From an uncultured Acidobacteriota bacterium (lineage in GTDB: Bacteria > Acidobacteriota > UBA6911): a stretch of 64,000 nucleotides of DNA. The stretch is from positions 64,001 through 128,000 of the forward strand of contig CAWJKZ010000018.1 in NCBI GenBank assembly GCA_963843575.1, written 5' to 3'. The position numbers were made by a program, and so were the translations under genes. The notes under the pieces are model-generated. The model had not been told where the DNA came from, did not search any database, and saw nothing but the letters and a program-made list of their open reading frames with translations. How positions within the stretch are numbered: position 1 is the stretch's first letter; each line of letters opens with the position of its first letter. This document shows, piece after piece, positions 1 through 64,000 of the stretch.

Positions 1-1134
1 GAGCTGTTTGGCCGCGTAGTAGCGCTTCTTGGGCGAATAGTGATGGTTGTCGTTGCGCATCAGACCGTAGTAAGTCATCTCGCGGTCGTGTTCGTGGTGG
101 TTGTCGAAGGCATCCCAGAACAGTGCCGCGCGGGCGCCTTCGTTGATGGAACGCAGGGCACGGCGCGTGGCTTTCAGCGACTGCAGCTTCCACTCGGCCT
201 CGGGAGAGCGGTCGGGCGCGCCCAGGTCGCCGTACTCGGTGAGCCAGACACGCACGCCCGGATGCCGGCTGTTCGCGATGGTCTGGAGATGGCGGGCGAA
301 GGCGCCTCTGCCTTCGCCGTAGGTGTGAAGCGACAGAACGACCACGTTCTTCATCAGGTCGTCTTCGGCGACGATGGGGCCGACGTAGTCGGTGTTTTCG
401 TTGGACTGATCGGCGGCCACCAGTTTGATGTCCCCCAACCCTTCGTGGCGCATGAGTCGCACCAGCGTCGACAGCACCTTGGGCATTTCATCGGGGTCGA
501 TCCGCGGTCCCTCCACCGGGAAACAGTCGGTCTCGTTCAGGGGGCTGAAGAACTCGAAGTCGATGTGTTCGCGGAAACGCGCGTGAAGCAACATCGAGAC
601 CGCCGTCTCGGCGAACTCTTCATACATCGTCGGGTTCAGATGGTAAGGCCGCGTATAGCCGCCGGCGCGGATCTGCTCGGGCGACTTGCACGGCTTGTAC
701 GAGAGCGGCCGGGCGGTGTCGTCGTTCATCCAGTCCGGCGTAATGCCGCTGAGTGTGAGAAAGGGCCGGATGCCCAAGGAATTCAGGTAGCGGGCTGCTC
801 GCCAGGATGGCTCGAAGTAGGCCGTCGTGTAGCGGTCGCTGTAATACTCGTCGTTGCGGTGTTGCGGATCGGCATCATCGTTCTTCGCCTCCCAGTTTGT
901 CTGGCCGTAGGGATCCAGGCGGAAGAGGGTTGCGCCGAGGTCCTTCACGAGCAGGTCGATCATGGGCTTCTGCGAGTCGCGGAAATAGGAGCCGTTGAAG
1001 TTCACCCCGAAGCCGTCCATGGTCTGGAATCGCCGGTCGGGGTGCAGCTCGATGCGGATGGGTGCAGGCGCCTGCGCGGCGGCCAACAGGGTCAGTAGCG
1101 CGACCAGAGGCATGAGCGAAAGACGCCGGATCAT
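1..1134 (-). CDS. Secreted clan GH-A glycoside hydrolase, GH30-like (3' end runs off the window)
   Basis: Not in the ORF track because it has no stop in the window. Hand translation from ATG 1134: signal peptide MIRRLSLMPLVALLTLLAAAQA, GH30-like RFQTMDGFG, acid/base FSPLNE, nucleophile VWLTEYG, C-terminal YYAAKQL. Confidence 0.7.
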   Translation of the reverse strand, partial: MIRRLSLMPLVALLTLLAAAQAPAPIRIELHPDRRFQTMDGFGVNFNGSYFRDSQKPMIDLLVKDLGATLFRLDPYGQTNWEAKNDDADPQHRNDEYYSDRYTTAYFEPSWRAARYLNSLGIRPFLTLSGITPDWMNDDTARPLSYKPCKSPEQIRAGGYTRPYHLNPTMYEEFAETAVSMLLHARFREHIDFEFFSPLNETDCFPVEGPRIDPDEMPKVLSTLVRLMRHEGLGDIKLVAADQSNENTDYVGPIVAEDDLMKNVVVLSLHTYGEGRGAFARHLQTIANSRHPGVRVWLTEYGDLGAPDRSPEAEWKLQSLKATRRALRSINEGARAALFWDAFDNHHEHDREMTYYGLMRNDNHHYSPKKRYYAAKQL

Positions 1135-1179
1135 GGTGAGTCCTTTCCCTGTCCCGGACTGGTGTGTTGATCTTCTGCG

Positions 1180-2100
1180 TCAGGACTGCATGGACTTGGC
1201 TAGCATCCTCTCCCAGATCTCGCGTTGCGCGATCAGGGCCGCAACCCGGTCCGGCACTTTGGCGCTGGCCTCGAGCAGTTGCCACCCGCCCCAGCCCATC
1301 CGCACCAGAAGATCCATCTGCAGCTGGTAGGGGAATCCCGGTTCATTGAGTTCGTGCAAGTGAAGCGTGTCGCCCAGGAGTCCCTTGACGAGATTCAGAT
1401 TGGCCTCGAAGCCGTCGCCCTGCGCGTCGCGCCTGTCGCTGTTCAGCTTCACCCGGACACAGCGTTGCGTTACGCGATCCATGATCGCGCGAATGCTCTT
1501 CAGGTCTCCGGCCGAGCCGTGCGCCTCGAGCCGCACCTGCTGCCCGTAGTCTGCGGCAAATGCGCCGACGGCATTCAGAGCTTCGGCCACCTGGGCGATC
1601 GTTTTCTCGCGGGGGATTTCGCTGTGATAGTCGTTGACGAACACGCGCACACCACTTGCGCCGACGTCATGGCTCAGCTTGACGTAGCCCTTGGAGTTTT
1701 CGATCGCGAGCCTGACCTTCTCGGGGTCCGGGAAATCAAACCGCTCGCCGCTCGCGATGCCGACAAGGACCACCGGACTGTCCGAAAACTGTTTTTTTAC
1801 TTCCCGGCGCCGCGACTCGCTCAGCTCGAGTTCGACGCCGTGGGCGTATTTCTCACTGGTGCGCAATTCGACGCCGAAGACGCGCGCCTTCCGGCAATTC
1901 GCTATCATCCCCGGAATATCCCAATCCTTTCCCCACTGGTAGGAGGTCAAGCCGAAGCGGGTCTTTGCTGCCGGTACCTTACCCTGGGCAGCGGCGAAGA
2001 AATCCGCGCCCCCCAAGATGCCTGCCGAGGCTAAGCCTGCTGACGTCTGCAGGCCCTGTGCCAGGAATGTGCGACGCGATTGCTTCCGAGATTGTTGCAT
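1180..2100 (-). CDS. Tat-exported sugar-phosphate isomerase/epimerase (xylose-isomerase-like TIM barrel)
   Basis: SRRTFL twin-arginine signal; GVELR, RLEAHG and LHLHE metal-binding motifs. Confidence 0.8.
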   Translation of the reverse strand: MQQSRKQSRRTFLAQGLQTSAGLASAGILGGADFFAAAQGKVPAAKTRFGLTSYQWGKDWDIPGMIANCRKARVFGVELRTSEKYAHGVELELSESRRREVKKQFSDSPVVLVGIASGERFDFPDPEKVRLAIENSKGYVKLSHDVGASGVRVFVNDYHSEIPREKTIAQVAEALNAVGAFAADYGQQVRLEAHGSAGDLKSIRAIMDRVTQRCVRVKLNSDRRDAQGDGFEANLNLVKGLLGDTLHLHELNEPGFPYQLQMDLLVRMGWGGWQLLEASAKVPDRVAALIAQREIWERMLAKSMQS

Positions 2101-2182
2101 GATCAAGTCCTTTGCCCGATTGAGTTTCTCAGTGTTTATCGCGTCGGCGGGGAAGGGGCAAGCAAAATGTGAGAACCCGGGC

Positions 2183-2782
2183 CTATGCTGGCCGGGCGGA
2201 AGAGGGCCGGGCGATTTCGTCGGCGACCTCGCTGATCAGCAGGACCTGAAACAGCGATCCGACGAAGTGAAATGCGCTGACGTCGCCCGGATTCGCGGAA
2301 CAGACGGGCGCGAACAGGAGGTCGAGCAAACGGCGGCGCTCGCCCGCATCGAGTTCCGGCTTTTTCCGCCGGGCCCAGTGCCACATTTCCTCGTAGAGGA
2401 ACCAGGCGGAACCTGCGCAAACCGAAGCCAGACCCGCCTCCCACGCCTTCACGTGCTGTCGCGTCGCAAGAGACATCAATCCCTCGCTCAGGATGCCGCT
2501 CACGATGGACAGGGCCAGCTCACGGGCACCCTGGGGTTCGAGAAAACGCTCCACCACGATTCCGCTGATGCTTGCGATGTCCAGCTTCGACGCCAGCTCG
2601 CTGTAATTGCGGGACTCGGTGCTGGTGCGCACCTGCTCGAGAAAGCGCTGGTACTCGCCGAGGATGACCCACACCCGGCCTCCCGGCGGCACGCCGGATT
2701 CAAGCAACTCGGCCCGCAGTTGCCACAGATTCCCGGTTGTTGGACAGCTGAGGGTCCTGCTCAGCGCGTCTGCCAGCGGCAT
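2183..2782 (-). CDS. Hypothetical helical protein, 199 aa
   Basis: Protein-like composition, RBS-like GAAGGGG upstream, divergent from the cysteine synthase operon; no motif recognised. Confidence 0.6.
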   Translation of the reverse strand: MPLADALSRTLSCPTTGNLWQLRAELLESGVPPGGRVWVILGEYQRFLEQVRTSTESRNYSELASKLDIASISGIVVERFLEPQGARELALSIVSGILSEGLMSLATRQHVKAWEAGLASVCAGSAWFLYEEMWHWARRKKPELDAGERRRLLDLLFAPVCSANPGDVSAFHFVGSLFQVLLISEVADEIARPSSARPA

Positions 2783-3191
2783 GAGAGTTCACCCCTTCCC
2801 GACGGGGAACGATTTAACCACAAGAGTGCCCCGAAACACCCGAAAGAATCGAGGACGGTCCTATGCGCCGTGACGGCTGGCAAGGGAGCCACCGCGAACA
2901 CGAGAGCGCCGGGACCCAGGGCCGGCAAGTCTCCTCGGGGTGTGGCTCTCCGGCTCCTGGCCGGCCCGCTCGGAACCCTGAATTGCATCTCACGCGACGC
3001 CAGGCTTGAAGAGTGATGGCAACCGTCGAGATCCGTGTCCGGAGCCCGTTTCGTGCCGACCTGTGCGTCGATCCCGGTCTGCGGGACAACTCCGGTTTAC
3101 AGATGGGCAAGAGATTGGTACTCTTACGTAAACGTAATGGTGGACAGAAGGTTTCAATTCGGGTGGCCACCAGCGTCGGGTGGAAACGAAA

Positions 3192-4133
3192 ATGGCACAG
3201 CAAGCCCTCTGGATGGATCAATGGGTCGACCCCGGTCTTCTGTCTCATGTTGGCAATACCCCCCTGCTGCGGCTCGCGCGGATCACGGCGCATCTCCCCC
3301 AGCGCGTTCAAGTCTTCGCAAAAGCCGAGTGGTTCAACCCGGGAGGGTCGGTAAAGGACCGTGCGGCACTGAGCATCATCGAGGCCGGGGAACGCACGGG
3401 AGAACTCACTCGGGATAAGATCATCCTCGATGCGACCTCCGGTAACACCGGAATAGCCTACGTGATGATCGCGGCAGCGAAAGGCTATCGGGTCCGACTC
3501 TGCCTCTCCGCGAACGTAAGCCCCCAGCGCAAGAACATCCTCCGGGCATACGGCGCGGACATCCTTTTCACGGATCCGGGCGAAAGCTCCGACGGCGCCA
3601 TCCGAAAAGCGCGCCAGCTGTATGCCGAAGCCCCGGGCCGTTACTTCTATGCCGACCAATACAACAACGAAGCCAATTGGCGGGCACACTACCTGACGAC
3701 AGGGCCGGAGATCTACGAGCAAACCAGCGGCCGCATCACGCATTTCGTGGCAGGCCTGGGTACCGGCGGCACTTTCGTGGGGACCGGACGGCGCCTGCGC
3801 GAGTACAACGGGCGCATTCAGCTCATCTCAGTCGAGCCGGACTCGGGATTTCACGGCCTCGAGGGGTTGAAACACATGGCGACCGCCATTGTTCCAGGAA
3901 TTTATGATTCTAGGTTGGCGGACAGCGCGATGCGGGTGGGCACCGAAGAATCATACGCGATGGTCCGGAGGCTGGCGCGGGAGGAGGGCCTGCTCGTCGG
4001 CATCTCTTCGGGCGCGGCTGCCGTGTGCGCCCTCCGTGTTGCGTCGGGATTGAAAGAGGGCGTGGTCGTGACAGTCTTTGCCGATTCCGGCGACAAATAC
4101 CTGACCCACCGCTTCTGGAGCGAAGGTGAATGA
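3192..4133 (+). CDS. cysM: PLP-dependent cysteine synthase (CysK/CysM family)
   Basis: VGNTPL, NPGGSVKDR (PLP lysine), ATSGNTG, GLGTGGT, GISSGA, DSGDKYL. CysM type is inferred from the adjacent JAB and sulfur-carrier genes. Confidence 0.88.
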   Translation: MAQQALWMDQWVDPGLLSHVGNTPLLRLARITAHLPQRVQVFAKAEWFNPGGSVKDRAALSIIEAGERTGELTRDKIILDATSGNTGIAYVMIAAAKGYRVRLCLSANVSPQRKNILRAYGADILFTDPGESSDGAIRKARQLYAEAPGRYFYADQYNNEANWRAHYLTTGPEIYEQTSGRITHFVAGLGTGGTFVGTGRRLREYNGRIQLISVEPDSGFHGLEGLKHMATAIVPGIYDSRLADSAMRVGTEESYAMVRRLAREEGLLVGISSGAAAVCALRVASGLKEGVVVTVFADSGDKYLTHRFWSEGE

Positions 4134-4552
4134 GCCTGAAAATGTCATCCGGTCTCCTCGAGAAAATTCGCGAACACGGACGAAGCGCCTACCCGCACGA
4201 ATGTTGTGGCCTTCTGCTGGGGAGGTCCGACCGCTCCACGAAATCTGTGGTCGGGCTGAGGCCTGCGGTCAACAATCGGGAAGACTCGCCCGGGAACCGC
4301 TATCTGATCTCCGCCCTCGACATGTTGCAGGCAGAGCGTGAGACACAGGCGAATGGCCTGGAGATCGTCGGTATCTACCATTCGCACCCTGACCATCCTT
4401 CGCGTCCCTCGGAGTATGACAGGGAGCACGCCCTGCCCGGGTACTCCTATGTCATCGTAAGCATCGCCAGCGGGGACGCGGTGGACCTGAAATCCTGGCA
4501 CCTCCGGGATGACCGTTCGGAATTCGAGGCCGAAGAGCTGGTATCAGACTAG
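4130..4552 (+). CDS. JAB/MPN+ (M67) metalloprotease, Mec-like
   Basis: PHECCG and YHSHPDHPSRPSEYD (HxH-x7-S-xx-D); ATGA overlap with the cysM stop. Confidence 0.92.
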   Translation: MSLKMSSGLLEKIREHGRSAYPHECCGLLLGRSDRSTKSVVGLRPAVNNREDSPGNRYLISALDMLQAERETQANGLEIVGIYHSHPDHPSRPSEYDREHALPGYSYVIVSIASGDAVDLKSWHLRDDRSEFEAEELVSD

Positions 4553-4566
4553 AAATGGAGAGAGCA

Positions 4567-6000
4567 ATGCCCGTGAGAGTCCATATTCCTACCCCGCTCC
4601 GGCAGTATGTAGGACAAACCGCAGCGCTCGACGTCGAAGGGAACACCGTGGGAGAGGCGCTGGATCAGATATCCAGGGCCTATCCGGACATCAGGAGGCA
4701 CCTCTACAACGACGACGGAAGGCTTCGCAGCTTCATCAATGTGTATGTCAACGATGAGGACGTCCGCCACCTGCAGCAGGACAGGACGCCGCTGAAGGAA
4801 CAAGACGAGATCCGCATCATCCCCTCCATCGCGGGTGGGAGTACGGTCATGGCGGAAGCCACCCTCAGTCCAGCGGAAGTGCTGAGATACAGCCGCCACC
4901 TGATCATGCCCGAAGTCGGCATGGCAGGCCAGTTGAAGCTCAAGGCCGGGAAGGTGCTGGCTGTAGGGGCTGGGGGGCTTGGTTCGCCGCTGGCCCTGTA
5001 TCTTGCGGCGGCTGGGGTGGGAAAGATCGGCATCGTCGACTTCGATGTCGTCGACCTCACCAACCTCCAGCGGCAAATCCTGCACTCGACGGAGTCCGTG
5101 GGGAGACCCAAACTCGAGTCGGCGAAAGCGCGTCTGGAGGCACTCAACCCGGAGATCAGCATCGAACTGTACGAGACAAGACTGACCTCCGAAAACGCCC
5201 TCGACATCCTGAAAGACTACGATGTAGTCGCCGACGGGACCGACAACTTTCCAACCCGCTACCTCGTCAACGACGCCTGCGTACTTCTCGGCAAACCGAA
5301 TGTTTACGGCAGTATTTTCCGCTTCGAAGGCCAGGCTTCCGTCTTCGGCCTGCCGGGTGGGCCGTGTTACCGGTGTCTCTATCCCGAGCCGCCGCCGCCC
5401 GGGCTCGTGCCCAGCTGTGCCGAAGGGGGAGTACTGGGCATCCTGCCAGGGACGATCGGGGTCATCCAGGCAACCGAGACGGTGAAGTTGCTTCTCGGCA
5501 TCGGAGAGCCCCTGTCCGGGCGTTTGCTGCTCTTTGACGCACTGGGCATGAGCTTCAAGACGCTCAAGGTCAGGAAGGATCCCAACTGCCCGATTTGCGG
5601 CGAAAATAGAACCATTCATCGGCTCATTGACTACAAGCAGTTTTGCGGCATTACCTCCGAGTCGCCGGATGTCGGCGACACCGCTCTGAGCATCGAGCCG
5701 CCCGAGCTCAAGCACCTGATCGACAGCAACAAACCCCTCTATCTGCTTGACGTGCGCGAGCCCCAGGAATGGCAGATCTGCAGGATTGCGGGCGCGCACC
5801 TGATTCCGCTGGGCCGGCTGTCGGCAAGCCTGAACCAGTTGAACACGGCCGACGACATCGTGGTCTACTGCCGCAGTGGCGTGCGTAGCGCCAAGGCGGT
5901 GGAGTTGTTGAAAAAGTCGGGGTTCAAGAGGGTCAGGAATCTCGACGGCGGCATACTAGCCTGGGCCGACAAAGTCGATCCCACCCTGCCGAAGTATTAA
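4567..6000 (+). CDS. moeB: Fusion of MoaD/ThiS/CysO ubiquitin-like sulfur carrier, MoeB/ThiF E1-like adenylyltransferase and rhodanese
   Basis: N-terminal VHIPTPLR...INVYVNDEDVR...IIPSIAGG; then RYSRH, GAGGLG, NLQRQ, CYRC, PSCAEGG, CPIC; C-terminal LDVRE, YCRSGVRS, LDGGILAW. One continuous frame. Confidence 0.93.
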   Translation: MPVRVHIPTPLRQYVGQTAALDVEGNTVGEALDQISRAYPDIRRHLYNDDGRLRSFINVYVNDEDVRHLQQDRTPLKEQDEIRIIPSIAGGSTVMAEATLSPAEVLRYSRHLIMPEVGMAGQLKLKAGKVLAVGAGGLGSPLALYLAAAGVGKIGIVDFDVVDLTNLQRQILHSTESVGRPKLESAKARLEALNPEISIELYETRLTSENALDILKDYDVVADGTDNFPTRYLVNDACVLLGKPNVYGSIFRFEGQASVFGLPGGPCYRCLYPEPPPPGLVPSCAEGGVLGILPGTIGVIQATETVKLLLGIGEPLSGRLLLFDALGMSFKTLKVRKDPNCPICGENRTIHRLIDYKQFCGITSESPDVGDTALSIEPPELKHLIDSNKPLYLLDVREPQEWQICRIAGAHLIPLGRLSASLNQLNTADDIVVYCRSGVRSAKAVELLKKSGFKRVRNLDGGILAWADKVDPTLPKY

Positions 6001-6273
6001 TCTCCTCGGGCAGCATGCAGCCTGCCGCGCGACGAAGGTCGATCCGATCGTGGTGCTGCGGTACGAGTAACAAGCCACTGCCATACCACGCTGCCGGCGT
6101 TGGGATCCGGTCGCTAGAGCCACTCCGCTCTCACTTGGGTGCAACCGCCGACCCGATGCCGCCGGCAGGGCCGATGAGGTTGGCATTCCCCCGAACGCTC
6201 GTGATCCGGACAAACTTCGGCAAATATGTAGAAGGTTCGGACGCTTCGGCCGACAAGTATTAAGAGGCGGACA

Positions 6274-6357
6274 ATGACATACACGCTTTTCCTCTGGATC
6301 GTCATCACGGTGATGTTCGCGTTGTCGTTACTTGCGGCCACCTGGGTGAAAAAGTAG
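6274..6357 (+). CDS. Putative 27-aa single-transmembrane small protein MTYTLFLWIVITVMFALSLLAATWVKK
   Basis: Hand-read. AGAGG RBS about 6 nt before ATG 6274, an uninterrupted hydrophobic helix and a basic KK tail; below the ORF-track cutoff. Confidence 0.45.
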   Translation: MTYTLFLWIVITVMFALSLLAATWVKK

Positions 6358-6439
6358 GCCGTATTACTGGCAACCACTGATCTGCTGCGGGGTTGTCCAC
6401 TTGACCGGCGACCAGATAGCCGGGTTGTGGATTACGTGG

Positions 6440-6655
6440 GACAGCTTCGCCGTCATGACGCATCCGAAACACTTTCCAGCGAGCAACCAGGCCACCGCGC
6501 GGTTCAGTTCCACCCGCTTGCCGGCGGAGGCAACCGCTTCCTTAACAACCTGCCCGGTTGTGCCGGAATACGTCGCGGTGGCTGGGAACAGCGCAGACGC
6601 CACCACGGAGTGGTTCGTCAATCCGCGTGCGGGCGATCTGAGACTTACCGTTAGT
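6440..6655 (+). pseudogene. Possible eroded C-terminal remnant of a beta-helix-type exported protein
   Basis: GNRFLNNL in one frame, then GNSADATTEWFVNPRAGDLRL in another, resembling the FVDPxxGDxRL tail of beta-helix proteins; no intact gene. Confidence 0.25.
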
Positions 6656-6868
6656 GGGCCGCTCAGGGTTGTGCGGACTTCGCGTTCTGCTGGCTGCGCG
6701 CCGAGTCAAGAAAAAGGGCTGGAGAATTCGACTGGCAATCCTGCACAATAGCCGGTGGCCGAGTTCCGTTCCCTCGAGTGATCTCCCTCGCGCCGTCATT
6801 CGAGGCAGGATTCACCAGCTGGTTCGGCCTTGCGTCCGACGAGGTATGCTCTTCAAGGAAAAAGAAAA

Positions 6869-8272
6869 ATGACCAAGAGACGTGACTTCATCAAGACAAG
6901 TGTGGCCGGGGCTGCTGGATTGGCAATTGGAGGCATCGGATTCAATGCAAGCTCCTATGCCTCGATTATCGGGGCAAATGACCGCATCAACCTTGCCGTC
7001 ATCGGCATCCGGAACCAGGGTACCGTGCACATCAACCGGTACTGCGACCTCAAAAACGGCAAGAACGTCATCATCAAGACGCTCTGCGACGCGGATGAGC
7101 GGCTGTTTCCGCCCGCGGTTGAGATTGTCAACAAAAAGACGGGCGTTCAGCCCCTGACACAATGGGATCTCAAGAGAGTGCTGGACGACAAGGAAATCCA
7201 CGCCGTATCCATCGTCACGCCGAATCACTGGCATGCACTGGCGACGATCTGGGCCTGTCAGGCCGGCAAACATGTATACGTCGAAAAACCGGTCTCCCAC
7301 AATGTCTGGGAAGGTCGGAAGATGATCGAAGCGGCGCGCAAATACGACGTGAGAGTTCAGGTCGGGTTGAATAACCGCTCGTCGGCGAATGTGATCGAGG
7401 CCATCAAGTTCCTGCACGAAGGCGGCATCGGAGAGGTTTTCACGGCCCGTGCCCTATGCTTCAAGGCCCGCGATTCGTACGGGATTGCCAAGGATAGCCT
7501 GCCGCCCGCCACGTTCCACTACGACCGTTGGCTGGGACCGGCGCCTTATCGCCCGTACAACGAAAAACGGAGTCACTACAACTGGCACTGGTACTGGGAT
7601 ACGGGAAACGGAGACACCGGAAACACGGGACCCCACCAGCTCGATCTTGCGCGCTGGGGAATGAACCTGAACGAGCACCCGGTTTCGATCCATAGTGCGG
7701 GCGGTCTTTACGGGTTACGTCAGGAGGAAGGCAACAACCCGACTCCGGGCAAAATGGTATATGGCGGAGTGGAGACGTATGGCCGCGACAAAACCTCCCA
7801 GGAAACGCCCAATACGCAGACGGCTGTGTTCAAGTACCGCGACGGGAGGATGATCGAGTTCGAAGCCCGGGGCCGATACACCAATCACGAAGGAAGCCGT
7901 GGCCAGGAGGTCGGGAATCTCTTCTACGGTTCTACAGGGTGGCTCGAGATCGGCGGGTCCACCTGGAAAGCCTTCCGTGAACGGGAACGGGAGCCCTTCG
8001 CCGGCTCAAAGAAACGTGAGAGAGACTCGGAGGGCGATCATTGGGCCAATTTTCTCGACGCGGTGCGCTCGGGAAAGAACGAGGACCTTCACAGCGACAT
8101 CAATGAAGGTTTCTATTCGTCCGCCCTTCCTCTGCTGGCCAATATCTCGTATCGCCTTGACCGGTCCCTGAATTTCATGGGTGATTACGAGAAGTTTGCC
8201 AACGATCCTGAGGCCGATACCATGCTCACCCGGGCCTACCGTCATCCCTATGTTGTGCCGGAGGAAGTGTGA
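6869..8272 (+). CDS. Tat-exported Gfo/Idh/MocA oxidoreductase
   Basis: KRRDFIK signal, TPNHWH, HVYVEKP, WLGPAP, WHWYWDTGNGD, HQLD. Confidence 0.93.
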   Translation: MTKRRDFIKTSVAGAAGLAIGGIGFNASSYASIIGANDRINLAVIGIRNQGTVHINRYCDLKNGKNVIIKTLCDADERLFPPAVEIVNKKTGVQPLTQWDLKRVLDDKEIHAVSIVTPNHWHALATIWACQAGKHVYVEKPVSHNVWEGRKMIEAARKYDVRVQVGLNNRSSANVIEAIKFLHEGGIGEVFTARALCFKARDSYGIAKDSLPPATFHYDRWLGPAPYRPYNEKRSHYNWHWYWDTGNGDTGNTGPHQLDLARWGMNLNEHPVSIHSAGGLYGLRQEEGNNPTPGKMVYGGVETYGRDKTSQETPNTQTAVFKYRDGRMIEFEARGRYTNHEGSRGQEVGNLFYGSTGWLEIGGSTWKAFREREREPFAGSKKRERDSEGDHWANFLDAVRSGKNEDLHSDINEGFYSSALPLLANISYRLDRSLNFMGDYEKFANDPEADTMLTRAYRHPYVVPEEV

Positions 8273-8547
8273 CTGTGCCTGTTTCGGGGTGTGGAGAGCC
8301 CCGGCCGGATCCATGGAACTTGAAGAGTTGAGGCCCCCGGCGTTTGTATCGATGATGCAGGCGTCCCGAAGCATGCATCGCTTCCCATCTTCACCAAGTG
8401 TGCTTCCGTGCTCTTGCGTGGGCATCCGAGGCTAATGATACGCTCACTCGAAAGCACTGGATTTGATCACCAACTGGGTGCTGGCACGGGGACCGAAAGC
8501 CCGCAAGTAGACCTAGCAGGAGGCCGGGCCGGGTGGGACTTTGCGCA

Positions 8548-9258
8548 TCAGTTAGCGGGGATCTCGCGGATCTTGATGTTCCGGAACCAGCACTCATCCC
8601 TGTGATAGGTCAACATGACGTGTCCGCTGATCTTGGTCCCGAAGTCGGGGAATTTTGTGAACTTGCTCTGGGCAAGTCCCGCTTTCACCTCGGCGCTGCC
8701 GAGTTCGTACTCGAGCACCTTTTCGCTGTTCAGCCAGTGCTCGACGTGGCTGCCCTGGACGACAATGCGCGACAGGTTCCACTCTCCGGCAGGTTTGGCA
8801 GCCGTCCCGGGATCAGGCGTCAGGACATCGTAAAACGAGGCAGTTCCGTGGCGTGGGCCGTTTAGCTTGACCTCGTTCGCCGAGTCGTCGATCATCTGAT
8901 ACTCGTGCCCTGGCGCAGCGGGGCGCTCCTCCGTGACGAAGTACTTCACCCCGTTGTTCCCGCCGGCGGCTATTTTCCATTCCCAGCTGAACTCAAAGTC
9001 ATCGAACTTGTCCACCGTGATTAGACTGCTGCCGCTTACCTTCGGGATTGTCTTCAGGAGGGCGTCCTCGATTTTCCAGCTGGCGGGTATGCCCGCCTGC
9101 CGGTAGCCGCGCCACCCGTCCATGGAGGTGCCGTTGAAGAGGAGCTTCCAGCCCGTCGCCCTTTCGCCGGGGGTAAGCAGGTTCGGGTTCTCCTGCGCGA
9201 CTGAAGGCAGAGCCGCTGCGGAGAGCAACAGCAGGCTCAGGATGAATTTCTTTTCCAA
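8548..9258 (-). CDS. DUF1080 (3-keto-disaccharide hydrolase / 3-ketoglycoside lyase-hydratase family) exported protein
   Basis: TTG start after GGAGG, signal peptide, GWKLLFNG, GGNNGVKY, EYQMIDD, GEWN, VEHWLN, FRNIKIRE. Confidence 0.9.
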   Translation of the reverse strand: MEKKFILSLLLLSAAALPSVAQENPNLLTPGERATGWKLLFNGTSMDGWRGYRQAGIPASWKIEDALLKTIPKVSGSSLITVDKFDDFEFSWEWKIAAGGNNGVKYFVTEERPAAPGHEYQMIDDSANEVKLNGPRHGTASFYDVLTPDPGTAAKPAGEWNLSRIVVQGSHVEHWLNSEKVLEYELGSAEVKAGLAQSKFTKFPDFGTKISGHVMLTYHRDECWFRNIKIREIPAN

Positions 9259-9512
9259 GAGTTTTTCCTCCTGTTCCCGTTTCCCGCAGTGGCCGAAGAT
9301 ACCTGTGGGGGGCGTGGCGCGATTATAGGCGACCCGGATCGGTCCCGGGTAGCTGATTTGACGCCTGCGACGGCTCATCTCCATGCCCAATGGCCGCTCC
9401 TCTCATAATCGGCCATTGCACGGGAGACGAGACGGTGGCGAGCGCCCCCTGCCGCGGCAATCAAGCAGGACCTGCCGGGGCTCTACTGAACGGGGACTAC
9501 CGCCGGCGAAAC

Positions 9513-9601
9513 ACAGAACGCGGATTCCCACGGATTTGACGGATTCGTGTGGCCTGTCACCAGGTCAAAATCCGCGCCCATCCGCGAAAATCCGCGTCCT
9601 G
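9513..9601. repeat. Dispersed CGGAT/ATCCG hairpin repeat, divergent copy
   Basis: acagaacgcggatt...cctgtcaccaggtc...atccgcgtcctg matches the copies at 14.8, 16.7, 26.8 and 54.2 kb. Confidence 0.7.
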
Positions 9602-9692
9602 GAACGCCTCGGCCTCGGCAGTGCAACAAAATTGCCCTGCCGTGAAAGCGTGAGAGTGCGTCTTCCCGCTTCTACATTCGGGAGACCTGAGT

Positions 9693-12600
9693 CTAGAAAA
9701 CAAACCTCAGACCGAAACGGAACTGCCGCTCGTCGATACCCTCCCTGGCCAGGTTGATCGTGCTGCTGATGGTCATGAAATCGGCTCCGTCTCCGATATT
9801 GCCGTCAGGGACGTCCAGGTGTGGCGTATTGGTGAAGTTGAACGACTCCATCCGGAATTGCATCTTCAGGCGCTCGGTGAATGCAAATTCGCGGAAGAGG
9901 CCGAAATCCCAGTTGAACAGTCCGGGTCCGCGCAGCGTGTTGCGCCGCGAATTGCCGAAACGCGCGGCGGTTATGTCGGCGAACGCTGTCGGATCATAAT
10001 AGGGATCCCCGAGACCGACCCCGCCCAGTTTGGCCACGTCTGTTTTTACCTGATCAGCGTACTGGTTGCTTCCCGGCAGGTTCAATGACGTGCCGTCCGC
10101 GGTAACCGAGAAGGGCACGCCGCTCATCACGCTGACCAGGTTGTTCACCTGCCAACCGCCGATGATGTAGGACACGACTCCCTTGTCGTTCAGGTAGTGC
10201 CTGCCTTTGCCGAAGGGGAGTTGCCAGATGTTGGTGATGCCCAGATTGTGGGTGCGGTCGCTAGAGGCGGGCGCATAGTTTCGACTCATGTATGCGAGTG
10301 CCTGGATCTCGGGAGTCGCATCGCTGTTTTCAAGCGGTGTGACCGCCTTTCCCCAGGTGTAGTTCACCGTGAGTGCGAGCCCGGCGGAGAAGCGGCGTTG
10401 CAGTTCGGCCTGCAGGGAATCGTAGTGGCCTGTTCCGACCGGCTGCAGGAAGATGGTCGATGCTGTTCGGCCAAACTTGGCCACCAAGGGTCTGCCTTCC
10501 TCGCCGGCGCCGATGATCTGGCCCGCATTGATATCGACCAGGCCCAGAGTCCGGACGGACCTAGTTGCCACATACCCTGCCTGGCCGGTGAATCCCCACG
10601 GGAGCTCTCTTTGCACGGTGAAGTTCCACGACTGGATGTAACCGCGCTTCAGGTCCTTGGGTAATCCCTGGAAGACGTAGTCGCCAGGAATATCCAGGAT
10701 GCCGTTTCCGTTGTCAGGCACCTGGATCGTGGGAATCCCCTTCGACAACGTGGTCGCAGGAGTGAGACCATCCGGAGATTCACGTCTCACCTGGATGAGA
10801 AGCGGGTAATTGGCACGCAAAGGTTCGAAGGCTTCGTAGGGATCGTTGGTGAGCCCATAGCCGGTCCGGATCACAAACTTGTCGGTCAGGCGATAGGCCA
10901 GACCGACGCGCGGACCGAAGCGCAGTTTGCTGACCTTGATGCCGCAGTCCGTAGGTATGGATCCGAATCCGCAGAGGGATACCTGGTTTGTCTCGGGATC
11001 ATAGGATTCGATCCCGCGGTCGGGCCGGGTCGGTACCGGGAAATATTCGTAACGAAGCCCATAGTCCAGCGTGAGCCTGGGGGTTACAGTCCACCGGTCA
11101 CGGGCGTAGGCGCTGAAGAGCCAGGCGCGAATGTGATATTCATCCGGGACCTGGAGCGTCCTCCCTCCCTGGCTCGCCTGGCCCAGCAGGAATGCGGCAA
11201 TGCTGTTGTACCTGGACCCACCCGAGGTTTCCTGGCAATTTCCGCTTTCCGGGTCGAGTCCCTCACAACGTTCGGTAATGCCTCGTTCGAAATTGAAGCC
11301 ACCCTGCGCGCCGTACCCGCCGCTGGCAAACTCGGCCTGGGCCTGGTTCAGCCCCTGGCGATAGAAGTCGCCGCCAAACCGGATATTGTGCTTGCCCTTC
11401 ATCCAGTTCACGTTGACCACATACTGCGACTGCGGGTCGTGACGGTAGTAGGGCATGAAGTTGTTGGGCACTCCCAGGGTGGAGTAATTCTCGATGTCAA
11501 ATTCGGGCCAGCCGCTCTCGAAGGCGCGTGGACCGTTGGTTCCCGGGATGCCGAACACTTCCGAGCCGAGATTCTTGCCGAGGCCGGTTTGCTCGGAAGA
11601 AGTCCCCTGCCGCGCGTAACCGAAGTGGGCATCCACGAGAAAGTTTGGATTGAGGGTGTATGTGCCCATGACTGTGGTCCGGTACGTATTGCCGTGACCG
11701 TGCCCCGGATTGCCGCCGGCGAGGGGATCCCCGCCTCCCGCCTCCCCATATACAGTCGGGTTGATGCTGTTGTAGTGGAGGAGACCGAACGTGCCAATCA
11801 CGTTGAGTTTGGACGTCACGCTGTAGTCGACCTTCGTATCCACCTGGTGGCGATCAAAGATAAACGGACCGGAAACAAAGTAGTTTCTGTTTTCCCGATT
11901 GATGTTGTTGGGCACGAAGAAGGCCGTGATTTTCTTGGCAATCGGGTCCATCCGGCCGGCAGGAATGATGTTCAGGCAACCCGGGTTCGTTGCGGTATTG
12001 CAGAGCGAGTAGTTGGAGTCACCGGGTGCAACGTGGAATTGCGTGCGGCCCAAACCCGTGTTGGGGTCGCCCGACAGCGGGTCGTAAATGGGCGTCGTTG
12101 ACGCGGACAAGTCGCCCGCCAGCATGGCGGGCAAGGGGACGGTCGCGAACGTCTGAACGTTCCTGTGGTCCCTCGTCGACTCGTAGCTGACGAAATAGAA
12201 GGCCTTGTTCTTCTTGATCGGCCCCCCTACCGTGCCGCCGTACTCGTTGTAAACCTGCTTCGGTTTGGTGCCGGTATTCAAATCGGCATCCCCGAACCGC
12301 ATGGGCCAGGCCTTCAGGTGATTGTCGGTGTGGTATTCAAACGCCGACCCGTGCAAGTCGTTCGTTCCGCTCCGGGTCTGGACATTGATCGCCGCACCGC
12401 CCGCCAGGCCCTGCTCGGCGTCAAAACTGCTCGTGACGACGTTGACTTCCTGGATCGACTCCAGGGTCGGGACGTAGGACGCAACGTGCGGCAGCTGCAC
12501 GTGAGTAGTGCTGACGCCGTCGATGCGTGTGTTGTTCTGGTTGTCGCTCGTCCCGTTGACCGTGAACTCCAATGAACGCGAAGGATTGGTCGGGATGGAG

Positions 12601-13142
12601 TGCGAATTCTGTGGCGGCGAAAAGCCGGGCAGCATGCGATAGACCTGTTGATAGTTCCTACCCAGCGCTACAGGCAGGTTTTGCAGATCCGACGCGACGA
12701 CTCCAACCGCCACCTCGGACGTTTCCGTCTGCAGCCTCGGCGGCTCCGCATTTACCACAACCTGTTCATCCGCGGCACCGACCTCCAGTGTCACGTTTAC
12801 ACGGCTGACGCTGTTTATGGAGACCGTCACCTCCGCCTGTTCGAAGGTCTTGAATCCCTGCTGGGTGACTTTGACGCTGTAAGTCCCAGTGGGGAGATCG
12901 GTGATATTGAAGTGTCCCGTCTCATCAGTGACCACCTCACGGGTCAGGTTGGTGCCCTTGTTGCTGACGACAACGGTCGTACCCGGAACGGACGCGCCAG
13001 AGGCGTCCTTCACATCTCCCACGATCGAGCCATACAGGACCTGAGCTTCAGCCTTCGGAGTCGTCGCAAATGCCAGGACTAAGGCGATACCCACCAGGCA
13101 GCAACACCACACCGCTATCTTCTGCACTCGTGGCATGGACAT
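9693..13142 (-). CDS. TonB-dependent receptor with N-terminal carboxypeptidase-regulatory-like domain (Oar-like)
   Basis: GAGGAGG RBS, signal peptide, SIVGDVKDASGASVPG, RIDGV, TRSGTNDLHGSAFEY, FNFTNTP, C-terminal FGLRFVF. Confidence 0.93.
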   Translation of the reverse strand: MSMPRVQKIAVWCCCLVGIALVLAFATTPKAEAQVLYGSIVGDVKDASGASVPGTTVVVSNKGTNLTREVVTDETGHFNITDLPTGTYSVKVTQQGFKTFEQAEVTVSINSVSRVNVTLEVGAADEQVVVNAEPPRLQTETSEVAVGVVASDLQNLPVALGRNYQQVYRMLPGFSPPQNSHSIPTNPSRSLEFTVNGTSDNQNNTRIDGVSTTHVQLPHVASYVPTLESIQEVNVVTSSFDAEQGLAGGAAINVQTRSGTNDLHGSAFEYHTDNHLKAWPMRFGDADLNTGTKPKQVYNEYGGTVGGPIKKNKAFYFVSYESTRDHRNVQTFATVPLPAMLAGDLSASTTPIYDPLSGDPNTGLGRTQFHVAPGDSNYSLCNTATNPGCLNIIPAGRMDPIAKKITAFFVPNNINRENRNYFVSGPFIFDRHQVDTKVDYSVTSKLNVIGTFGLLHYNSINPTVYGEAGGGDPLAGGNPGHGHGNTYRTTVMGTYTLNPNFLVDAHFGYARQGTSSEQTGLGKNLGSEVFGIPGTNGPRAFESGWPEFDIENYSTLGVPNNFMPYYRHDPQSQYVVNVNWMKGKHNIRFGGDFYRQGLNQAQAEFASGGYGAQGGFNFERGITERCEGLDPESGNCQETSGGSRYNSIAAFLLGQASQGGRTLQVPDEYHIRAWLFSAYARDRWTVTPRLTLDYGLRYEYFPVPTRPDRGIESYDPETNQVSLCGFGSIPTDCGIKVSKLRFGPRVGLAYRLTDKFVIRTGYGLTNDPYEAFEPLRANYPLLIQVRRESPDGLTPATTLSKGIPTIQVPDNGNGILDIPGDYVFQGLPKDLKRGYIQSWNFTVQRELPWGFTGQAGYVATRSVRTLGLVDINAGQIIGAGEEGRPLVAKFGRTASTIFLQPVGTGHYDSLQAELQRRFSAGLALTVNYTWGKAVTPLENSDATPEIQALAYMSRNYAPASSDRTHNLGITNIWQLPFGKGRHYLNDKGVVSYIIGGWQVNNLVSVMSGVPFSVTADGTSLNLPGSNQYADQVKTDVAKLGGVGLGDPYYDPTAFADITAARFGNSRRNTLRGPGLFNWDFGLFREFAFTERLKMQFRMESFNFTNTPHLDVPDGNIGDGADFMTISSTINLAREGIDERQFRFGLRFVF

Positions 13143-13199
13143 CACACCCTCCTCATTGACGGAAATCGGCCGTGAGCCGTCGGAATGTGGTCGATACAC

Positions 13200-13745
13200 A
13201 GTACCTGCGGTAGGGTTCTACTGCACCGACCTTCTTAGCGAATTGGAAAACCCCGAGTCTCTTCCCGAAGCCAGGTGAATCTATGTTAGGCGGTGGGCAA
13301 TCGATGAGTCAAATATTTGTTGCTCGAAATAGGCCAGCGCGAGATACCTCGATGGGGATAATTAGGAATCTATTATATTATCGACTTCATCACACCAGCA
13401 GCGATTGGCGCCAAATATATCGATTCCACACTGACTAACTGAAACAAGCATCATCGGCCTATGCGTGGTTCGCTCGCGCCCCATTCGACTGTGAGTAATC
13501 TTACGCCGGACACTTCCACCATCTCCGAGCCGCATATCGACCGATATGCGGACCGTGTTTTCGAACCATATCCGTTTGGGGATACCATTGCGGCGATTGG
13601 AATGGAACGACATCGCGCCTGGATGACCGACGCCCTTGCGCCGAAAGGTATAATTTCAGGACGTAAGGCCCCGGGGCGGCAAGTCTGCTTTCCTGTTTCT
13701 CATCTGTAACGCTCCTGCGGAATTCAATGTAAAGGAGAGAGCCCA
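13200..13745. promoter_or_regulatory. AT-enriched divergent intergenic/promoter region
   Basis: Lower GC than the flanks, no credible ORF, several ATCGA-centred words; lies between divergent start codons. Confidence 0.4.
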
Positions 13746-14717
13746 GTGCCGCATTATCCGCACGATCTGATGGTTATCCACGAACACCCGGAATGGCAGA
13801 AGCCGCTGTTTTCCGAGCTCAAGCGCCGCAAGGTCAATTTCGGGGTGGTGGATCTCAAGAGCGCGGCGTTCTCGTCGGAGGAAGACCCTCTGGCGCCGCT
13901 GTATTTCAATCAGGCATCACCAAGCGCCTATGTACGGGGCGCGACCCGGGCCGTGCCGTATGCTTTGTCCTTCATGCGATCGCTGGCCTGTCGCGGCGTC
14001 AGGGTCCTCAATGGTGCGAATGCTTTTGCCTTTGAGCTGTCCAAGACCGTGCAGGCTTCCATGCTCAGAGCTCTGGGGATCCCACACCCCCGGAGCATCA
14101 CCTTCAACAGCTTGGACGCGTTGCGCGGGCGCGCCGGCGAGGTGGGGTTCCCGGCGCTGGTCAAGCCGGAGCAGGGTGGCAGCGGCGCGCGCATCCACCT
14201 GGCCAACGGCATGGAGGAGATAGAGGCCCTGTTTGCGCAGAATCCCGAATTGTGGGAGCCGGACCACCTGATGCTCCTGCAGGAATACATCCCTCACAGC
14301 GAAGCGCGGGGCATCATCCGCATGGAGTTCCTCGGCGGCAAGCTGTTGTACGCCATGCGGGTGGTGAGCTACGGCTCGTTCAACCTGTGCCCGTCCCCGG
14401 TGTGCAACCCTGAGGCCGGCGGCGCCGGCGCATGTGAAGTTCCGGCGGCCGTGCATAGGCCCGTGGAGTTCTATCCCTATCCGGAGGTTCCAGCGGAAGC
14501 GGTTGTCGCCGGAGAACGCATCATGGCGGCCGCCGGGATCGACGTGGGGGCGAGCGAATACCTGGACGCCAACACCGGAGAGCGGGTTTTCTACGACATC
14601 AACGCCAACAGCAACCTGCGGCCCAGTGTTGCCGCCGCATTCGGGTTCGACCCGTTCGAACGCGTGGCGGAATGGCTGTCGGGTCATATCGAGGCTGTGA
14701 AGTCCGGCGCATTTTAG
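13746..14717 (+). CDS. ATP-grasp ligase, RimK/glutathione-synthetase-like
   Basis: AAGGAG RBS with GTG start, ELSK, FPALVKPEQGGSGARI, LLQEY, YDINANSN. Confidence 0.8.
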   Translation: MPHYPHDLMVIHEHPEWQKPLFSELKRRKVNFGVVDLKSAAFSSEEDPLAPLYFNQASPSAYVRGATRAVPYALSFMRSLACRGVRVLNGANAFAFELSKTVQASMLRALGIPHPRSITFNSLDALRGRAGEVGFPALVKPEQGGSGARIHLANGMEEIEALFAQNPELWEPDHLMLLQEYIPHSEARGIIRMEFLGGKLLYAMRVVSYGSFNLCPSPVCNPEAGGAGACEVPAAVHRPVEFYPYPEVPAEAVVAGERIMAAAGIDVGASEYLDANTGERVFYDINANSNLRPSVAAAFGFDPFERVAEWLSGHIEAVKSGAF

Positions 14718-14778
14718 ACGTGTCATCAGCACCCGCCACGAGTCCGGGGGGTAGGTTGCGAGGGCGCGAAGGTTGTGC

Positions 14779-14990
14779 TTAGTACACAGTCTCATAAGTA
14801 CGCTGACTTATTTTTCAGGACGCGGAAAACGCGGGCGATGAAAAACAAAAGCCAAAACAGAACGCAGATTCCGCGGATCCCACGGATTCACGCGGATCGA
14901 CCGCGTCCTGTCGCCAGGTCGATCTGTGGGGATCCGCGCGCATCCGCGTCCTGACAAATACATTGGCGTATTTGTGAACATCAGTACTCA
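14779..14990. mobile_element. MITE-like element: 48-bp imperfect terminal inverted repeats around a CGGAT hairpin core
   Basis: The reverse complement of 14779-14826 (tccgcgtcctgaaaaataagtcagcgtacttatgagactgtgtactaa) aligns gap-free with 14943-14990 (tccgcgtcctgacaaatacattggcgtatttgtgaacatcagtactca). Confidence 0.65.
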
Positions 14991-15012
14991 AGAAGCGACG
15001 CCGTCTTGAGGT

Positions 15013-16590
15013 CTAGACCCCTTTGCGCCAACCGGGGTCGTCGAACGTTCGGAGCGTGATGCTGAACGTGCCGTCCGGGTTGAGGGGCTGGGCGCAGGCC
15101 CAGCGCACCGGGCGCCGGACGCCCTTGGTTTCGATCTCCGCCCTGAGGTTCATCTTCTGGCCTTCCATCCCCTTGGGCAGAACGAATGACGCCTCGCGGA
15201 TGCGCGCGCCATAGGGGTGCCCGGCATCCAAGCCGCCGCCGATACTCACCCTCTTGTCTTCGCTCTCCACGTAGAGGCGCAGTATGCCGGGCACTCCGGC
15301 CACGCCGTCGTTGGCGATGCCGAGGATGATTTCGCTCGTTCCGTAGCGCTTGCGCTGCCAGACCCAGGAAGGCCGCACGCGATAGCCCATGCGCCGATGC
15401 AGGGTGTCGAATGCGTTGGGGTATTTCTTGTAGTAGGCCAGCAGGTTGTCGGCCTCGGTCCAGAGCGCCCAGTAGTTGGCATTCAGGTCCAGGACGTGCA
15501 TCGCACCGTTCTCCCGGTCGCTGATGCCGGCCGCATCGAAGCGCAGCGAGGCGGGATCGTAGTGCCGGTTGCCCCCCTCCTCCATGACCACCGCCAGCCA
15601 TGGAGGCCGGTTGGCCAGGTTCTCCACCTGTACGGCCTCCTCGATGGCCACCGTGCTGTCGGAACGCAACCACTCGCCGGCGCGGACGCACATATCCTGC
15701 ACCTCGCGGTTGCCGACCGAGCTGATATCCGGCTCGGTGTTGACCGCCAGCGGGACCTTCTTCCAGGTCTCCATCTGGATGCGGGTCATCTCCACAAAGG
15801 TCTTCTCGGCCGTTACGTAGTCGGGGAACGGATTGGGCAGCCGGTTGGTGTGAGCTTCTCCCCAGAAGCCGTACATCATCAGGTCCATGAACTCGACCAG
15901 CGGGTTGTTGCCGTATTCCGCCGCCATCAGTTCGTTTAGCTCGCGGAAGGCCTTCTGAAACTCCGGGTGATCGTAGCGCGGCTCGACGTAGTCCCAATCC
16001 TGCGGCTTCTGGGATCTCTCACCGCGGTTCTTGCCGATCTTCACCAGGGGCACCTTTTTCTGGAGGAAGTCCGGCAGGGCAAGCTGCTTGGGCTGGAATT
16101 CGGGGGTTGAGAGCTGTATCCGGAAGGCCACCCGGAGGTGGTACTGCTTGGCCGCCGCGAAGGCGAGCTCCCATACGGGTCCCAGGCTGAGCTTGCCCGG
16201 CTGGCTTTGCACGTCGCGCCAGTCGCAACGGATATATAGGACGTCGGCGAAGGGAAGGGCCCCGAGCGCGTCGACGGCCTTTTCCAGGGGCATCTTGCCC
16301 GCGCGTACCGCCCGCGTGGGGCCGCCCTCCTCCCAGGCATAGGGAACCAGCCCGGTGCCGAAATTCTTGACGTGGGCGTTGGACGGCGTGCTGGACGCGA
16401 TCACCTGCCACCCCTCGTCCTGCTCGACACCGAACGGGCCCTGGTTGAGACGATCTCGCGGCGCCGGGCCGGGACCGAAGTCATATCCGGCCCAGAGATG
16501 ATCGGGAACATCCGCTCGCGTCACTTTGGAGGTCGTGGCCGCAGCCAGCGCGGCCGCGCTGGCTACCTTCATGAACTCACGGCGAATCAT
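15013..16590 (-). CDS. Tat-exported uncharacterised GH-A-like (DUF4832 / beta-galactosidase-like) protein, paralog 1
   Basis: IRREFMK signal, YIRCDWRDVQ, GFWGEAH, RMGYRVRP; long identical stretches shared with 19333-20904. Confidence 0.75.
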   Translation of the reverse strand: MIRREFMKVASAAALAAATTSKVTRADVPDHLWAGYDFGPGPAPRDRLNQGPFGVEQDEGWQVIASSTPSNAHVKNFGTGLVPYAWEEGGPTRAVRAGKMPLEKAVDALGALPFADVLYIRCDWRDVQSQPGKLSLGPVWELAFAAAKQYHLRVAFRIQLSTPEFQPKQLALPDFLQKKVPLVKIGKNRGERSQKPQDWDYVEPRYDHPEFQKAFRELNELMAAEYGNNPLVEFMDLMMYGFWGEAHTNRLPNPFPDYVTAEKTFVEMTRIQMETWKKVPLAVNTEPDISSVGNREVQDMCVRAGEWLRSDSTVAIEEAVQVENLANRPPWLAVVMEEGGNRHYDPASLRFDAAGISDRENGAMHVLDLNANYWALWTEADNLLAYYKKYPNAFDTLHRRMGYRVRPSWVWQRKRYGTSEIILGIANDGVAGVPGILRLYVESEDKRVSIGGGLDAGHPYGARIREASFVLPKGMEGQKMNLRAEIETKGVRRPVRWACAQPLNPDGTFSITLRTFDDPGWRKGV

Positions 16591-16660
16591 AGTATCAGCT
16601 CCTCTGTTATGCCTGTGGAAAGAGCGCGTCAATAGATCCTTGTGTGCCCGCTTAAGTTAT

Positions 16661-16681
16661 CGATTGTATCAGATACAATCG
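16661..16681. promoter_or_regulatory. Perfect palindrome CGATTGTATC-A-GATACAATCG, candidate operator
   Basis: 10-bp arms with a 1-nt spacer, about 70 bp upstream of the 16590 start in a divergent intergenic region. Confidence 0.6.
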
Positions 16682-16689
16682 GCTATCGG

Positions 16690-16823
16690 AACAGAACCCA
16701 GATTCAGCGGATCCAACGGATTCACGCGGATCGGCCGTGTCCGGCATTCCATCGATCCGTGGGGATCCGCGCGCATCCGCGTCCTGAAAATTACGCTGGC
16801 GTATTTGGGAAGATTAGGACTAA
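16690..16823. repeat. Copy of the CGGAT hairpin / MITE family with one 48-bp terminus
   Basis: Core gcggatccaacggattcacgcggatc...gatccgtggggatccgcgcgcatccgcgtcctg; terminus ends ggactaa at 16823. Confidence 0.8.
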
Positions 16824-16856
16824 GGCGTAATCGCGGATGGGGCCGGTGGGTTAACA

Positions 16857-16888
16857 TGAAGCGCCGCAGATTTGAAGCGCCGCAGATT
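16857..16888. repeat. Exact 16-bp tandem duplication TGAAGCGCCGCAGATT x2
   Basis: Read directly; about 130 bp upstream of the GH36 start. Confidence 0.85.
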
Positions 16889-17016
16889 TGTCGTTGTGGG
16901 GTGCGGACCTGAGCCCGGTAAGATTGGCTGTTCTGATTTGGGCCCAATCGGCTGCGAGGACGAGCCGTTTTGCGCGTGCAGCCGGTTGGGCCCGCCGCGT
17001 GGGGAGGAACTTAACC

Positions 17017-19182
17017 ATGTCTCGAAACGTAGCTGCAATTGCCGCATTAATCATGCTCTCGGCCTCCGCGCGGGCTGCTTCCACGGTGAGCGTGGTCGTG
17101 AAGCCGGCGGGCCCCGTCCAGGTCAAAACGCCGGCGGCGGAGTTCCTGTTGCTGGCGTCCGGTTACCTCGAAGGCCGCTTGATTGAGAACGGGCGGCCGA
17201 TCACCCTGGACGAGCCCGCGCCGGGAGAGGCTGGCGACCTGCTGGTGAGCGGGGGAGCCCCGGTGGTATTCGAGCCGCTCGATTTCCGCCATGCCAGGCT
17301 AACGGACCCCCGCGCTGGGATAGGCAGGCAAGGCAGGCGGATTGAGGTGACCGCCAGGCAGAGCGGCTCGGCCGGATTGGAGAAGACCCTCGCGCTGGAG
17401 GTGTACGACGACTTTCCCAAGGCGGCATTCCTCACTATCAGCTACCGCAACGCAGGGAAGACCGCCGTCAAGCTGGACCAGATCGTACTGCAGCGGCGCC
17501 GCCTCAACGCGGCGCTGACGGAACCCGCCGCGCCTCCCTTCCAGATGTGGTCGTTCCAGGGCTCTGCGTCCAAGTGGGGCGCCGACGACGTCCTCCCGCT
17601 CGCCAAGGGTTTCTCCCAGCCCAACCTGGTGGGGGCGACCCTGCCGAGCGGCGGCGAGGGCGGCGGCATCCCGGTGGTGGCGTTCTGGACGCGCACCGGC
17701 GGGACTGCCATAGGACACGTGGAGCCCCGCGCCGAGACGCTGTCGCTCCCCGTGCAGGTGGCCGGCGATGGCCGCGTGGCGGCGTCCGTGCGCATCGACG
17801 CGGGCGCCACCTTGCAGCCGGGTGGGCGTTTCTCCACTCCACGGACCTTCCTGGCGGTGTTCTCCGGCGACTATTACGAGCCTGTGAGCATGTGGTCGGC
17901 GATCCTGCAACGCCAGGCGTGGCAGCCGGCCCAATCCCCGGAGGGCGCCTACGAGGCCAACTGGTGCGGTTGGGGATATCTCGGCACCGTGACCCCCGAC
18001 CAGATGGTTAAGACCATCCCCAAGCTCAAGGAATTCGGAATCAAGTGGGCCACCCTCGACGCCGGCTGGTACGACGTCTCCGGCGACTGGTATCCGAATC
18101 CCGAGACCTTTGGGGGCGACGCGGTGCGGCGCACGGTGGATGAGTTCCACCGGAACGGCATCCGCATTACCGTCTGGTGGGCGCCCATCGAGGCGGCCGA
18201 CGGCCAAGGCCGCAGGCGGGGAGGCCGGGGAACCGCCTCCAAGGTCGCGCAAGCTCATCCGGAGTGGCTGATCCAGGACGCCGCCGGAAAGCGCGCGGGG
18301 CTCCGCAACAACAGCCTGGCCGCCCTGTGCCCCGCCCTTCCCGAGGTGCAGGCGTACTTCCGCGGCGTGACCGAGAGGCTGATCCGCGACTACGACTTCG
18401 ACGGTTCCAAGATGGACGGCATTTACTCCGTGCCCCGCTGCTATAACCCCGCCCACCATCACAGGAGCCCGGACGATTCGGTGTACGCGATGGCCGATGT
18501 TTACCGAATCATCCTGGAGACGTCACGGGCGATAAAACCTTACAGCGTGACGCAGATCTGCCCGTGCGGGACCACTCCCAACCTCGCCTGGCTGCCTTTC
18601 GAAGACCAGTCCGTGACCGCCGACCCGGTGGGCTCCGTGCAGGTGCGGCGGCGCATCAAGCTCTATAAGGCGCTGCTGGGGCCGCGCTCGGCGGTTTACG
18701 GCGATCACGTGGAATTGAGCAAGATCCGGTTCGATCCCGACCGGGAGGTGGATCTCGGCGAGGATTTCGCCTCCACCGTGGGAACCGGCGGCGTGGTGGG
18801 TACAAAGTTCAACTGGCCTGACTACGGGCCGCGCTTCGACGACGTGACCCTCACGCCGCGCAAGGAAGCGATCTGGAAGAAGTGGATTCCTCTCTACAAC
18901 TCGCTGATGCTTTCCAGGGGTACGTTCTTGAACCTCTATACCATCGGTTACGACACGCCGGAAGGATACGCCATCGCCAAGGACGGCAAGATGTACTACG
19001 CCTTCTACGTGGGCGAGGCTCAGCAATGGGAGGGCACGCTCGAGCTGCGCGGGCTGGAGGGAGGCAAGTACCGCGTGTTCGACTACGTGAACCAAAAGGT
19101 CCTGGGGACCGTGGACGCCTCCGCCCCCAGGCTCTCCGCCAGGTTCACCGAGAGCCTGCTTCTGGAATTGTCGCGTCAGTAG
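17017..19182 (+). CDS. Exported alpha-galactosidase-like glycoside hydrolase (GH36, clan GH-D)
   Basis: GGGGAGG RBS, signal peptide, NWCGWGY, TLDAGWY, GDW, FDGSKMDG (nucleophile Asp), QICPCG. Confidence 0.85.
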   Translation: MSRNVAAIAALIMLSASARAASTVSVVVKPAGPVQVKTPAAEFLLLASGYLEGRLIENGRPITLDEPAPGEAGDLLVSGGAPVVFEPLDFRHARLTDPRAGIGRQGRRIEVTARQSGSAGLEKTLALEVYDDFPKAAFLTISYRNAGKTAVKLDQIVLQRRRLNAALTEPAAPPFQMWSFQGSASKWGADDVLPLAKGFSQPNLVGATLPSGGEGGGIPVVAFWTRTGGTAIGHVEPRAETLSLPVQVAGDGRVAASVRIDAGATLQPGGRFSTPRTFLAVFSGDYYEPVSMWSAILQRQAWQPAQSPEGAYEANWCGWGYLGTVTPDQMVKTIPKLKEFGIKWATLDAGWYDVSGDWYPNPETFGGDAVRRTVDEFHRNGIRITVWWAPIEAADGQGRRRGGRGTASKVAQAHPEWLIQDAAGKRAGLRNNSLAALCPALPEVQAYFRGVTERLIRDYDFDGSKMDGIYSVPRCYNPAHHHRSPDDSVYAMADVYRIILETSRAIKPYSVTQICPCGTTPNLAWLPFEDQSVTADPVGSVQVRRRIKLYKALLGPRSAVYGDHVELSKIRFDPDREVDLGEDFASTVGTGGVVGTKFNWPDYGPRFDDVTLTPRKEAIWKKWIPLYNSLMLSRGTFLNLYTIGYDTPEGYAIAKDGKMYYAFYVGEAQQWEGTLELRGLEGGKYRVFDYVNQKVLGTVDASAPRLSARFTESLLLELSRQ

Positions 19183-19332
19183 CGGCTGCGGCTCCTGGAT
19201 CAGGGCGATACCTGTCTTTCTAATGGAGGCATGTTTCGGATTTGGCCCTCCAGAGCGAATTCCGCCCGCGTCCGCACTCCCACGATATCGTGCCGAATTC
19301 CGGAAAGGTATCGAAACGGCCCAGCTTCGGTC

Positions 19333-20904
19333 CTAGCCTCCGGCGCTGCTGCCGCGCAGCTGAAAGCTGAATGAGCCGTCCGGGTTCACGGGCTCGGAGC
19401 AGGCCCAGCGGACAGGCCTGCGGATTCCCCCCTTCGTTTCAATCTCGGCGCGAATGATCATTTTCTGCTCGCTCGCGCCTTTCGGGAGGAGGAACGAAGC
19501 CTGCCTCAGACGGCCCCCATAGGGGTGCCCGGCATCCAGGCCGCCGCCGACTTTGATTTTCCCGTCCGGGCTCTCAACGTATATCCTAAGCACGCCGGGA
19601 ACGCCGGCCACGCCGTCGTTGGCCACCGCCACAATCACTTCGACAGTATCGTAACGTTTTCTTTGCCAGATCCATGATGGGCGAACCCTGTACCCCATTC
19701 TCTGCCGCAGCATGTCGAACGAACGGGGGAATCTCTCGTAATACTGTTTGAGGTTGTCCGCCTCTGTCCACAGTGCCCAGTAATTGGCTCCGAGATCAAG
19801 CACATGGAGTGCCGCCTTTTCGCGATACCTCGCGTCCACTCTGTCCCGGGCAGACCGGGTCGATTGCTGCTCTTCGATCAGGTGATGGCGGTTTCTCCCA
19901 TCCTCCATGAACACTGCCAGCCACGGGGGACGATTTGACAGTTCTTCTATCTGGATCGGTTCGTCGCCGATGATGCTATCCGAGCGCAGCCAGCATCCTG
20001 CGCGCACCGCCATGTCCTGCACTTCGCGGTTGCCGACCTGGTTGTTGTCCGGTTGTGTATTGACCACCAGCGGTGTCTTCTTCCAAGTCTCGAGCTGGAA
20101 CCGGGTCATCTCGACAAACGTCTTCTCCGCCGTCAGGTAATCGGGGAAGGGCTTGGGCAGCTCCAGAGTGTGGCCTTCCCCCCACCACCCATACATCATG
20201 AGATCCATGAACTCCAGAAGCGGGTTCCCGTCATACTCAGCGGCCAATAGCTCGTTTAACTCCCTGAAGGCCTTCTGAAATTCAGGGTGGTGGTACTGGG
20301 GTTCGATGTATTCGATTCCGCCGCGAGAGTGACTCGATCCTGCGGGGAGGGAACCCACCTTGACCACGGGGGCCTTCTCCCTCAGGAAATCGGGAATGGA
20401 AATGTTTTTCGGCTGTATGTTGGGACTGGACATCTGGATCCGGAACCCCACCCTGAGGTTGTGGGCCTTGGCTGCGTCGAAAGTCAGCTTCCAGATCGGA
20501 TGGAGATCGAGCCTGCCCGGAGCCTTCTGCACGTCGCGCCAGTCGCACCGGATATAGAGGAGATCCAGGAAGGGCAATGAGGCCAGCTTCTCGACGTGTT
20601 GCTCGAGGGTTTCTTTCCCCGCTCGTGCAGCCAGTGACGGCCCATTTTCTTCCCAAGTGTAGCCGGTCAATCCCAAACCGTAGTTCTTGACAGGCTGATC
20701 GGAGATCGTGGTGTATTCGATCGTTCGCTCGCCGCCTCCCTGGTCCGTGCCGAAGGGCCCCTGGTTCAGGCGATCGGTCACGCGGGGACCCGGGCCGAAG
20801 TCGTAGCCGTCCCACCTGTGGTCGGGTACGTCGGGACGGCCGCTGCGCGCAGATCCCCAAAATGCCAGACCGGCTCCCGCCTTGATGAAGCTGCGTCTTT
20901 GCAT
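19333..20904 (-). CDS. Tat-exported uncharacterised GH-A-like protein, paralog 2
   Basis: QRRSFIK signal; YIRCDWRDVQ, GWWGEGH, NYWALWTEADNL shared with paralog 1. Confidence 0.75.
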   Translation of the reverse strand: MQRRSFIKAGAGLAFWGSARSGRPDVPDHRWDGYDFGPGPRVTDRLNQGPFGTDQGGGERTIEYTTISDQPVKNYGLGLTGYTWEENGPSLAARAGKETLEQHVEKLASLPFLDLLYIRCDWRDVQKAPGRLDLHPIWKLTFDAAKAHNLRVGFRIQMSSPNIQPKNISIPDFLREKAPVVKVGSLPAGSSHSRGGIEYIEPQYHHPEFQKAFRELNELLAAEYDGNPLLEFMDLMMYGWWGEGHTLELPKPFPDYLTAEKTFVEMTRFQLETWKKTPLVVNTQPDNNQVGNREVQDMAVRAGCWLRSDSIIGDEPIQIEELSNRPPWLAVFMEDGRNRHHLIEEQQSTRSARDRVDARYREKAALHVLDLGANYWALWTEADNLKQYYERFPRSFDMLRQRMGYRVRPSWIWQRKRYDTVEVIVAVANDGVAGVPGVLRIYVESPDGKIKVGGGLDAGHPYGGRLRQASFLLPKGASEQKMIIRAEIETKGGIRRPVRWACSEPVNPDGSFSFQLRGSSAGG

Positions 20905-20953
20905 CGTGTTTCCCTCCCTCGTTCGAATATCACCCGGCGGAGAGCATGCGGGT

Positions 20954-23163
20954 TCACTCATCCGCAAGTTTGCCCCGAAGCACGATGATCGATGCCTTGG
21001 GAAGCTGGTAGGTCGTGTCTACGCCGGCGGCCGTTACGGTCGACTTGGAGGGGGGGCCGTCCGGGTCGGCGTGGCCAGTGCCGCCGCGACGGTTCCCGCC
21101 CCCCTGGGGTGCAGCATCTGTAAGGGCCGGGTCGGGGTGCCACTGGTATTCAGCCGCGCCGAACACCACACGGTCGACCGTGCCTGAGAAGAACACGATT
21201 CCGGGCGCCGACCGGATCGGCGAACGTCACATTCACGGAGTGGGCGTTGTCGCGGTCCTTGTTGACCAGCATCAGGGACCATTGCCCGTCGGGCCGCTCT
21301 ACGGCATAGGCCGTCACCAGGGTGTGCCCGTCCTTGTCCTTCACGTCGCTCGATGCTTTGTAAAGCTTGTGGATGGCATCAACAGGCTGTACCCATTCCT
21401 TGGTGATCACCTGCGTCGCCAGGTACTGCGGCGTGTAGCTGGTGACGCGATTGTTTTCGTCGATCGGCAGGAAGCCGCCGCCGCCTCGGTTCTGCGATGC
21501 CATGTAGTGGAAGTAGTAGGTGCCGCCGGCGCCGGCGGTCATCATGGATCCGATATAGTCGGCGAGCCAGAGGGCCGCCTTGACGGTGCCGGCTCACGTT
21601 GTCGCGCAGGTCGTTGCCCTCGGTCATGAAAAAGGGCACATTGGGCGGCAAGCCGTTATCCTTCCAGGCTTGAATCACGTGGTTGACGTTGTCCGGCTCG
21701 TCATACAGGGAGCTCCAATCGGCGCAGCTCCTGTTGAAGCAGGGATAGTGCTCGAAGGAGAAGAACGTGAAATCCTGCAGGTGGCCGCGGGCCTTGAGGT
21801 AGTCCAGGAACCGGCCCGTGAACGAGACTCTTCCGTTGGCGTCTGCCCAGGAATCGACGTCGGCCGGCGTCCCCTCGTAGGACGGCCCGCCCAAGGGCGC
21901 GTCGGGCACGAGCTTGTGAATGGCCCTGGCGAACTGGATGTACAGGGTGGCATAGTCCTCCGGGAGCACGCGCTGCCCGTCGGCCTCCTCTCCCACTTCG
22001 ATGTGCGAGATCGGATACCCTCGCTTGTACAGGTACGCGATCTCGTTGGCCGCATCCTCCGGTATCGTGTAGAGAAGCGCGACGGGCACCATGGTGGGGA
22101 GACCGCGCGTTACGCCGCAGTTGAAGAAGAAGTCGAGCCCGATTTGGTCCCCTCTTCCGTAGTCCAGGTCGGACGCAGCATGCCACGGGTCGACCGAGGA
22201 GGGCCACGTGATGGTCTGCTGCCTGCTTGGCAGGTGCTTGACGATGTCGGTGAACTGGCCGTCGGCCGACGCGGTCCCGATATAGAGTTCGTTGATGGCG
22301 TATCCCACGCAATTGCGCTTGTCTTGCGAACCATGCGTGTCGCAGGTATTGGACGATTCCGTCATCCAGATGCGCAGGTATTGCAGCGGGATCTTCCAGC
22401 TCACCAGCTTGAGGAGGGCAGTCCCGCCCTTACCATCGTTGATCGCGCCCAACGGAAAGGTCTGCCAGGTCCCCTTGTTGATCCCCTCGTAGAAGGGCTC
22501 CTGTTCGCCCGTCCAGAACTGTACGTAATAGCGTCTGGCGTAAGGGTTGGCCCACGCGATCTTGATGGCGTTGATGTCCACCTTGGCGCCCAGGTCGATC
22601 ATCACCCATTGCGGGTGGAGAGCGTCGTACTCGCCCGTGAAGGCGCTGGTCAGGTAGGGATTGCTCTTCCAGTAGGATCCCAGGTTGCCGTCGGTCAAGC
22701 GCGACCAGCCGTTGCCGTCGCCCAGGGTGGCGCCGCGATGAGGGAGGGGGTATGCCCAGGAGTGACGGATCTGTTCGGGGGTCGGCTCCGCGCTGCCCGT
22801 AAAATAGCCCTCTTGCCTGGCCGCATTGCTCCAGGTGCCGCGCGGATTCCAGTGCCACGCCTCGATCATCAATTCGGTGTTCTGGCGATAGGTCACGGTC
22901 TGCCAGCCTCCGCCCAGAAGGTCCTTGAGGACCGGGTCGGTCAGCATCCTCTCGGTATGCCTCTCGTTCTCCTCCCGGGTAGTGCCGCCTCGCAACCGGT
23001 CAATTCCCCCTCCGAGCGCACGAAAAGGACTGAACGAATTCACCGCGTGGGACGGCGCTGCGTCCACCACGATACTCTGCGCGTTCGCCATTCCGGCCAG
23101 CCAGAGGAAGAGGCTGACACCAAGACTCATTCCGAGCACTCGCCGTCTCCTGACCGCTGACAT
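20954..23163 (-). pseudogene. Exported F5/8 type C (discoidin) domain plus clan GH-A hydrolase, split by two +1 frameshifts (about 21590 and 21196); possibly sequencing error
   Basis: LTDGNLGSYWKS and QWVMIDLG (F5/8C), EVGEEADGQ, FMTEG. The protein continues GTVKAALWLADYIGSMMTAG in the 21150-21545 frame and FFSGTVDR...LPKASIIVLRG in the 20954-21196 frame. Confidence 0.75.
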
Positions 23164-23553
23164 AATCCCTCCTGGATCACCGCGAACTGCCGAACGTGTG
23201 ATGCGCGCCGGGCCGCCTGGGCAGGATTCGTACTCCGGCTCTTGCGTCGACCGGCGACACCGGACCGAGAACAGGATGTATCGCCAGGAGCGGCCGCGCT
23301 GTGGATCTTACTCCCTCGAATGCGGCGTTCGACCGCTGTCCCCGGACTCGGCGATGAACCGCAGCAGGATCGTGCCGAAGCTAGCGCCGGCGGGATGAAA
23401 CTGCAAGCGGTTTGTATGGAAATGAATGCCGCAGTGCGCCGGCGGCGATGTCCAGTCGATCCTGCTTATCTGCCCTGCGGGTGGAGGTGACAATCGTGCC
23501 GCGGAGCGCTCGTATTCGGACAAGGCGTGGTCTCTTCCAGGCATCGGCGCGGA

Positions 23554-24690
23554 TTACAGTCGCAGGATCCGGATTTCCTTGAACTCCAGCCAGCTCCCCG
23601 GACGGTGCGCCTGCAGTTCGATGTGGCCCTCCTCCCGGTTTTCCAGGCCATCGTATTCCAGAACCGTATCGCCGTTCACCCGCACCGTGCATCGGGGTCC
23701 CTCAAGCCGCACCTGCATGGGGAACCACTTTTCGTCTGCGATCCGGGGGTAGATGGACCTCTTGTGGTAATAGAGGGAGCCTGTCGGAAAATGTGCGTCT
23801 TCCACGTTGTGCAACTGGATCTCGTAGTAGCGGGAACCGGACAGCCCTTTGCCCTCGGAGCGGACCAGGATTCCGCCGTTGTGCTCCTTGGGGCCGCGCA
23901 CGAACAGCGACAGCTCGAAGTCGCGGAACTTGTCCCGGGTGGCCAGGTGTCCCCCGCCGCCGGCCCGGATCACGCTGCCGAGGGCCTCAAATCGGGCCGG
24001 GGACTGCTTGGAGCTTTCGGAAACGAACCATTTCTGAAAGTCGCCTTCCGCCGCGTAGAGATTCTCCCAGGACTCCTGCCCCGGCAGTTCGCGGACGCGG
24101 AGGCCGCGGAAACGGATCGGGTAACCGAGCGCGCTGAGCCCGAGATGCCCCCTGCGAAATCGCCGAGCCAGTTCCGGGTGCGAAGCGAGATCCAGGTCCT
24201 GCACCGATTCGTCGTTCACCCAGACTTTCAAGCGCGGCCATTCCATCAGGATTCTCATCGTGTTCCAGGCGCCGTCGCTCTTGACGTTCACCGTCGAGGG
24301 CGCGACGAGCGGGAAGATCGCCCCCATGGAATTGGGCTGTGGGACCTTGTCGCGCTGGTGGAAGATCTTCACGAGCAGGCCGTTCGACGCCGGCCGGCCG
24401 TGACGCGGGGCGTGAAGGTAGACGCCTCCGTCGATCCAACCCCTCACGAAGAACTCGCAGCGGAAATCGAAATCGCCGTACTGCCGCTCCGAACGCAGCC
24501 ATGCTGGGTACTGCGAGGACTCCGACCCGACTATCGCACCCTCGAGGACGTAGAAGGCGGACTCCGGCCCCTCCTCGACACTCCAGCCTTGCAGCGACCG
24601 CCCGTCGAAAAGCTCGACCTCGCCGCCGGCTTGCGCAGCCATTGCAGCCGGGCACGCGGCCGCCACCCCGAGGAATTCACGCCTGTTCAT
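23554..24690 (-). CDS. Tat-exported protein with two DUF1080 domains
   Basis: MNRREFL signal, ELFDGRSLQGW, GGVYLH, HNGGILVR, YEIQL, GHIELQAH, FKEIRI. Confidence 0.88.
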   Translation of the reverse strand: MNRREFLGVAAACPAAMAAQAGGEVELFDGRSLQGWSVEEGPESAFYVLEGAIVGSESSQYPAWLRSERQYGDFDFRCEFFVRGWIDGGVYLHAPRHGRPASNGLLVKIFHQRDKVPQPNSMGAIFPLVAPSTVNVKSDGAWNTMRILMEWPRLKVWVNDESVQDLDLASHPELARRFRRGHLGLSALGYPIRFRGLRVRELPGQESWENLYAAEGDFQKWFVSESSKQSPARFEALGSVIRAGGGGHLATRDKFRDFELSLFVRGPKEHNGGILVRSEGKGLSGSRYYEIQLHNVEDAHFPTGSLYYHKRSIYPRIADEKWFPMQVRLEGPRCTVRVNGDTVLEYDGLENREEGHIELQAHRPGSWLEFKEIRILRL

Positions 24691-24819
24691 CTCATTTTCC
24701 TTTCGCTCGAGTCTTCGTCCCGCACGTCCCAAACCTGCGGCACGGATCCTGCCTTGTGTACCCCGGCCGCTGGCCAAAGTCAATCGTCCGGGCGAAACGC
24801 CAAGGGCGGCTTCTGCCCC

Positions 24820-25053
24820 CTAGCCACGAAGTAATCCCCGGCTCTCCGGCCGGCTCTCGCTGACGAGGATCAGGGGCGGGTCGGCGGGTAGCAGCGCGCC
24901 GCACCAGGCCGCGAACTGGCCGGCCAACCCGACGATGATCGCCCCGTGGATGTGGTCGGCACCGTACTGCGCCGACGGGCGGGCGTCAGCCGCGGGACGG
25001 CCTCTGAAGCCCGGACGCACCTGGGAAAGCGAAAGGCGTGGTAAGACCGTCAT
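24820..25053 (-). pseudogene. Fragment of a rhodanese-like domain (MBL-rhodanese fusion type)
   Basis: DARPSAQYGADHIHGAIIVGLAGQFAAWCGALLPADPPLILV matches the D-x-R...GHIPGS...GQFAxWxG rhodanese pattern, but the ORF is only 77 aa. Confidence 0.5.
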
Positions 25054-26720
25054 GGGGCGGCCCGGTAGGTTTCCTTCCCATTCACGACGGTGAGGAGCAC
25101 GCGTGCTTTCAGGATGCGCTCCGGCGGCGGCGCGAGGATGTCATCCGAGAGGACCACGAAATCCGCTGCCTTGCCCGCCTCGAGCCTGCCCTTGAACGCT
25201 TCATCGAATGAGGCGTACGCGGCGTCGCGCGTGAAGTGGCGCAACGCCGCCTCCGCGGAAATGCGACCCTGCGGTTCCCACCCTCCTGCCGGACTCCCCT
25301 GGGGCGTCATGCGGGTCACGGCGGCATAGATCCCTTTCAAGACGTCGAACGAGAAGACCGGCCAGTCGCTCCCGAAGGCCTGGACGGCACCCGCATCGTC
25401 GAAGAGCCTGAAGGAGTCCGCGACAGCGGCCCTGGCGGGGCCCAGCACCCGGGCGAAGTTCTCCAGCGTGGTCTGGTCGGGGTTGGCGAATATGGCCTGC
25501 GTCGAGGCCACGACCCCCAGGGCCTGGAACCGGGGAAGGTCCGCCCTGTCGGGTACTTCGATGTGCTCCAGCCGGTGGCGCCGGCCCGAGGTCCTGTTGA
25601 GCTTCGCCGCGTTTTCAAAGGCGTCGAGGGAAACGCGGATCGCGAGGTCGCCGATGGCGTGCAACATGATCTGAAACCCCTCGCGGTCGTAGATTGCGAC
25701 GGCGCGGTTCAGTTCCGCGGGCGACCACAACAGGAGCCCCTTGCCGCCGGTCGTGTACGGCTCGACCATGGCTGCCGTCTTCGCGTCGACGGTCCCGTCC
25801 ACCAGCCCTTTTACGGGGCCGAAGCGGAAGAAGCGACCGGAGTGTTCCGACACGAGCTGCTTGTAGCGCGCCAGGTGTTCCGGCGAAGGGTTCTTGACCA
25901 TCATGAGGGCCGAGTAGAAGCGTATCTTCGGGTCGCCCTCCCGCAGCCACCGCTCGTGGACCGGCAGGTCCTCGAGGTCGAAACCGGCATTTTGGACCGA
26001 GGTCAGGCCGCAGGACGCCGCGAGGTCCACGGCCCTCCTGAGCGCGTCGTATTTCTGCCCGGCGGCAGGGGGCGGCACCAGTCTTTCCACCAGGTTCATG
26101 GCCCCTTCCTTGAGCAGGCCCGTCGGCTCGCCGCTGGTGTCCCGTTCGATGACGCCGCCTGGCGGATCCTGTGCCGTCCTGGTAATGCCGGCTGCCGCGA
26201 GCGCCCGGGAGTTGGCCAACACCGTGTGCCCGTCGCGGTCCGTCATCAGCGCCGGCCGATCGGACACGGTGGCGTCGAGAAGCTTACGATGAGGCACCGC
26301 TCCAGGGAAGTCGCTGAAAGCCCAGCCTCGCCCCACGATCCATATGGCGTCCGGGTGATTGCGCGCATAGGCGGCGACGCGCCTCTGAATTTCGCCGACG
26401 TTGCCGGCATCCACGAGGTCGACCTTGTCGAGGCTGAGCGCGCCTTCCATGAAATGGAGGTGGGCGTCGATGAAACCCGGAGCGACGAAACGACCTTTCA
26501 GGTCGACGATCTGCGTGCGGCGGCCGGAGAGTTTCCTGATCTCGTCGTTGGTCCCCGCCGCGAGGATGCTGGGACCTCTCGTCGCAATCGCCTCGGCTCG
26601 CGGGCGGCCGTCCACCCCGGTCCAGATGTTCCCGTTGATGTAGATCCGGTCCGCGACGTCCGCAGCCGGGGCAGAGACCCGGAGGAGGCACGCGATCAGA
26701 ATCAGTGACATGTGTCTCAT
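25050..26720 (-). CDS. Exported amidohydrolase family 3 (YtcJ-like)
   Basis: Signal peptide, PGFIDAHLH, GEPTGLLKE, HAIGD, HRLEH, FGSDWP, GKAADFVVL. Confidence 0.92.
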   Translation of the reverse strand: MRHMSLILIACLLRVSAPAADVADRIYINGNIWTGVDGRPRAEAIATRGPSILAAGTNDEIRKLSGRRTQIVDLKGRFVAPGFIDAHLHFMEGALSLDKVDLVDAGNVGEIQRRVAAYARNHPDAIWIVGRGWAFSDFPGAVPHRKLLDATVSDRPALMTDRDGHTVLANSRALAAAGITRTAQDPPGGVIERDTSGEPTGLLKEGAMNLVERLVPPPAAGQKYDALRRAVDLAASCGLTSVQNAGFDLEDLPVHERWLREGDPKIRFYSALMMVKNPSPEHLARYKQLVSEHSGRFFRFGPVKGLVDGTVDAKTAAMVEPYTTGGKGLLLWSPAELNRAVAIYDREGFQIMLHAIGDLAIRVSLDAFENAAKLNRTSGRRHRLEHIEVPDRADLPRFQALGVVASTQAIFANPDQTTLENFARVLGPARAAVADSFRLFDDAGAVQAFGSDWPVFSFDVLKGIYAAVTRMTPQGSPAGGWEPQGRISAEAALRHFTRDAAYASFDEAFKGRLEAGKAADFVVLSDDILAPPPERILKARVLLTVVNGKETYRAAP

Positions 26721-26845
26721 CTGTGGCTCCCCTGTTTGGATGATAGGTTATCATGCCGACGCTTACCCGATGCCGCGACGGCCGCGGGAGAAAGCACAAA
26801 AGGCTTACGGCATCCTGGCCGCGGTCTCGCTCGCGCTTGGCGCAA

Positions 26846-26933
26846 GCAGATTCCGCGGATCCAACGGATTCACGCGGATCGACCGCGGCCTGTCGCCAGG
26901 TCGATCCGTGGGGATCCGCGCGCATCCGCGTCC
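26846..26933. repeat. CGGAT hairpin repeat core copy
   Basis: gcagattccgcggatccaacggattcacgcggatcgaccgcggcctgtcgccaggtcgatccgtggggatccgcgcgcatccgcgtcc is nearly identical to the 14.9 kb copy. Confidence 0.85.
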
Positions 26934-27134
26934 AAGCAAGCAACGATAGGAGATTGCTATTAGCGGAGCCGTCAGCCCTCCGGGGCGCGGCGGCTGACGG
27001 GCATCTGCGGCGTTGCCGCTCCTCGACGATGTCACCACAAAAAGGGGTGCCGGGACGGGGGACTTCGCAAGCCGGCCACGGAACACGAGATCTTCAGCGT
27101 CTTCCGTGGCTGGCTTTTTTCGGCTACTCACGGT

Positions 27135-27908
27135 CTACATCGCGAATTCATCTTTGAACCGCATGTCCTTGGGGTTCATCTTGATGAAGATGTTGTATTT
27201 CTGCTTCTGACCACGGATTTCCGGAGTGAATTCGCTTCTGAGGGTTATCGATTTTTCCGACCCGGTGAACATCGGCTCCCCGCTGCTGTCGAAACGGGGG
27301 AACACGAACACGGGATTGCTGCGGCTCTGGTCGGGTGGCAGGAAGTTCGTCAGTGAGATGTTTTCCCTTTTTCCCCCCTCGATGTACGTCGAGGTGCGGA
27401 AGTCGGCCAGGGTCGCGTGCATGAAGTAGCTGTGGATGTCGTGCACCGACGCGGATCCCGGCGGCACCGTACGGTACGAGATCTGGATCACGATGTCCTT
27501 GACCGCCGGCGCATTGACGTTGGCCAGTACCTGGTCGCGCACGGTTGCGTCGGACGGCTTCGCCAGGAGCTGGAGCTGCCCGAAAGCCATGCGGACTGGC
27601 CGGGCCGCGAGGAGCCGGAACTCGAAGAGAATCATGTTCGACGACTCGCCAAAGGAGGGTTGCGACGAGGCACGCTGCGCGGCCAACCCGCCCTCGGGGA
27701 AGTTCTGCGCCGAGCCCCGCGCATTCATGAGCGGCGGCAGGTCCCCAAAGGCGTTGGAATACGTCCAGGGGGACTTCGTCAGCAGTTCCTTGCACTCCTT
27801 CTCGCTCCAGGAACTGAATTCCTTGGTATCCCAGAACTTGGCCGCATACAAAGGGACGGCCACACCCAGCAGAACCAGAAACACTGTCTTCAGAGCTGAA
27901 GGCCTCAT
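27135..27908 (-). CDS. Exported hypothetical protein, 257 aa
   Basis: GGGAG RBS, signal peptide, FWDTKEFSSWSEKEC...LLTKSPW N-terminus; no function recognised. Confidence 0.75.
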   Translation of the reverse strand: MRPSALKTVFLVLLGVAVPLYAAKFWDTKEFSSWSEKECKELLTKSPWTYSNAFGDLPPLMNARGSAQNFPEGGLAAQRASSQPSFGESSNMILFEFRLLAARPVRMAFGQLQLLAKPSDATVRDQVLANVNAPAVKDIVIQISYRTVPPGSASVHDIHSYFMHATLADFRTSTYIEGGKRENISLTNFLPPDQSRSNPVFVFPRFDSSGEPMFTGSEKSITLRSEFTPEIRGQKQKYNIFIKMNPKDMRFKDEFAM

Positions 27909-28173
27909 AATCTACTCCCAGTCGCTTTGAAAAATGCAGACGCGTGAACGACAATATTACACCCGATTCGTGCCCGGAGGCTCAGCGATGAAAGCGGGCG
28001 GGAGCGGCCCGCACCTGATCCACGGGGCCGCGTCGAGCCGCCGCGGTCCGCCGCGGCTTCGGAGGGTCCATGCGTTCTGTTGAAGCGCCAGGCATGCTGT
28101 TTGGTGTAGGATCGCGGTCACGAGGGCCTGGATTACGACTGGATTGGCGCGAAGTCAGACCGAGAGGTGAATA

Positions 28174-29397
28174 TTGCAGACTATCGCCGAAAAACCCCTG
28201 CTTACCCCGACAAGTCCTGGCACGACCGGAGCGCTCCCCCGAAACACGGCGGTGGACGCATACCGCGGTTTCGTGATGTTCCTGATGATGGCAGAAGTGT
28301 TGCGACTGGCGCAGGTGGCGCGCGGCTTTGAAGGGAACTGGTTCTGGCAATTCCTCGCGTTCAACCAGAGCCACGTGCCGTGGGCCGGCTGCTCCCTGCA
28401 CGACACCATCCAGCCGTCCTTCTCGTTCCTGGTCGGCGTGGCGCTGCCGTATTCGATCGCAAGCCGGCTCGCGAAGGGCTCTACCTTCGGCCGGATGTTG
28501 TTTCACACGCTCTGGCGCTCGCTCCTGCTCGTTGCCCTCGGCATTTTCCTGAGGTCCCAGCGCGGCCCGATCACGAACTTCACGTTCGAAGATACGCTCA
28601 CCCAGATCGGGTTGGGCTACACTTTCCTGTTTCTGCTCGGTTTCGTGCGGGCGCGCTGGCAATGGGTCGCGCTGACTGTGATTCTGACAGGCTACTGGCT
28701 GGCGTGGGCTGTGTACCCGCTGCCGGGCCCCGGTTTTGACTACCAGACCGTGGGTGTGCCGCCGGACTGGACGCACAATTACCCCGGGCTGGCGGCGCAC
28801 TGGAACAAGAACGCGAACCTGGGACTTGCGTTCGACCAGTGGTTCCTGAACCTTTTCCCCCGGACCAGGCCTTTCGTCTTCAACGGCGGTGGATACCTGA
28901 CCCTCAGCTTCATCCCGACATTGGGCACCATGATCCTCGGCCTGGTCGCGGGTCGCTGGCTGCGCGCGGCGGCGCCCCGGATGCCCTTCAGGAACCTGCT
29001 CGTCGCGGCAGGGGCGGGGCTGGCGGCGGGCGGGCTCCTGCACTTTGCCGGTCTCTGCCCCGTCGTCAAGCGCATCTGGACACCATCGTGGACGCTGTTC
29101 AGCGGCGGCATCTGCTTCTTGTTCCTCGCCGCCTTCTGCTGGGTCATCGAGGTCAAGAAGTACAAGAAGTGGGCGTTTCCCCTCATCGTGATCGGGATGA
29201 ACTCGATTGCCGCGTATTTCCTGGCGGACTATTTCGGCCGCCAGATTTCCGATGCTTTCCGCATCCACCTCGGGGCCGCCCCGTTCCAGATCTTCGGGGC
29301 CCGGCTCGAACTCCTGACGCGCGGTGCCGTGCAGCTCGGGGTCTATTGGTCGATCCTGCTCTGGATGTACCGGCGAAAGATTTTCCTGCGCATCTGA
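28174..29397 (+). CDS. Membrane acyltransferase, HGSNAT/NagX-like (DUF5009)
   Basis: GAGAGG RBS with TTG start, VDAYRG, HDTIQPSFSFLVG, VKRIWTPSW, IGMNSI, multiple TM helices. Confidence 0.85.
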   Translation: MQTIAEKPLLTPTSPGTTGALPRNTAVDAYRGFVMFLMMAEVLRLAQVARGFEGNWFWQFLAFNQSHVPWAGCSLHDTIQPSFSFLVGVALPYSIASRLAKGSTFGRMLFHTLWRSLLLVALGIFLRSQRGPITNFTFEDTLTQIGLGYTFLFLLGFVRARWQWVALTVILTGYWLAWAVYPLPGPGFDYQTVGVPPDWTHNYPGLAAHWNKNANLGLAFDQWFLNLFPRTRPFVFNGGGYLTLSFIPTLGTMILGLVAGRWLRAAAPRMPFRNLLVAAGAGLAAGGLLHFAGLCPVVKRIWTPSWTLFSGGICFLFLAAFCWVIEVKKYKKWAFPLIVIGMNSIAAYFLADYFGRQISDAFRIHLGAAPFQIFGARLELLTRGAVQLGVYWSILLWMYRRKIFLRI

Positions 29398-29458
29398 CCA
29401 GCCGAAGAGGCAAGGCTCGAGGAACTCGAAGAATGTCGAAGCAAGAGGAGACAGGGTT

Positions 29459-30899
29459 ATGACAGCCATCAATCGCCGCTCTTTCGTCAAAAGCTCATTC
29501 CTGGCCACCGCGGGGGCGGGTTTCTCCGCGCTTTCCCGGGACCGGGTCCTGGGAGCCAACGGGGATGTGCGCCTCGCCGTGGTCGGTTTCAACGGCCAGG
29601 GGGCAAGCCATATCCGGGGATTTCAGAAGGTGCCCGGGGTAAGGCTGGTCGCACTGTGCGATGTCGACAAGGACGTCCTGGACAAGCAGGTTTCGGGTCT
29701 GCGCAACGGCGGCATCTCCGTCACCCCCTACACCGACGTCCGCAAGCTGCTCGACAGCAAGGAGGTCGATGCCATCACCACGGCGACGCCGAATCACTGG
29801 CACGCCCTGGTGACGGTCTGGGCCTGCCAGGCCGGCAAGGACGTCTACGTCGAAAAGCCCGTCTCGCACGAGGTGTGGGAAGGCCGCAAGATGGTCGAGG
29901 CGGCGCGCAAGTACAACCGCATCGTCCAGACCGGGACACAGAGCCGCTCGAACCCGGCGTACCGGGAGGCTATCGCCTGGGTTGCCGCCGGCAACCTCGG
30001 CAAGATCAAGGTCGCACGCGGCCTGTGCTACAAGCGGCGGAAGAGCATCGGCAAGGTGAGCGCTCCTCAACCCGTCCCCGCGTCGATCGACTACGACCTC
30101 TGGTGCGGTCCGGCCCCGAAGGGCCCGCTGATGCGCGAACGGCTGCACTACGACTGGCACTGGGTCTGGCCGACCGGAAACGGCGACCTCGGCAACCAGG
30201 GCATTCACCAGATGGACATCGCGCGCTGGGCGCTCGGCAAGAACTCGCTGTCGCCGCGGGTGTTGAGCGTCGGAGGGCGTCTGGGCTACATCGACGACGG
30301 GGAAACGCCCAACACCCAGTTCATCGTGCACGATTACGGCGACTCGCTTCTGATTTTCGAGGTGCGCGGGCTGCCCGCGAAGGCGGGCGACGAGACCATG
30401 GACAAGTACCGCGGCCAGTCGGTGGGCGACGTGATCGAGTGCGAACACGGCTACCTGGCAGGCACCGTCGCGTATGACCAGCGCGGGCAAGGAGGTCAAG
30501 AAGTTCACCAGGGATGCGGACGACGACGAGGGGCATCACGGCAATTTCATCAAGGCGGTGCGCAGCCGCAAGGTCAGCGACCTGAATGCCGACATCCTGG
30601 AAGGCCACCTTTCCAGCGCGCTCTGTCACACGGGCAACATCTCGTACCGGCTGGGGAAACAATCCCACCCGGCGGAGATCAGAGAAGCCATCAAGGGAGA
30701 CAAGGAGGCGCTCGAAACCTACGAGCGCTTCAAGGAACACCTGGCGGCCAACGGCATCGATCCCGAAAAGACGCCGGCCACGCTGGGCGTGTTCCTCAAG
30801 ATGGATCCGAAGACGGAGAAGTTTATCGGCAACCCCAAGGCCGACGGGTTGCTGCGGCGCGAATACCGGCACCCCTTCGTCCTGCCCGACAAGATTTGA
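29459..30899 (+). pseudogene. Tat-exported Gfo/Idh/MocA oxidoreductase with one +1 frameshift near 30478 (possibly sequencing error)
   Basis: NRRSFVK, TPNHWH, DVYVEKP, HQMD. After GTVAYD the protein continues in the 30474-30899 frame (SAGKEVKKF...NFIKAVRSR...GNISYRLG). Confidence 0.85.
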
Positions 30900-30903
30900 G
30901 CAG

Positions 30904-30934
30904 CGTGGGCGGGGACGGTTCGGCCCCGCCCACG
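30904..30934. terminator. GC-rich hairpin just after the oxidoreductase stop (REP/terminator-like, no U tract)
   Basis: cgtgggcgggg ... ccccgcccacg, 11-bp perfect stem. Confidence 0.4.
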
Positions 30935-31013
30935 GGTGTGCTGGCCCCTGGAAATCACGAACCGGGGCTGCGGCCGACCGTCGCGGCCCACTATCTCTTT
31001 CATGCCGGACGCC

Positions 31014-32918
31014 ATGAACAGAAGCTGTTTCAGCGGTGTGTCTCTCGTCGTGCTCGCTGTGGCGCTGGGAACGGTCCGCGCGGAGCCGGTCCGGGCCGCT
31101 GAGCCGGCGGCTAATCCGGCCGTGATCCCCCTCCAGCTTCAGACGCCCACACGCGGCGTGACACTCACCGGGGGCGTGCTGAAGCGGGTGTTCGACCAGA
31201 ACGTCGCCTATCTGGTCAACAACTTCGCCGAGGACGACCTCCTGTACGTTTTCCGCGAGCGCGCCGGAATGCAGCAGCCCCCGGGGAAGCCGTTTGGCTG
31301 GGACAAGGGCGGCCCCCGAGTGACGGGCTCGGTGGCGGGGCTGTTCCTCATGGGGAGCGGCAACGCCCTGCGCTGGGAGCAGAACGGGAAGCTCAGGGCG
31401 CGGATGAATGCGCTCGTTGCGGGGATGGCCGCCTGCAAGCAGCCCAACGGCTTCATCATGGCTTACCCGGAGAAGGAAACCGGGTTGCGCGAGAACGCCA
31501 ACTACGTCCGCTCCTGGATTACCCACGGGCTCGTCGACGCTGCCCTGGCAGGCAACACCGACGCCCTCCCGCTGATCCGCGGCCACCTCGACTGGTTCAA
31601 CCGGTGCGAGTACCTGCCCCAGGTCGTGGACAGGAACCGAGGCTATATCGCCGATCACTGGATACCCTACCAGGGCATGATCTCCTCGACCCGCATGTAC
31701 CTGTCTCCGCTCGGCCGGCTGGACGACCTGAGCCTCATCCTGAACCACTACCAGGAGGATTGGTGGCTCGCGCAGCTGTTGGCCAGAGACGACAAGGCCA
31801 TCTATGACCGCCCGGAATCCCACTGCTACGAGATCACCGCCTTCGAGGCCTATCTGGATCTGTACCGGATAACCGGGGAGATGAAGTACCTGCAAGCGGT
31901 CCTCAACGCCTGGACTATGCTGCGCGACAAGTGGCAAATGCCGGGAGGCTCGTGGGCCCTGTGCGAGCGGCGGCGCTACCCGCCGAAATCCTACCAGATG
32001 GGTGCCCAGAGCCGGTCGGGCGAGCTCTGCTGCGCGGTCTTCTGGGTCAAGCTCAACCAGCGCCTGCATCTGCTTTTCCCCGAGGATGAGGCGTTCGTGG
32101 GCGAAATAGAGAAATCGATCTACAACGCGGGCATAGGAAACCAGATCAAGGATTCCGGGATCAGCTACCACACTGTGCTCGACGTCAAGAAGGACGAGCC
32201 GGTGTCTCCCCCCGCGGGAACCTGCTGCGAAGGGCAGGGCACCCGCCTGTACGGGTCGTTGCCCGAATACCTCTATTCGCTATCACCGGGCGGCATCTAC
32301 GTCGACCTCTACGCCCCGTCCGAGATCACCTGGAAGCAGGGGAACGCGGAGTGGAGACTCCGGACAACCACGGCGTTCCCGGAGGACGGGGATGTGACCC
32401 TCGAGCTCGAGGCCGCCGGCCCCGCCCGGTTCACGGTCAGCCTGCGCATCCCCGGGTGGGCGGACCGGGCCGTGGAGATCCGGCTGAACGGGGCAGGATT
32501 CAGGGCCGGGATTCCCGGCGGCTACTGCCACATGGAACGCGAGTGGAAGCCGGGGGACCGGCTGTCTTTCCGGCTGCCGATGACATTCCGGATGCGGCGC
32601 TACGAGGGCTACGACCAAATCGCCGGATACCCGCGCTACTCGCTCGAATACGGTCCGGTCCTGCTCGCCCTCGCCGGGAAATTCAACTTTCAGCAGACCA
32701 TCCGCATCCTGAACGATCCCGGCCGGCTACCCGCCTGGCTCATGCCGGTCCAAGGGAAGCCGCTGCACTATCAGGTGGCGATCGAGAACGGTTACTGGGC
32801 GCTGCGCGAGGACGAGGCCTGGTCGTCGAAGGCGTTCGAGTACATGCCTTACTACGACATCCCACCGGGCCAGAGTTTCACCGCCTTCCCGGTGGTGCAG
32901 CACCGGGAAGGCCCGTGA
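31014..32918 (+). CDS. Exported beta-L-arabinofuranosidase-like hydrolase (GH127/GH146)
   Basis: Signal peptide, GELCCAVFW, EKSIYN, TCCEGQG, LRIPGWA, YGPVLLA. Confidence 0.85.
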   Translation: MNRSCFSGVSLVVLAVALGTVRAEPVRAAEPAANPAVIPLQLQTPTRGVTLTGGVLKRVFDQNVAYLVNNFAEDDLLYVFRERAGMQQPPGKPFGWDKGGPRVTGSVAGLFLMGSGNALRWEQNGKLRARMNALVAGMAACKQPNGFIMAYPEKETGLRENANYVRSWITHGLVDAALAGNTDALPLIRGHLDWFNRCEYLPQVVDRNRGYIADHWIPYQGMISSTRMYLSPLGRLDDLSLILNHYQEDWWLAQLLARDDKAIYDRPESHCYEITAFEAYLDLYRITGEMKYLQAVLNAWTMLRDKWQMPGGSWALCERRRYPPKSYQMGAQSRSGELCCAVFWVKLNQRLHLLFPEDEAFVGEIEKSIYNAGIGNQIKDSGISYHTVLDVKKDEPVSPPAGTCCEGQGTRLYGSLPEYLYSLSPGGIYVDLYAPSEITWKQGNAEWRLRTTTAFPEDGDVTLELEAAGPARFTVSLRIPGWADRAVEIRLNGAGFRAGIPGGYCHMEREWKPGDRLSFRLPMTFRMRRYEGYDQIAGYPRYSLEYGPVLLALAGKFNFQQTIRILNDPGRLPAWLMPVQGKPLHYQVAIENGYWALREDEAWSSKAFEYMPYYDIPPGQSFTAFPVVQHREGP

Positions 32919-32951
32919 CCCGCGCAGGAGCCCTCTGCAGGGCGAACGGCC

Positions 32952-34097
32952 TCATTTTACAGGTGCGAAGCTGATCTCCACCGGGAAGGTCACATCCAGC
33001 CCATCCTCGGGCGTGATTTTCAGGTTTGTGACGACGTAACGGAGGTCGAAGTTCCTCTTTGCGTCCAGTACTTCGGATTGCCCCCTGAGCTGCAGGAGCA
33101 CCGTCTTGCCGCCTTTGAGCAACAGACGGGGCGGGACCGACACCTCGGCGAACTGCCCCCCTCCGGTCAGCTGGAAATCGATATCGGAACTGTTGCTGAT
33201 CTGGATGTATGCAGAGCGTTTGCCCCTGATGGTCACCGACGGGTTGGACACCTGGACCGAGGCTTTGAAGATCGGCTCCAGGAATTCCCTGCGCCCGATT
33301 AGCGTCTGTCTGAAGCAGACGGCGGTACGGTGCGCCGACAACGCCTCCTTGATGGCTTCGAGACTCTTGTCGGCGGCGAATACCAGGGTGAAGGGCCTCC
33401 ACGCCCCCGGTCCCGCCTCCCATCTCTGGGCGATGGGGTCGTGCATGTCGGAGTTGCTCATGAGAGTGAGGTTCTTCTCCAGGCACCAGCGGTAGACCTC
33501 GGGATAGTAATCCTGGTCGTTGACCACTTCGATGCCTTGCAGCAGGCCCTTTTCGAGCAGTTCCGTCTGTTCCGGATACCAGCGAGCGACGCCGTCCGGC
33601 TGCTGGCCCGTCCAACCCGGGTGATTCCAGAAGATGAAGGCGCCCTGATCCGATGCCGCCTTGAGGGCTTCCCGCCAATCCTCGACATCGAGGGGCTTGC
33701 TCGCCTTGAGAAAGAGCGCGTTGAGGTGTCCCGGGGGCATTTTGCGCGTCACCTCGGAACCCTTGATGACCAGGATGCCCAGGTCGTCACCGAGGCCTTT
33801 CGCAATTTCGTACGACCTGTCGTGGTTGGCGGGGAGATCGTCTTTGTGCGGTTGATACTCGATATGGTCCGTGATGGCGATGACGTCGAGCCCTTCCCGC
33901 CACGCCTCCTCTGCCCGGGTGTCGGGCCAGACGCTCCCGTCGGAAAAGACGGTGTGAATGTGGAAGTCGCACTTGAGGGTTTTATAGCCCGGAATGTCGG
34001 GAATCCGGATCGGGCTCCGGGCCCGTGTGACTTGTCCTTGTGTTATGCCCAACGCGCACATCATCGCCGCAGCGAGCAGGAGCGTCTGTTTCGGCAT
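32952..34097 (-). CDS. Exported PHP-domain phosphoesterase
   Basis: AAGGAG RBS, signal peptide, DFHIHTVFSDG, ITDH, PGHLNA, WNHP, NSDMH. Confidence 0.88.
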   Translation of the reverse strand: MPKQTLLLAAAMMCALGITQGQVTRARSPIRIPDIPGYKTLKCDFHIHTVFSDGSVWPDTRAEEAWREGLDVIAITDHIEYQPHKDDLPANHDRSYEIAKGLGDDLGILVIKGSEVTRKMPPGHLNALFLKASKPLDVEDWREALKAASDQGAFIFWNHPGWTGQQPDGVARWYPEQTELLEKGLLQGIEVVNDQDYYPEVYRWCLEKNLTLMSNSDMHDPIAQRWEAGPGAWRPFTLVFAADKSLEAIKEALSAHRTAVCFRQTLIGRREFLEPIFKASVQVSNPSVTIRGKRSAYIQISNSSDIDFQLTGGGQFAEVSVPPRLLLKGGKTVLLQLRGQSEVLDAKRNFDLRYVVTNLKITPEDGLDVTFPVEISFAPVK

Positions 34098-34193
34098 TGG
34101 CTCTTTCTCCTTGAATTGGGGGCACCAAAATAGCACAGCGAGGACTTGGGGACTACCGCTCGCCTCAGTCCTTCGAGCTTCGCGGTAGGTTCT

Positions 34194-36701
34194 TCAACGG
34201 GCGGCGGGGCTGAGGCAGCTGCGGATCGTGGAGACGAGGGTTGAGATGGCGGCGGCCTTGCTCACGAACGCGACGGCTCCGGCGTCGCGCATGGCCTCCA
34301 GCAGATCGGGCTCGTCGGAGATGGAGAGGCCGATGACCTTGGTGGCCGGCAGTTCCCTCATGACCTGGACCGTGGCGGCAATGCCGTTGAGTCGCGGCAT
34401 GTTGATGTCCATGAGGACCACATCGGGTTTCAGCCGGCGGGCCATTTCGAGCGCCGCCTGGCCGTCCGCGGCCTCCCCGACGGTCTCCATGTCGTCGTGT
34501 TCCTGTAGCAGGCTGCGCAGCCCTTCGCGAATGAGCATGTGGTCATCGGCGAGCAGGACGCGAATTTTTGCCCTGGCGGCCGGGGCCGGCACGCCGCCGG
34601 TCACCGGTGCCACCCGCGGTTGTACGGGTGTCCTGGCCGGCGAGTCCATCGGTGCCCACAAGGTGACGCGGCTGCCGCGCCCCGGTTTGCTCTCGATCTC
34701 CATGCGCCCGCCGAAAAGGTCAAGCCGGCCGCGGATGCTGAAGAGCCCGAACCCCGCCTGTGCGCTCCCCTCGCCAAGGCAGGCTTCCGGGTCGAACCCG
34801 ACGCCGGCGTCGCTGACCACGACCCGGACCTGGTTGTCTCCCGACCTCGACAGGTGGACCTCGGCCGTCCTGACCGCGCCGTGTTTGACGATGTTGAACA
34901 GGAGTTCGCGCGCGGCCTGGAACAGGAGCACGCGGAGGTCCTCGTTGTCGGGGTCCGCCTCGCGGCTGGCGTGGACGGAGACGGTAAGGCCGTGTTTGGA
35001 ACCGATCCAGCGGCCGAGCCACTCGAGGGCGCGCGCCAGCCCGAGGTCATACAGCACCGGCGGGCTCAGTTCGAATGTGAGGGAGCGTGCGACGCTGATG
35101 CTCTCCTTGAGCAGCTCTTCCATCTGGTCGACGGTGGCGCTCGCCGGCGGTTCGGTCTGCTTCCTGATGGTGTCTGCGCACAGCTTGGCGGCGACCAGAA
35201 GTTGCTGGAGCTCGTCGTGGATTGCCTGGGCCAGGCGCCTCCGCTCGCGTTCCTCGGTGTGAGTCAATTCGGCGGCGAGCAGGCGCAGCTCAGCGCTGCG
35301 CTGCTCCAGCTCCTTCTGGGCGCGGTCGCGTTCCGCGCGGGTGCGCAGGGCGGTGAGGCCGAAGGCCAGGTCGTCGGAAAGGTCACGGAGCACGACCAGC
35401 TGCCGGTCGTCGAAGGCGTCCGGTTCCGAAGCGTAGATCGTCAGGTTGCCGAAGACCCGTCCGTTGGCGCACAGCGGCAGGGCGACCGTGGAGCGGAACC
35501 CGCAGCGCAACGCCTCGCCGCGCCAAGGCAGGAGCTGCTCGTCGCTCAAGAAGTCTCGGCCGATGCACGGCTGACCGGTGCGTATGGCCTTTCCCGTGGG
35601 ACCGGCCCCGAACGGGTCGTCTCCCCAGCCAATCCGCACCAGGGACAGGAAACCGTCCTCGTGGCCGGCGTGGCACACGGGCCGCACGGTCTTCGCCGGG
35701 TCGTCTTCGGCGAGCCCGACCCAGGCCATGCGGTAACCTCCCCTGTCCACGATGATGCGGCAGATGTCCGCCAGCAGATCCGTTTCGCGGGTGGCGCGTG
35801 CGATGGCCTCGTTGCAGTCGGTGATGATTTCGAGGGTTTGATTGACGCGCCTGAGGTCGGCCGTCCGCTCCTGTACCATGCGCTCCAGGTCGTCGCGCAT
35901 GTCCTCCAGCTTCTGCTCCGCCTGTTTGCGCAGGGTCACATCGACGATGCCGCCGACGAGGCGAACCGCGCGTCCCTCGCGGTCCAGCACCACCGACCCG
36001 TTGTCCTCGACATGGAGGAAGTTCCCGTCGCGGTGGCGTATCCGGTATTGAACCGAATAGCGCTCCAGGTGGGCGAGGCCCCGGCGCACTCCCTCTGTGA
36101 CGGGCAGATCTTCCGGGTGTACCTGATCGAACCACCAGGCCATCGTCTGGTCGCGCTCCTCGGGTTCGTAGCCGAGCAGCCGCGAGAGGCCCTGCACCGA
36201 CAGGGCGCGCCCCGCGACCAGGTCCACGTCGTAGACGAGGGCGTGGGCAGCCTCGGAGGCGAGGCGAAACCGCGTCTCGCTCTCGCGCAGCGCCGCCTCG
36301 GTGCAGCTGCGTTCGACGGCGTAACGGATGGCGCGCGCGATCTGACGCGCGTCACTCTCCCCCTTGACCAGATAGTCCTGCACGCCGCGGCGCACGGCCT
36401 CCAGCGCGAGCACCTCGTCCTCGAGGCCGGTGAGGACCACCAGCGGGATGAGCGGTGCTCCCGTGCGCACGGCGAGGAACGTGTCGAGGCCCGTACTGTC
36501 GGGCAGCGAGAGGTCGAGCAGCACGACGTCGAACTGCACGGCGCCCAGCCGCTCGAGCGCCTCGTCCAGGCGTTCGACGCGAGTGACCTCGAACCGTTCG
36601 GCGGCCAGGGTGGCCAGTTGTTCCTGCAGCAAGAGCGCATCGGAGAGACTGTCCTCGACCAGCAACACCTTGATGGGCGGTCTCGTCAACACACACCTCA
36701 C
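34194..36701 (-). CDS. Hybrid sensor kinase REC-PAS-GAF-HisKA_3-HATPase-REC
   Basis: LLVED...[11 protein letters not shown] (VHPED...YRIRHRDG), GAF (YRMAWVG), [16 protein letters not shown]-terminal LADDH...MDINMP. Confidence 0.92.
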
Positions 36702-37153
36702 CTTGACATATCGGGAGGGAGCGTAACCACCTGCAGCCAGAAGTGCTCGATGGACCGGACGATTTCCAGGAACTTGCTGAATTCCACGGGTTTGGTGATG
36801 TAGCAGTTGGCCTGCAACTCGTAGGCGCGCGAGACGTCCTGTTCGGCCTTGGAAGTGGTCAGCACCACCACGGGGATTGAGCGGAGTGCGGCGTCCGACT
36901 TGAGCTCTTCCAGGACCTCCCGACCATCCCGGCGGGGCAGGTTGAGATCGAGCAGGATCAAATCCGGCCTGTGCGCGTCGGCGAACTCGTTCCGCCGCCG
37001 CAGGAACTCGAGCGCCTGCACCCCGTCCTCGACCACGGTCAGGCGGTTGCTGCCCTTGGCCTCACTGAGCGCCTCGAACGTCAGATCGGCGTCACTGGGG
37101 CTGTCCTCGACCAGAAGGATCTCGACAGGCCTGAGACGATTCGACAATGTCAT
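36698..37153 (-). CDS. Single-domain response regulator (Rcp1-like)
   Basis: True start at ATG 37153 with ATGA overlap; [34 protein letters not shown]. Confidence 0.92.
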
Positions 37154-40100
37154 GAACGATCTTCCGTCTGGGGAATGGTGAAGTGAAAGGTCGAGCCCTC
37201 GCCGGGTTTGGACTCGACCCAGATTGTGCCGTCGTGGCGTTCGACGATGCGTTTGCAGATGGCGAGGCCGATGCCGGTGCCGGGGTACTTGCGGCGCGTG
37301 TGCAGCCTCTGGAAGAGCAGGAAAATCCGTTCGCTGTATTGCGGATCGATGCCGATGCCGTTGTCGCGGACGGAAAAAACCCACTGGTCCGCGCGCCTTT
37401 CGGCCTGCACCTCGATCTCGGGGTCGCGGGTGCTGCGGAATTTGATCGCATTGCCGATCAGGTTCTGAAACAGTTGTGCGATCTGGGTTGCGTCGACCCG
37501 GAGGGTGGGCAGGAGCTTCCAGGTAATCTTGGCGCCCGACTCCCGGATGCTGACCTCCAGGTTGGACAGCGCGTTGGCCAAAGCCGCCGTCATGTCGGCC
37601 GGTTCGAAATCCTTCCCCCTGGTCCCCACGCGCGAGAACGCCAGCAGATCGGTGATGAGCGTCTGCATGCGCGCGGCCCCGTCGGAGGCGGCTGCTATGA
37701 ACTGGACGGCCTTGTCGTCCAGCTTGTCGCGATAGCGATGCTCCAGCAGCTCCACGTAGCCGGCCACGGCCCGCAACGGTTCCTGAAGATCGTGCGAGGC
37801 AGCGGAGGCGAACTGCTCCAGGTCGCGGTTGGAGCGGGCGAGCTCCTCGGCGGTGCGCCGCAGGGTCTGCTCGGCACGGTTGCGTTCCGCGATCTCCAGC
37901 TGGAGCCGCGTGTTGGTCTGCTGCAGCTCGGTGGTCCGCTGCTGTACCAGCTCCTCCAGGCGGCCCCGATACCGGGCCACCTCGGCCTCGGCGCGCTTGG
38001 CTTCGGTGATGTCCGTGCAGGCGCCGATCCACTCCCGGATGACCCCCGCGCTTTCGAATACCGGGACCCCGTGCACTGCAAAGTGCCGGTATTCCCCGTC
38101 GCTTCGGCGCACTCGGTACTCGGTCTCGTAGGGCACCTGGCTGTCGACGGACAGCGCCCACCTCTCCATGGTGGATTCCTGGTCGTCCGGGTGCAAGGCC
38201 TGCACCCAGCCCCACCCGAGGGCCTGTTCGAGGGCCTGCCCGGTAAATGCCCGCCAAGTCGGGATATCCGCAACGACCTCTCCCCGCGCGTCCGTGGTCC
38301 AGATCATCTGCGCCGAGGCGGTGACGAGCGACCGGTAGCGCGCTTCGCTGCTCTGCAGAATGCGCTGGATGGCGTTTCTCTCGGTGACATCGCGCGCCGC
38401 CGCGAACACCCCCTGGACCTCGCCCGCCTCGTTGCGATAGACCGTGGCGTTGTAGAGCACGTCGGTGCAGCACCCGGAAACACTCCGGATCGTGAGCGGA
38501 TAGTCCGTTACCTGCCCCTCGGCGATCACCCTGCGGAAACCTGCCTCGGCTCTCTCGGGTTCGGTGAAATACTCGGAGAAGTTGCTCCCGATCAGCCGTT
38601 CGCGCGGCAGACCGGTCACCAGTTCCGTGGCCCGGTTGACGTCGGTGATCGTGCCGTTCTGGCTGATGGTGACGAGCGGGTCCAGGCTGGCTTCGATCAA
38701 CGAGCGGGCATACTGCGAGGCTGCGCGGGCTTCCATCTCCGCACGCTTCGCCTTGGTCACCTCCACCAGCGAGAACAACAGGAAATCGATTTCCCCCCTC
38801 CCGTCGTGGACGGGGACCAGGGCCCAGTCCCAGAACGTGATCCCCAACTCCGGGTGATCGGGGAACACGAACGGTTTTGCCGAGGTCATGAAGGGCTTCC
38901 CGGTCCGCATGACCTCTTCGAAGATGGCCTGATTCTCGGGATTGGGAAAATACTCGAAGTGGTTGTGGCCGGGGAATTCCGAGACGTCGCGCAGGCACCC
39001 TCGCGCATACGCCTCATTGACGCGGATGAAATCGAAGTTGCGGTCGAGGATGACAAGCGGGGTGAGGCTGTGCTGGAAGAGTGCTTCCAGGGAGCGCGCC
39101 TGTTCGACGACCGCCTCCTGCGACTTCACGCGCTCCAGGATTTCCCCCTGGAGCGCCTTGTTGGCAGCCTGCAGTTCCGCCGTGCGGTCGGCAACCCTCC
39201 GTTCCAGCTGCTCGTTTGCGGTGCGCAACGCGTCTTCGGAGCGCTTCAGTTCGGTGAGGTCATAAATCGTGACCACCGCGACGACGGTCTGCCCCTCCTT
39301 GTTGGTCACGGGGGTGGCGCTGAAGCTCCCGATGAATGTCCTGCCGGTATCGCGGCGGGTCACGCGGATGAGCGTGTTGACGACGTGCTCGCCCCGCCGC
39401 GCCCGCGCCATGGGCCAGTCCTTCTTGGGAATCGGCTTGCCGTCGGGCTCGGTGGTTTCAAAGATCTGGGGGGCCCTGGCCAGCAGGGTCTTCAGTTCCT
39501 CCGCCGATCCCACGCCGTAGAGATCGAGCGCGGCCAGGTTCGCGCTGAGAATGTTTCCGCCGGGATCGCCGATCACCAGCCCCTGGCTGATGCTGTTGAC
39601 GACGGCCTCGAGCTGTTTCAGGTTGAGGTCCGCCTCGAGAAGCAGCCGTTCGCGCTCCTGCTCGGCGCGCCTGCGCTCGGTGACGTCGACGAACAGGGCG
39701 GCGAACTGGCGGGGCGCCGGGCTGTAGGCAAACACCTCGAACACGTGCCCGAGGGCGCCGCTGCTGAACTCGAAGTGCGCGGGCTGGCGTGTCAGGGCCA
39801 CGTTCCCGTATGTCTGAATCCAGAACGGCTCGATATCGGGGATGACCTGGCGCACGGTCTTGCCGATGACGTCGTCGGGTTTCAGGCCGGTTAGGCGCTC
39901 GAAGGCCGGGTTGACCTCGAGGAAGCGGTAGTCGATCGGCTCGCCGCGGTCGTCGCACATGATTTCATGCAGGGCAAACCCCTCGCTCATGGCGTTGAAC
40001 AGGGCGCGGTAGCGACCCTCCGTCTCGCGCTGCAGTTCCCTGGCCTGCCGGTGGTTGTGGCTTTCGAGGAGCTGCCATCCCGCCTCGCTCTTGAGCAGGA

Positions 40101-40689
40101 CGAACTGGTGGTTGCGCACGACGTCGAGGATCTCGGCGGCACCGCACCGTGCCAGGGCGTAGGAGCAGAGCGCGATCATGCGGTAATTCCCGATGACGGC
40201 GTTGATGGCTTCCTCGTAGTCCGTGAAACTCTTCCAGTCCTTTCTTTCGAGCCACACGGTGTTTCCGGTGAGCCGCAGTCCCGCGAATCCCCTGGCCCGG
40301 GCGTCGTCGAGCTTGGCAATCCAGCCGTTGAGGACGCGGTTGAGGTCGAACACTCCGTCTTTGAGGTACCACTCGGAGTGGGTCAGGATTTCGATCTGGC
40401 CTTTTTCCACGTAGTCGTCGAATCGGGGAACCGCGCGGCGCAACGCCGCCTCGGCCTCGCTCGCGCTGAAATTGGGCGCCGTGATCCACATGCAGTACTC
40501 GTTGCCCTCGAGGCCGGCTTTGAAGTAGGGCACCAGCATGTCGGCCAGGTCCTGCGAGTTCTCGTAGAAGTGGCAGAAATGTGTACCCCATCGGGCGTCC
40601 CCGATCGCCTCTATGCCAGTCCTTCTCATGTCGGATTCGGGCGTTATCTTACGCGGGGCCCGTGCTGCGGCGGGAGAATGCGGGTGCAT
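37150..40689 (-). CDS. MEDS plus multi-PAS histidine kinase (HisKA/HATPase)
   Basis: MEDS motifs [20 protein letters not shown]; about five PAS/PAC segments; [29 protein letters not shown]. Start uncertain (40689 or 40629). Confidence 0.9.
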
Positions 40690-40882
40690 CGTGTTTAATA
40701 CCTCGTCGAGAAACGAGACTCGAGCCGGCAGGACGGCTCCCGTCGCGCCGGCGGCGAATTCTGTAGTGGTCAGGCAGGGATTATATGGAAACGCTCGCCG
40801 CCGGAGTACATAAAATCCGCCCGAGTGAATCGGGTCGGGTGAAGTGCGGGGCTTGGGCGCCGCCGCTGGCGCTCCCCGCCGC

Positions 40883-40966
40883 CTTCGAGATTCTTCGAGT
40901 CCTTTCAGCCTGGAAGTCAGTCCAACGCGCACCTCGAAGACTGGAAGATCTCGAAGAATCTCAAAG
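40883..40966. repeat. Intergenic hairpin built from short CTCGAAGA-like units
   Basis: gagattcttcgag (40887-40899) pairs perfectly with ctcgaagaatctc (40950-40962); related words near 29417-29440. Confidence 0.55.
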
Positions 40967-40987
40967 ATGGAGGCTGGGGGCCGCCCT

Positions 40988-42086
40988 TCAGTTGCCGACC
41001 ATCGAGGCGCCGAAGAAGCTCAACACGTCGCCGATCGGGTTTGCCACGGCCAGGGAACTGCTGCCCGCAAAGAGGAGTCCGATGGGTTTCGGGTTGGCGG
41101 ACACGTCCTGGACGAGCAGCGAGCCGGAGTCGCCGCTGTTGAGGAACGCGCTCCCCTTGTTGCCGACGATGATCTGGCCCGTGAACGTCTTGGTGAAGGC
41201 GGCGCCGCCGGCGCACTCGTTGTCGTAGGCGACGGTGACGGTGGCGTTGAGCCCGCTGACTTGGCCGCGGGTGAGGCCGGTCGTGCGGCCGCTCTTTTTG
41301 ACCTTCTGTTTCATGGATGCCGTGGCCGTCTGTGCCGAGACCGTGCCGATTTCGAGGATCGCTCCGTCGGGCCTCACCATCCCGGGGACGACCCGGGCCA
41401 TCGAGGCGTCGATGTTGGCGCCGGGCAGAGCCCAGCTCTGGACGAGCGTGCCGACGGTGCATGGTGCCGACCGAGCCGCAGGCGGCATCGATCAGGCCGG
41501 GCTGGATGATCGGGTCGCCGGTCGCGGCGGTGCGGCTGTTGCCGCCCGCCACGATGTCGGCCTCGAAGACGTGGTAGTTGCTCAGCAGGTGAGGACTCCC
41601 GCCGATCGAAACCAGGGCCCCGATGGTGCCTCCGCAGCAATAGCCGTTGGCCCGATCGTAGGCCCATCCACCGGAGGTCCCCAGCTGGATCGGGGCAGCC
41701 TGGGCGGCCGTGTGCGGCGTTCCGGCGCTCCGGACGGACTTGCCCATCATGGAACGGAACGGTTCGGTGAACTGCAGCGAGACGCGGGTCCCGGCGATGC
41801 CGGCCGGGAGGTTCCGCGCGGTCTTGTCCGGGTTTTTCCCCTGCGCGTTGACGAAGACGAGGATCGTGATTTCCCCGTCGTCGTCCTGGCCCACGGCCGT
41901 CCCGAGTACGTCTCCGTAGCGCATCAGGGCCGGCGTGGCCGCCTCTTGCACCTCGAGGACCCGGCGGACCTTCGGGTGCTTCGGGGTCAGCTCGCCGTCG
42001 GGATCCTGGGCGGCGACGGCCAGGGTGACAAGGGCAAGTGCAAAAGCGAAAAGCGCGGCTGAAACTCGTTTGAGAAGGGTGCTCAT
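40988..42086 (-). pseudogene. Secreted trypsin-like (S1, Nal1-like) serine protease with one +1 frameshift near 41460 (possibly sequencing error)
   Basis: Signal peptide MSTLLKRVSAALFAF; triad motifs LLSNYHV, NIDASMA and SGDSGS; KSGRTTGLT. The His motif and the Asp/Ser motifs are in different frames. Confidence 0.8.
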
Positions 42087-42396
42087 GTTCTCTCCGGTTC
42101 GTGATCGAGGAACGGCCCTGGTGGAGGTGGAACCCGCAGTGCGGATTGGACCTCCACCCGGTGATCGACCGCAGCGGCCAGCCGTGCAGGCGGTCAACGG
42201 ACGCCAGCTCGACTGGGTTGAACGTGCGGTCACCGCCGGCACGTTGGCGGGGGATCGAGTTGACCACCCCGGTGCAGCGTGAAGGTAATTTACCGGTGCG
42301 GGCGCAGTCAATTCGCGGGAATACTCATTTCAGGCTGCGTAGATTTACCCAATTGCCCGTGGCGACAGCTGCGCGGCCTGCAAGGGCACTTCGGCG

Positions 42397-42852
42397 TCAG
42401 TGGCTGGAACTGTTCGGCGGACAGTTGCCGCGGGGGCCGGCGGCTGGACTGCGGAAATACTTCGACACGTAATTGCGGCCGGCCAGCACGTCGGAGATGG
42501 CGGGGAGAAGCTCGAGGTCGATGACGTCCTTGAGGACGTAACCCTCGGCGCCGGCCGAAATCGCCTCCTGGAGATATTCCCGTTCCTTGTGTATCGACAG
42601 GATCAGGATCTTCACTTCCGGGTGCTGCGCTTTTATCCTGCGCGCAACCTCCATCCCGTGGACTTTCGGCATGGTGATGTCGAGGATCACCAGGTCCGGA
42701 CTCGCGCGGTCGTCTTCCATCATCTGAAGCAGCGCCAGCCCATCGGCGACTTCCCCGACCACGTCGAGGTCCTGTTCCGCGGCGACCAGCTTTCTAACGT
42801 ACTCCCGGATCATCGGGTGGTCGTCGGCCAGTACCAGACGGAGCGCGCACAT
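42397..42852 (-). CDS. Stand-alone NarL-type receiver protein (no HTH)
   Basis: LADDH, ILDITMP, ILSIH, GYVLK; ends shortly after YVS. Confidence 0.85.
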   Translation of the reverse strand: MCALRLVLADDHPMIREYVRKLVAAEQDLDVVGEVADGLALLQMMEDDRASPDLVILDITMPKVHGMEVARRIKAQHPEVKILILSIHKEREYLQEAISAGAEGYVLKDVIDLELLPAISDVLAGRNYVSKYFRSPAAGPRGNCPPNSSSH

Positions 42853-42947
42853 GGGGTCATTATCGGGCGAAGGGGTGGCGGAGGGAAGTTGTGAAAGTAC
42901 CCAATTAGCAATGGGTATTAATACTCACTGCTCGGGTGGGCCGCTTG

Positions 42948-43103
42948 TGGAGTGCGGCGGCTCGACGCCGCTTTGGTGGCGGCGCCTTGGCGCCACCAAA
43001 GGCCGAGGTCGCAGTCGCATCTCGCAATTCGGGCGTGGCGCCGAGGCGCCGAGCATTCCTGCCGTAGGACGAGTGGAAAGCGGCGCCGAGGCGCCGCACT
43101 CCA
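42948..43103. repeat. REP-like inverted pair of nested palindromes
   Basis: tggagtgcggcggctcgacgccgcttt (42948-42974) and aaagcggcgccgaggcgccgcactcca (43077-43103) are near reverse complements, and each is itself a hairpin. Confidence 0.75.
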
Positions 43104-43109
43104 GATTCG

Positions 43110-43757
43110 TCAGATGAAGCCCTTCTTGATGGCGTACTTGACAAGGTCGGCGGTCTTGTTGACCTGCAGCTTCGCCATGGCGTTGGCGCGGTGTCGCTCG
43201 ACGGTCCTGGAGCTGATGAAGAGGATTTTCCCGATCTCTTTGCTGGATTTCCCCTCCGCGATGAGTTTGAGCACCTCCCGCTCGCGCAGGGAAAGGGGTT
43301 CGGTGGTGAGGGCGGGGCGCTTGCCGCGGCGCATCTGGGCCCAGTCGTTGCGCGACTCGTCCGCAAGGAACCGGGATATGTAGATCTTGCCCTCCAGAAT
43401 CATATCGATGGCCAGGAAGAGGTCTCTTTCGGCGTCTTCCTTCAAGAGATACCCGTCGGCCCCGGCCGAGATTGCCTCGTTCAGGTAGTCCTGGTCCTTG
43501 TGCATGGTCAGGATGAGGATCTTGGCGGCCGGGCGCATCCGCTTGATTTCGGGGATGGCCTCGATGCCGCGCAGGTGCGGCATCGAGATGTCCAGCAGCA
43601 CCAGATCCGGGTCGGCGGTGCGCAGCAATTCGAGCAGTTCGGGGCCGTTGCCCGCCTCGCCCGCGATCTCGAGGTCTGACCGTTCGGAGAGGATCTTTTG
43701 CAGTCCCTGCCGCAGCAGCAGGTGGTCGTCGGCGAGCACGATCCGGTGTCTGGTCAT
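43110..43757 (-). CDS. NarL/LuxR-family DNA-binding response regulator
   Basis: LADDH, LLDISMP, LSLREREVLKLIAEGKSSKEI, TVERHR; ATGA overlap with the upstream kinase. Confidence 0.95.
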   Translation of the reverse strand: MTRHRIVLADDHLLLRQGLQKILSERSDLEIAGEAGNGPELLELLRTADPDLVLLDISMPHLRGIEAIPEIKRMRPAAKILILTMHKDQDYLNEAISAGADGYLLKEDAERDLFLAIDMILEGKIYISRFLADESRNDWAQMRRGKRPALTTEPLSLREREVLKLIAEGKSSKEIGKILFISSRTVERHRANAMAKLQVNKTADLVKYAIKKGFI

Positions 43758-46438
43758 TCCGCCTTTTCCTGCCTGGCGATAGGTATTGAGATCTGGACAG
43801 TGGTGCCCGCGGCGGGCCTGCTCGTGATCTGGAGGGTCCCGTCGAGCATGCGCACGCGTTCACGCATGATCGTGAGCCCGAGGCTCGGGGTGGCCGGCTG
43901 GGTATTCGGACGAAGCCCGGAGCCGTCGTCAGTAATGAGGCACTCGATGGCGGTGGCGGATGCCTTGAGGCTAACGGCCACGGTGTGCGCGCCTGCGTGG
44001 CGGGCGACGTTGGTGAGCGCCTCCTGGACGACGCGGTACAGGGTGATGTGACGGTCGCGCGGCAGCAGGGGGTCGACGCCATCCAACTCGGTCGTGACCT
44101 CGATGCCGGTGGCCCGGGCAAGATCGTGCCCGAGCCTCCTCAACGCGGCCGAGAGCCCGAGGTCCTCCAGGATGCTCGGGCTGAGGTCGCGCGACAGCCG
44201 GCGCACGCTGTCGATCATGTCGTCGATATACGACCGCATCCCGTCGCATTCGACCTGGAGGTCGCGCTGCTCGGCCGGGAGTTTTTTCACGAAGGAGCCG
44301 AGCCGCAGTTTCAGCAGCGTCATCGACTGCCCGAGTTCGTCGTGCAGTTCCCTGGAGATGCGGCTGCGTTCGGTTTCCTGCGCCGTCAGGAGCTGGGCGG
44401 AGAGGAACCGCAATTCCTCTTCCGAGGCGCGCAAGGCCTCCTCGGACCGTTTGCGCTCGGTGATGTCGTGGAAGAGCTCGAGCTTTCCGATACTGCCGTC
44501 TTGGGTTTCGACGGGTGTGTCGAACAGGTCGTAAGTCTTGCCGGTTTTCGGGGAAGTCCACTCCCAGTGCACGTCGGATCCCGAAAATGCCGGAAGGCTG
44601 GGACACGAGGGGCAGGATTCGTCCATCCCCTTGAAATACTCGTGGCACGTGCGCCCGTCGACGGGTCCAAACTCCTTTTCGAGCCAGGGATTTTTGTATT
44701 CGATCTCGTTGCGTCGGTTGGCGATGTAGATGCCTTGGGGCATGGCGTCCAGGATGCGCTTGAGCTTGTTGCGCTCCTCCTGCACCGCCTGCTCCATGCG
44801 GAGGCGCTCTGTGATGTCGGTTCCCAGTTCCATCACGAGCCGGACGTTGTCGCGCAGGTCGAACGGGTAGTGATAGACGTGGTATTGCCGCCCCTCCGGC
44901 GAAGTCCAGACGCGCTCGGCGGCGGTGTTAGCCCTGAGGACCCTCAAGGTCGGGCAGTCCTCGCACGGCTCGTCGCGTCGCGCCATGACGGTGTAGCACG
45001 GGTTGACGCCGGCATCCCCGAAGATCTCGCGGAACCGGCGGTTGGTGAATTTTACGGAACAGTCTTCGCCGTGCAGGCAGACGAAGGAGGGGAGCCCGTC
45101 CAGGATTTTGAAGAGACGCTGCCGTTCCGAATCGAGCTCCTCGTTGAGGCCTGCCAGCTGTGCCGTGCGCTCGAGGACGCGCTGTTCCAGCTGGTCGTGG
45201 GCCCGCTTGAGCCCTTCCTGTGCCCTGATGCGTTCGATCGCGGGACCGAGCTGCCCGGCTGCGACCTTGACCAGGTCCATCAACGGCAGCATCGCCCTCG
45301 AGTCGGGCAGCCCCGCTAGGTGAATCACTCCCAGTTTGCGCGGGCCCACGCGGATCGGGGCGAGTGCGACGCCGTCGAACCCCTGCGCTCGGCAGGCGTT
45401 CCTGATCCATTGTTCGCGTTGTGGCGGGGACATCGAAACCGCGTCAGATGTTTCGAAGACGCCGGGATCAAAATCGGCGAAGGCGGTGTGTGCCAGTCTC
45501 CCGGCTTCGTCCCAGGTCCAGATGCCCGCAGCGGAACAGCCGGTCAGGCTCCTGATCTTGGCGACGCACTCCTGAAGCAGCGGCTTCACTTCCAGGTGCC
45601 GGTTGGCCAGCATCAGGAACTCGTTGGAGACCTGCAGCACTCGCTGCGTTCTCTTCAGCTCGGAGATGTCGCGCCAGGCCACGACCCCGCCCGTTATTGC
45701 GCCCTGGTCGTCCCGGATCGGCGCGGCGTTGCAGAGCGCGGTGATGACCGAACCGTCGGCCCGGTGCAGGACCCATTCCTCGTTGGTGACTACCTCGCCG
45801 TAGCGCGTGGCCCGCGTGAGCGGGAGCTGCGCCACCGGCGCGGGCTCGCCGGTCGGAGGGGAGCCTTCCCATGCTTCGTGCGCCGGCCGCGCCATATTTT
45901 CCCCCAAACTGGCCCCGCGCAGCATCTCGAGCCCGTACTTGCTGCTGCGCTGTATCGCGGCGTCGGAGGCGTCCGCAATGGTGATCCCCTCCGGGATGTG
46001 TTCCAGCAACGCGTCGAGGGCTCTCTCGTGTTTGCGTGTCTGCTCCAGGTTGCGGCGCAACCGAATCAGCGCGTTAATGGTCGCAATCAGGAGCTCGGGC
46101 TCAACCGGATCGGCCACATAGCTGTCGGCCCCGGAGCCGAGTCCCTGGAGCCTGTCGCTCGAGTGGATGAACTTGGACGAAATTTGCACGACCAGGGTCG
46201 AGGCCGTGCCTGGTTCTGACTTAATCCGGCTGCACACCTCGATCCCCGAGATGTCGGGAAGGCTGACGTCGAGCAGGGCTACCTCCGGGCGCTCGCTCGC
46301 GACGAGCCGGAGAGCCTCCAGCCCCGTGTGCGCCTCGATGACCCGGAACCCGGCGTTGCGCAGGATGAAGCTCCTCATATACAGGACGTCTTCGTTGTCG
46401 TCCACGTTCAGGACGGTGGCGGTCGGTTGCGAGGACAT
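43754..46438 (-). CDS. Hybrid sensor kinase REC-PAS-GAF-like-PAS-PAS-HisKA_3-HATPase
   Basis: LNVDD...LLDVSLPD, PAS/PAC segments, ISRELHDELGQ, QEALTNVARHA, DDGSG, LGLTIMRER. Confidence 0.92.
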   Translation of the reverse strand: MSSQPTATVLNVDDNEDVLYMRSFILRNAGFRVIEAHTGLEALRLVASERPEVALLDVSLPDISGIEVCSRIKSEPGTASTLVVQISSKFIHSSDRLQGLGSGADSYVADPVEPELLIATINALIRLRRNLEQTRKHERALDALLEHIPEGITIADASDAAIQRSSKYGLEMLRGASLGENMARPAHEAWEGSPPTGEPAPVAQLPLTRATRYGEVVTNEEWVLHRADGSVITALCNAAPIRDDQGAITGGVVAWRDISELKRTQRVLQVSNEFLMLANRHLEVKPLLQECVAKIRSLTGCSAAGIWTWDEAGRLAHTAFADFDPGVFETSDAVSMSPPQREQWIRNACRAQGFDGVALAPIRVGPRKLGVIHLAGLPDSRAMLPLMDLVKVAAGQLGPAIERIRAQEGLKRAHDQLEQRVLERTAQLAGLNEELDSERQRLFKILDGLPSFVCLHGEDCSVKFTNRRFREIFGDAGVNPCYTVMARRDEPCEDCPTLRVLRANTAAERVWTSPEGRQYHVYHYPFDLRDNVRLVMELGTDITERLRMEQAVQEERNKLKRILDAMPQGIYIANRRNEIEYKNPWLEKEFGPVDGRTCHEYFKGMDESCPSCPSLPAFSGSDVHWEWTSPKTGKTYDLFDTPVETQDGSIGKLELFHDITERKRSEEALRASEEELRFLSAQLLTAQETERSRISRELHDELGQSMTLLKLRLGSFVKKLPAEQRDLQVECDGMRSYIDDMIDSVRRLSRDLSPSILEDLGLSAALRRLGHDLARATGIEVTTELDGVDPLLPRDRHITLYRVVQEALTNVARHAGAHTVAVSLKASATAIECLITDDGSGLRPNTQPATPSLGLTIMRERVRMLDGTLQITSRPAAGTTVQISIPIARQEKAE

Positions 46439-46762
46439 CTGGACTCCGTGTGGAGGGTGGACATCATTATCTCACTGGAACTTCTGAAGTCAAATGCGGT
46501 TCGGGCCTGCGTGCGGGTTCGTGCCCGCGTCGCCGATCCTGCAATCCACGGAGCCTTTGCGGCGGATCCCGCAGCTCACCTGAAGGAATATCTAATGGAC
46601 TAATAAGCTTCGGCGTCGTGCGTCTATCCAACCACCGGGCCTCGGACTGGGTATTTCTACTTACCGCGGCTTGGGTGTTTGTGCGGATTGATCGGGGTCG
46701 CCTCCGGGCCGACAATGAGCCCACGGGTGAGGAGGCGGTCGCGTTTGCGGAAAATAGTGAAT

Positions 46763-47356
46763 ATGGTTCCGTCCAGATCGACGATCCGGTTGCTCAAAGC
46801 CTTCGTCGTCGTCGCGGCCGTGACGGCCGTGTGCGCCGTTGTTGGCCTGCGCGACCGCACCCGCCCTGCTCCCCACGGTGAGAGCGCCGCCGCGACCCCA
46901 GCCGCCGCCGCCGCCCCTGGCGTCGAGACGCCGGATCACGAGCTGAAGGTCCTGGAGGCCGCCGCGCGCAAGAAGCCCGGGCACGCGCCGGTTCTGTTCA
47001 GGCTGGCCACCCTGGCCGAGGCGGCGGGCCGCGCGGAGGATGCACGGAAATACCTGGAGCAGATCCTGCGGGGGGAGCCGCAAAACCTGGAGGCCAGGCT
47101 CGAACTCGGGAAGGTGATGTTCGGGGCGGGCGACGTCGCCGCGGCCCTGACGCAAACCAACCTTGTCCTGAAGAGCCACCCCGATCACCCGGACGCGCTC
47201 TACAACCTCGGCGCGATCTACGGCAACCTGGGCGACGAGCGCCTGGCCCGGGAGAACTGGATGCGGCTTCTTGCGACCAGCCCCTCGAGCGAAAGCGGCA
47301 GGCGCGCACGGCAGGCCCTCGACCGGCTGGGGGGTGGTCCCGGGGACCGCCCATGA
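46763..47356 (+). CDS. Membrane-anchored/exported TPR-repeat protein
   Basis: N-terminal hydrophobic helix, PQNLEARLELG, HPDALYNLGAIY; ATGA overlap with the next gene; start uncertain. Confidence 0.8.
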   Translation: MVPSRSTIRLLKAFVVVAAVTAVCAVVGLRDRTRPAPHGESAAATPAAAAAPGVETPDHELKVLEAAARKKPGHAPVLFRLATLAEAAGRAEDARKYLEQILRGEPQNLEARLELGKVMFGAGDVAAALTQTNLVLKSHPDHPDALYNLGAIYGNLGDERLARENWMRLLATSPSSESGRRARQALDRLGGGPGDRP

Positions 47357-49287
47357 TGCGCCCGGTCGCGTGGACTGCGGTCGTGGGACTGCTGCTGTCC
47401 TGCGGCGCCCCCGTGTGGGCGCAGATCTCGCCGGGGCCGCTGTCGCAAGCCCACGCCTCTCTGAGCGGCCCGTCGCACTGCGTCGACTGCCACGACGTGG
47501 CGAAGCATCCGCCGGAATACAAGTGCCTGGGATGCCACAACGAAATCCGGCAGCGCCTGGACGAACGCAGAGGACTGCATCCCTCCGAGGTTGGGCAGGA
47601 CCGCACCGGCCGGAGCTGCGTCCGATGCCACTCCGACCACAACGGCCGCGATTTCAACCTCATTCACTGGGACACCGCGGTGGAGAGATTCGATCACCAT
47701 CGTGCCGCGTATGCGCTCGAGGGCAGGCACGCCGGGCTCCCTTGCCGGGCCTGCCACAAACCCGAGCACATCGCCGACCCCGCCGCCCTCAAGACCCGCG
47801 ACCTGGCACGCACCTTCCTTGGCCTGTCGCGACAGTGCGCGTCGTGCCACACCGACGAACACCGGCGGCAGTTGCCCGGCGCGTGCGAGCGCTGCCACAA
47901 TTTCAGGGGGTGGAAAGTCGATCTGAACTTCGACCATGCCAGCGCGAGATTCCAGCTCGACGGGGCGCACGCGCGTGTCGCGTGCGAACGCTGTCACCAC
48001 AGGAGCCAGGACTCCAAGCCCTTTACCCTGTACCGCGGCCTCGACCACAGTCAGTGCTCCTCGTGTCACCGCGATCCGCACCGCGGCTCTTTCCGGGCCG
48101 AGTGCGCGTCCTGCCACTCCACCCGGAACTGGGCGCCGAACCAGGTCGCCTCGGCTTTCGATCACGCCAAGACCGTCTTTCCCCTCAAGGGGAAGCACGT
48201 CGGCCTCGCCTGCCGCTCGTGCCATTCCCAGCCTGACTTCAAGCAGCCCGTGGCCCACGGCCAGTGCGCCGATTGCCACAGGAAGGACCCGCACGGCGGG
48301 CAGTTCGAGCGCCGGGCCGACCGCGGTTCCTGTTCCTCCTGCCACTCGGAGGAGGGATTCAAACCGGCGACCTTCTCTGTCCCCGACCACCAGCGGACGC
48401 GCTTTGCGCTTGAGGGCAAGCACCTTGACGTTGCCTGCGCGAAGTGCCACGTCCCGCGCGGGGCCGACACGGTCTATGCCATGGTTGAGCAGTCGTGCGC
48501 CTCGTGTCACAAGGACCCGCACGGTGGGCAGTTCCAGGGGCCGCCGCACCAGAACCGCTGCGAGCACTGTCACACGACCAGGGGCTTCCGGCCCTCGACC
48601 TTTACCCTCACGCAACACCGCCAGACCGGGTTTGCCCTGACCGGGAGCCACCAGGCCGTGGCGTGCGTCGAGTGCCACGCCGGCTCCGGCTCGACGAGCG
48701 CGAGATACCGGTTTCAGGACACCGGATGCACCGCCTGCCACCGCGACCCTCACCAGGGGGAATTCGCGGCGCGCACCGCCGCATTGCGACCCGATGGCAG
48801 ACCGGCAGGGTGCGAGTCGTGCCACAACACCCTGACCTGGCGCGATCTGTCTAAGTTCGACCACGCCTCGACCCGTTTCGCGCTGCGGGGGATCCATCGT
48901 GGCCTGGCGTGCGAACAATGCCACAAGTCGACGACCTTCAAACCGGGCCTGAGCGGCGCCCTGTTCCGCTCGACGCCCCGCGAGTGCTCCGGGTGCCACG
49001 AGGACCCCCACGGAGGGCAGTTCAGCGGGAACAGCGACTGCGGCCGCTGCCACAACTTGGTGAAGTGGAAGCCGTCGCTCTTCGACCACGCAAAGGACTC
49101 CACCTACTCGCTGCAGGGGGCGCACCAACAGGTCCGCTGCGGGCTCTGCCACGTCAAGCAGAGCGCACCGTCAGGCCGCCCCATCCTGGTATACCGTGGC
49201 ACGCCCCGCACGTGCGGGGCGTGCCACGGACCCGGGTCCCCGCAGCTGACCGGCAGCCTGGAGACGGGAGGGTCGGCGACGCCATGA
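47353..49287 (+). CDS. Exported multiheme cytochrome c, 23 CxxCH motifs
   Basis: 23 CxxCH counted by hand in 644 aa; signal peptide, SPGPLSQAH start, repeated FDH-x3-FxLxGxH and DPH distal-His motifs. Confidence 0.95.
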   Translation: MMRPVAWTAVVGLLLSCGAPVWAQISPGPLSQAHASLSGPSHCVDCHDVAKHPPEYKCLGCHNEIRQRLDERRGLHPSEVGQDRTGRSCVRCHSDHNGRDFNLIHWDTAVERFDHHRAAYALEGRHAGLPCRACHKPEHIADPAALKTRDLARTFLGLSRQCASCHTDEHRRQLPGACERCHNFRGWKVDLNFDHASARFQLDGAHARVACERCHHRSQDSKPFTLYRGLDHSQCSSCHRDPHRGSFRAECASCHSTRNWAPNQVASAFDHAKTVFPLKGKHVGLACRSCHSQPDFKQPVAHGQCADCHRKDPHGGQFERRADRGSCSSCHSEEGFKPATFSVPDHQRTRFALEGKHLDVACAKCHVPRGADTVYAMVEQSCASCHKDPHGGQFQGPPHQNRCEHCHTTRGFRPSTFTLTQHRQTGFALTGSHQAVACVECHAGSGSTSARYRFQDTGCTACHRDPHQGEFAARTAALRPDGRPAGCESCHNTLTWRDLSKFDHASTRFALRGIHRGLACEQCHKSTTFKPGLSGALFRSTPRECSGCHEDPHGGQFSGNSDCGRCHNLVKWKPSLFDHAKDSTYSLQGAHQQVRCGLCHVKQSAPSGRPILVYRGTPRTCGACHGPGSPQLTGSLETGGSATP

Positions 49288-52200
49288 TCCATCGCGTCCA
49301 GACACAGTCACGCTGCCTGCCGCCGTGCACGGTCCCGGTCCTCCTCGGAGTGCTCGGGGTCCTGCTCTCCCTGGCGGCCACGGCTCCGGTGGCCGCCAGC
49401 CAGGAACAGGCGCGCGGACGCACGCGCAACCCGCACGGCCCCCTGCATATCGCCTGCGAGAACTGCCACACATCCACCAGCTGGAGCCCGATCCGGCCGT
49501 CACCCGATTTCTCGCACCGGGAGACGCGCTTCCCGCTGCGCGGGCTGCACACGAACGTCGCCTGCCGACTCTGCCACGTGCGGCTGGAGTTCAGCGACGT
49601 GGGAACACGGTGCGCCGACTGCCACGCCGACATCCACCGGCGCCAGTTCGGCGGCGACTGCGGGCAATGTCACACCGTCCGCGGCTGGAAGGTCACCTCC
49701 CAGGCCATCAAAGGGCACCAGAACCGTTTCCCCTTGCTGGGAGCGCACGCCTCGACCGAGTGCCAGTCCTGCCACAAGAACGCGGCGGCCGGGCAGTTTT
49801 TGGGTCTCAGTACCGAATGCTCGTCCTGTCACCTGAAGGACTACCAGGCGGCGCGCAACCCCGATCACAAGGCGGCAAATCTCCCGGCGACCTGCGCCTC
49901 CTGCCACCGGTTCGATTCGTGGACCGGCGTGGCCTTCGATCATGCCCGATTCACCGGGTTCGCCCTCAGCGGCGCCCACACGCGGCTGTCCTGCGCTGAG
50001 TGCCACACCGGCGGCCGGTATACCGGAACCCCGGCGAACTGTTTCAGCTGCCACGCCCGGGAATACACCTCGACCGGCGACCCCAGCCACACTGCTGCCG
50101 GCTTCCCGACCGATTGTTCAAAGTGCCACACGACGCTGTCGTGGGCCGGCGCTTCCTTTGACCACAACACGACCCGGTTCGCTTTGACCGGGGCCCACTC
50201 CAAGATCGCCAGCTGCACGGCGTGCCATGTCTCCGGACGATTTGCCGGAACTCCATCGGACTGCTACAGCTGCCACATCCGGGACTACGAACGCACCTCC
50301 AACCCCAATCACGGGAAGAGTTCCTTTTCCACCTCGTGCGCCACCTGCCATACGACCGCAGGCTGGGCCGGCGCAAAGTTCGACCACAGCCTCGCGCGCT
50401 TTGCGCTGACCGGCGCCCATCTGCAGGCTCCCTGCGCGTCCTGCCACAAGAACGGCCAATACACCGGCACCCCGGCCGATTGCGCAAGCTGTCACCTTGC
50501 CGACTTCAACGGCACGAAAGACCCAAACCACGCGGCCGCGGGCTTCCCGCAGACGTGCGAGACCTGCCACACGACGACGCAGTGGAAGGGGGCGAAGTTC
50601 GACCACAACACCGGAACGAAGTTCCCGCTGACGGGGGCGCACGCGCGGGTGGACTGCGCGTCGTGCCACAAGAACGGCCAGTACAAGGGGACGTCGACGG
50701 ATTGCGTCGGCTGCCACCTGGCCGATTTCAACGGCACGAAAGATCCGAACCACACGGCCGCGGGCTTCCCGCAGACGTGCGAGACCTGCCACACGACGAC
50801 GCAGTGGAAAGGGGCGAAGTTCGACCACAACACGGGAACGAAGTTCCCGCTGACGGGGGCGCACGCGCGGGTGGATTGCGCGTCCTGCCACAAAAACGGC
50901 CAGTACCGGGGAACGTCGACGGATTGCGTCGGCTGCCACCTGGCCGATTTCAACGGCACGAAAGATCCGAACCACACGGCCGCGGGCTTCCCGCAGACGT
51001 GCGAGACCTGCCACACGACGACGCAGTGGAAGGGGGCGAAGTTCGACCACAGCACGGGAACGAAGTTCCCGCTGACGGGGGCGCACGCGCGGGTGGATTG
51101 CGCGTCCTGCCACAAAAACGGCCAGTACCGGGGAACGTCGACGGATTGCGTCGGCTGCCACCTGGCCGATTTCAACGGCACGAAAGATCCGAACCACACG
51201 GCCGCGGGTTTCCCGCAGACGTGCGAGACCTGCCACACGACGACGCAGTGGAAGGGGGCGAAGTTCGACCACAGCACGGGAACGAAGTTCCCGCTGACGG
51301 GGGCGCACGCCCGGGTGGATTGCGCGTCGTGCCACAAAAACGGCCAGTACCGCGGGCTCCCTGCGAGCTGCGTGTCGTGTCACAGGGCCGCATACGACAG
51401 CACTACGAACCCGAACCACTCGGCAGCCGGTTTCCCGCAGGATTGCGCGGCGTGCCACGGCACCTCGCAGTGGAGTGGAGCCCGTTTCGACCACAACGCC
51501 GCGACGAAGTTCCCGCTGACCGGCGCTCACGTGGCCGTGTCCTGCAAGGAGTGCCACGCGGGGGACCGTTTCGCGGGCACACCCGCGGACTGCTACTCCT
51601 GCCACAGCGCCGCCTACACCGGAACGAAGAACCCGCCGCACGTGTCCTCGGGGTTCCCTCGGGACTGCACCCTGTGTCACTCCACCTCGGGCTGGCAGGG
51701 CGCCGTTTTCGACCACAGCCGGACGCGCTTCACGTTGACGGGTGCGCACACGACCGCCCAGTGCGTGCAATGCCACGTCAACAACGTGTTTGCAGGGACA
51801 CCCACCCAGTGTGTCGCCTGCCATCTTTCGGAATACGGCAAAACCACGAACCCGAATCACGCGGCCGCGGGTTTCCCGCAAGACTGCTCACTGTGCCACG
51901 CGACTACAGGCTGGCAGGGCGCGAAGTTCGACCACACCGCCACCAAGTTCCCGTTGACCGGGGCGCACGTCGCCGCGAGCTGTGCTGCTTGTCACTCCGG
52001 TGGCGTCTACGCCGGGCTGAACACCTCCTGCGTGTCGTGCCACCTGACGAATTTCAACAACACACGCAACCCGGACCATAAGGCCGGCGGTTTCCCCCAG
52101 CAGTGCGAAATCTGTCACGGCACGGCCGCCTGGACGCCTGCGTCCTTCGATCACGCCAGAACGGGGTTCCCGCTCACCGGGGCCCACACCTCGGTCCAGT

Positions 52201-52580
52201 GCGTCAACTGTCACGTCGGGGGGAGATACCAGGGAACCCCGACCGATTGCTACTCGTGCCACCAACTCGAATACCGGAGTGTCACCGACCCGAACCACGC
52301 GGCGGCCGGTTTCCCGACCAACTGCACCCTCTGCCACACCACGGCCACCTGGAGCGGTGCGAAGTTCAACCACACCTTTCCGATCTATTCGGGGTCCCAC
52401 GCGGGCAAGTGGAACACCTGCGGCGAGTGCCATCCGAACTCGAGCAACTACTCCGTCTTCTCGTGTACCAATTGCCACGAGCACGAAAAGACGAAAATGG
52501 ACCAGGAACACCGGGATGTACGGAACTATGTTTACAACAGCGCCAACTGCTACTCGTGCCATCCGAACGGGCGGCATTAG
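49284..52580 (+). CDS. Giant exported multiheme cytochrome c, 43 CxxCH motifs (1098 aa)
   Basis: Start reassigned to ATG 49284 (ATGA overlap, followed by a signal peptide); 43 CxxCH counted by hand, arranged in tri-heme modules of about 74 aa. Confidence 0.95.
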   Translation: MIHRVQTQSRCLPPCTVPVLLGVLGVLLSLAATAPVAASQEQARGRTRNPHGPLHIACENCHTSTSWSPIRPSPDFSHRETRFPLRGLHTNVACRLCHVRLEFSDVGTRCADCHADIHRRQFGGDCGQCHTVRGWKVTSQAIKGHQNRFPLLGAHASTECQSCHKNAAAGQFLGLSTECSSCHLKDYQAARNPDHKAANLPATCASCHRFDSWTGVAFDHARFTGFALSGAHTRLSCAECHTGGRYTGTPANCFSCHAREYTSTGDPSHTAAGFPTDCSKCHTTLSWAGASFDHNTTRFALTGAHSKIASCTACHVSGRFAGTPSDCYSCHIRDYERTSNPNHGKSSFSTSCATCHTTAGWAGAKFDHSLARFALTGAHLQAPCASCHKNGQYTGTPADCASCHLADFNGTKDPNHAAAGFPQTCETCHTTTQWKGAKFDHNTGTKFPLTGAHARVDCASCHKNGQYKGTSTDCVGCHLADFNGTKDPNHTAAGFPQTCETCHTTTQWKGAKFDHNTGTKFPLTGAHARVDCASCHKNGQYRGTSTDCVGCHLADFNGTKDPNHTAAGFPQTCETCHTTTQWKGAKFDHSTGTKFPLTGAHARVDCASCHKNGQYRGTSTDCVGCHLADFNGTKDPNHTAAGFPQTCETCHTTTQWKGAKFDHSTGTKFPLTGAHARVDCASCHKNGQYRGLPASCVSCHRAAYDSTTNPNHSAAGFPQDCAACHGTSQWSGARFDHNAATKFPLTGAHVAVSCKECHAGDRFAGTPADCYSCHSAAYTGTKNPPHVSSGFPRDCTLCHSTSGWQGAVFDHSRTRFTLTGAHTTAQCVQCHVNNVFAGTPTQCVACHLSEYGKTTNPNHAAAGFPQDCSLCHATTGWQGAKFDHTATKFPLTGAHVAASCAACHSGGVYAGLNTSCVSCHLTNFNNTRNPDHKAGGFPQQCEICHGTAAWTPASFDHARTGFPLTGAHTSVQCVNCHVGGRYQGTPTDCYSCHQLEYRSVTDPNHAAAGFPTNCTLCHTTATWSGAKFNHTFPIYSGSHAGKWNTCGECHPNSSNYSVFSCTNCHEHEKTKMDQEHRDVRNYVYNSANCYSCHPNGRH
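50433..51352 (+). repeat. Intragenic 222-bp tandem repeat, about 4 near-identical copies (74 aa and 3 hemes each)
   Basis: acggcacgaaaga recurs at 50509, 50731, 50953 and 51175 (spacing 222). Confidence 0.95.
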
Positions 52581-54231
52581 CGTCGCGGGCCTCTGGTGGC
52601 TGGCCTGGCTTGTGTGTTGCGGCAACGCGGTCGCGCAGACGGGCGACCCGGGGGTGAGGGACCGCTTCCGCGTCAAATACGTCGCCGAGGGGGCCGTCTA
52701 TCTCGAAGGCGGACGCTCCGCCGGGTTGGCCGAAGGCCAGCGCCTGACGCTGCGGCGCGGCGAAAACAGCGGCGCCGAGGCCGTCGCCGAACTGCGGGTT
52801 TTTTCCGTGGCATCGGCGTCGGCCGTGTGCGAGGTGGTGTCGTCGGACGGGCCGGTCGAGCCGGGCGATGTCGCCTACCTGTCCACCGAGGACGTGCAAC
52901 GCCTGCGGTTGCTCAAGGATAGCCGGGAATCCAGGAAGTACCCGCAGGTAATCTCGTTCACGGAAGGAGATCCGCTCGACGAGGAGGCCAGGGAAAGCGT
53001 GCCGCGCCCTCCACTGCCGGAGATCAACCGCGCGCGCGGGAGGTTCGGGTTCGAATACAGCTCCATCCGGGACCGCGAGGCACAAGGCACCGGTTCGAGC
53101 CAGCTCGGCGGCGTGGTGCGCGCCGACATGACGCGCGTGGGCGGTACCCACTGGAACTTCAGCGGCTATTACCGCGGCCGCTTCACCTCGCGCAGCCGTG
53201 CGCAGCAGGAGACCCTGACCGATCTGATCAACCGCACCTACCATCTCAGCCTTTCCTACAACAACCCCGGCTCGAATTGGGTGGCCGGTTTCGGGCGCCT
53301 GTATCTCCCGTGGGCGAGCAGCCTCAACACGATCGACGGCGGCTATGTCGGACGCCGTCGCGGCAAACACACCGTCTTCGGCCTGTTCGGCGGATCCACC
53401 CCCGACCCCACCACCTGGAACTACACTCCCGGCCGCCAGATCGCCGGCAGCTTCGTCAACTTCGAAGCCGGCCACTTCGAGTCTTTCCGTTACACGAGCA
53501 CGTCGGGCGTCGCGCTCGCCAGGGTCCACTGGCACCCCGACCGCCAATTCGGTTTTTTCGAAAACGGGTTCTTCTACAAGGGTCTCTTTTCGCTCTATCA
53601 CAACCTGGAAGCTGACCTGCTGCGCGGTGCGCCCGAGGCGCCGGCCAGCGGGCTGGTGGCCAGCCGGAGCTACCTTACGATTCGGGTGCAGCCCAACCGG
53701 TTTGTGGTCTTCGACCTGAATCACAACTACTTCCGGAACATCCCCACCTTCGACGAGCGGCTGGTCGGGACCGGTCTGCTGGACAAGCTCCTGTTCCAGG
53801 GCGTGAGCGGCGGCGTCCGGTTGGAGCTCCCGTATTCCATCAGCCCGTACTTCAGCCTCGGCCGCAGCGACCGGACGGGGGACGCCCGGACGGCCTGGAA
53901 CCGGATGTTCGGTGTCGTAGTGCGCCGCGTCTGGAAGACGGGTTTGCGCGCCGATGCGAGATATTCCAGCTTCGACAGCTCCTTCGGCCGTGGCACGTAC
54001 CGCTCGCTGTCGTTGTCGCGGGAGTTGGGCGAGCGGTTCCGCTTCGACGTGCAGGCCGGCGATCAGGATCTGGTGTCGGCGATGACCCGGGACAACCGCG
54101 CCCGTTGGCTCAACGCGGACGCCGATTGGTTCCTCGGCCCGCACTATTTCCTCGGGGCGGGCGTTACGTTTTATCGCGGGCGGGCGCAGAGTTACGACCA
54201 GTGGTTCCTGAACCTGGGCTACCGGTTTTGA
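52528..54231 (+). CDS. Outer-membrane beta-barrel protein with a small N-terminal beta domain (FlgT C-terminal-like)
   Basis: Signal-like GLWWLAWLVCCGNAVA-Q, many alternating aromatic/Gly/Arg strands, C-terminal beta-signal WFLNLGYRF. Start inferred; overlaps the cytochrome 3' end by 53 nt. Confidence 0.8.
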   Translation: MFTTAPTATRAIRTGGISVAGLWWLAWLVCCGNAVAQTGDPGVRDRFRVKYVAEGAVYLEGGRSAGLAEGQRLTLRRGENSGAEAVAELRVFSVASASAVCEVVSSDGPVEPGDVAYLSTEDVQRLRLLKDSRESRKYPQVISFTEGDPLDEEARESVPRPPLPEINRARGRFGFEYSSIRDREAQGTGSSQLGGVVRADMTRVGGTHWNFSGYYRGRFTSRSRAQQETLTDLINRTYHLSLSYNNPGSNWVAGFGRLYLPWASSLNTIDGGYVGRRRGKHTVFGLFGGSTPDPTTWNYTPGRQIAGSFVNFEAGHFESFRYTSTSGVALARVHWHPDRQFGFFENGFFYKGLFSLYHNLEADLLRGAPEAPASGLVASRSYLTIRVQPNRFVVFDLNHNYFRNIPTFDERLVGTGLLDKLLFQGVSGGVRLELPYSISPYFSLGRSDRTGDARTAWNRMFGVVVRRVWKTGLRADARYSSFDSSFGRGTYRSLSLSRELGERFRFDVQAGDQDLVSAMTRDNRARWLNADADWFLGPHYFLGAGVTFYRGRAQSYDQWFLNLGYRF

Positions 54232-54239
54232 CTGCGGAA

Positions 54240-54335
54240 AGCCGGACGCGGTATTTCGCCAGGCCGATCCGTGTGGATCCGCGCAAATCCGCGTCCTGAA
54301 AAATAGGTCAGCGTATTTGTGAACATCAGTACTAA
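54240..54335. repeat. Partial CGGAT hairpin / MITE copy with a 48-bp terminus, inside the cytochrome operon
   Basis: 54288-54335 tccgcgtcctgaaaaataggtcagcgtatttgtgaacatcagtactaa matches both ends of the 14779-14990 element. Confidence 0.8.
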
Positions 54336-54347
54336 GGCAGGAGACGC

Positions 54348-55145
54348 ATGAGAAGCGGAACTTTCGCGTTGTGGCTGTTCATCCTCGGCACGAGCCCCGT
54401 CGCCGGTGCGAAGAAACCTGCGCCCCCGGTAGGATCGCTCCCGATCGCGGATCTCATAGACAGGGTCGGAGAGAACGTCGAGGCTTTCGGGACGAGGTTT
54501 TCCGAGGTCAGCTGCACCGAATCGGTCGTACAGGCGAAGCTCGACAAGGCGGGGAAGGTGCTCTACCACCAGGAATCGGCTTTCGATTACCTGATCCTGA
54601 TGAATCTCCAGGGCGAGGAGCCGTCGCTCGAAGAATCCCGCGTGGTTCAAAAACAGGCCAAGGCGGCGGCAAACCTGCCACTGCTTCTCACCAGCGGGTT
54701 CCCGACGCTGCAGCTCGTCTTCCACCCCTACTACCAGGCCGGCTTCACCTATGAGCGACTGCCTGACGACCCGGCGGACGGCAAGGTTTTTGTGCGCATC
54801 CGGTTCCGCCACATCAAGGGAGCGCGCTCGACCTCAGCCCTGAGGCTGCGCGGCAGGGACTTCCCGCTCGACCTGGAAGGGACGGCGTGGGTGGATCCCG
54901 ACTCGGCTGCCATCGCGCGCATCACGGCGGGCCTGGAGTTCCCCGCCGAGGACCTGGGGTTGCAGTCCCTCCAGACCGACGTGCGTTACGCGGACACGCG
55001 CTTCCCCGGCATCGAGACCACCTACTCGCTCCCGGTCGTGGCGACCGTGGAGGTGGAAACGCCGCGGCAGCGGTGGCGCAACACGCACCGGTTCTCCGCC
55101 TACCGGCTCTTCTCGGTGCGCTCCGAGAGCACGGTGTCCAAATGA
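54348..55145 (+). CDS. Exported hypothetical beta-rich protein, 265 aa
   Basis: AGGAG RBS, signal peptide, CTESV, GTAWVDP...IARI, HRFSAYRLFSV; ATGA overlap with the next gene. Confidence 0.8.
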   Translation: MRSGTFALWLFILGTSPVAGAKKPAPPVGSLPIADLIDRVGENVEAFGTRFSEVSCTESVVQAKLDKAGKVLYHQESAFDYLILMNLQGEEPSLEESRVVQKQAKAAANLPLLLTSGFPTLQLVFHPYYQAGFTYERLPDDPADGKVFVRIRFRHIKGARSTSALRLRGRDFPLDLEGTAWVDPDSAAIARITAGLEFPAEDLGLQSLQTDVRYADTRFPGIETTYSLPVVATVEVETPRQRWRNTHRFSAYRLFSVRSESTVSK

Positions 55146-56074
55146 GCAAAAGCCTGACGGAACTGGTTGTAGGCTCCGCCGCCGCCGTCGAGCTCCCGCG
55201 CGAGCGGGGGCATCGGGCGGCGATCCTGCTTCTCGCGCTCGCGGCCGCGGCGCTGATGGTCGCGCTGACGCTGTACGGCTTCGACTACTACTGGCTGGAT
55301 CAGGTGAGCCGGCCCCATTCTCCCAAGCACGCCCAGCTGAGGCCCGGAGGCGTCGTCGGGATCAGGCTGGGCATCCTGGGGATAGTGCTTTTATTCTTGA
55401 TCTATCTTTACCCGATCCGGAAACGCTGGGCCTGGCTGGGTAGCAAGGGGAGCACCAAGCACTGGTTCGACTATCACATCCTCCTCGGGCTCGTCGCCCC
55501 GGTGGTCGTCAGCTTCCATGCGTCCTTCAAGGCCCAGGGGCTGGCGGGGTTGGCCTACTGGACGATGGCCGTCCTGACGGCGAGCGGCATCGTGGGGCGG
55601 TACCTCTACGCGCAGATTCCCAGAAGCCGCGCCGCCGCCGAGAGCTCGCTGAAGCAGCTCGAGGCCTCCAGCACCCAGCGCGGCCGGATGGTGGAGGCCT
55701 CGGCCGGGTTTGCCCAGGTGGTGCGGCTGCCGGATATCAGGGAGGTGCAGGCGATGTCGTCGGTGCGGGCGCTCTGGCTGATGCTCGCCTGGGACCTCCA
55801 ACAGCCGCTGCTCCTGTGGAGGGTGAGACGACGCCTCTCCCCTGGACGCGGGCTGCTGACTTTGGGCGGGGTGCTGTCGACAGGCGACGCCGCCCTCGAG
55901 CAGGCTATCCGCGAGACCCGGCGCCAGGTGGTCATGACCAGGAAAATCCTCCTCCTGTCCAAGGCGGAGAAGATCTTTCACCTCTGGCACGTCCTGCACC
56001 GGCCCTTCAGCATATCGCTCGCCATCCTGGTGCTGCTCCACTTGGCCATCGTGTTTCTGTTCGGTTACTACTGA
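55142..56074 (+). CDS. Inner-membrane protein, ferric-reductase / cytochrome-b-like with two His-x13-His helices
   Basis: Start at ATG 55142; about 5 TM helices; YH-ILLGLVAPVVVSF-H and LH-RPFSISLAILVLL-H; SGIVGRYLY motif. Confidence 0.75.
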   Translation: MSKSLTELVVGSAAAVELPRERGHRAAILLLALAAAALMVALTLYGFDYYWLDQVSRPHSPKHAQLRPGGVVGIRLGILGIVLLFLIYLYPIRKRWAWLGSKGSTKHWFDYHILLGLVAPVVVSFHASFKAQGLAGLAYWTMAVLTASGIVGRYLYAQIPRSRAAAESSLKQLEASSTQRGRMVEASAGFAQVVRLPDIREVQAMSSVRALWLMLAWDLQQPLLLWRVRRRLSPGRGLLTLGGVLSTGDAALEQAIRETRRQVVMTRKILLLSKAEKIFHLWHVLHRPFSISLAILVLLHLAIVFLFGYY

Positions 56075-56102
56075 CATCCGAGAGGCGAAGGCGTCCCTGG
56101 CA

Positions 56103-57485
56103 ATGATCGACGAACTCTTCATATACGCCATCCTGGCCCTTGTCCTCGTTGTTCCCGCGGTCGTCTATTTCAGCCGCATGCGGAGGCGCGAGGCCCGGGC
56201 GCTAGCCGCCCTCGAAAAGGGGAAGCTCTTCTCGGAGCGCCCGCCCGTACAACACCCCAGCATCGACCTTGCGCGCTGCATCGGTTGCGGCACCTGCGTC
56301 AGCGCCTGCCCCGAGGGGGACGTGCTGGCGATCGTGGCCGGACGGGCAGCCATCGTCAACGGCCACAAGTGCATCGGCCACGCCCTCTGCGCCGAAGCGT
56401 GCCCCGTGGGCGCCATCACGATGACCATGGGGGATCCCAGCGTCGGCGCCGACATCCCGCACCTCAGCGCGGAATACGAGACCAACATACCCGGCATGTT
56501 CGTCGTCGGCGAACTCGGTGGCCTGGCGCTGATCAGGAATGCGGTCAACCAGGGCCGGGAGTGCATCGACACGATCGTCCGCAGGCTGGCCGCGGACCGC
56601 GCTGCTGCGGGGGAAGACGATCCCTACGACGTCTGCGTCGTGGGCGCCGGGCCGGCGGGCATCAGCGCCTCGCTGCGCGCCATCGAGAAGAAACTGAGCT
56701 ACATCACTCTGGAACAGGACGAGATCGGCGGCACAGTCGCCAAGTACCCGCGCCAGAAACTCGTCATGACCAGCCCCGTGGAGTTCCCGATGTACGGCCG
56801 CTTCCGCAAGCTCGAGATCTCCAAGGAGAACCTGATGGAATTCTGGCAGACGGTCTTCCGGCGCGCGGATTTCAAAGTGCTCACGGGCGAAAAGGTCGAG
56901 CACATCACACGGGAACCGGATGCCACCTTCCGGGTCCGCGGCGTGAAAGGGGAATACCGCGCGCGCACCGTCATCCTGGCGCTCGGCAGGAGGGGAACGC
57001 CGCGCAAGCTGGGCATCCTGGGGGAGGGCTTGCCCAAGGTCATGTACAGCCTCATCGAGGCGGAATCCTACACCGATAAGAAAATCCTCGTGGTCGGGGG
57101 CGGTGACAGTGCCGTGGAGGCCGCCATGGGGCTCGCGCATCAGCCGGGCAACACCGTCACCCTCTCCTACCGCAAGGACGCCTTTGCCCGCATCAAAGAA
57201 CGCAACAGCCGGAAAATCGAGGAGTTTATCCGCGCCGGAAAAATCCGGGTCCTGTTCAACTCCAATCCCGTCGAGATCCGGGAAGGCTCCGTCCTGCTCG
57301 ACGTTCAGGGGACGCCGCTGGAAATGCCCAACGACTTCGTCTGGGTTTTCGCCGGCGGTACCCCGCCCAGGGATTTCCTGCAGAAAGTCGGCGTCGTGCT
57401 CGGCCGCGAAGACTTCACCCGCGAAACGCACGACGAGGCGCAGCGCGCCCGGAGCGAGTCCTCCCAGCCGATCCTGCCGAGCTAA
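56103..57485 (+). CDS. Membrane-anchored ferredoxin fused to a TrxB-fold FAD/NAD(P)H oxidoreductase lacking CxxC
   Basis: N-terminal TM helix; CIGCGTCVSACP and CIGHALCAEACP; VGAGPAG (FAD), LALG, VGGGDSA (NAD(P)H), SYRK. Confidence 0.88.
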   Translation: MIDELFIYAILALVLVVPAVVYFSRMRRREARALAALEKGKLFSERPPVQHPSIDLARCIGCGTCVSACPEGDVLAIVAGRAAIVNGHKCIGHALCAEACPVGAITMTMGDPSVGADIPHLSAEYETNIPGMFVVGELGGLALIRNAVNQGRECIDTIVRRLAADRAAAGEDDPYDVCVVGAGPAGISASLRAIEKKLSYITLEQDEIGGTVAKYPRQKLVMTSPVEFPMYGRFRKLEISKENLMEFWQTVFRRADFKVLTGEKVEHITREPDATFRVRGVKGEYRARTVILALGRRGTPRKLGILGEGLPKVMYSLIEAESYTDKKILVVGGGDSAVEAAMGLAHQPGNTVTLSYRKDAFARIKERNSRKIEEFIRAGKIRVLFNSNPVEIREGSVLLDVQGTPLEMPNDFVWVFAGGTPPRDFLQKVGVVLGREDFTRETHDEAQRARSESSQPILPS

Positions 57486-57670
57486 GCTAATGCATATCCG
57501 CGCAATACAAGCATATTGAACTGCAATTTCGATACTGCTAGGATTGGGCCGTCGGGGCCGGTGGCAGGGTGATCGAGCCTTGGTGCCGAGTGAGGTTATA
57601 GCCGCGAGCCGCCCCGGTTCGTCCCCGCCTGCCGACGCCGCGACGGGCCGGCCACGGACTCTATGATGCC

Positions 57671-58318
57671 ATGACGAAATGCCGCTTGATTCTCGCCGAC
57701 GATCACCTCCTGGTGAGGCAGGGATTGAGGAGGATACTCGCCCAGCGCCCGGACCTGGAGGTGGTGGGGGAAGTGGGGGACGGGCTGGCGTTGCTTGGGG
57801 CGCTGTCGAGGCTGGCTCCGGACCTCGTGCTCCTCGATCTGTCGATGCCCAACCTGCGGGGGATCGAAGCGATTCCGGAGCTCAAGAGAAGCAGGCCGAA
57901 TATGAAAGTGCTGGTGCTCACGATGCACCGGGACCCGGAGTACCTCTATCAAGCTATCGCCGCCGGGGCGGACGGCTATTTGTTGAAGGAGGACGCCGAC
58001 AGCGACCTCTTCTCCGCCATCGATACGGTCGTGGGCAACCGGGTCTACGTCTCCAAGTTCCTCTCGGAGCAGTCGCGCCGCGACTGGGCGGCGCTTCGCC
58101 GGGGCGGCGACCCCGGCACGGGCGCAGATGCGCTGTCGGTGCGTGAGCGCGAGGTGTTGAAGCTGATCGCGGAGGGGAAATCGAGCAGGGAGATCGGCAC
58201 GCTGCTGCACATAAGCGGGCGCACGGTCGAGCGGCACCGAGCCAACATGATGGACAGGCTGAACGTCCGAAGCACGGTCGAGTTGGTGAAGTACGCCGTG
58301 AGCAAGGGGTACGTCTGA
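57671..58318 (+). CDS. NarL/LuxR-family response regulator, close paralog of 43110-43757
   Basis: Both are 215 aa; shared LRGIEAIPE, AGADGYLLKEDA, SRxDWA and REREVLKLIAEGKSS. Confidence 0.95.
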   Translation: MTKCRLILADDHLLVRQGLRRILAQRPDLEVVGEVGDGLALLGALSRLAPDLVLLDLSMPNLRGIEAIPELKRSRPNMKVLVLTMHRDPEYLYQAIAAGADGYLLKEDADSDLFSAIDTVVGNRVYVSKFLSEQSRRDWAALRRGGDPGTGADALSVREREVLKLIAEGKSSREIGTLLHISGRTVERHRANMMDRLNVRSTVELVKYAVSKGYV

Positions 58319-58462
58319 CGTTCGAGCCTTAGGTGGGGCCCCCCCGTTGTGGCGGCGGCCTCGATTTTTTCCCGTCTCCAAGAAAAACAAACGAAACCGG
58401 GATTGGGCCGTAGAATGAGCATGAAGCCCTCGGCTCTTTCTCCATCCAGGTGAGGTGTAAGC

Positions 58463-61210
58463 ATGGACGCCCTGGTTCAAGACCTGCGCTACGCGGTGCG
58501 CACCCTGCGCCGCAACCCCGGATTTACCATCGTAGCGCTGCTGACGCTGGCGTTGGGCATCGGCATCAACGCGGCACTGTTCAGCGTCGTGAACGCGGTG
58601 CTGCTGCGTCCGCTACCCTACCGAAACGCAGACCGCCTGGTCTGGGTGGCCCGGGAAGTCCCGGAGCTGAAGGCGGAGTTGCTGGGGAGCATTGATTACT
58701 TCCGTTTCAAGGACCAGAGCCGGACCCTGGAAGCCATCGCCGCTTTCCAGGACCGGGGCGACGAGATGAACCTCGCCGGCGGCGACGTTCCCGAGCGTGT
58801 GCGGGGAACGCAAGTGACGCGCGACTTTTTTGGGCTTTTCGGCGTCTTGCCTGCGCTTGGGCGTGTCTTCACCGACGACGAGGACCAGCCCGGCGGCGCC
58901 CGCTCGGTGATCCTCATGCACGGTTTCTGGCAGCGCCGCTTCGGCGGGGATCCGGGCGTGATCGGGAGAACGCTGGTGATCGACGACGCGCCGCGCACCG
59001 TCGTCGGGGTAATGCGGGCCGGATTCCGGTTCCCACGCCAGCCCGACCTGGATTTGCTCGAGCCGATGCAGCTGAGCCGCGGCCAGGCCGAATCGGGAGG
59101 GATGAGGCGCATCCGGGTGGTCAACGCGATCGGTCTGCTGCGCTCGGGGGCGACGGTCTCCGACGCCATCACGGAACTGCGATCGATAGCCGAGCGCTCC
59201 GAGACGCCGGCCGGGCCTGCGGGCGAAGGCAGGCCTCGGCGGGAGGGCGCCGGGGTGAACGCGCCGGTTCCACCGGATTCACGCGACGAGGTCAGGGTGG
59301 AGATAGGCCCAGGAAAGGGCCCGGACGAGGACATGGACCTGCGTGAGGAGGGCGCACGCCCGAGGCCGGGAGGGGGTCCTGCAGGCGCGGACGCAGCCCG
59401 GGGCACGCCCGCACCGCCCCCTGCCGGCGCCGTTCGGGGGCATAGCCCCGCAGGCGCTCCGGCCGAAGGCCCGCAGATGCGCTACTCGCGCACGGCGCCG
59501 GGACCCGCGGGCCCGATGCGGCGCGGGCCGGGTTTCATGGGGGAGACCCGGATCAATGTTGTCCCCCTCCAGCAGAAGATCGCCGGCAACGTGCGGCCGG
59601 CGCTATTGATACTGCTCGGCGCGGTCGGCCTCGTCCTCCTGATTGCGTGCGCCAACGTAGCCAACCTCCTGCTGGCCCGCGCGACGGTGAGGCAGAGGGA
59701 GATCACGATCAGGGCGGCACTCGGGGCGGGCCGCGGCCGGCTCGTCGCGCAGCTCCTGGCCGAGAGCTTGTTGCTGGGGGCGGCGGGCGGGCTCCTGGGC
59801 GTGCTCGGTGCCGCGTGGGGCGTCAAATCGCTTGTCGCGCTGGGACAGGGCGGGGCCGTCGGGGCGGTGCTGCAGCAGTTCGAACTCGGCATCGACGGGA
59901 GCGTGCTGGGGTTCATGGCCCTCGTCTCCCTCGCGACGGGCCTGGCTTTCGGGATTGTGCCCGCACTCGCATCGACCCGGGTCGACATCAGCGAAGGATT
60001 AAAGGACGGCTCCCACGGGGCGTCCGCCCCGGGCCATCGGCTGCTGCGCAGCTCCCTGGTCGTGGCGGAATTGACGCTTGCCCTAATGCTGCTCGCCGGC
60101 GCTGGTCTGCTCCTGAACAGCTTCGCCCGCCTGCTGTCGGTCGACCTGGGGTACGACCCGGACAGGGTGCTCACGATGTCGGTCGATCTCAGCGGGCGGC
60201 GCTACCCGGACCCGGCCCAGAGGAAAGCGTTCTTCCGCCGGCTCCTGGAGCAAGTCCGTGCCCTGCCCGGCGTGGAATCGGCCGGCATGGCCAACGCCCT
60301 GCCGATCAGCGAGCCGACGATGGTCTTCCGGGGGCTCGAGATCGAAGGGCGTGGGCAGTCGCCCGAAGACCCTTCGGTTTTTGCCAGCAGCATCACGCCC
60401 GGCTACTTCCCCGCCATCGGAATGCGGCTGAACCGCGGACGCTTTTTCGACGAACACGACGACGAGCACTCGCAGCGCGTGGCCATCGTCAACGCCGCCT
60501 TCGCCTCGTATTTCTGGCCGGGTCAGGATCCCCTGGGCAAACGGTTCCGGATCGGGCCAGTGTTCGGAGGGGCGACTGTTGTCGGAGTGGTCGCCAACGT
60601 GAGGCGCCAGACGCTCGAGAGCGAGGCGATGCCGGAAATCTACCTGCCGTACCAGCAGGTGCCCGACGTGCGTTTCATGGCACTCGCCGTCCGGACCAGG
60701 ATGGCGGCGTCGGCGCTGGCGCCCGCCGTCCGGGAAACGGTTTCCAACCTCGACAACCAGATGGCCGTGCAAGGCGTCTCGACCCTGCGGGACCGCGTTG
60801 CGGCGGCGGTCGCGCCACGCAGGTTCAATCTCGTCCTGCTCGGATCGTTCGCCCTGCTGGCGCTACTGCTGGCCGCAGTCGGCCTGTACGGGGTGATGGA
60901 CTACGCGGTCGCGCGCCGCACCCAGGAGATCGGGGTCCGGATGGCGCTCGGGGCGCAACCTGCCGACGTTAAGAAGATGGTCCTGAAGGAGGCGATGCAG
61001 CTGGCCGCCATCGGCGTCGCCGCCGGGCTGGCCGGGAGTTACCTGATCACCCGGGTGCTGAGCAGTCAGCTCTATGCAGTGACCGCGACCGATCCGCTGA
61101 CCTACGGCCTCGCCGCCGTCCTCCTGGCCTTGGTCGCGCTCCTGGCAAGCTACATCCCGGCGAGCAAAGCCACTCGGGTCGACCCGGTCGACTCCCTCCG
61201 GTATCAGTAG
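58463..61210 (+). CDS. ADOP-type duplicated ABC permease (MacB_PCD/FtsX x2) with a Pro/Gly-rich insertion
   Basis: QDLRYAVRTLRRNPGF, LLIACANVANLLLARA, RRTQEIGVRMALGA, VDPVDSLR; no ATPase gene adjacent. Confidence 0.93.
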   Translation: MDALVQDLRYAVRTLRRNPGFTIVALLTLALGIGINAALFSVVNAVLLRPLPYRNADRLVWVAREVPELKAELLGSIDYFRFKDQSRTLEAIAAFQDRGDEMNLAGGDVPERVRGTQVTRDFFGLFGVLPALGRVFTDDEDQPGGARSVILMHGFWQRRFGGDPGVIGRTLVIDDAPRTVVGVMRAGFRFPRQPDLDLLEPMQLSRGQAESGGMRRIRVVNAIGLLRSGATVSDAITELRSIAERSETPAGPAGEGRPRREGAGVNAPVPPDSRDEVRVEIGPGKGPDEDMDLREEGARPRPGGGPAGADAARGTPAPPPAGAVRGHSPAGAPAEGPQMRYSRTAPGPAGPMRRGPGFMGETRINVVPLQQKIAGNVRPALLILLGAVGLVLLIACANVANLLLARATVRQREITIRAALGAGRGRLVAQLLAESLLLGAAGGLLGVLGAAWGVKSLVALGQGGAVGAVLQQFELGIDGSVLGFMALVSLATGLAFGIVPALASTRVDISEGLKDGSHGASAPGHRLLRSSLVVAELTLALMLLAGAGLLLNSFARLLSVDLGYDPDRVLTMSVDLSGRRYPDPAQRKAFFRRLLEQVRALPGVESAGMANALPISEPTMVFRGLEIEGRGQSPEDPSVFASSITPGYFPAIGMRLNRGRFFDEHDDEHSQRVAIVNAAFASYFWPGQDPLGKRFRIGPVFGGATVVGVVANVRRQTLESEAMPEIYLPYQQVPDVRFMALAVRTRMAASALAPAVRETVSNLDNQMAVQGVSTLRDRVAAAVAPRRFNLVLLGSFALLALLLAAVGLYGVMDYAVARRTQEIGVRMALGAQPADVKKMVLKEAMQLAAIGVAAGLAGSYLITRVLSSQLYAVTATDPLTYGLAAVLLALVALLASYIPASKATRVDPVDSLRYQ

Positions 61211-61445
61211 GGGACGGACCAAGCTAAGTCTTTAAACCACTATGGCTTATAGGTATTAGTCGTCAAAAAGCGCCCTTATTTCGCGATTTTGGTGCCATTT
61301 TCCTCGATTAGCGCTGATTTTACCGGATCTCGGATCCACCCGCGAGCCATTCAGGCTAATTGAAAAAAAACAGCCCCAAAAAATGCAAATAGCGGGTGAT
61401 TTTCACGGGAAATTCATCATAACCTACTGTATTCGTTAAACTTGC

Positions 61446-62024
61446 TCAGGTCCGTCCCCTCTTCAGCGGGGTGGTGTAGAGGAAGAGGGTGTGGCTGGCG
61501 TTGTCTTCGTTGGAGAGGAACTGGATCGACTCGTCGGGTTCGAAACCTTCCAGTCCGTAGTTGTGGAAAACGAGACGAGTGCCGCGCTTGAGCTTCGCGA
61601 ACTTCGGGATCAGCTTCTGGTTGATTTCCGGCAGCAGGTACAGCGGCAGGACGTCGGCTCCTTTGAAGTCGACCGCGAAAAGGTCCGCTTCGGCGATGGT
61701 CACGAGGCGGCTGACGCCGTTGCGCGCCGCGTTGGCGCGGGCTGCGGCCACCCGTTCCGGGTCGATGTCGTACCCGAAGCCTCGGCACCCGTATTTCTGG
61801 GCCGCGAGGATCACCATGCGGCCGTCGCCGCAGCCCAGGTCGTAAACGACGTCGCCCTTTCTTATCCGGCCCATTTTGAGCATCGCCGAAACCACGTCGT
61901 ACGGCGTGCCGACGTAGACCACGTCGGGGGTGCGTGACTGCGCGGGCGGAGGGGGTGGTGGGGCCGGGTTGTCGAGGCCAGTCAGGGAGAGCGCCATCAG
62001 GACAGCGATGGTGAGTCGTGGCAT
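61446..62024 (-). CDS. Class I SAM-dependent methyltransferase with signal peptide
   Basis: DVVYVGTP, YDLGCGDGR, YDIDP, LYLLPE, GTRLVFHNY. Confidence 0.88.
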   Translation of the reverse strand: MPRLTIAVLMALSLTGLDNPAPPPPPPAQSRTPDVVYVGTPYDVVSAMLKMGRIRKGDVVYDLGCGDGRMVILAAQKYGCRGFGYDIDPERVAAARANAARNGVSRLVTIAEADLFAVDFKGADVLPLYLLPEINQKLIPKFAKLKRGTRLVFHNYGLEGFEPDESIQFLSNEDNASHTLFLYTTPLKRGRT

Positions 62025-62043
62025 GAGCGGTGGCCTTTTCCCT

Positions 62044-62821
62044 CTATCGGAAGATGGACAGCATGGGCAGCTGATCTTTCATGCGGTCGACGGCGGCATC
62101 GCTGATGTCGCAGCCGGCGGCGTGAACGATGCGCAAGTTGGGCATAGACGTGAAGCGTCTCAAGTCGGCGTCGGCGATGCGGCAGTTGGTCAGGTTCAGG
62201 ACGTTGAGCCTCTGCGACCCCTGCAGTCTGGCCAGGCCCGCGCCGGTAACTTTCGTGTCCTGCACGGCGAGCACTTCGAGGGCCTTCATGCGCGCCACCT
62301 CAGCCAGATCGTCGTCTCCGACGCCGGTGCCGCTCAGGTTGAGGACTCTCAGGCCGGTTGCTGCGACGCGCTTCAGGGCCCGTCCAGGAATCCTGGTGCG
62401 TTGCAGTGAAAGGGCCTCCAGCCGCACCAGGCCCGACAGCCAGGTCGGGTCGTGATCGCTCAAGTCGACGTCGTGCACGTATAGCCGCTTCAACGCCGCG
62501 CACGCCTTGAGCTGCGCCAGGCCGGCGGGAGTCACCCGGCCCCCGCCGATTTCCAGCCATTCCAGGCTGCGCAGCTTCGCGACCTGGCCGAGCGCCGTGT
62601 CGCTCAGTTCGCCCCTGGAGGCTTCGATCCAGCGGATGCGTCCCGCGGCGTCCTGTTGCAGCGGTATGCGCGCCCGCGCCATGCGCGGCGGCCGTCTGTT
62701 CGGCGCGAGCCGGGGCGGAGCCGGCGCCCGAGGAGCGTCTGCGCTGCGCTGCGGCCGTGAGCGTCAGGGCGCCGAGCAGCACGATCGTCAGACACCAGGC
62801 CGGGCGCCAAGAACCGCTCAC
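62044..62821 (-). pseudogene. Exported leucine-rich-repeat protein; the signal peptide is separated from the LRR body by a +1 frameshift near 62682 (possibly sequencing error)
   Basis: GGGAGG RBS and GTG 62821 give VSGSWRPAWCLTIVLLGALTLTAAAQ; LRRs (LEWLEIGG, LRVLNLSGTGVGD, LNVLNLTNC) lie in the 62044-62682 frame. Confidence 0.7.
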
Positions 62822-62947
62822 ACGATCGTCCTCCCACTTTCGTATACACCGAAACCGCGCAAACCGCCAACGGAATAGTCCGGCGAACGGCCGGTGCGGA
62901 ACGGATGGGGGCACGCGCGCAGGAACCGCTGGAGGTGGCCGGGCCGC

Positions 62948-64000
62948 CTAACGGGAGTCGACGGCAAAGGGGAAGACGGCGACGTTTTTCTCGAAGGCCA
63001 CGGACCAGGGGAGCTGTCCCGACCGGACGAGGGACTCGGCGGCACACGCGTCGAGCGCCTTCGCAAAGTAGTATCCCTGGCCGAATTCGCAGCCGAGGCT
63101 CTGAAGCATGCGCATTTGCATCAGGTTCTCGATCCCCTCGGCGATCACCGCCATTCGCAGGCTGCGGGCGAGGCTGGCGATGGCCTGGACGATCTTCCAC
63201 GTGTCGTCGCTGAGCCCCAGCTTGCCGATGAACGACCGGTCGATCTTCAGGGTGTCGACGGGGAACTTGTGCAGGTAGCTCAACGAGGAGTACCCGGTCC
63301 CGAAATCGTCCATGTGCACTTCGATGTCCATGGTGCGGATCCGAGCCAGGGTCTCCGAGATGACCCTGGTGTTCTCCATCAGGGCGGTTTCGGTGATCTC
63401 GAGATGGAGGCTGCCGGGATCGAGCCCGGATCGGCTCAGGGTCTGTTCGAGCATGCCGAGCAGGTGCGGACTCGAGTAGTGCCGGGCGCAGAGGTTGACG
63501 TTCACCGACAGAGGCTCCCGACATCCGGCTTGCCACTTCGCGACCTGGCTGCAGGCCTGCAGGAGTACCCATTCCTCCAGCGGGACGATCAGGTCCGTGG
63601 ATTCGGCCATCCCGAGGAACTCCTCGGGAAGCACGAGGGTCTGTTCGCGTTGCCAGCGCACCAGTGCCTCGAATCCCTCCAGGGCGCCGGTCTTCAGGCT
63701 GACGATCGGTTGGTACTGGACTCTGAACTCGCCGCGGTCGAACGCCTTGCGGAAGTCGGATTCCAGCTGCATGTGGCTGACGGCGAGCGAACGCATTTCC
63801 CGGTCGAAGATTTCACAGCGCGCCCGGCTGTTCCTGGCGCGGTGCATCGCGGTGGAGGCGTCGCGCAGAAGCTCGTCCGGCGTCGCATAATCGGGGGTGG
63901 CCACCGTGATGCCGGAGGTCGAGGTGACGTGGACGGTCCGCGCTTCCAGCTGGAAGGGCTTTTCCAGTTCCGTGTGCACCTGGGTGACGACGTGCATCGC
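62948..64000 (-). CDS. GGDEF-EAL protein, C-terminal part (5' end beyond the window)
   Basis: GGDEF tail (ELLRDASTAMHRA), YQPIV, FEALVRW, LEITE, DDFGTGYSSL, LKIDRSF, AEGIE. Confidence 0.92.
   Translation of the reverse strand, partial: AMHVVTQVHTELEKPFQLEARTVHVTSTSGITVATPDYATPDELLRDASTAMHRARNSRARCEIFDREMRSLAVSHMQLESDFRKAFDRGEFRVQYQPIVSLKTGALEGFEALVRWQREQTLVLPEEFLGMAESTDLIVPLEEWVLLQACSQVAKWQAGCREPLSVNVNLCARHYSSPHLLGMLEQTLSRSGLDPGSLHLEITETALMENTRVISETLARIRTMDIEVHMDDFGTGYSSLSYLHKFPVDTLKIDRSFIGKLGLSDDTWKIVQAIASLARSLRMAVIAEGIENLMQMRMLQSLGCEFGQGYYFAKALDACAAESLVRSGQLPWSVAFEKNVAVFPFAVDSR

Follow-up and report, generated by a model that had tools for sequence, protein, structure and literature searches.

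The most likely function of the seven-gene cluster described here is to move electrons out of the cytoplasm to the outside of the cell. Sequence and structure predictions indicate that it is probably a trans-envelope electron conduit of the PCC3 type (porin-cytochrome c gene cluster; He, Barco, Emerson & Roden 2017, Front Microbiol 8:1584, PMC5566968), fed by an NAD(P)H-linked module on the cytoplasmic side. Its core was already predicted in 2017 as PCC3, as the available part of that paper describes it; what is new is the flavoprotein partner of the inner-membrane protein (IMP). We found no cytoplasmic flavoprotein partner of the PCC3 IMP in the published literature.

The cluster occupies positions 46763-57485 on the forward strand of the window, i.e. 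the whole stretch of 64,000 nucleotides that was analysed (Table 1). The preliminary description of this DNA had listed seven co-oriented genes with 66 CxxCH sites, a barrel ending in YRF, a membrane protein with two His-x13-His helices and a TM-anchored ferredoxin-flavoprotein, and all of these held up. The seven ORFs, the CxxCH counts of g2 and g3, and the ATGA overlaps at 47353, 49284 and 55142 were confirmed, and neither CxxxCH nor CxxxxCH occurred in the same motif count of the two cytochromes. The end of g3 (52580) overlaps the start of g4, which begins at ATG 52528 or 52516. The c maturation genes sought in the genome were present (CcmC-like, two CcmF-like and CcmE). The host, a member of the Acidobacteriota, is a soil bacterium.

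Table 1. Genes of the cluster, their predicted products and the basis of each prediction (positions are those of the window)
Gene	Predicted product	Position	Strand	Length (aa)	Basis
g1	TM-anchored TPR protein	46763..47356	+	197	TPR_19 E 1.6e-15, further TPR families
g2	23-heme c-type cytochrome	47353..49287	+	644	23 CxxCH, 28 aa per heme
g3	43-heme c-type cytochrome	49284..52580	+	1098	43 CxxCH, 25.5 aa per heme
g4	outer-membrane beta-barrel	52528..54231	+	567 (from ATG 52528; ATG 52516 possible)	AlphaFold2 and Foldseek
g5	exported protein	54348..55145	+	265	N-terminal signal-like segment, judged by eye
g6	inner-membrane protein (IMP), 5 helices	55142..56074	+	310	two W-x3-H-x13-H and SGxxG
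g7	membrane-anchored Fe-S flavoprotein	56103..57485	+	460	Pyr_redox_3 E 2.8e-41, Fer4_21 E 7.2e-11

As far as the available parts of the publications go, PCC3 and the present cluster share an outer-membrane barrel, a 'periplasmic' cytochrome (21-27 hemes in PCC3), a second cytochrome which in PCC3 is repeat-built and has 10-85 hemes, and very low residues-per-heme ratios in these cytochromes. The IMP of PCC3 and g6 are alike in their size (~300 aa), five TM helices, SGxxG in helix 4 and W-x3-H-x13-H in helices 3 and 5. The earlier statement that no characterised system with this layout is known, and that related clusters may exist unstudied, falls short of the literature, since the published PCC3 matches it down to the IMP signature; our assignment relies on the described architecture and motifs and not on direct sequence comparison to the proteobacterial proteins. 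PCC3 has also been surveyed in Gallionellaceae (Hoover et al. 2023, PMC10734462), and a Burkholderiales cluster encoding 24- and 49-heme cytochromes and a porin has the same gene order as here (PMC7399161). In the accessible text, PCC3 is a four-gene unit of Alpha-, Beta- and Gammaproteobacteria, whereas in this acidobacterial cluster a membrane-anchored Fe-S flavoprotein comes after the IMP and an extra exported protein, g5, is translationally coupled to the IMP. PCC3 was defined computationally, and a recent preprint, in the portion available, calls its function untested (bioRxiv 10.1101/2025.02.27.639646).

Both cytochromes matched Cytochrome_C7 in the family profile search, g2 with E 5e-30 and g3 in 12 stretches (E 2.6e-48). 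Exactly 23 CxxCH were found in 43 of the 48 complete orthologous ORFs of g2, for which solved structures provided no sequence relative. By contrast with this fixed number, orthologues of g3 carry 9-76 CxxCH, and 42 of the 59 counts equal 1 mod 3. A tandem repeat in g3 (50433-51352) consists of 4.1 copies of a 222 bp unit with 95% identity, each unit encoding 74 aa with three CxxCH. Judged by these sequence features, g3 is built of triheme c7-like modules. We infer that g2 is a periplasm-spanning wire, the counterpart of the PCC3 'periplasmic MHC', while g3, variable in length, would form a wire at the outer face or outside the cell.

The g4 protein, which ends in ...GYRF, was modelled by AlphaFold2 (m74450232d689; 24 homologues as input, mean pLDDT 70.5) with a small beta domain at the N-terminus, after which residues 169-566 form 22 antiparallel strands. 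Foldseek comparison of the model with PDB gave 268 matches at E<=1e-3 and, among the matches listed, all were outer-membrane barrels or barrel domains. As modelled, g4 is a real barrel; neither Pfam nor NCBIfam returned a match to it, whether to an MtrB-type or any other family.

The IMP family is large (5032 cluster representatives at E<=1e-3), and the homologues aligned keep its motifs. These are W108-x3-H112-x13-H126, S148-G-x-x-G152 and W282-x3-H286-x13-H300 in g6; the four histidines, S148, G149, G152 and W282 were invariant in two alignments comprising 25 close and 22 diverse homologues, respectively, and W108 was invariant in the former and at least 90% conserved in the latter. The AlphaFold2 model is all-helical (pLDDT 77.4). 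It has no significant solved structural relative, so that the designation 'di-heme b' rests on the motifs, which predict g6 to be a transmembrane electron carrier with two b hemes, of the IMP type known from PCC3/PCC4. The loops rich in K and R suggest that the domain 158-271 and both inner histidines lie on the cytoplasmic side.

In g7, one N-terminal TM helix precedes a 2x[4Fe-4S] ferredoxin domain and a thioredoxin-reductase-like FAD/NAD(P)H domain. The invariant residues in 25 orthologues include C59/62/65/69, C90/H93/C96/C100, GAGPxG, GGGDSA and S355-Y-R357...R363, the second Fe-S motif being C-x2-H-x2-C-x3-C-P. Among solved proteins, YpdA/Bdr, thioredoxin reductases and TrxR-type ferredoxin-NADP reductases come closest. 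A function as thiol reductase was ruled out because g7 keeps all cofactor motifs but has no redox-active CxxC disulfide. Seven K and R residues right behind the TM helix point to a cytoplasmic location of the protein body. Complex prediction for g6 and g7 gave a score of 0.37 (runs 0.37, 0.38 and 0.36; best of three controls 0.00), with contact agreement of at least 58% and partner pLDDT of at least 70, which lends weak support to a direct contact. The score mark was passed by 116 of 157 solved complexes and 2 of 215 mismatched pairs, and the passes at <=0.60 comprised 18 of the 157 solved complexes and both of these mismatches.

Co-occurrence of the genes in other genomes was confirmed. In 80 close loci, retrieved via the IMP from one-genome-per-species contigs, the order MHC-MHC-barrel-g5-IMP was kept without exception as far as the contigs reach. 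A g7 homologue was found in 77 of them, and the remaining three contigs stop 132-503 nt past the IMP. With such recurrence of the gene order, the clustering is far beyond chance. In an evenly drawn phylum sample, an IMP (E<=1e-20) was present in 46 of 401 Acidobacteriota genomes and 43 of 228 genera; without the genome of the window, 46 IMP loci from 45 genomes were available for comparison. The carriers found are mostly uncultured Acidobacteriota known from metagenome-assembled genomes. The core also crosses phyla according to sequence similarity: plasmid pEMTOL02 of Emticicia oligotrophica carries ccsA-IMP-flavoprotein-23-heme-40-heme-barrel, with identities of 29% to g6, 41% to g7, 36% to g2 (likewise 23 CxxCH), 43% to g3 and 23% to g4 (E 6e-16). 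These comparisons support the view that the core of g1-g7 is a coherent, conserved porin-multiheme-cytochrome system.

The published model, as far as the source is available, already proposed two b hemes in the PCC3 IMP and quinone as its partner, taking the cytochromes b of the bc1 complex and of [NiFe] hydrogenase as models (PMC5566968). The IMP would then be a quinone-active cytochrome b joining the wire to the quinone pool, and the flavoprotein would feed or drain a local quinone/heme b site or do an unrelated job such as redox maintenance. This is in agreement with the proteobacterial PCC3, described in the accessible text as four genes without a flavoprotein, and with one acidobacterial locus (L128) encoding the IMP and a 51-heme cytochrome and no flavoprotein in its 5 kb flank. 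We consider this explanation rather unlikely, since no quinone-site evidence exists for the IMP and a flavoprotein adjoins it in 38 of the 46 phylum-sample loci. A g7 homologue is present in 31 of these, two being partial or weak. In the seven others, an unrelated NAD-binding flavoprotein with FAD_binding_6, NAD_binding_1 and a C-terminal [2Fe-2S] Fer2 domain lies directly upstream of the IMP; these IMPs form one clade (support 97/88), so the switch of partner happened once in evolution and counts once. The eight exceptions comprise four loci at 50-1347 nt from a contig end, one IMP fragment, two kinase fusions and one locus with nothing. Moreover, four of the five longer proteins matching the IMP are fusions with a Fer4 and Pyr_redox_3 flavoprotein, in both orders (IMP first in P0128; flavoprotein first in P0130, P0131 and P0132); they are gene calls on metagenome contigs with 1-5 member sequences each. 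Conservation, substitution and fusion of the IMP-flavoprotein pair would all fit a flow NAD(P)H > FAD > Fe-S > heme b > cytochromes c.

Parallels to the proposed conduit are known. MtrCAB of Shewanella and Pcc/Ext of Geobacter follow the same logic, with a periplasmic multiheme cytochrome in a barrel and an outer cytochrome, and receive electrons from quinol-oxidising CymA, ImcH or CbcL. In contrast, the present cluster has 2-4 times as many hemes, a predicted barrel of 22 strands and no CymA-, ImcH- or CbcL-like gene, its input candidate being NAD(P)H-linked; the DmsE/MtrA decaheme model reached 34.6 bits, below the membership cut-off of 192.2. In NADPH oxidases and ferric reductases (NOX/FRE), an FRD membrane domain with two b hemes is combined with FAD and NADPH domains, and MsrQ-Fre of E. 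coli is a two-component system. As proposed here, electrons pass in them from cytoplasmic NAD(P)H through flavin and two stacked b hemes on bis-His helices to an acceptor on the trans side, which is O2, an Fe(III) chelate or MsrP and not a multiheme cytochrome. Unlike NOX/FRE, g6 has five helices and does not match the Pfam domain Ferric_reduct, and g7 is a protein of its own, TM-anchored and with additional Fe-S clusters, that has a thioredoxin-reductase fold instead of the FNR fold. The FNR-type partner of the seven loci shares the FAD_binding_6/NAD_binding_1 fold class with NOX/FRE and also reaches into NAD_binding_6 ('Ferric reductase NAD binding domain'). Hmc/Tmc of sulfate reducers similarly connect a periplasmic multiheme cytochrome via a membrane cytochrome b to a cytoplasmic Fe-S protein, but their subunits are unrelated (HmcA model 20-67 bits, cut-off 400), they have no outer-membrane barrel and they end in the cytoplasm with an HdrD-like protein in place of an NAD(P)H flavoprotein.

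Two genes appear to be accessory. A g1 homologue, varying in position, occurs in 3 of the 80 close loci, a lower bound because many loci stop short of the region upstream of the first cytochrome, and in two of five family relatives. The gene is thus not conserved and is regarded as a local add-on outside the unit in which the preliminary description had placed it. Its product, with one TM-like segment (residues 10-28), scored 25.3 bits with TPR_CcmH_CycH (cut-off 42); a role as a CcmI/CycH-like helper in cytochrome c maturation is speculative. The g5 gene was found in 78 of the 80 close loci and in 9 of the 46 phylum-sample loci, all nine within the window's IMP clade, and its 4-bp overlap with the g6 start is also present in the orthologues listed. 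It had no match in Pfam, NCBIfam or PDB sequences. Low shares in the atlas feature search to clusters named 'outer membrane lipoprotein-sorting protein family' and MucB_RseB/TP_0789-like provide a lead to a possible LolA/RseB-like fold. We propose that g5 acts in the periplasm as an accessory protein specific to this clade and that its translation is coupled to that of g6.

In the path that we infer, NAD(P)H would reduce the FAD of g7 at the cytoplasmic face, and electrons would be relayed by its two Fe-S clusters, one of whose motifs has an invariant His replacing Cys, to the cytoplasm-side heme b of g6 (His112/His286). They would then traverse the membrane to reach the heme b on the periplasmic side (His126/His300), enter the fixed-length g2, which would span the periplasm and plug into g4, and leave via the modular g3. 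The final acceptor would be insoluble or polymeric, for instance a mineral of Fe(III) or Mn(IV), organic matter in humic or particulate form, or a partner cell. A quinone step would be unnecessary. Of the earlier proposal of an NAD(P)H-fed conduit, the conserved system and the g6-g7 pairing are supported, while the membership of g1 is not and the suggestion that the conduit could also run inward is unlikely to be right.

For inward flow, electrons from Fe(II), Mn(II), reduced humics or a cathode would be passed by g6/g7 to NAD(P)+ or another cytoplasmic acceptor. The reduction potential of NAD(P)+ is about -320 mV, and transfer from Fe(II) or humics would be strongly uphill and also against the membrane potential; on these thermodynamic grounds inward flow to NAD(P)+ is unlikely, and the cluster shows no sign of energy coupling. 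According to the available parts of the sources, PCC3 was first recognised in bacteria that oxidise Fe(II), where it was suggested to be a possible Fe(II) oxidase (PMC5566968, PMC10734462), and the inner-membrane component of one PCC3 copy was up in iron-oxidising Sideroxydans CL21 cells (bioRxiv 10.1101/2025.02.27.639646), but both PCC3 clusters of Sideroxydans ES-1 were down-regulated on Fe(II) (PMC8788666). Multiheme conduits have been described as reversible (PMC10734462); the carriers here are mostly the uncultured Acidobacteriota mentioned above, and we regard an inward conduit as quite improbable. It is hardly more credible that the heme-rich proteins serve as an electron store, a capacitor role raised for heme-dense proteins (PMC7399161, PMC10734462), or detoxify metals, metalloids or oxidants as a reductase in the periplasm or at the surface, with reducing power from g6/g7, since the matches of g2 to the selenite/tellurite operon models ExtN and ExtO (NCBIfam) are far under the cut-off (33 bits, cut-off 200) and the obligatory barrel and length-variable second cytochrome argue for reach past the outer membrane.

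Outward flow from NAD(P)H is thus the likeliest direction. The path alone would build no proton-motive force because the membrane potential favours electron export, and its likeliest role is therefore that of a redox valve re-oxidising NAD(P)H when acceptors limit.

Seven co-oriented open reading frames (g1 to g7) lie on the + strand between 46763 and 57485, as the preliminary description had placed them, with the ATGA overlaps that it reported at 47353, 49284 and 55142; the start codon of g4 is ATG 52528 or 52516, both of which fall within the 3′ end of g3. Its count of 66 c-type heme sites was also confirmed: g2 contains 23 and g3 43 CxxCH motifs, and longer-spaced variants are absent from both. 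Profile searches with Pfam and NCBIfam assigned g1 to TPR families, g2 and g3 to the Cytochrome_C7/c3 families and g7 to Fer4 dicluster and Pyr_redox_3 families, and returned no family match for g4, g5 and g6. Either side of the cluster holds LuxR-type response regulators; a hybrid PAS histidine kinase also flanks it, and a MacB/FtsX permease follows downstream. The bracketing signalling genes (see table) are candidate regulators of the cluster. A promoter and terminator scan of 46300-57800 gave one promoter-like and five terminator-like sites, not above the level in shuffled sequences. Ccm maturation genes were found in the window genome (CcmC-like, two CcmF-like and CcmE); neither ResB nor a second cluster of the g2/g3 cytochrome type was found in this genome, which is 88% complete.

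A search of relatives with g6, the inner-membrane protein (IMP), detected the whole cluster, with identities of 45-66%, in five genomes from the same family. The scan with the IMP alignment, using one genome per species, yielded at least 544 encoding stretches, and the 80 best loci, nearly all from Acidobacteriota MAGs and four of them contigs of the same-family relatives, were analysed. The genes do co-occur in other genomes: the order cytochrome, cytochrome, barrel, g5 and IMP was kept in 80 of these 80 loci as far as the contigs reach. A homologue of the flavoprotein g7 was present in 77 of them, directly downstream on the same strand in 73 and elsewhere in the cluster in four, and in the remaining three the contig ends 132-503 nt past the IMP gene. 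The TPR gene g1, which had been counted as part of the operon, has a homologue in only 3 of the 80 loci and is thus not a regular member of the cluster. In an evenly drawn sample of the phylum, the IMP was found at E ≤ 1e-20 in 46 of 401 Acidobacteriota genomes and 43 of 228 genera, and the profile search of 1.84 billion representatives gave 5032 matches at E ≤ 1e-3, of which 1151 also pass E ≤ 1e-30.

The earlier view that no characterised system has this layout falls short of the published record, where its frame had already been predicted as the porin-cytochrome cluster PCC3 (He et al. 2017, PMC5566968). In the accessible text of that paper, PCC3 is defined by a porin, a multiheme cytochrome (MHC) outside the cell (median 34, up to 85 hemes), a periplasmic MHC (median 21) and an IMP of ~300 aa whose five helices carry two WX3HX13H motifs and, on helix 4, SGXXG; the authors saw a resemblance of the IMP to the ferric-reductase domain as well as to cytochrome b, and proposed electron exchange with quinones. 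Smaller porin-less clusters of the type 'MHC + IMP + other redox protein' are described in its Table S6, and the same accessible text names no flavoprotein as an NAD(P)H-linked partner of PCC3. The likeness of the window cluster to PCC3 is one of architecture and IMP motifs, set against the published description; the flavoprotein coupling, g5 and the Acidobacteriota host go beyond it. Among the papers listed by our literature search, none joined PCC3 with Acidobacteria, none described the flavoprotein partner and only He et al. 2017 combined HX13H with multiheme proteins.

As far as the text of the respective papers is accessible, the porin of a Burkholderiales cluster is preceded by cytochromes of 24 and 49 hemes (Arbour et al. 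2020, PMC7399161), and Hoover et al. 2023 (PMC10734462) counted 21, 24 or 27 hemes in periplasmic subunits, against 10-35 in the extracellular ones. In the corresponding portions of the Sideroxydans studies, PCC3 expression did not follow Fe(II) oxidation in strain ES-1 (PMC8788666) and followed it only partly in strain CL21; according to the latter text, PCC3 function has been predicted and not yet assayed (bioRxiv 10.1101/2025.02.27.639646). Other systems differ from the window cluster: the Verrucomicrobia porin-MHC cluster (PMC5615132) has 8-heme cytochromes, and the Acidobacteriota and Verrucomicrobiota clusters reported in the accessible part of a 2026 peat preprint contain 8-13-heme cytochromes (10.64898/2026.05.27.727921). 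The words 'inner membrane', 'NAD' and 'flavo' do not occur in the main text of that preprint.

The two cytochromes resemble the two MHCs of PCC3. With 23 hemes at 28 aa per heme, g2 lies within the range of the periplasmic MHC (about 21-27 hemes, low aa:heme ratio), and exactly 23 CxxCH motifs were counted in 43 of the 48 complete orthologous ORFs. It had no match at E ≤ 1e-3 among PDB sequences; against the DmsE/MtrA-type decaheme model TIGR03508 it scored 34.6 bits (cut-off 192.2) and g3 gave no match, which places neither in the decaheme MtrA/DmsE family of MtrCAB and MtoAB. With its 43 motifs and repeats, g3 resembles the repeat-rich second MHC of large and variable heme number. A 222-bp tandem repeat at 50433-51352 (4.1 copies, 95% identity) encodes a unit of 74 aa with three CxxCH motifs and suggests that the gene has recently expanded through the addition of triheme modules. 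Growth in this manner fits the motif counts of the second-cytochrome orthologues, which range from 9 to 76 and in 42 of 59 cases equal 1 modulo 3. By analogy with the PCC3 counterparts, g2 is predicted to be periplasmic and g3 extracellular. Such tandem repeats are a probable source of assembly error in the heme counts of MAGs. Cytochrome genes broken into several shorter CxxCH ORFs were seen in loci L085 (2098-6297, six pieces of 5-9 hemes each), L028 and L081, and may reflect sequencing or assembly frameshifts or gene decay.

The assignment of g4 as a barrel was supported by an AlphaFold2 model built with 24 homologues (pLDDT 70.5), in which a small N-terminal beta domain (46-118) and a badly modelled linker precede 22 predicted antiparallel strands at 169-566. 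Foldseek matched this model to 268 PDB chains at E ≤ 1e-3, and the matches listed were all barrels of the outer membrane or domains of that kind (MOMP, FimD/PapC ushers, OccK/OprD, AlgE and an autotransporter) with low TM-scores of 0.16-0.49; the modelled g4 is a barrel to which no solved structure is close. MtrB was not among the matches listed, which is compatible with a distant MtrB relation. The gene adjoins g3, as the PCC3 porin adjoins multiheme cytochrome genes. In many close loci (L021, L023, L028, L038 and others), ~1-1.5 kb separate the second cytochrome from the tblastn barrel match, where the window genes overlap; the gap may hold long Ala/Pro/Ser-rich N-terminal extensions of the barrel ORFs or an extra small gene. 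The exported protein g5 had no Pfam match, its 22 family members gave scattered matches at chance level, and the PDB sequences yielded a single match at E 0.69; a language-model (Atlas) search offers LolA/RseB-like 'lipoprotein-sorting' clusters as a weak lead. The overlap of its stop codon with the IMP start recurs in orthologous loci.

The protein g6 (310 aa) was modelled as all-helical with five long helices (AlphaFold2, pLDDT 77.4). Its motifs W108-x3-H112-x13-H126, S148-G-x-x-G152 and W282-x3-H286-x13-H300 are invariant in 25 close homologues; in 22 diverse ones (26-43% identity) no change occurs at the four His residues, S148, G149, G152 and W282, and the conservation of W108 is 90% or higher. 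The size of ~300 aa, five transmembrane helices, SGxxG on TM4 and W-x3-H-x13-H on TM3 and TM5 are those of the PCC3 IMP. Foldseek against the PDB found nothing at E ≤ 1e-3, a wide VIA-align comparison led to no fold assignment, its matches being generic helical hairpins (67 residues at the best Z of 9.1), and no Pfam family, ferric reductase PF01794 included, matched at E ≤ 0.01. The transmembrane domain of ferric reductases and NOX (PF01794) shares the H-x13-H spacing but has six helices instead of five. Judging from positive-charge counts, the large helical domain 158-271 would be cytoplasmic together with the N-terminus and the 90-110 loop, which would place the His pair 112/286 near the cytoplasmic and 126/300 near the periplasmic face.

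The flavoprotein g7 has a single N-terminal transmembrane helix followed by seven K/R residues. Its ferredoxin domain matches Pfam Fer4_21 and Fer4_10; the first motif is complete (C-x2-C-x2-C-x3-C-P), and the second (C90-x2-H93-x2-C96-x3-C100-P) has His93 in place of the second Cys in 25 of 25 sequences and could therefore bind either a [4Fe-4S] cluster with a His ligand or a [3Fe-4S] cluster. Across 25 orthologues no variation is seen in the GAGPxG FAD motif, the GGGDSA second-nucleotide motif and S355-Y-R357...R363; the basic residues of the last resemble the 2′-phosphate site HRRxxxR in thioredoxin reductase, a hint of NADPH as the substrate. Among solved proteins, YpdA/Bdr, thioredoxin reductases and ferredoxin-NADP reductases of TrxR type come closest. 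The scores against the bacillithiol-disulfide reductase model TIGR04018 (YpdA/Bdr; 165.9, cut-off 339.9) and the thioredoxin reductase model TIGR01292 (83.1, cut-off 343.45) indicate that only the fold class is shared. Seven of the nine cysteines are in the ferredoxin domain; a role as thiol-disulfide reductase for heme attachment is ruled out by the lack of CxxC in the flavin domain. The orthologues in L045, L053, L056 and L091 (611-616 aa) carry a C-terminal extension of ~150 aa which window g7 does not have.

From the phylum sample we analysed all 46 IMP loci of the 45 genomes besides the window genome, and large cytochromes lie beside the IMP in every locus that reaches far enough. A g7 homologue is present in 31 loci, with partial or weak matches in two (L132, L148). 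Seven loci without g7 have an unrelated FAD_binding_6 and NAD_binding_1 protein (FNR-type) directly upstream of the IMP, with a C-terminal plant-type [2Fe-2S] domain and a match touching the 'ferric reductase NAD binding' family. Four of the eight loci without either flavoprotein lie 50-1347 nt from a contig end; the others are one IMP fragment, two fusions of the IMP with a Ser/Thr kinase, and L128 with nothing within the flanks. In the IMP tree of 52 rows, the seven FNR-partnered IMPs form one clade (97/88), so the partner switch was one event, not seven. The kinase-fused pair forms its own clade (100/100), and the window belongs to an 18-row clade (100/100), the only one with g5. The first ~90-140 aa of the FNR-type partners contain weakly hydrophobic His-containing helices. 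The kinase fusions combine an N-terminal Ser/Thr kinase half (Pkinase, E 2.4e-51) with a C-terminal five-helix IMP-like module, adjoin 33-heme and 8-heme cytochromes without a flavoprotein, and may be redox-sensing transmembrane kinases.

Signalling genes around the window cluster and alternative partners or fusions of the IMP in the phylum sample
Feature	Locus	Position	Strand	Remark
MEDS+PAS histidine kinase, 1260 aa	window	37150-40932	-	brackets the cluster
Receiver+PAS+HisKA_3 hybrid kinase	window	43110-46438	-	brackets the cluster; LuxR-type response regulator upstream (divergent)
Second LuxR-type response regulator	window	57671-58318	+	directly downstream of the cluster
FNR-type flavoprotein	L109	7660-9111		one IMP clade
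FNR-type flavoprotein	L111	7916-9325		one IMP clade
FNR-type flavoprotein	L112	9927-11270	-	one IMP clade
FNR-type flavoprotein	L130, L136, L139, L142			one IMP clade
Kinase-IMP fusion	L113	9495-11564	-	689 aa
Kinase-IMP fusion	L146	1319-2224 (IMP)		second example

Natural fusions of the two proteins also occur. Four of the five matches in a search for longer proteins with g6 join the IMP to a Fer4 and Pyr_redox_3 flavoprotein, in the order IMP-flavoprotein in P0128 and flavoprotein-IMP in P0130, P0131 and P0132; both W-x3-H-x13-H motifs are kept in each, and both orders are compatible with the topology proposed for g6 and g7. For the docking of g7 on g6, complex prediction gave weak support: the score was 0.37 (best of three controls 0.00), the runs agreed in at least 58% of contacts and the partner pLDDT was 70 or more. 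Among solved complexes 116 of 157 attain the mark, against 2 of 215 mismatched pairs; with a score of 0.60 or lower only 18 of the 157 do so, together with both passing mismatches.

A homologous six-gene set occurs on the 100-kb plasmid pEMTOL02 of Emticicia oligotrophica DSM 17448, a cultured Bacteroidota strain (NC_018749, 78197-90781; tblastn of plasmids). Identities are 29% for g6, 41% for g7, 36% for g2 (23 CxxCH), 43% for g3 (40 CxxCH) and 23% for g4, and the annotated order is ccsA, hypothetical protein, NAD(P)-binding protein, two cytochrome c3 family proteins, hypothetical protein and GW-domain protein. The preceding ccsA is a fused cytochrome-maturation gene of 1028 aa, and this arrangement on a plasmid suggests that the module brings along a maturation factor of its own and may spread by horizontal transfer. 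Among the look-alike clusters found by the Atlas search, the commonest known phyla were Gemmatimonadota and Verrucomicrobiota.

The conserved adjacency of flavoprotein and IMP, the substitution of g7 by an analogous enzyme and the fusions support a path fed by the flavoprotein. The route originally proposed, from NAD(P)H through FAD, Fe-S, heme b and periplasmic cytochromes to the barrel, is thus the best-supported reading, now inside the PCC3 frame, and on this comparative evidence we consider an NAD(P)H-fed conduit of PCC3 type rather probable. More tentatively, the cluster may represent a split NOX-like NAD(P)H:extracellular-acceptor oxidoreductase, in which a cytoplasmic Fe-S flavoprotein docked on a new five-helix di-heme-b family would pass electrons from NAD(P)H, bypassing quinones, straight into a wire of ~66 c-hemes crossing the periplasm and the outer membrane, with the kinase-fused IMPs as redox sensors. 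Electron exchange of the IMP with the quinone pool, as proposed for PCC3, would suit its likeness to cytochrome b and seems less likely beside the evidence for the flavoprotein. With NAD(P)H as the donor, electrons would flow outward, a downhill course when the acceptor is Fe(III), humic matter or an electrode, and one aided by the membrane potential. The suggestion that the conduit could also run inward is unlikely to hold, as flow to NAD(P)+ would be uphill on both the energy and the membrane-potential counts. Since the path itself would not conserve energy, redox balancing is its likeliest role.

Known extracellular-electron-transfer conduits (Mtr, Pcc/Ext) are fed by the quinone pool. A conduit fed directly by NAD(P)H would couple metabolism to the acceptor differently, nearer to redox balancing than to respiration, would revise the published PCC3 model of IMP-quinone exchange and, given 5032 IMP representatives and its occurrence in 46 of 401 Acidobacteriota genomes, would be common. 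The cultured Emticicia carrier and the natural single-chain fusions make the idea of NAD(P)H input directly testable. According to the accessible part of the peat preprint, Acidobacteriota dominate northern peat, and the missing electron acceptor there is still being sought (10.64898/2026.05.27.727921). If the NOX-like reading is true, about one in nine Acidobacteriota species, together with members of other phyla, would possess a non-energy-conserving 'electron exhaust' through which, in anoxic soils and in peat, NAD(P)H is re-oxidised on minerals or on humic or particulate organic matter, and the IMP family would double as a transmembrane redox sensor in those genomes that fuse it with a Ser/Thr kinase.
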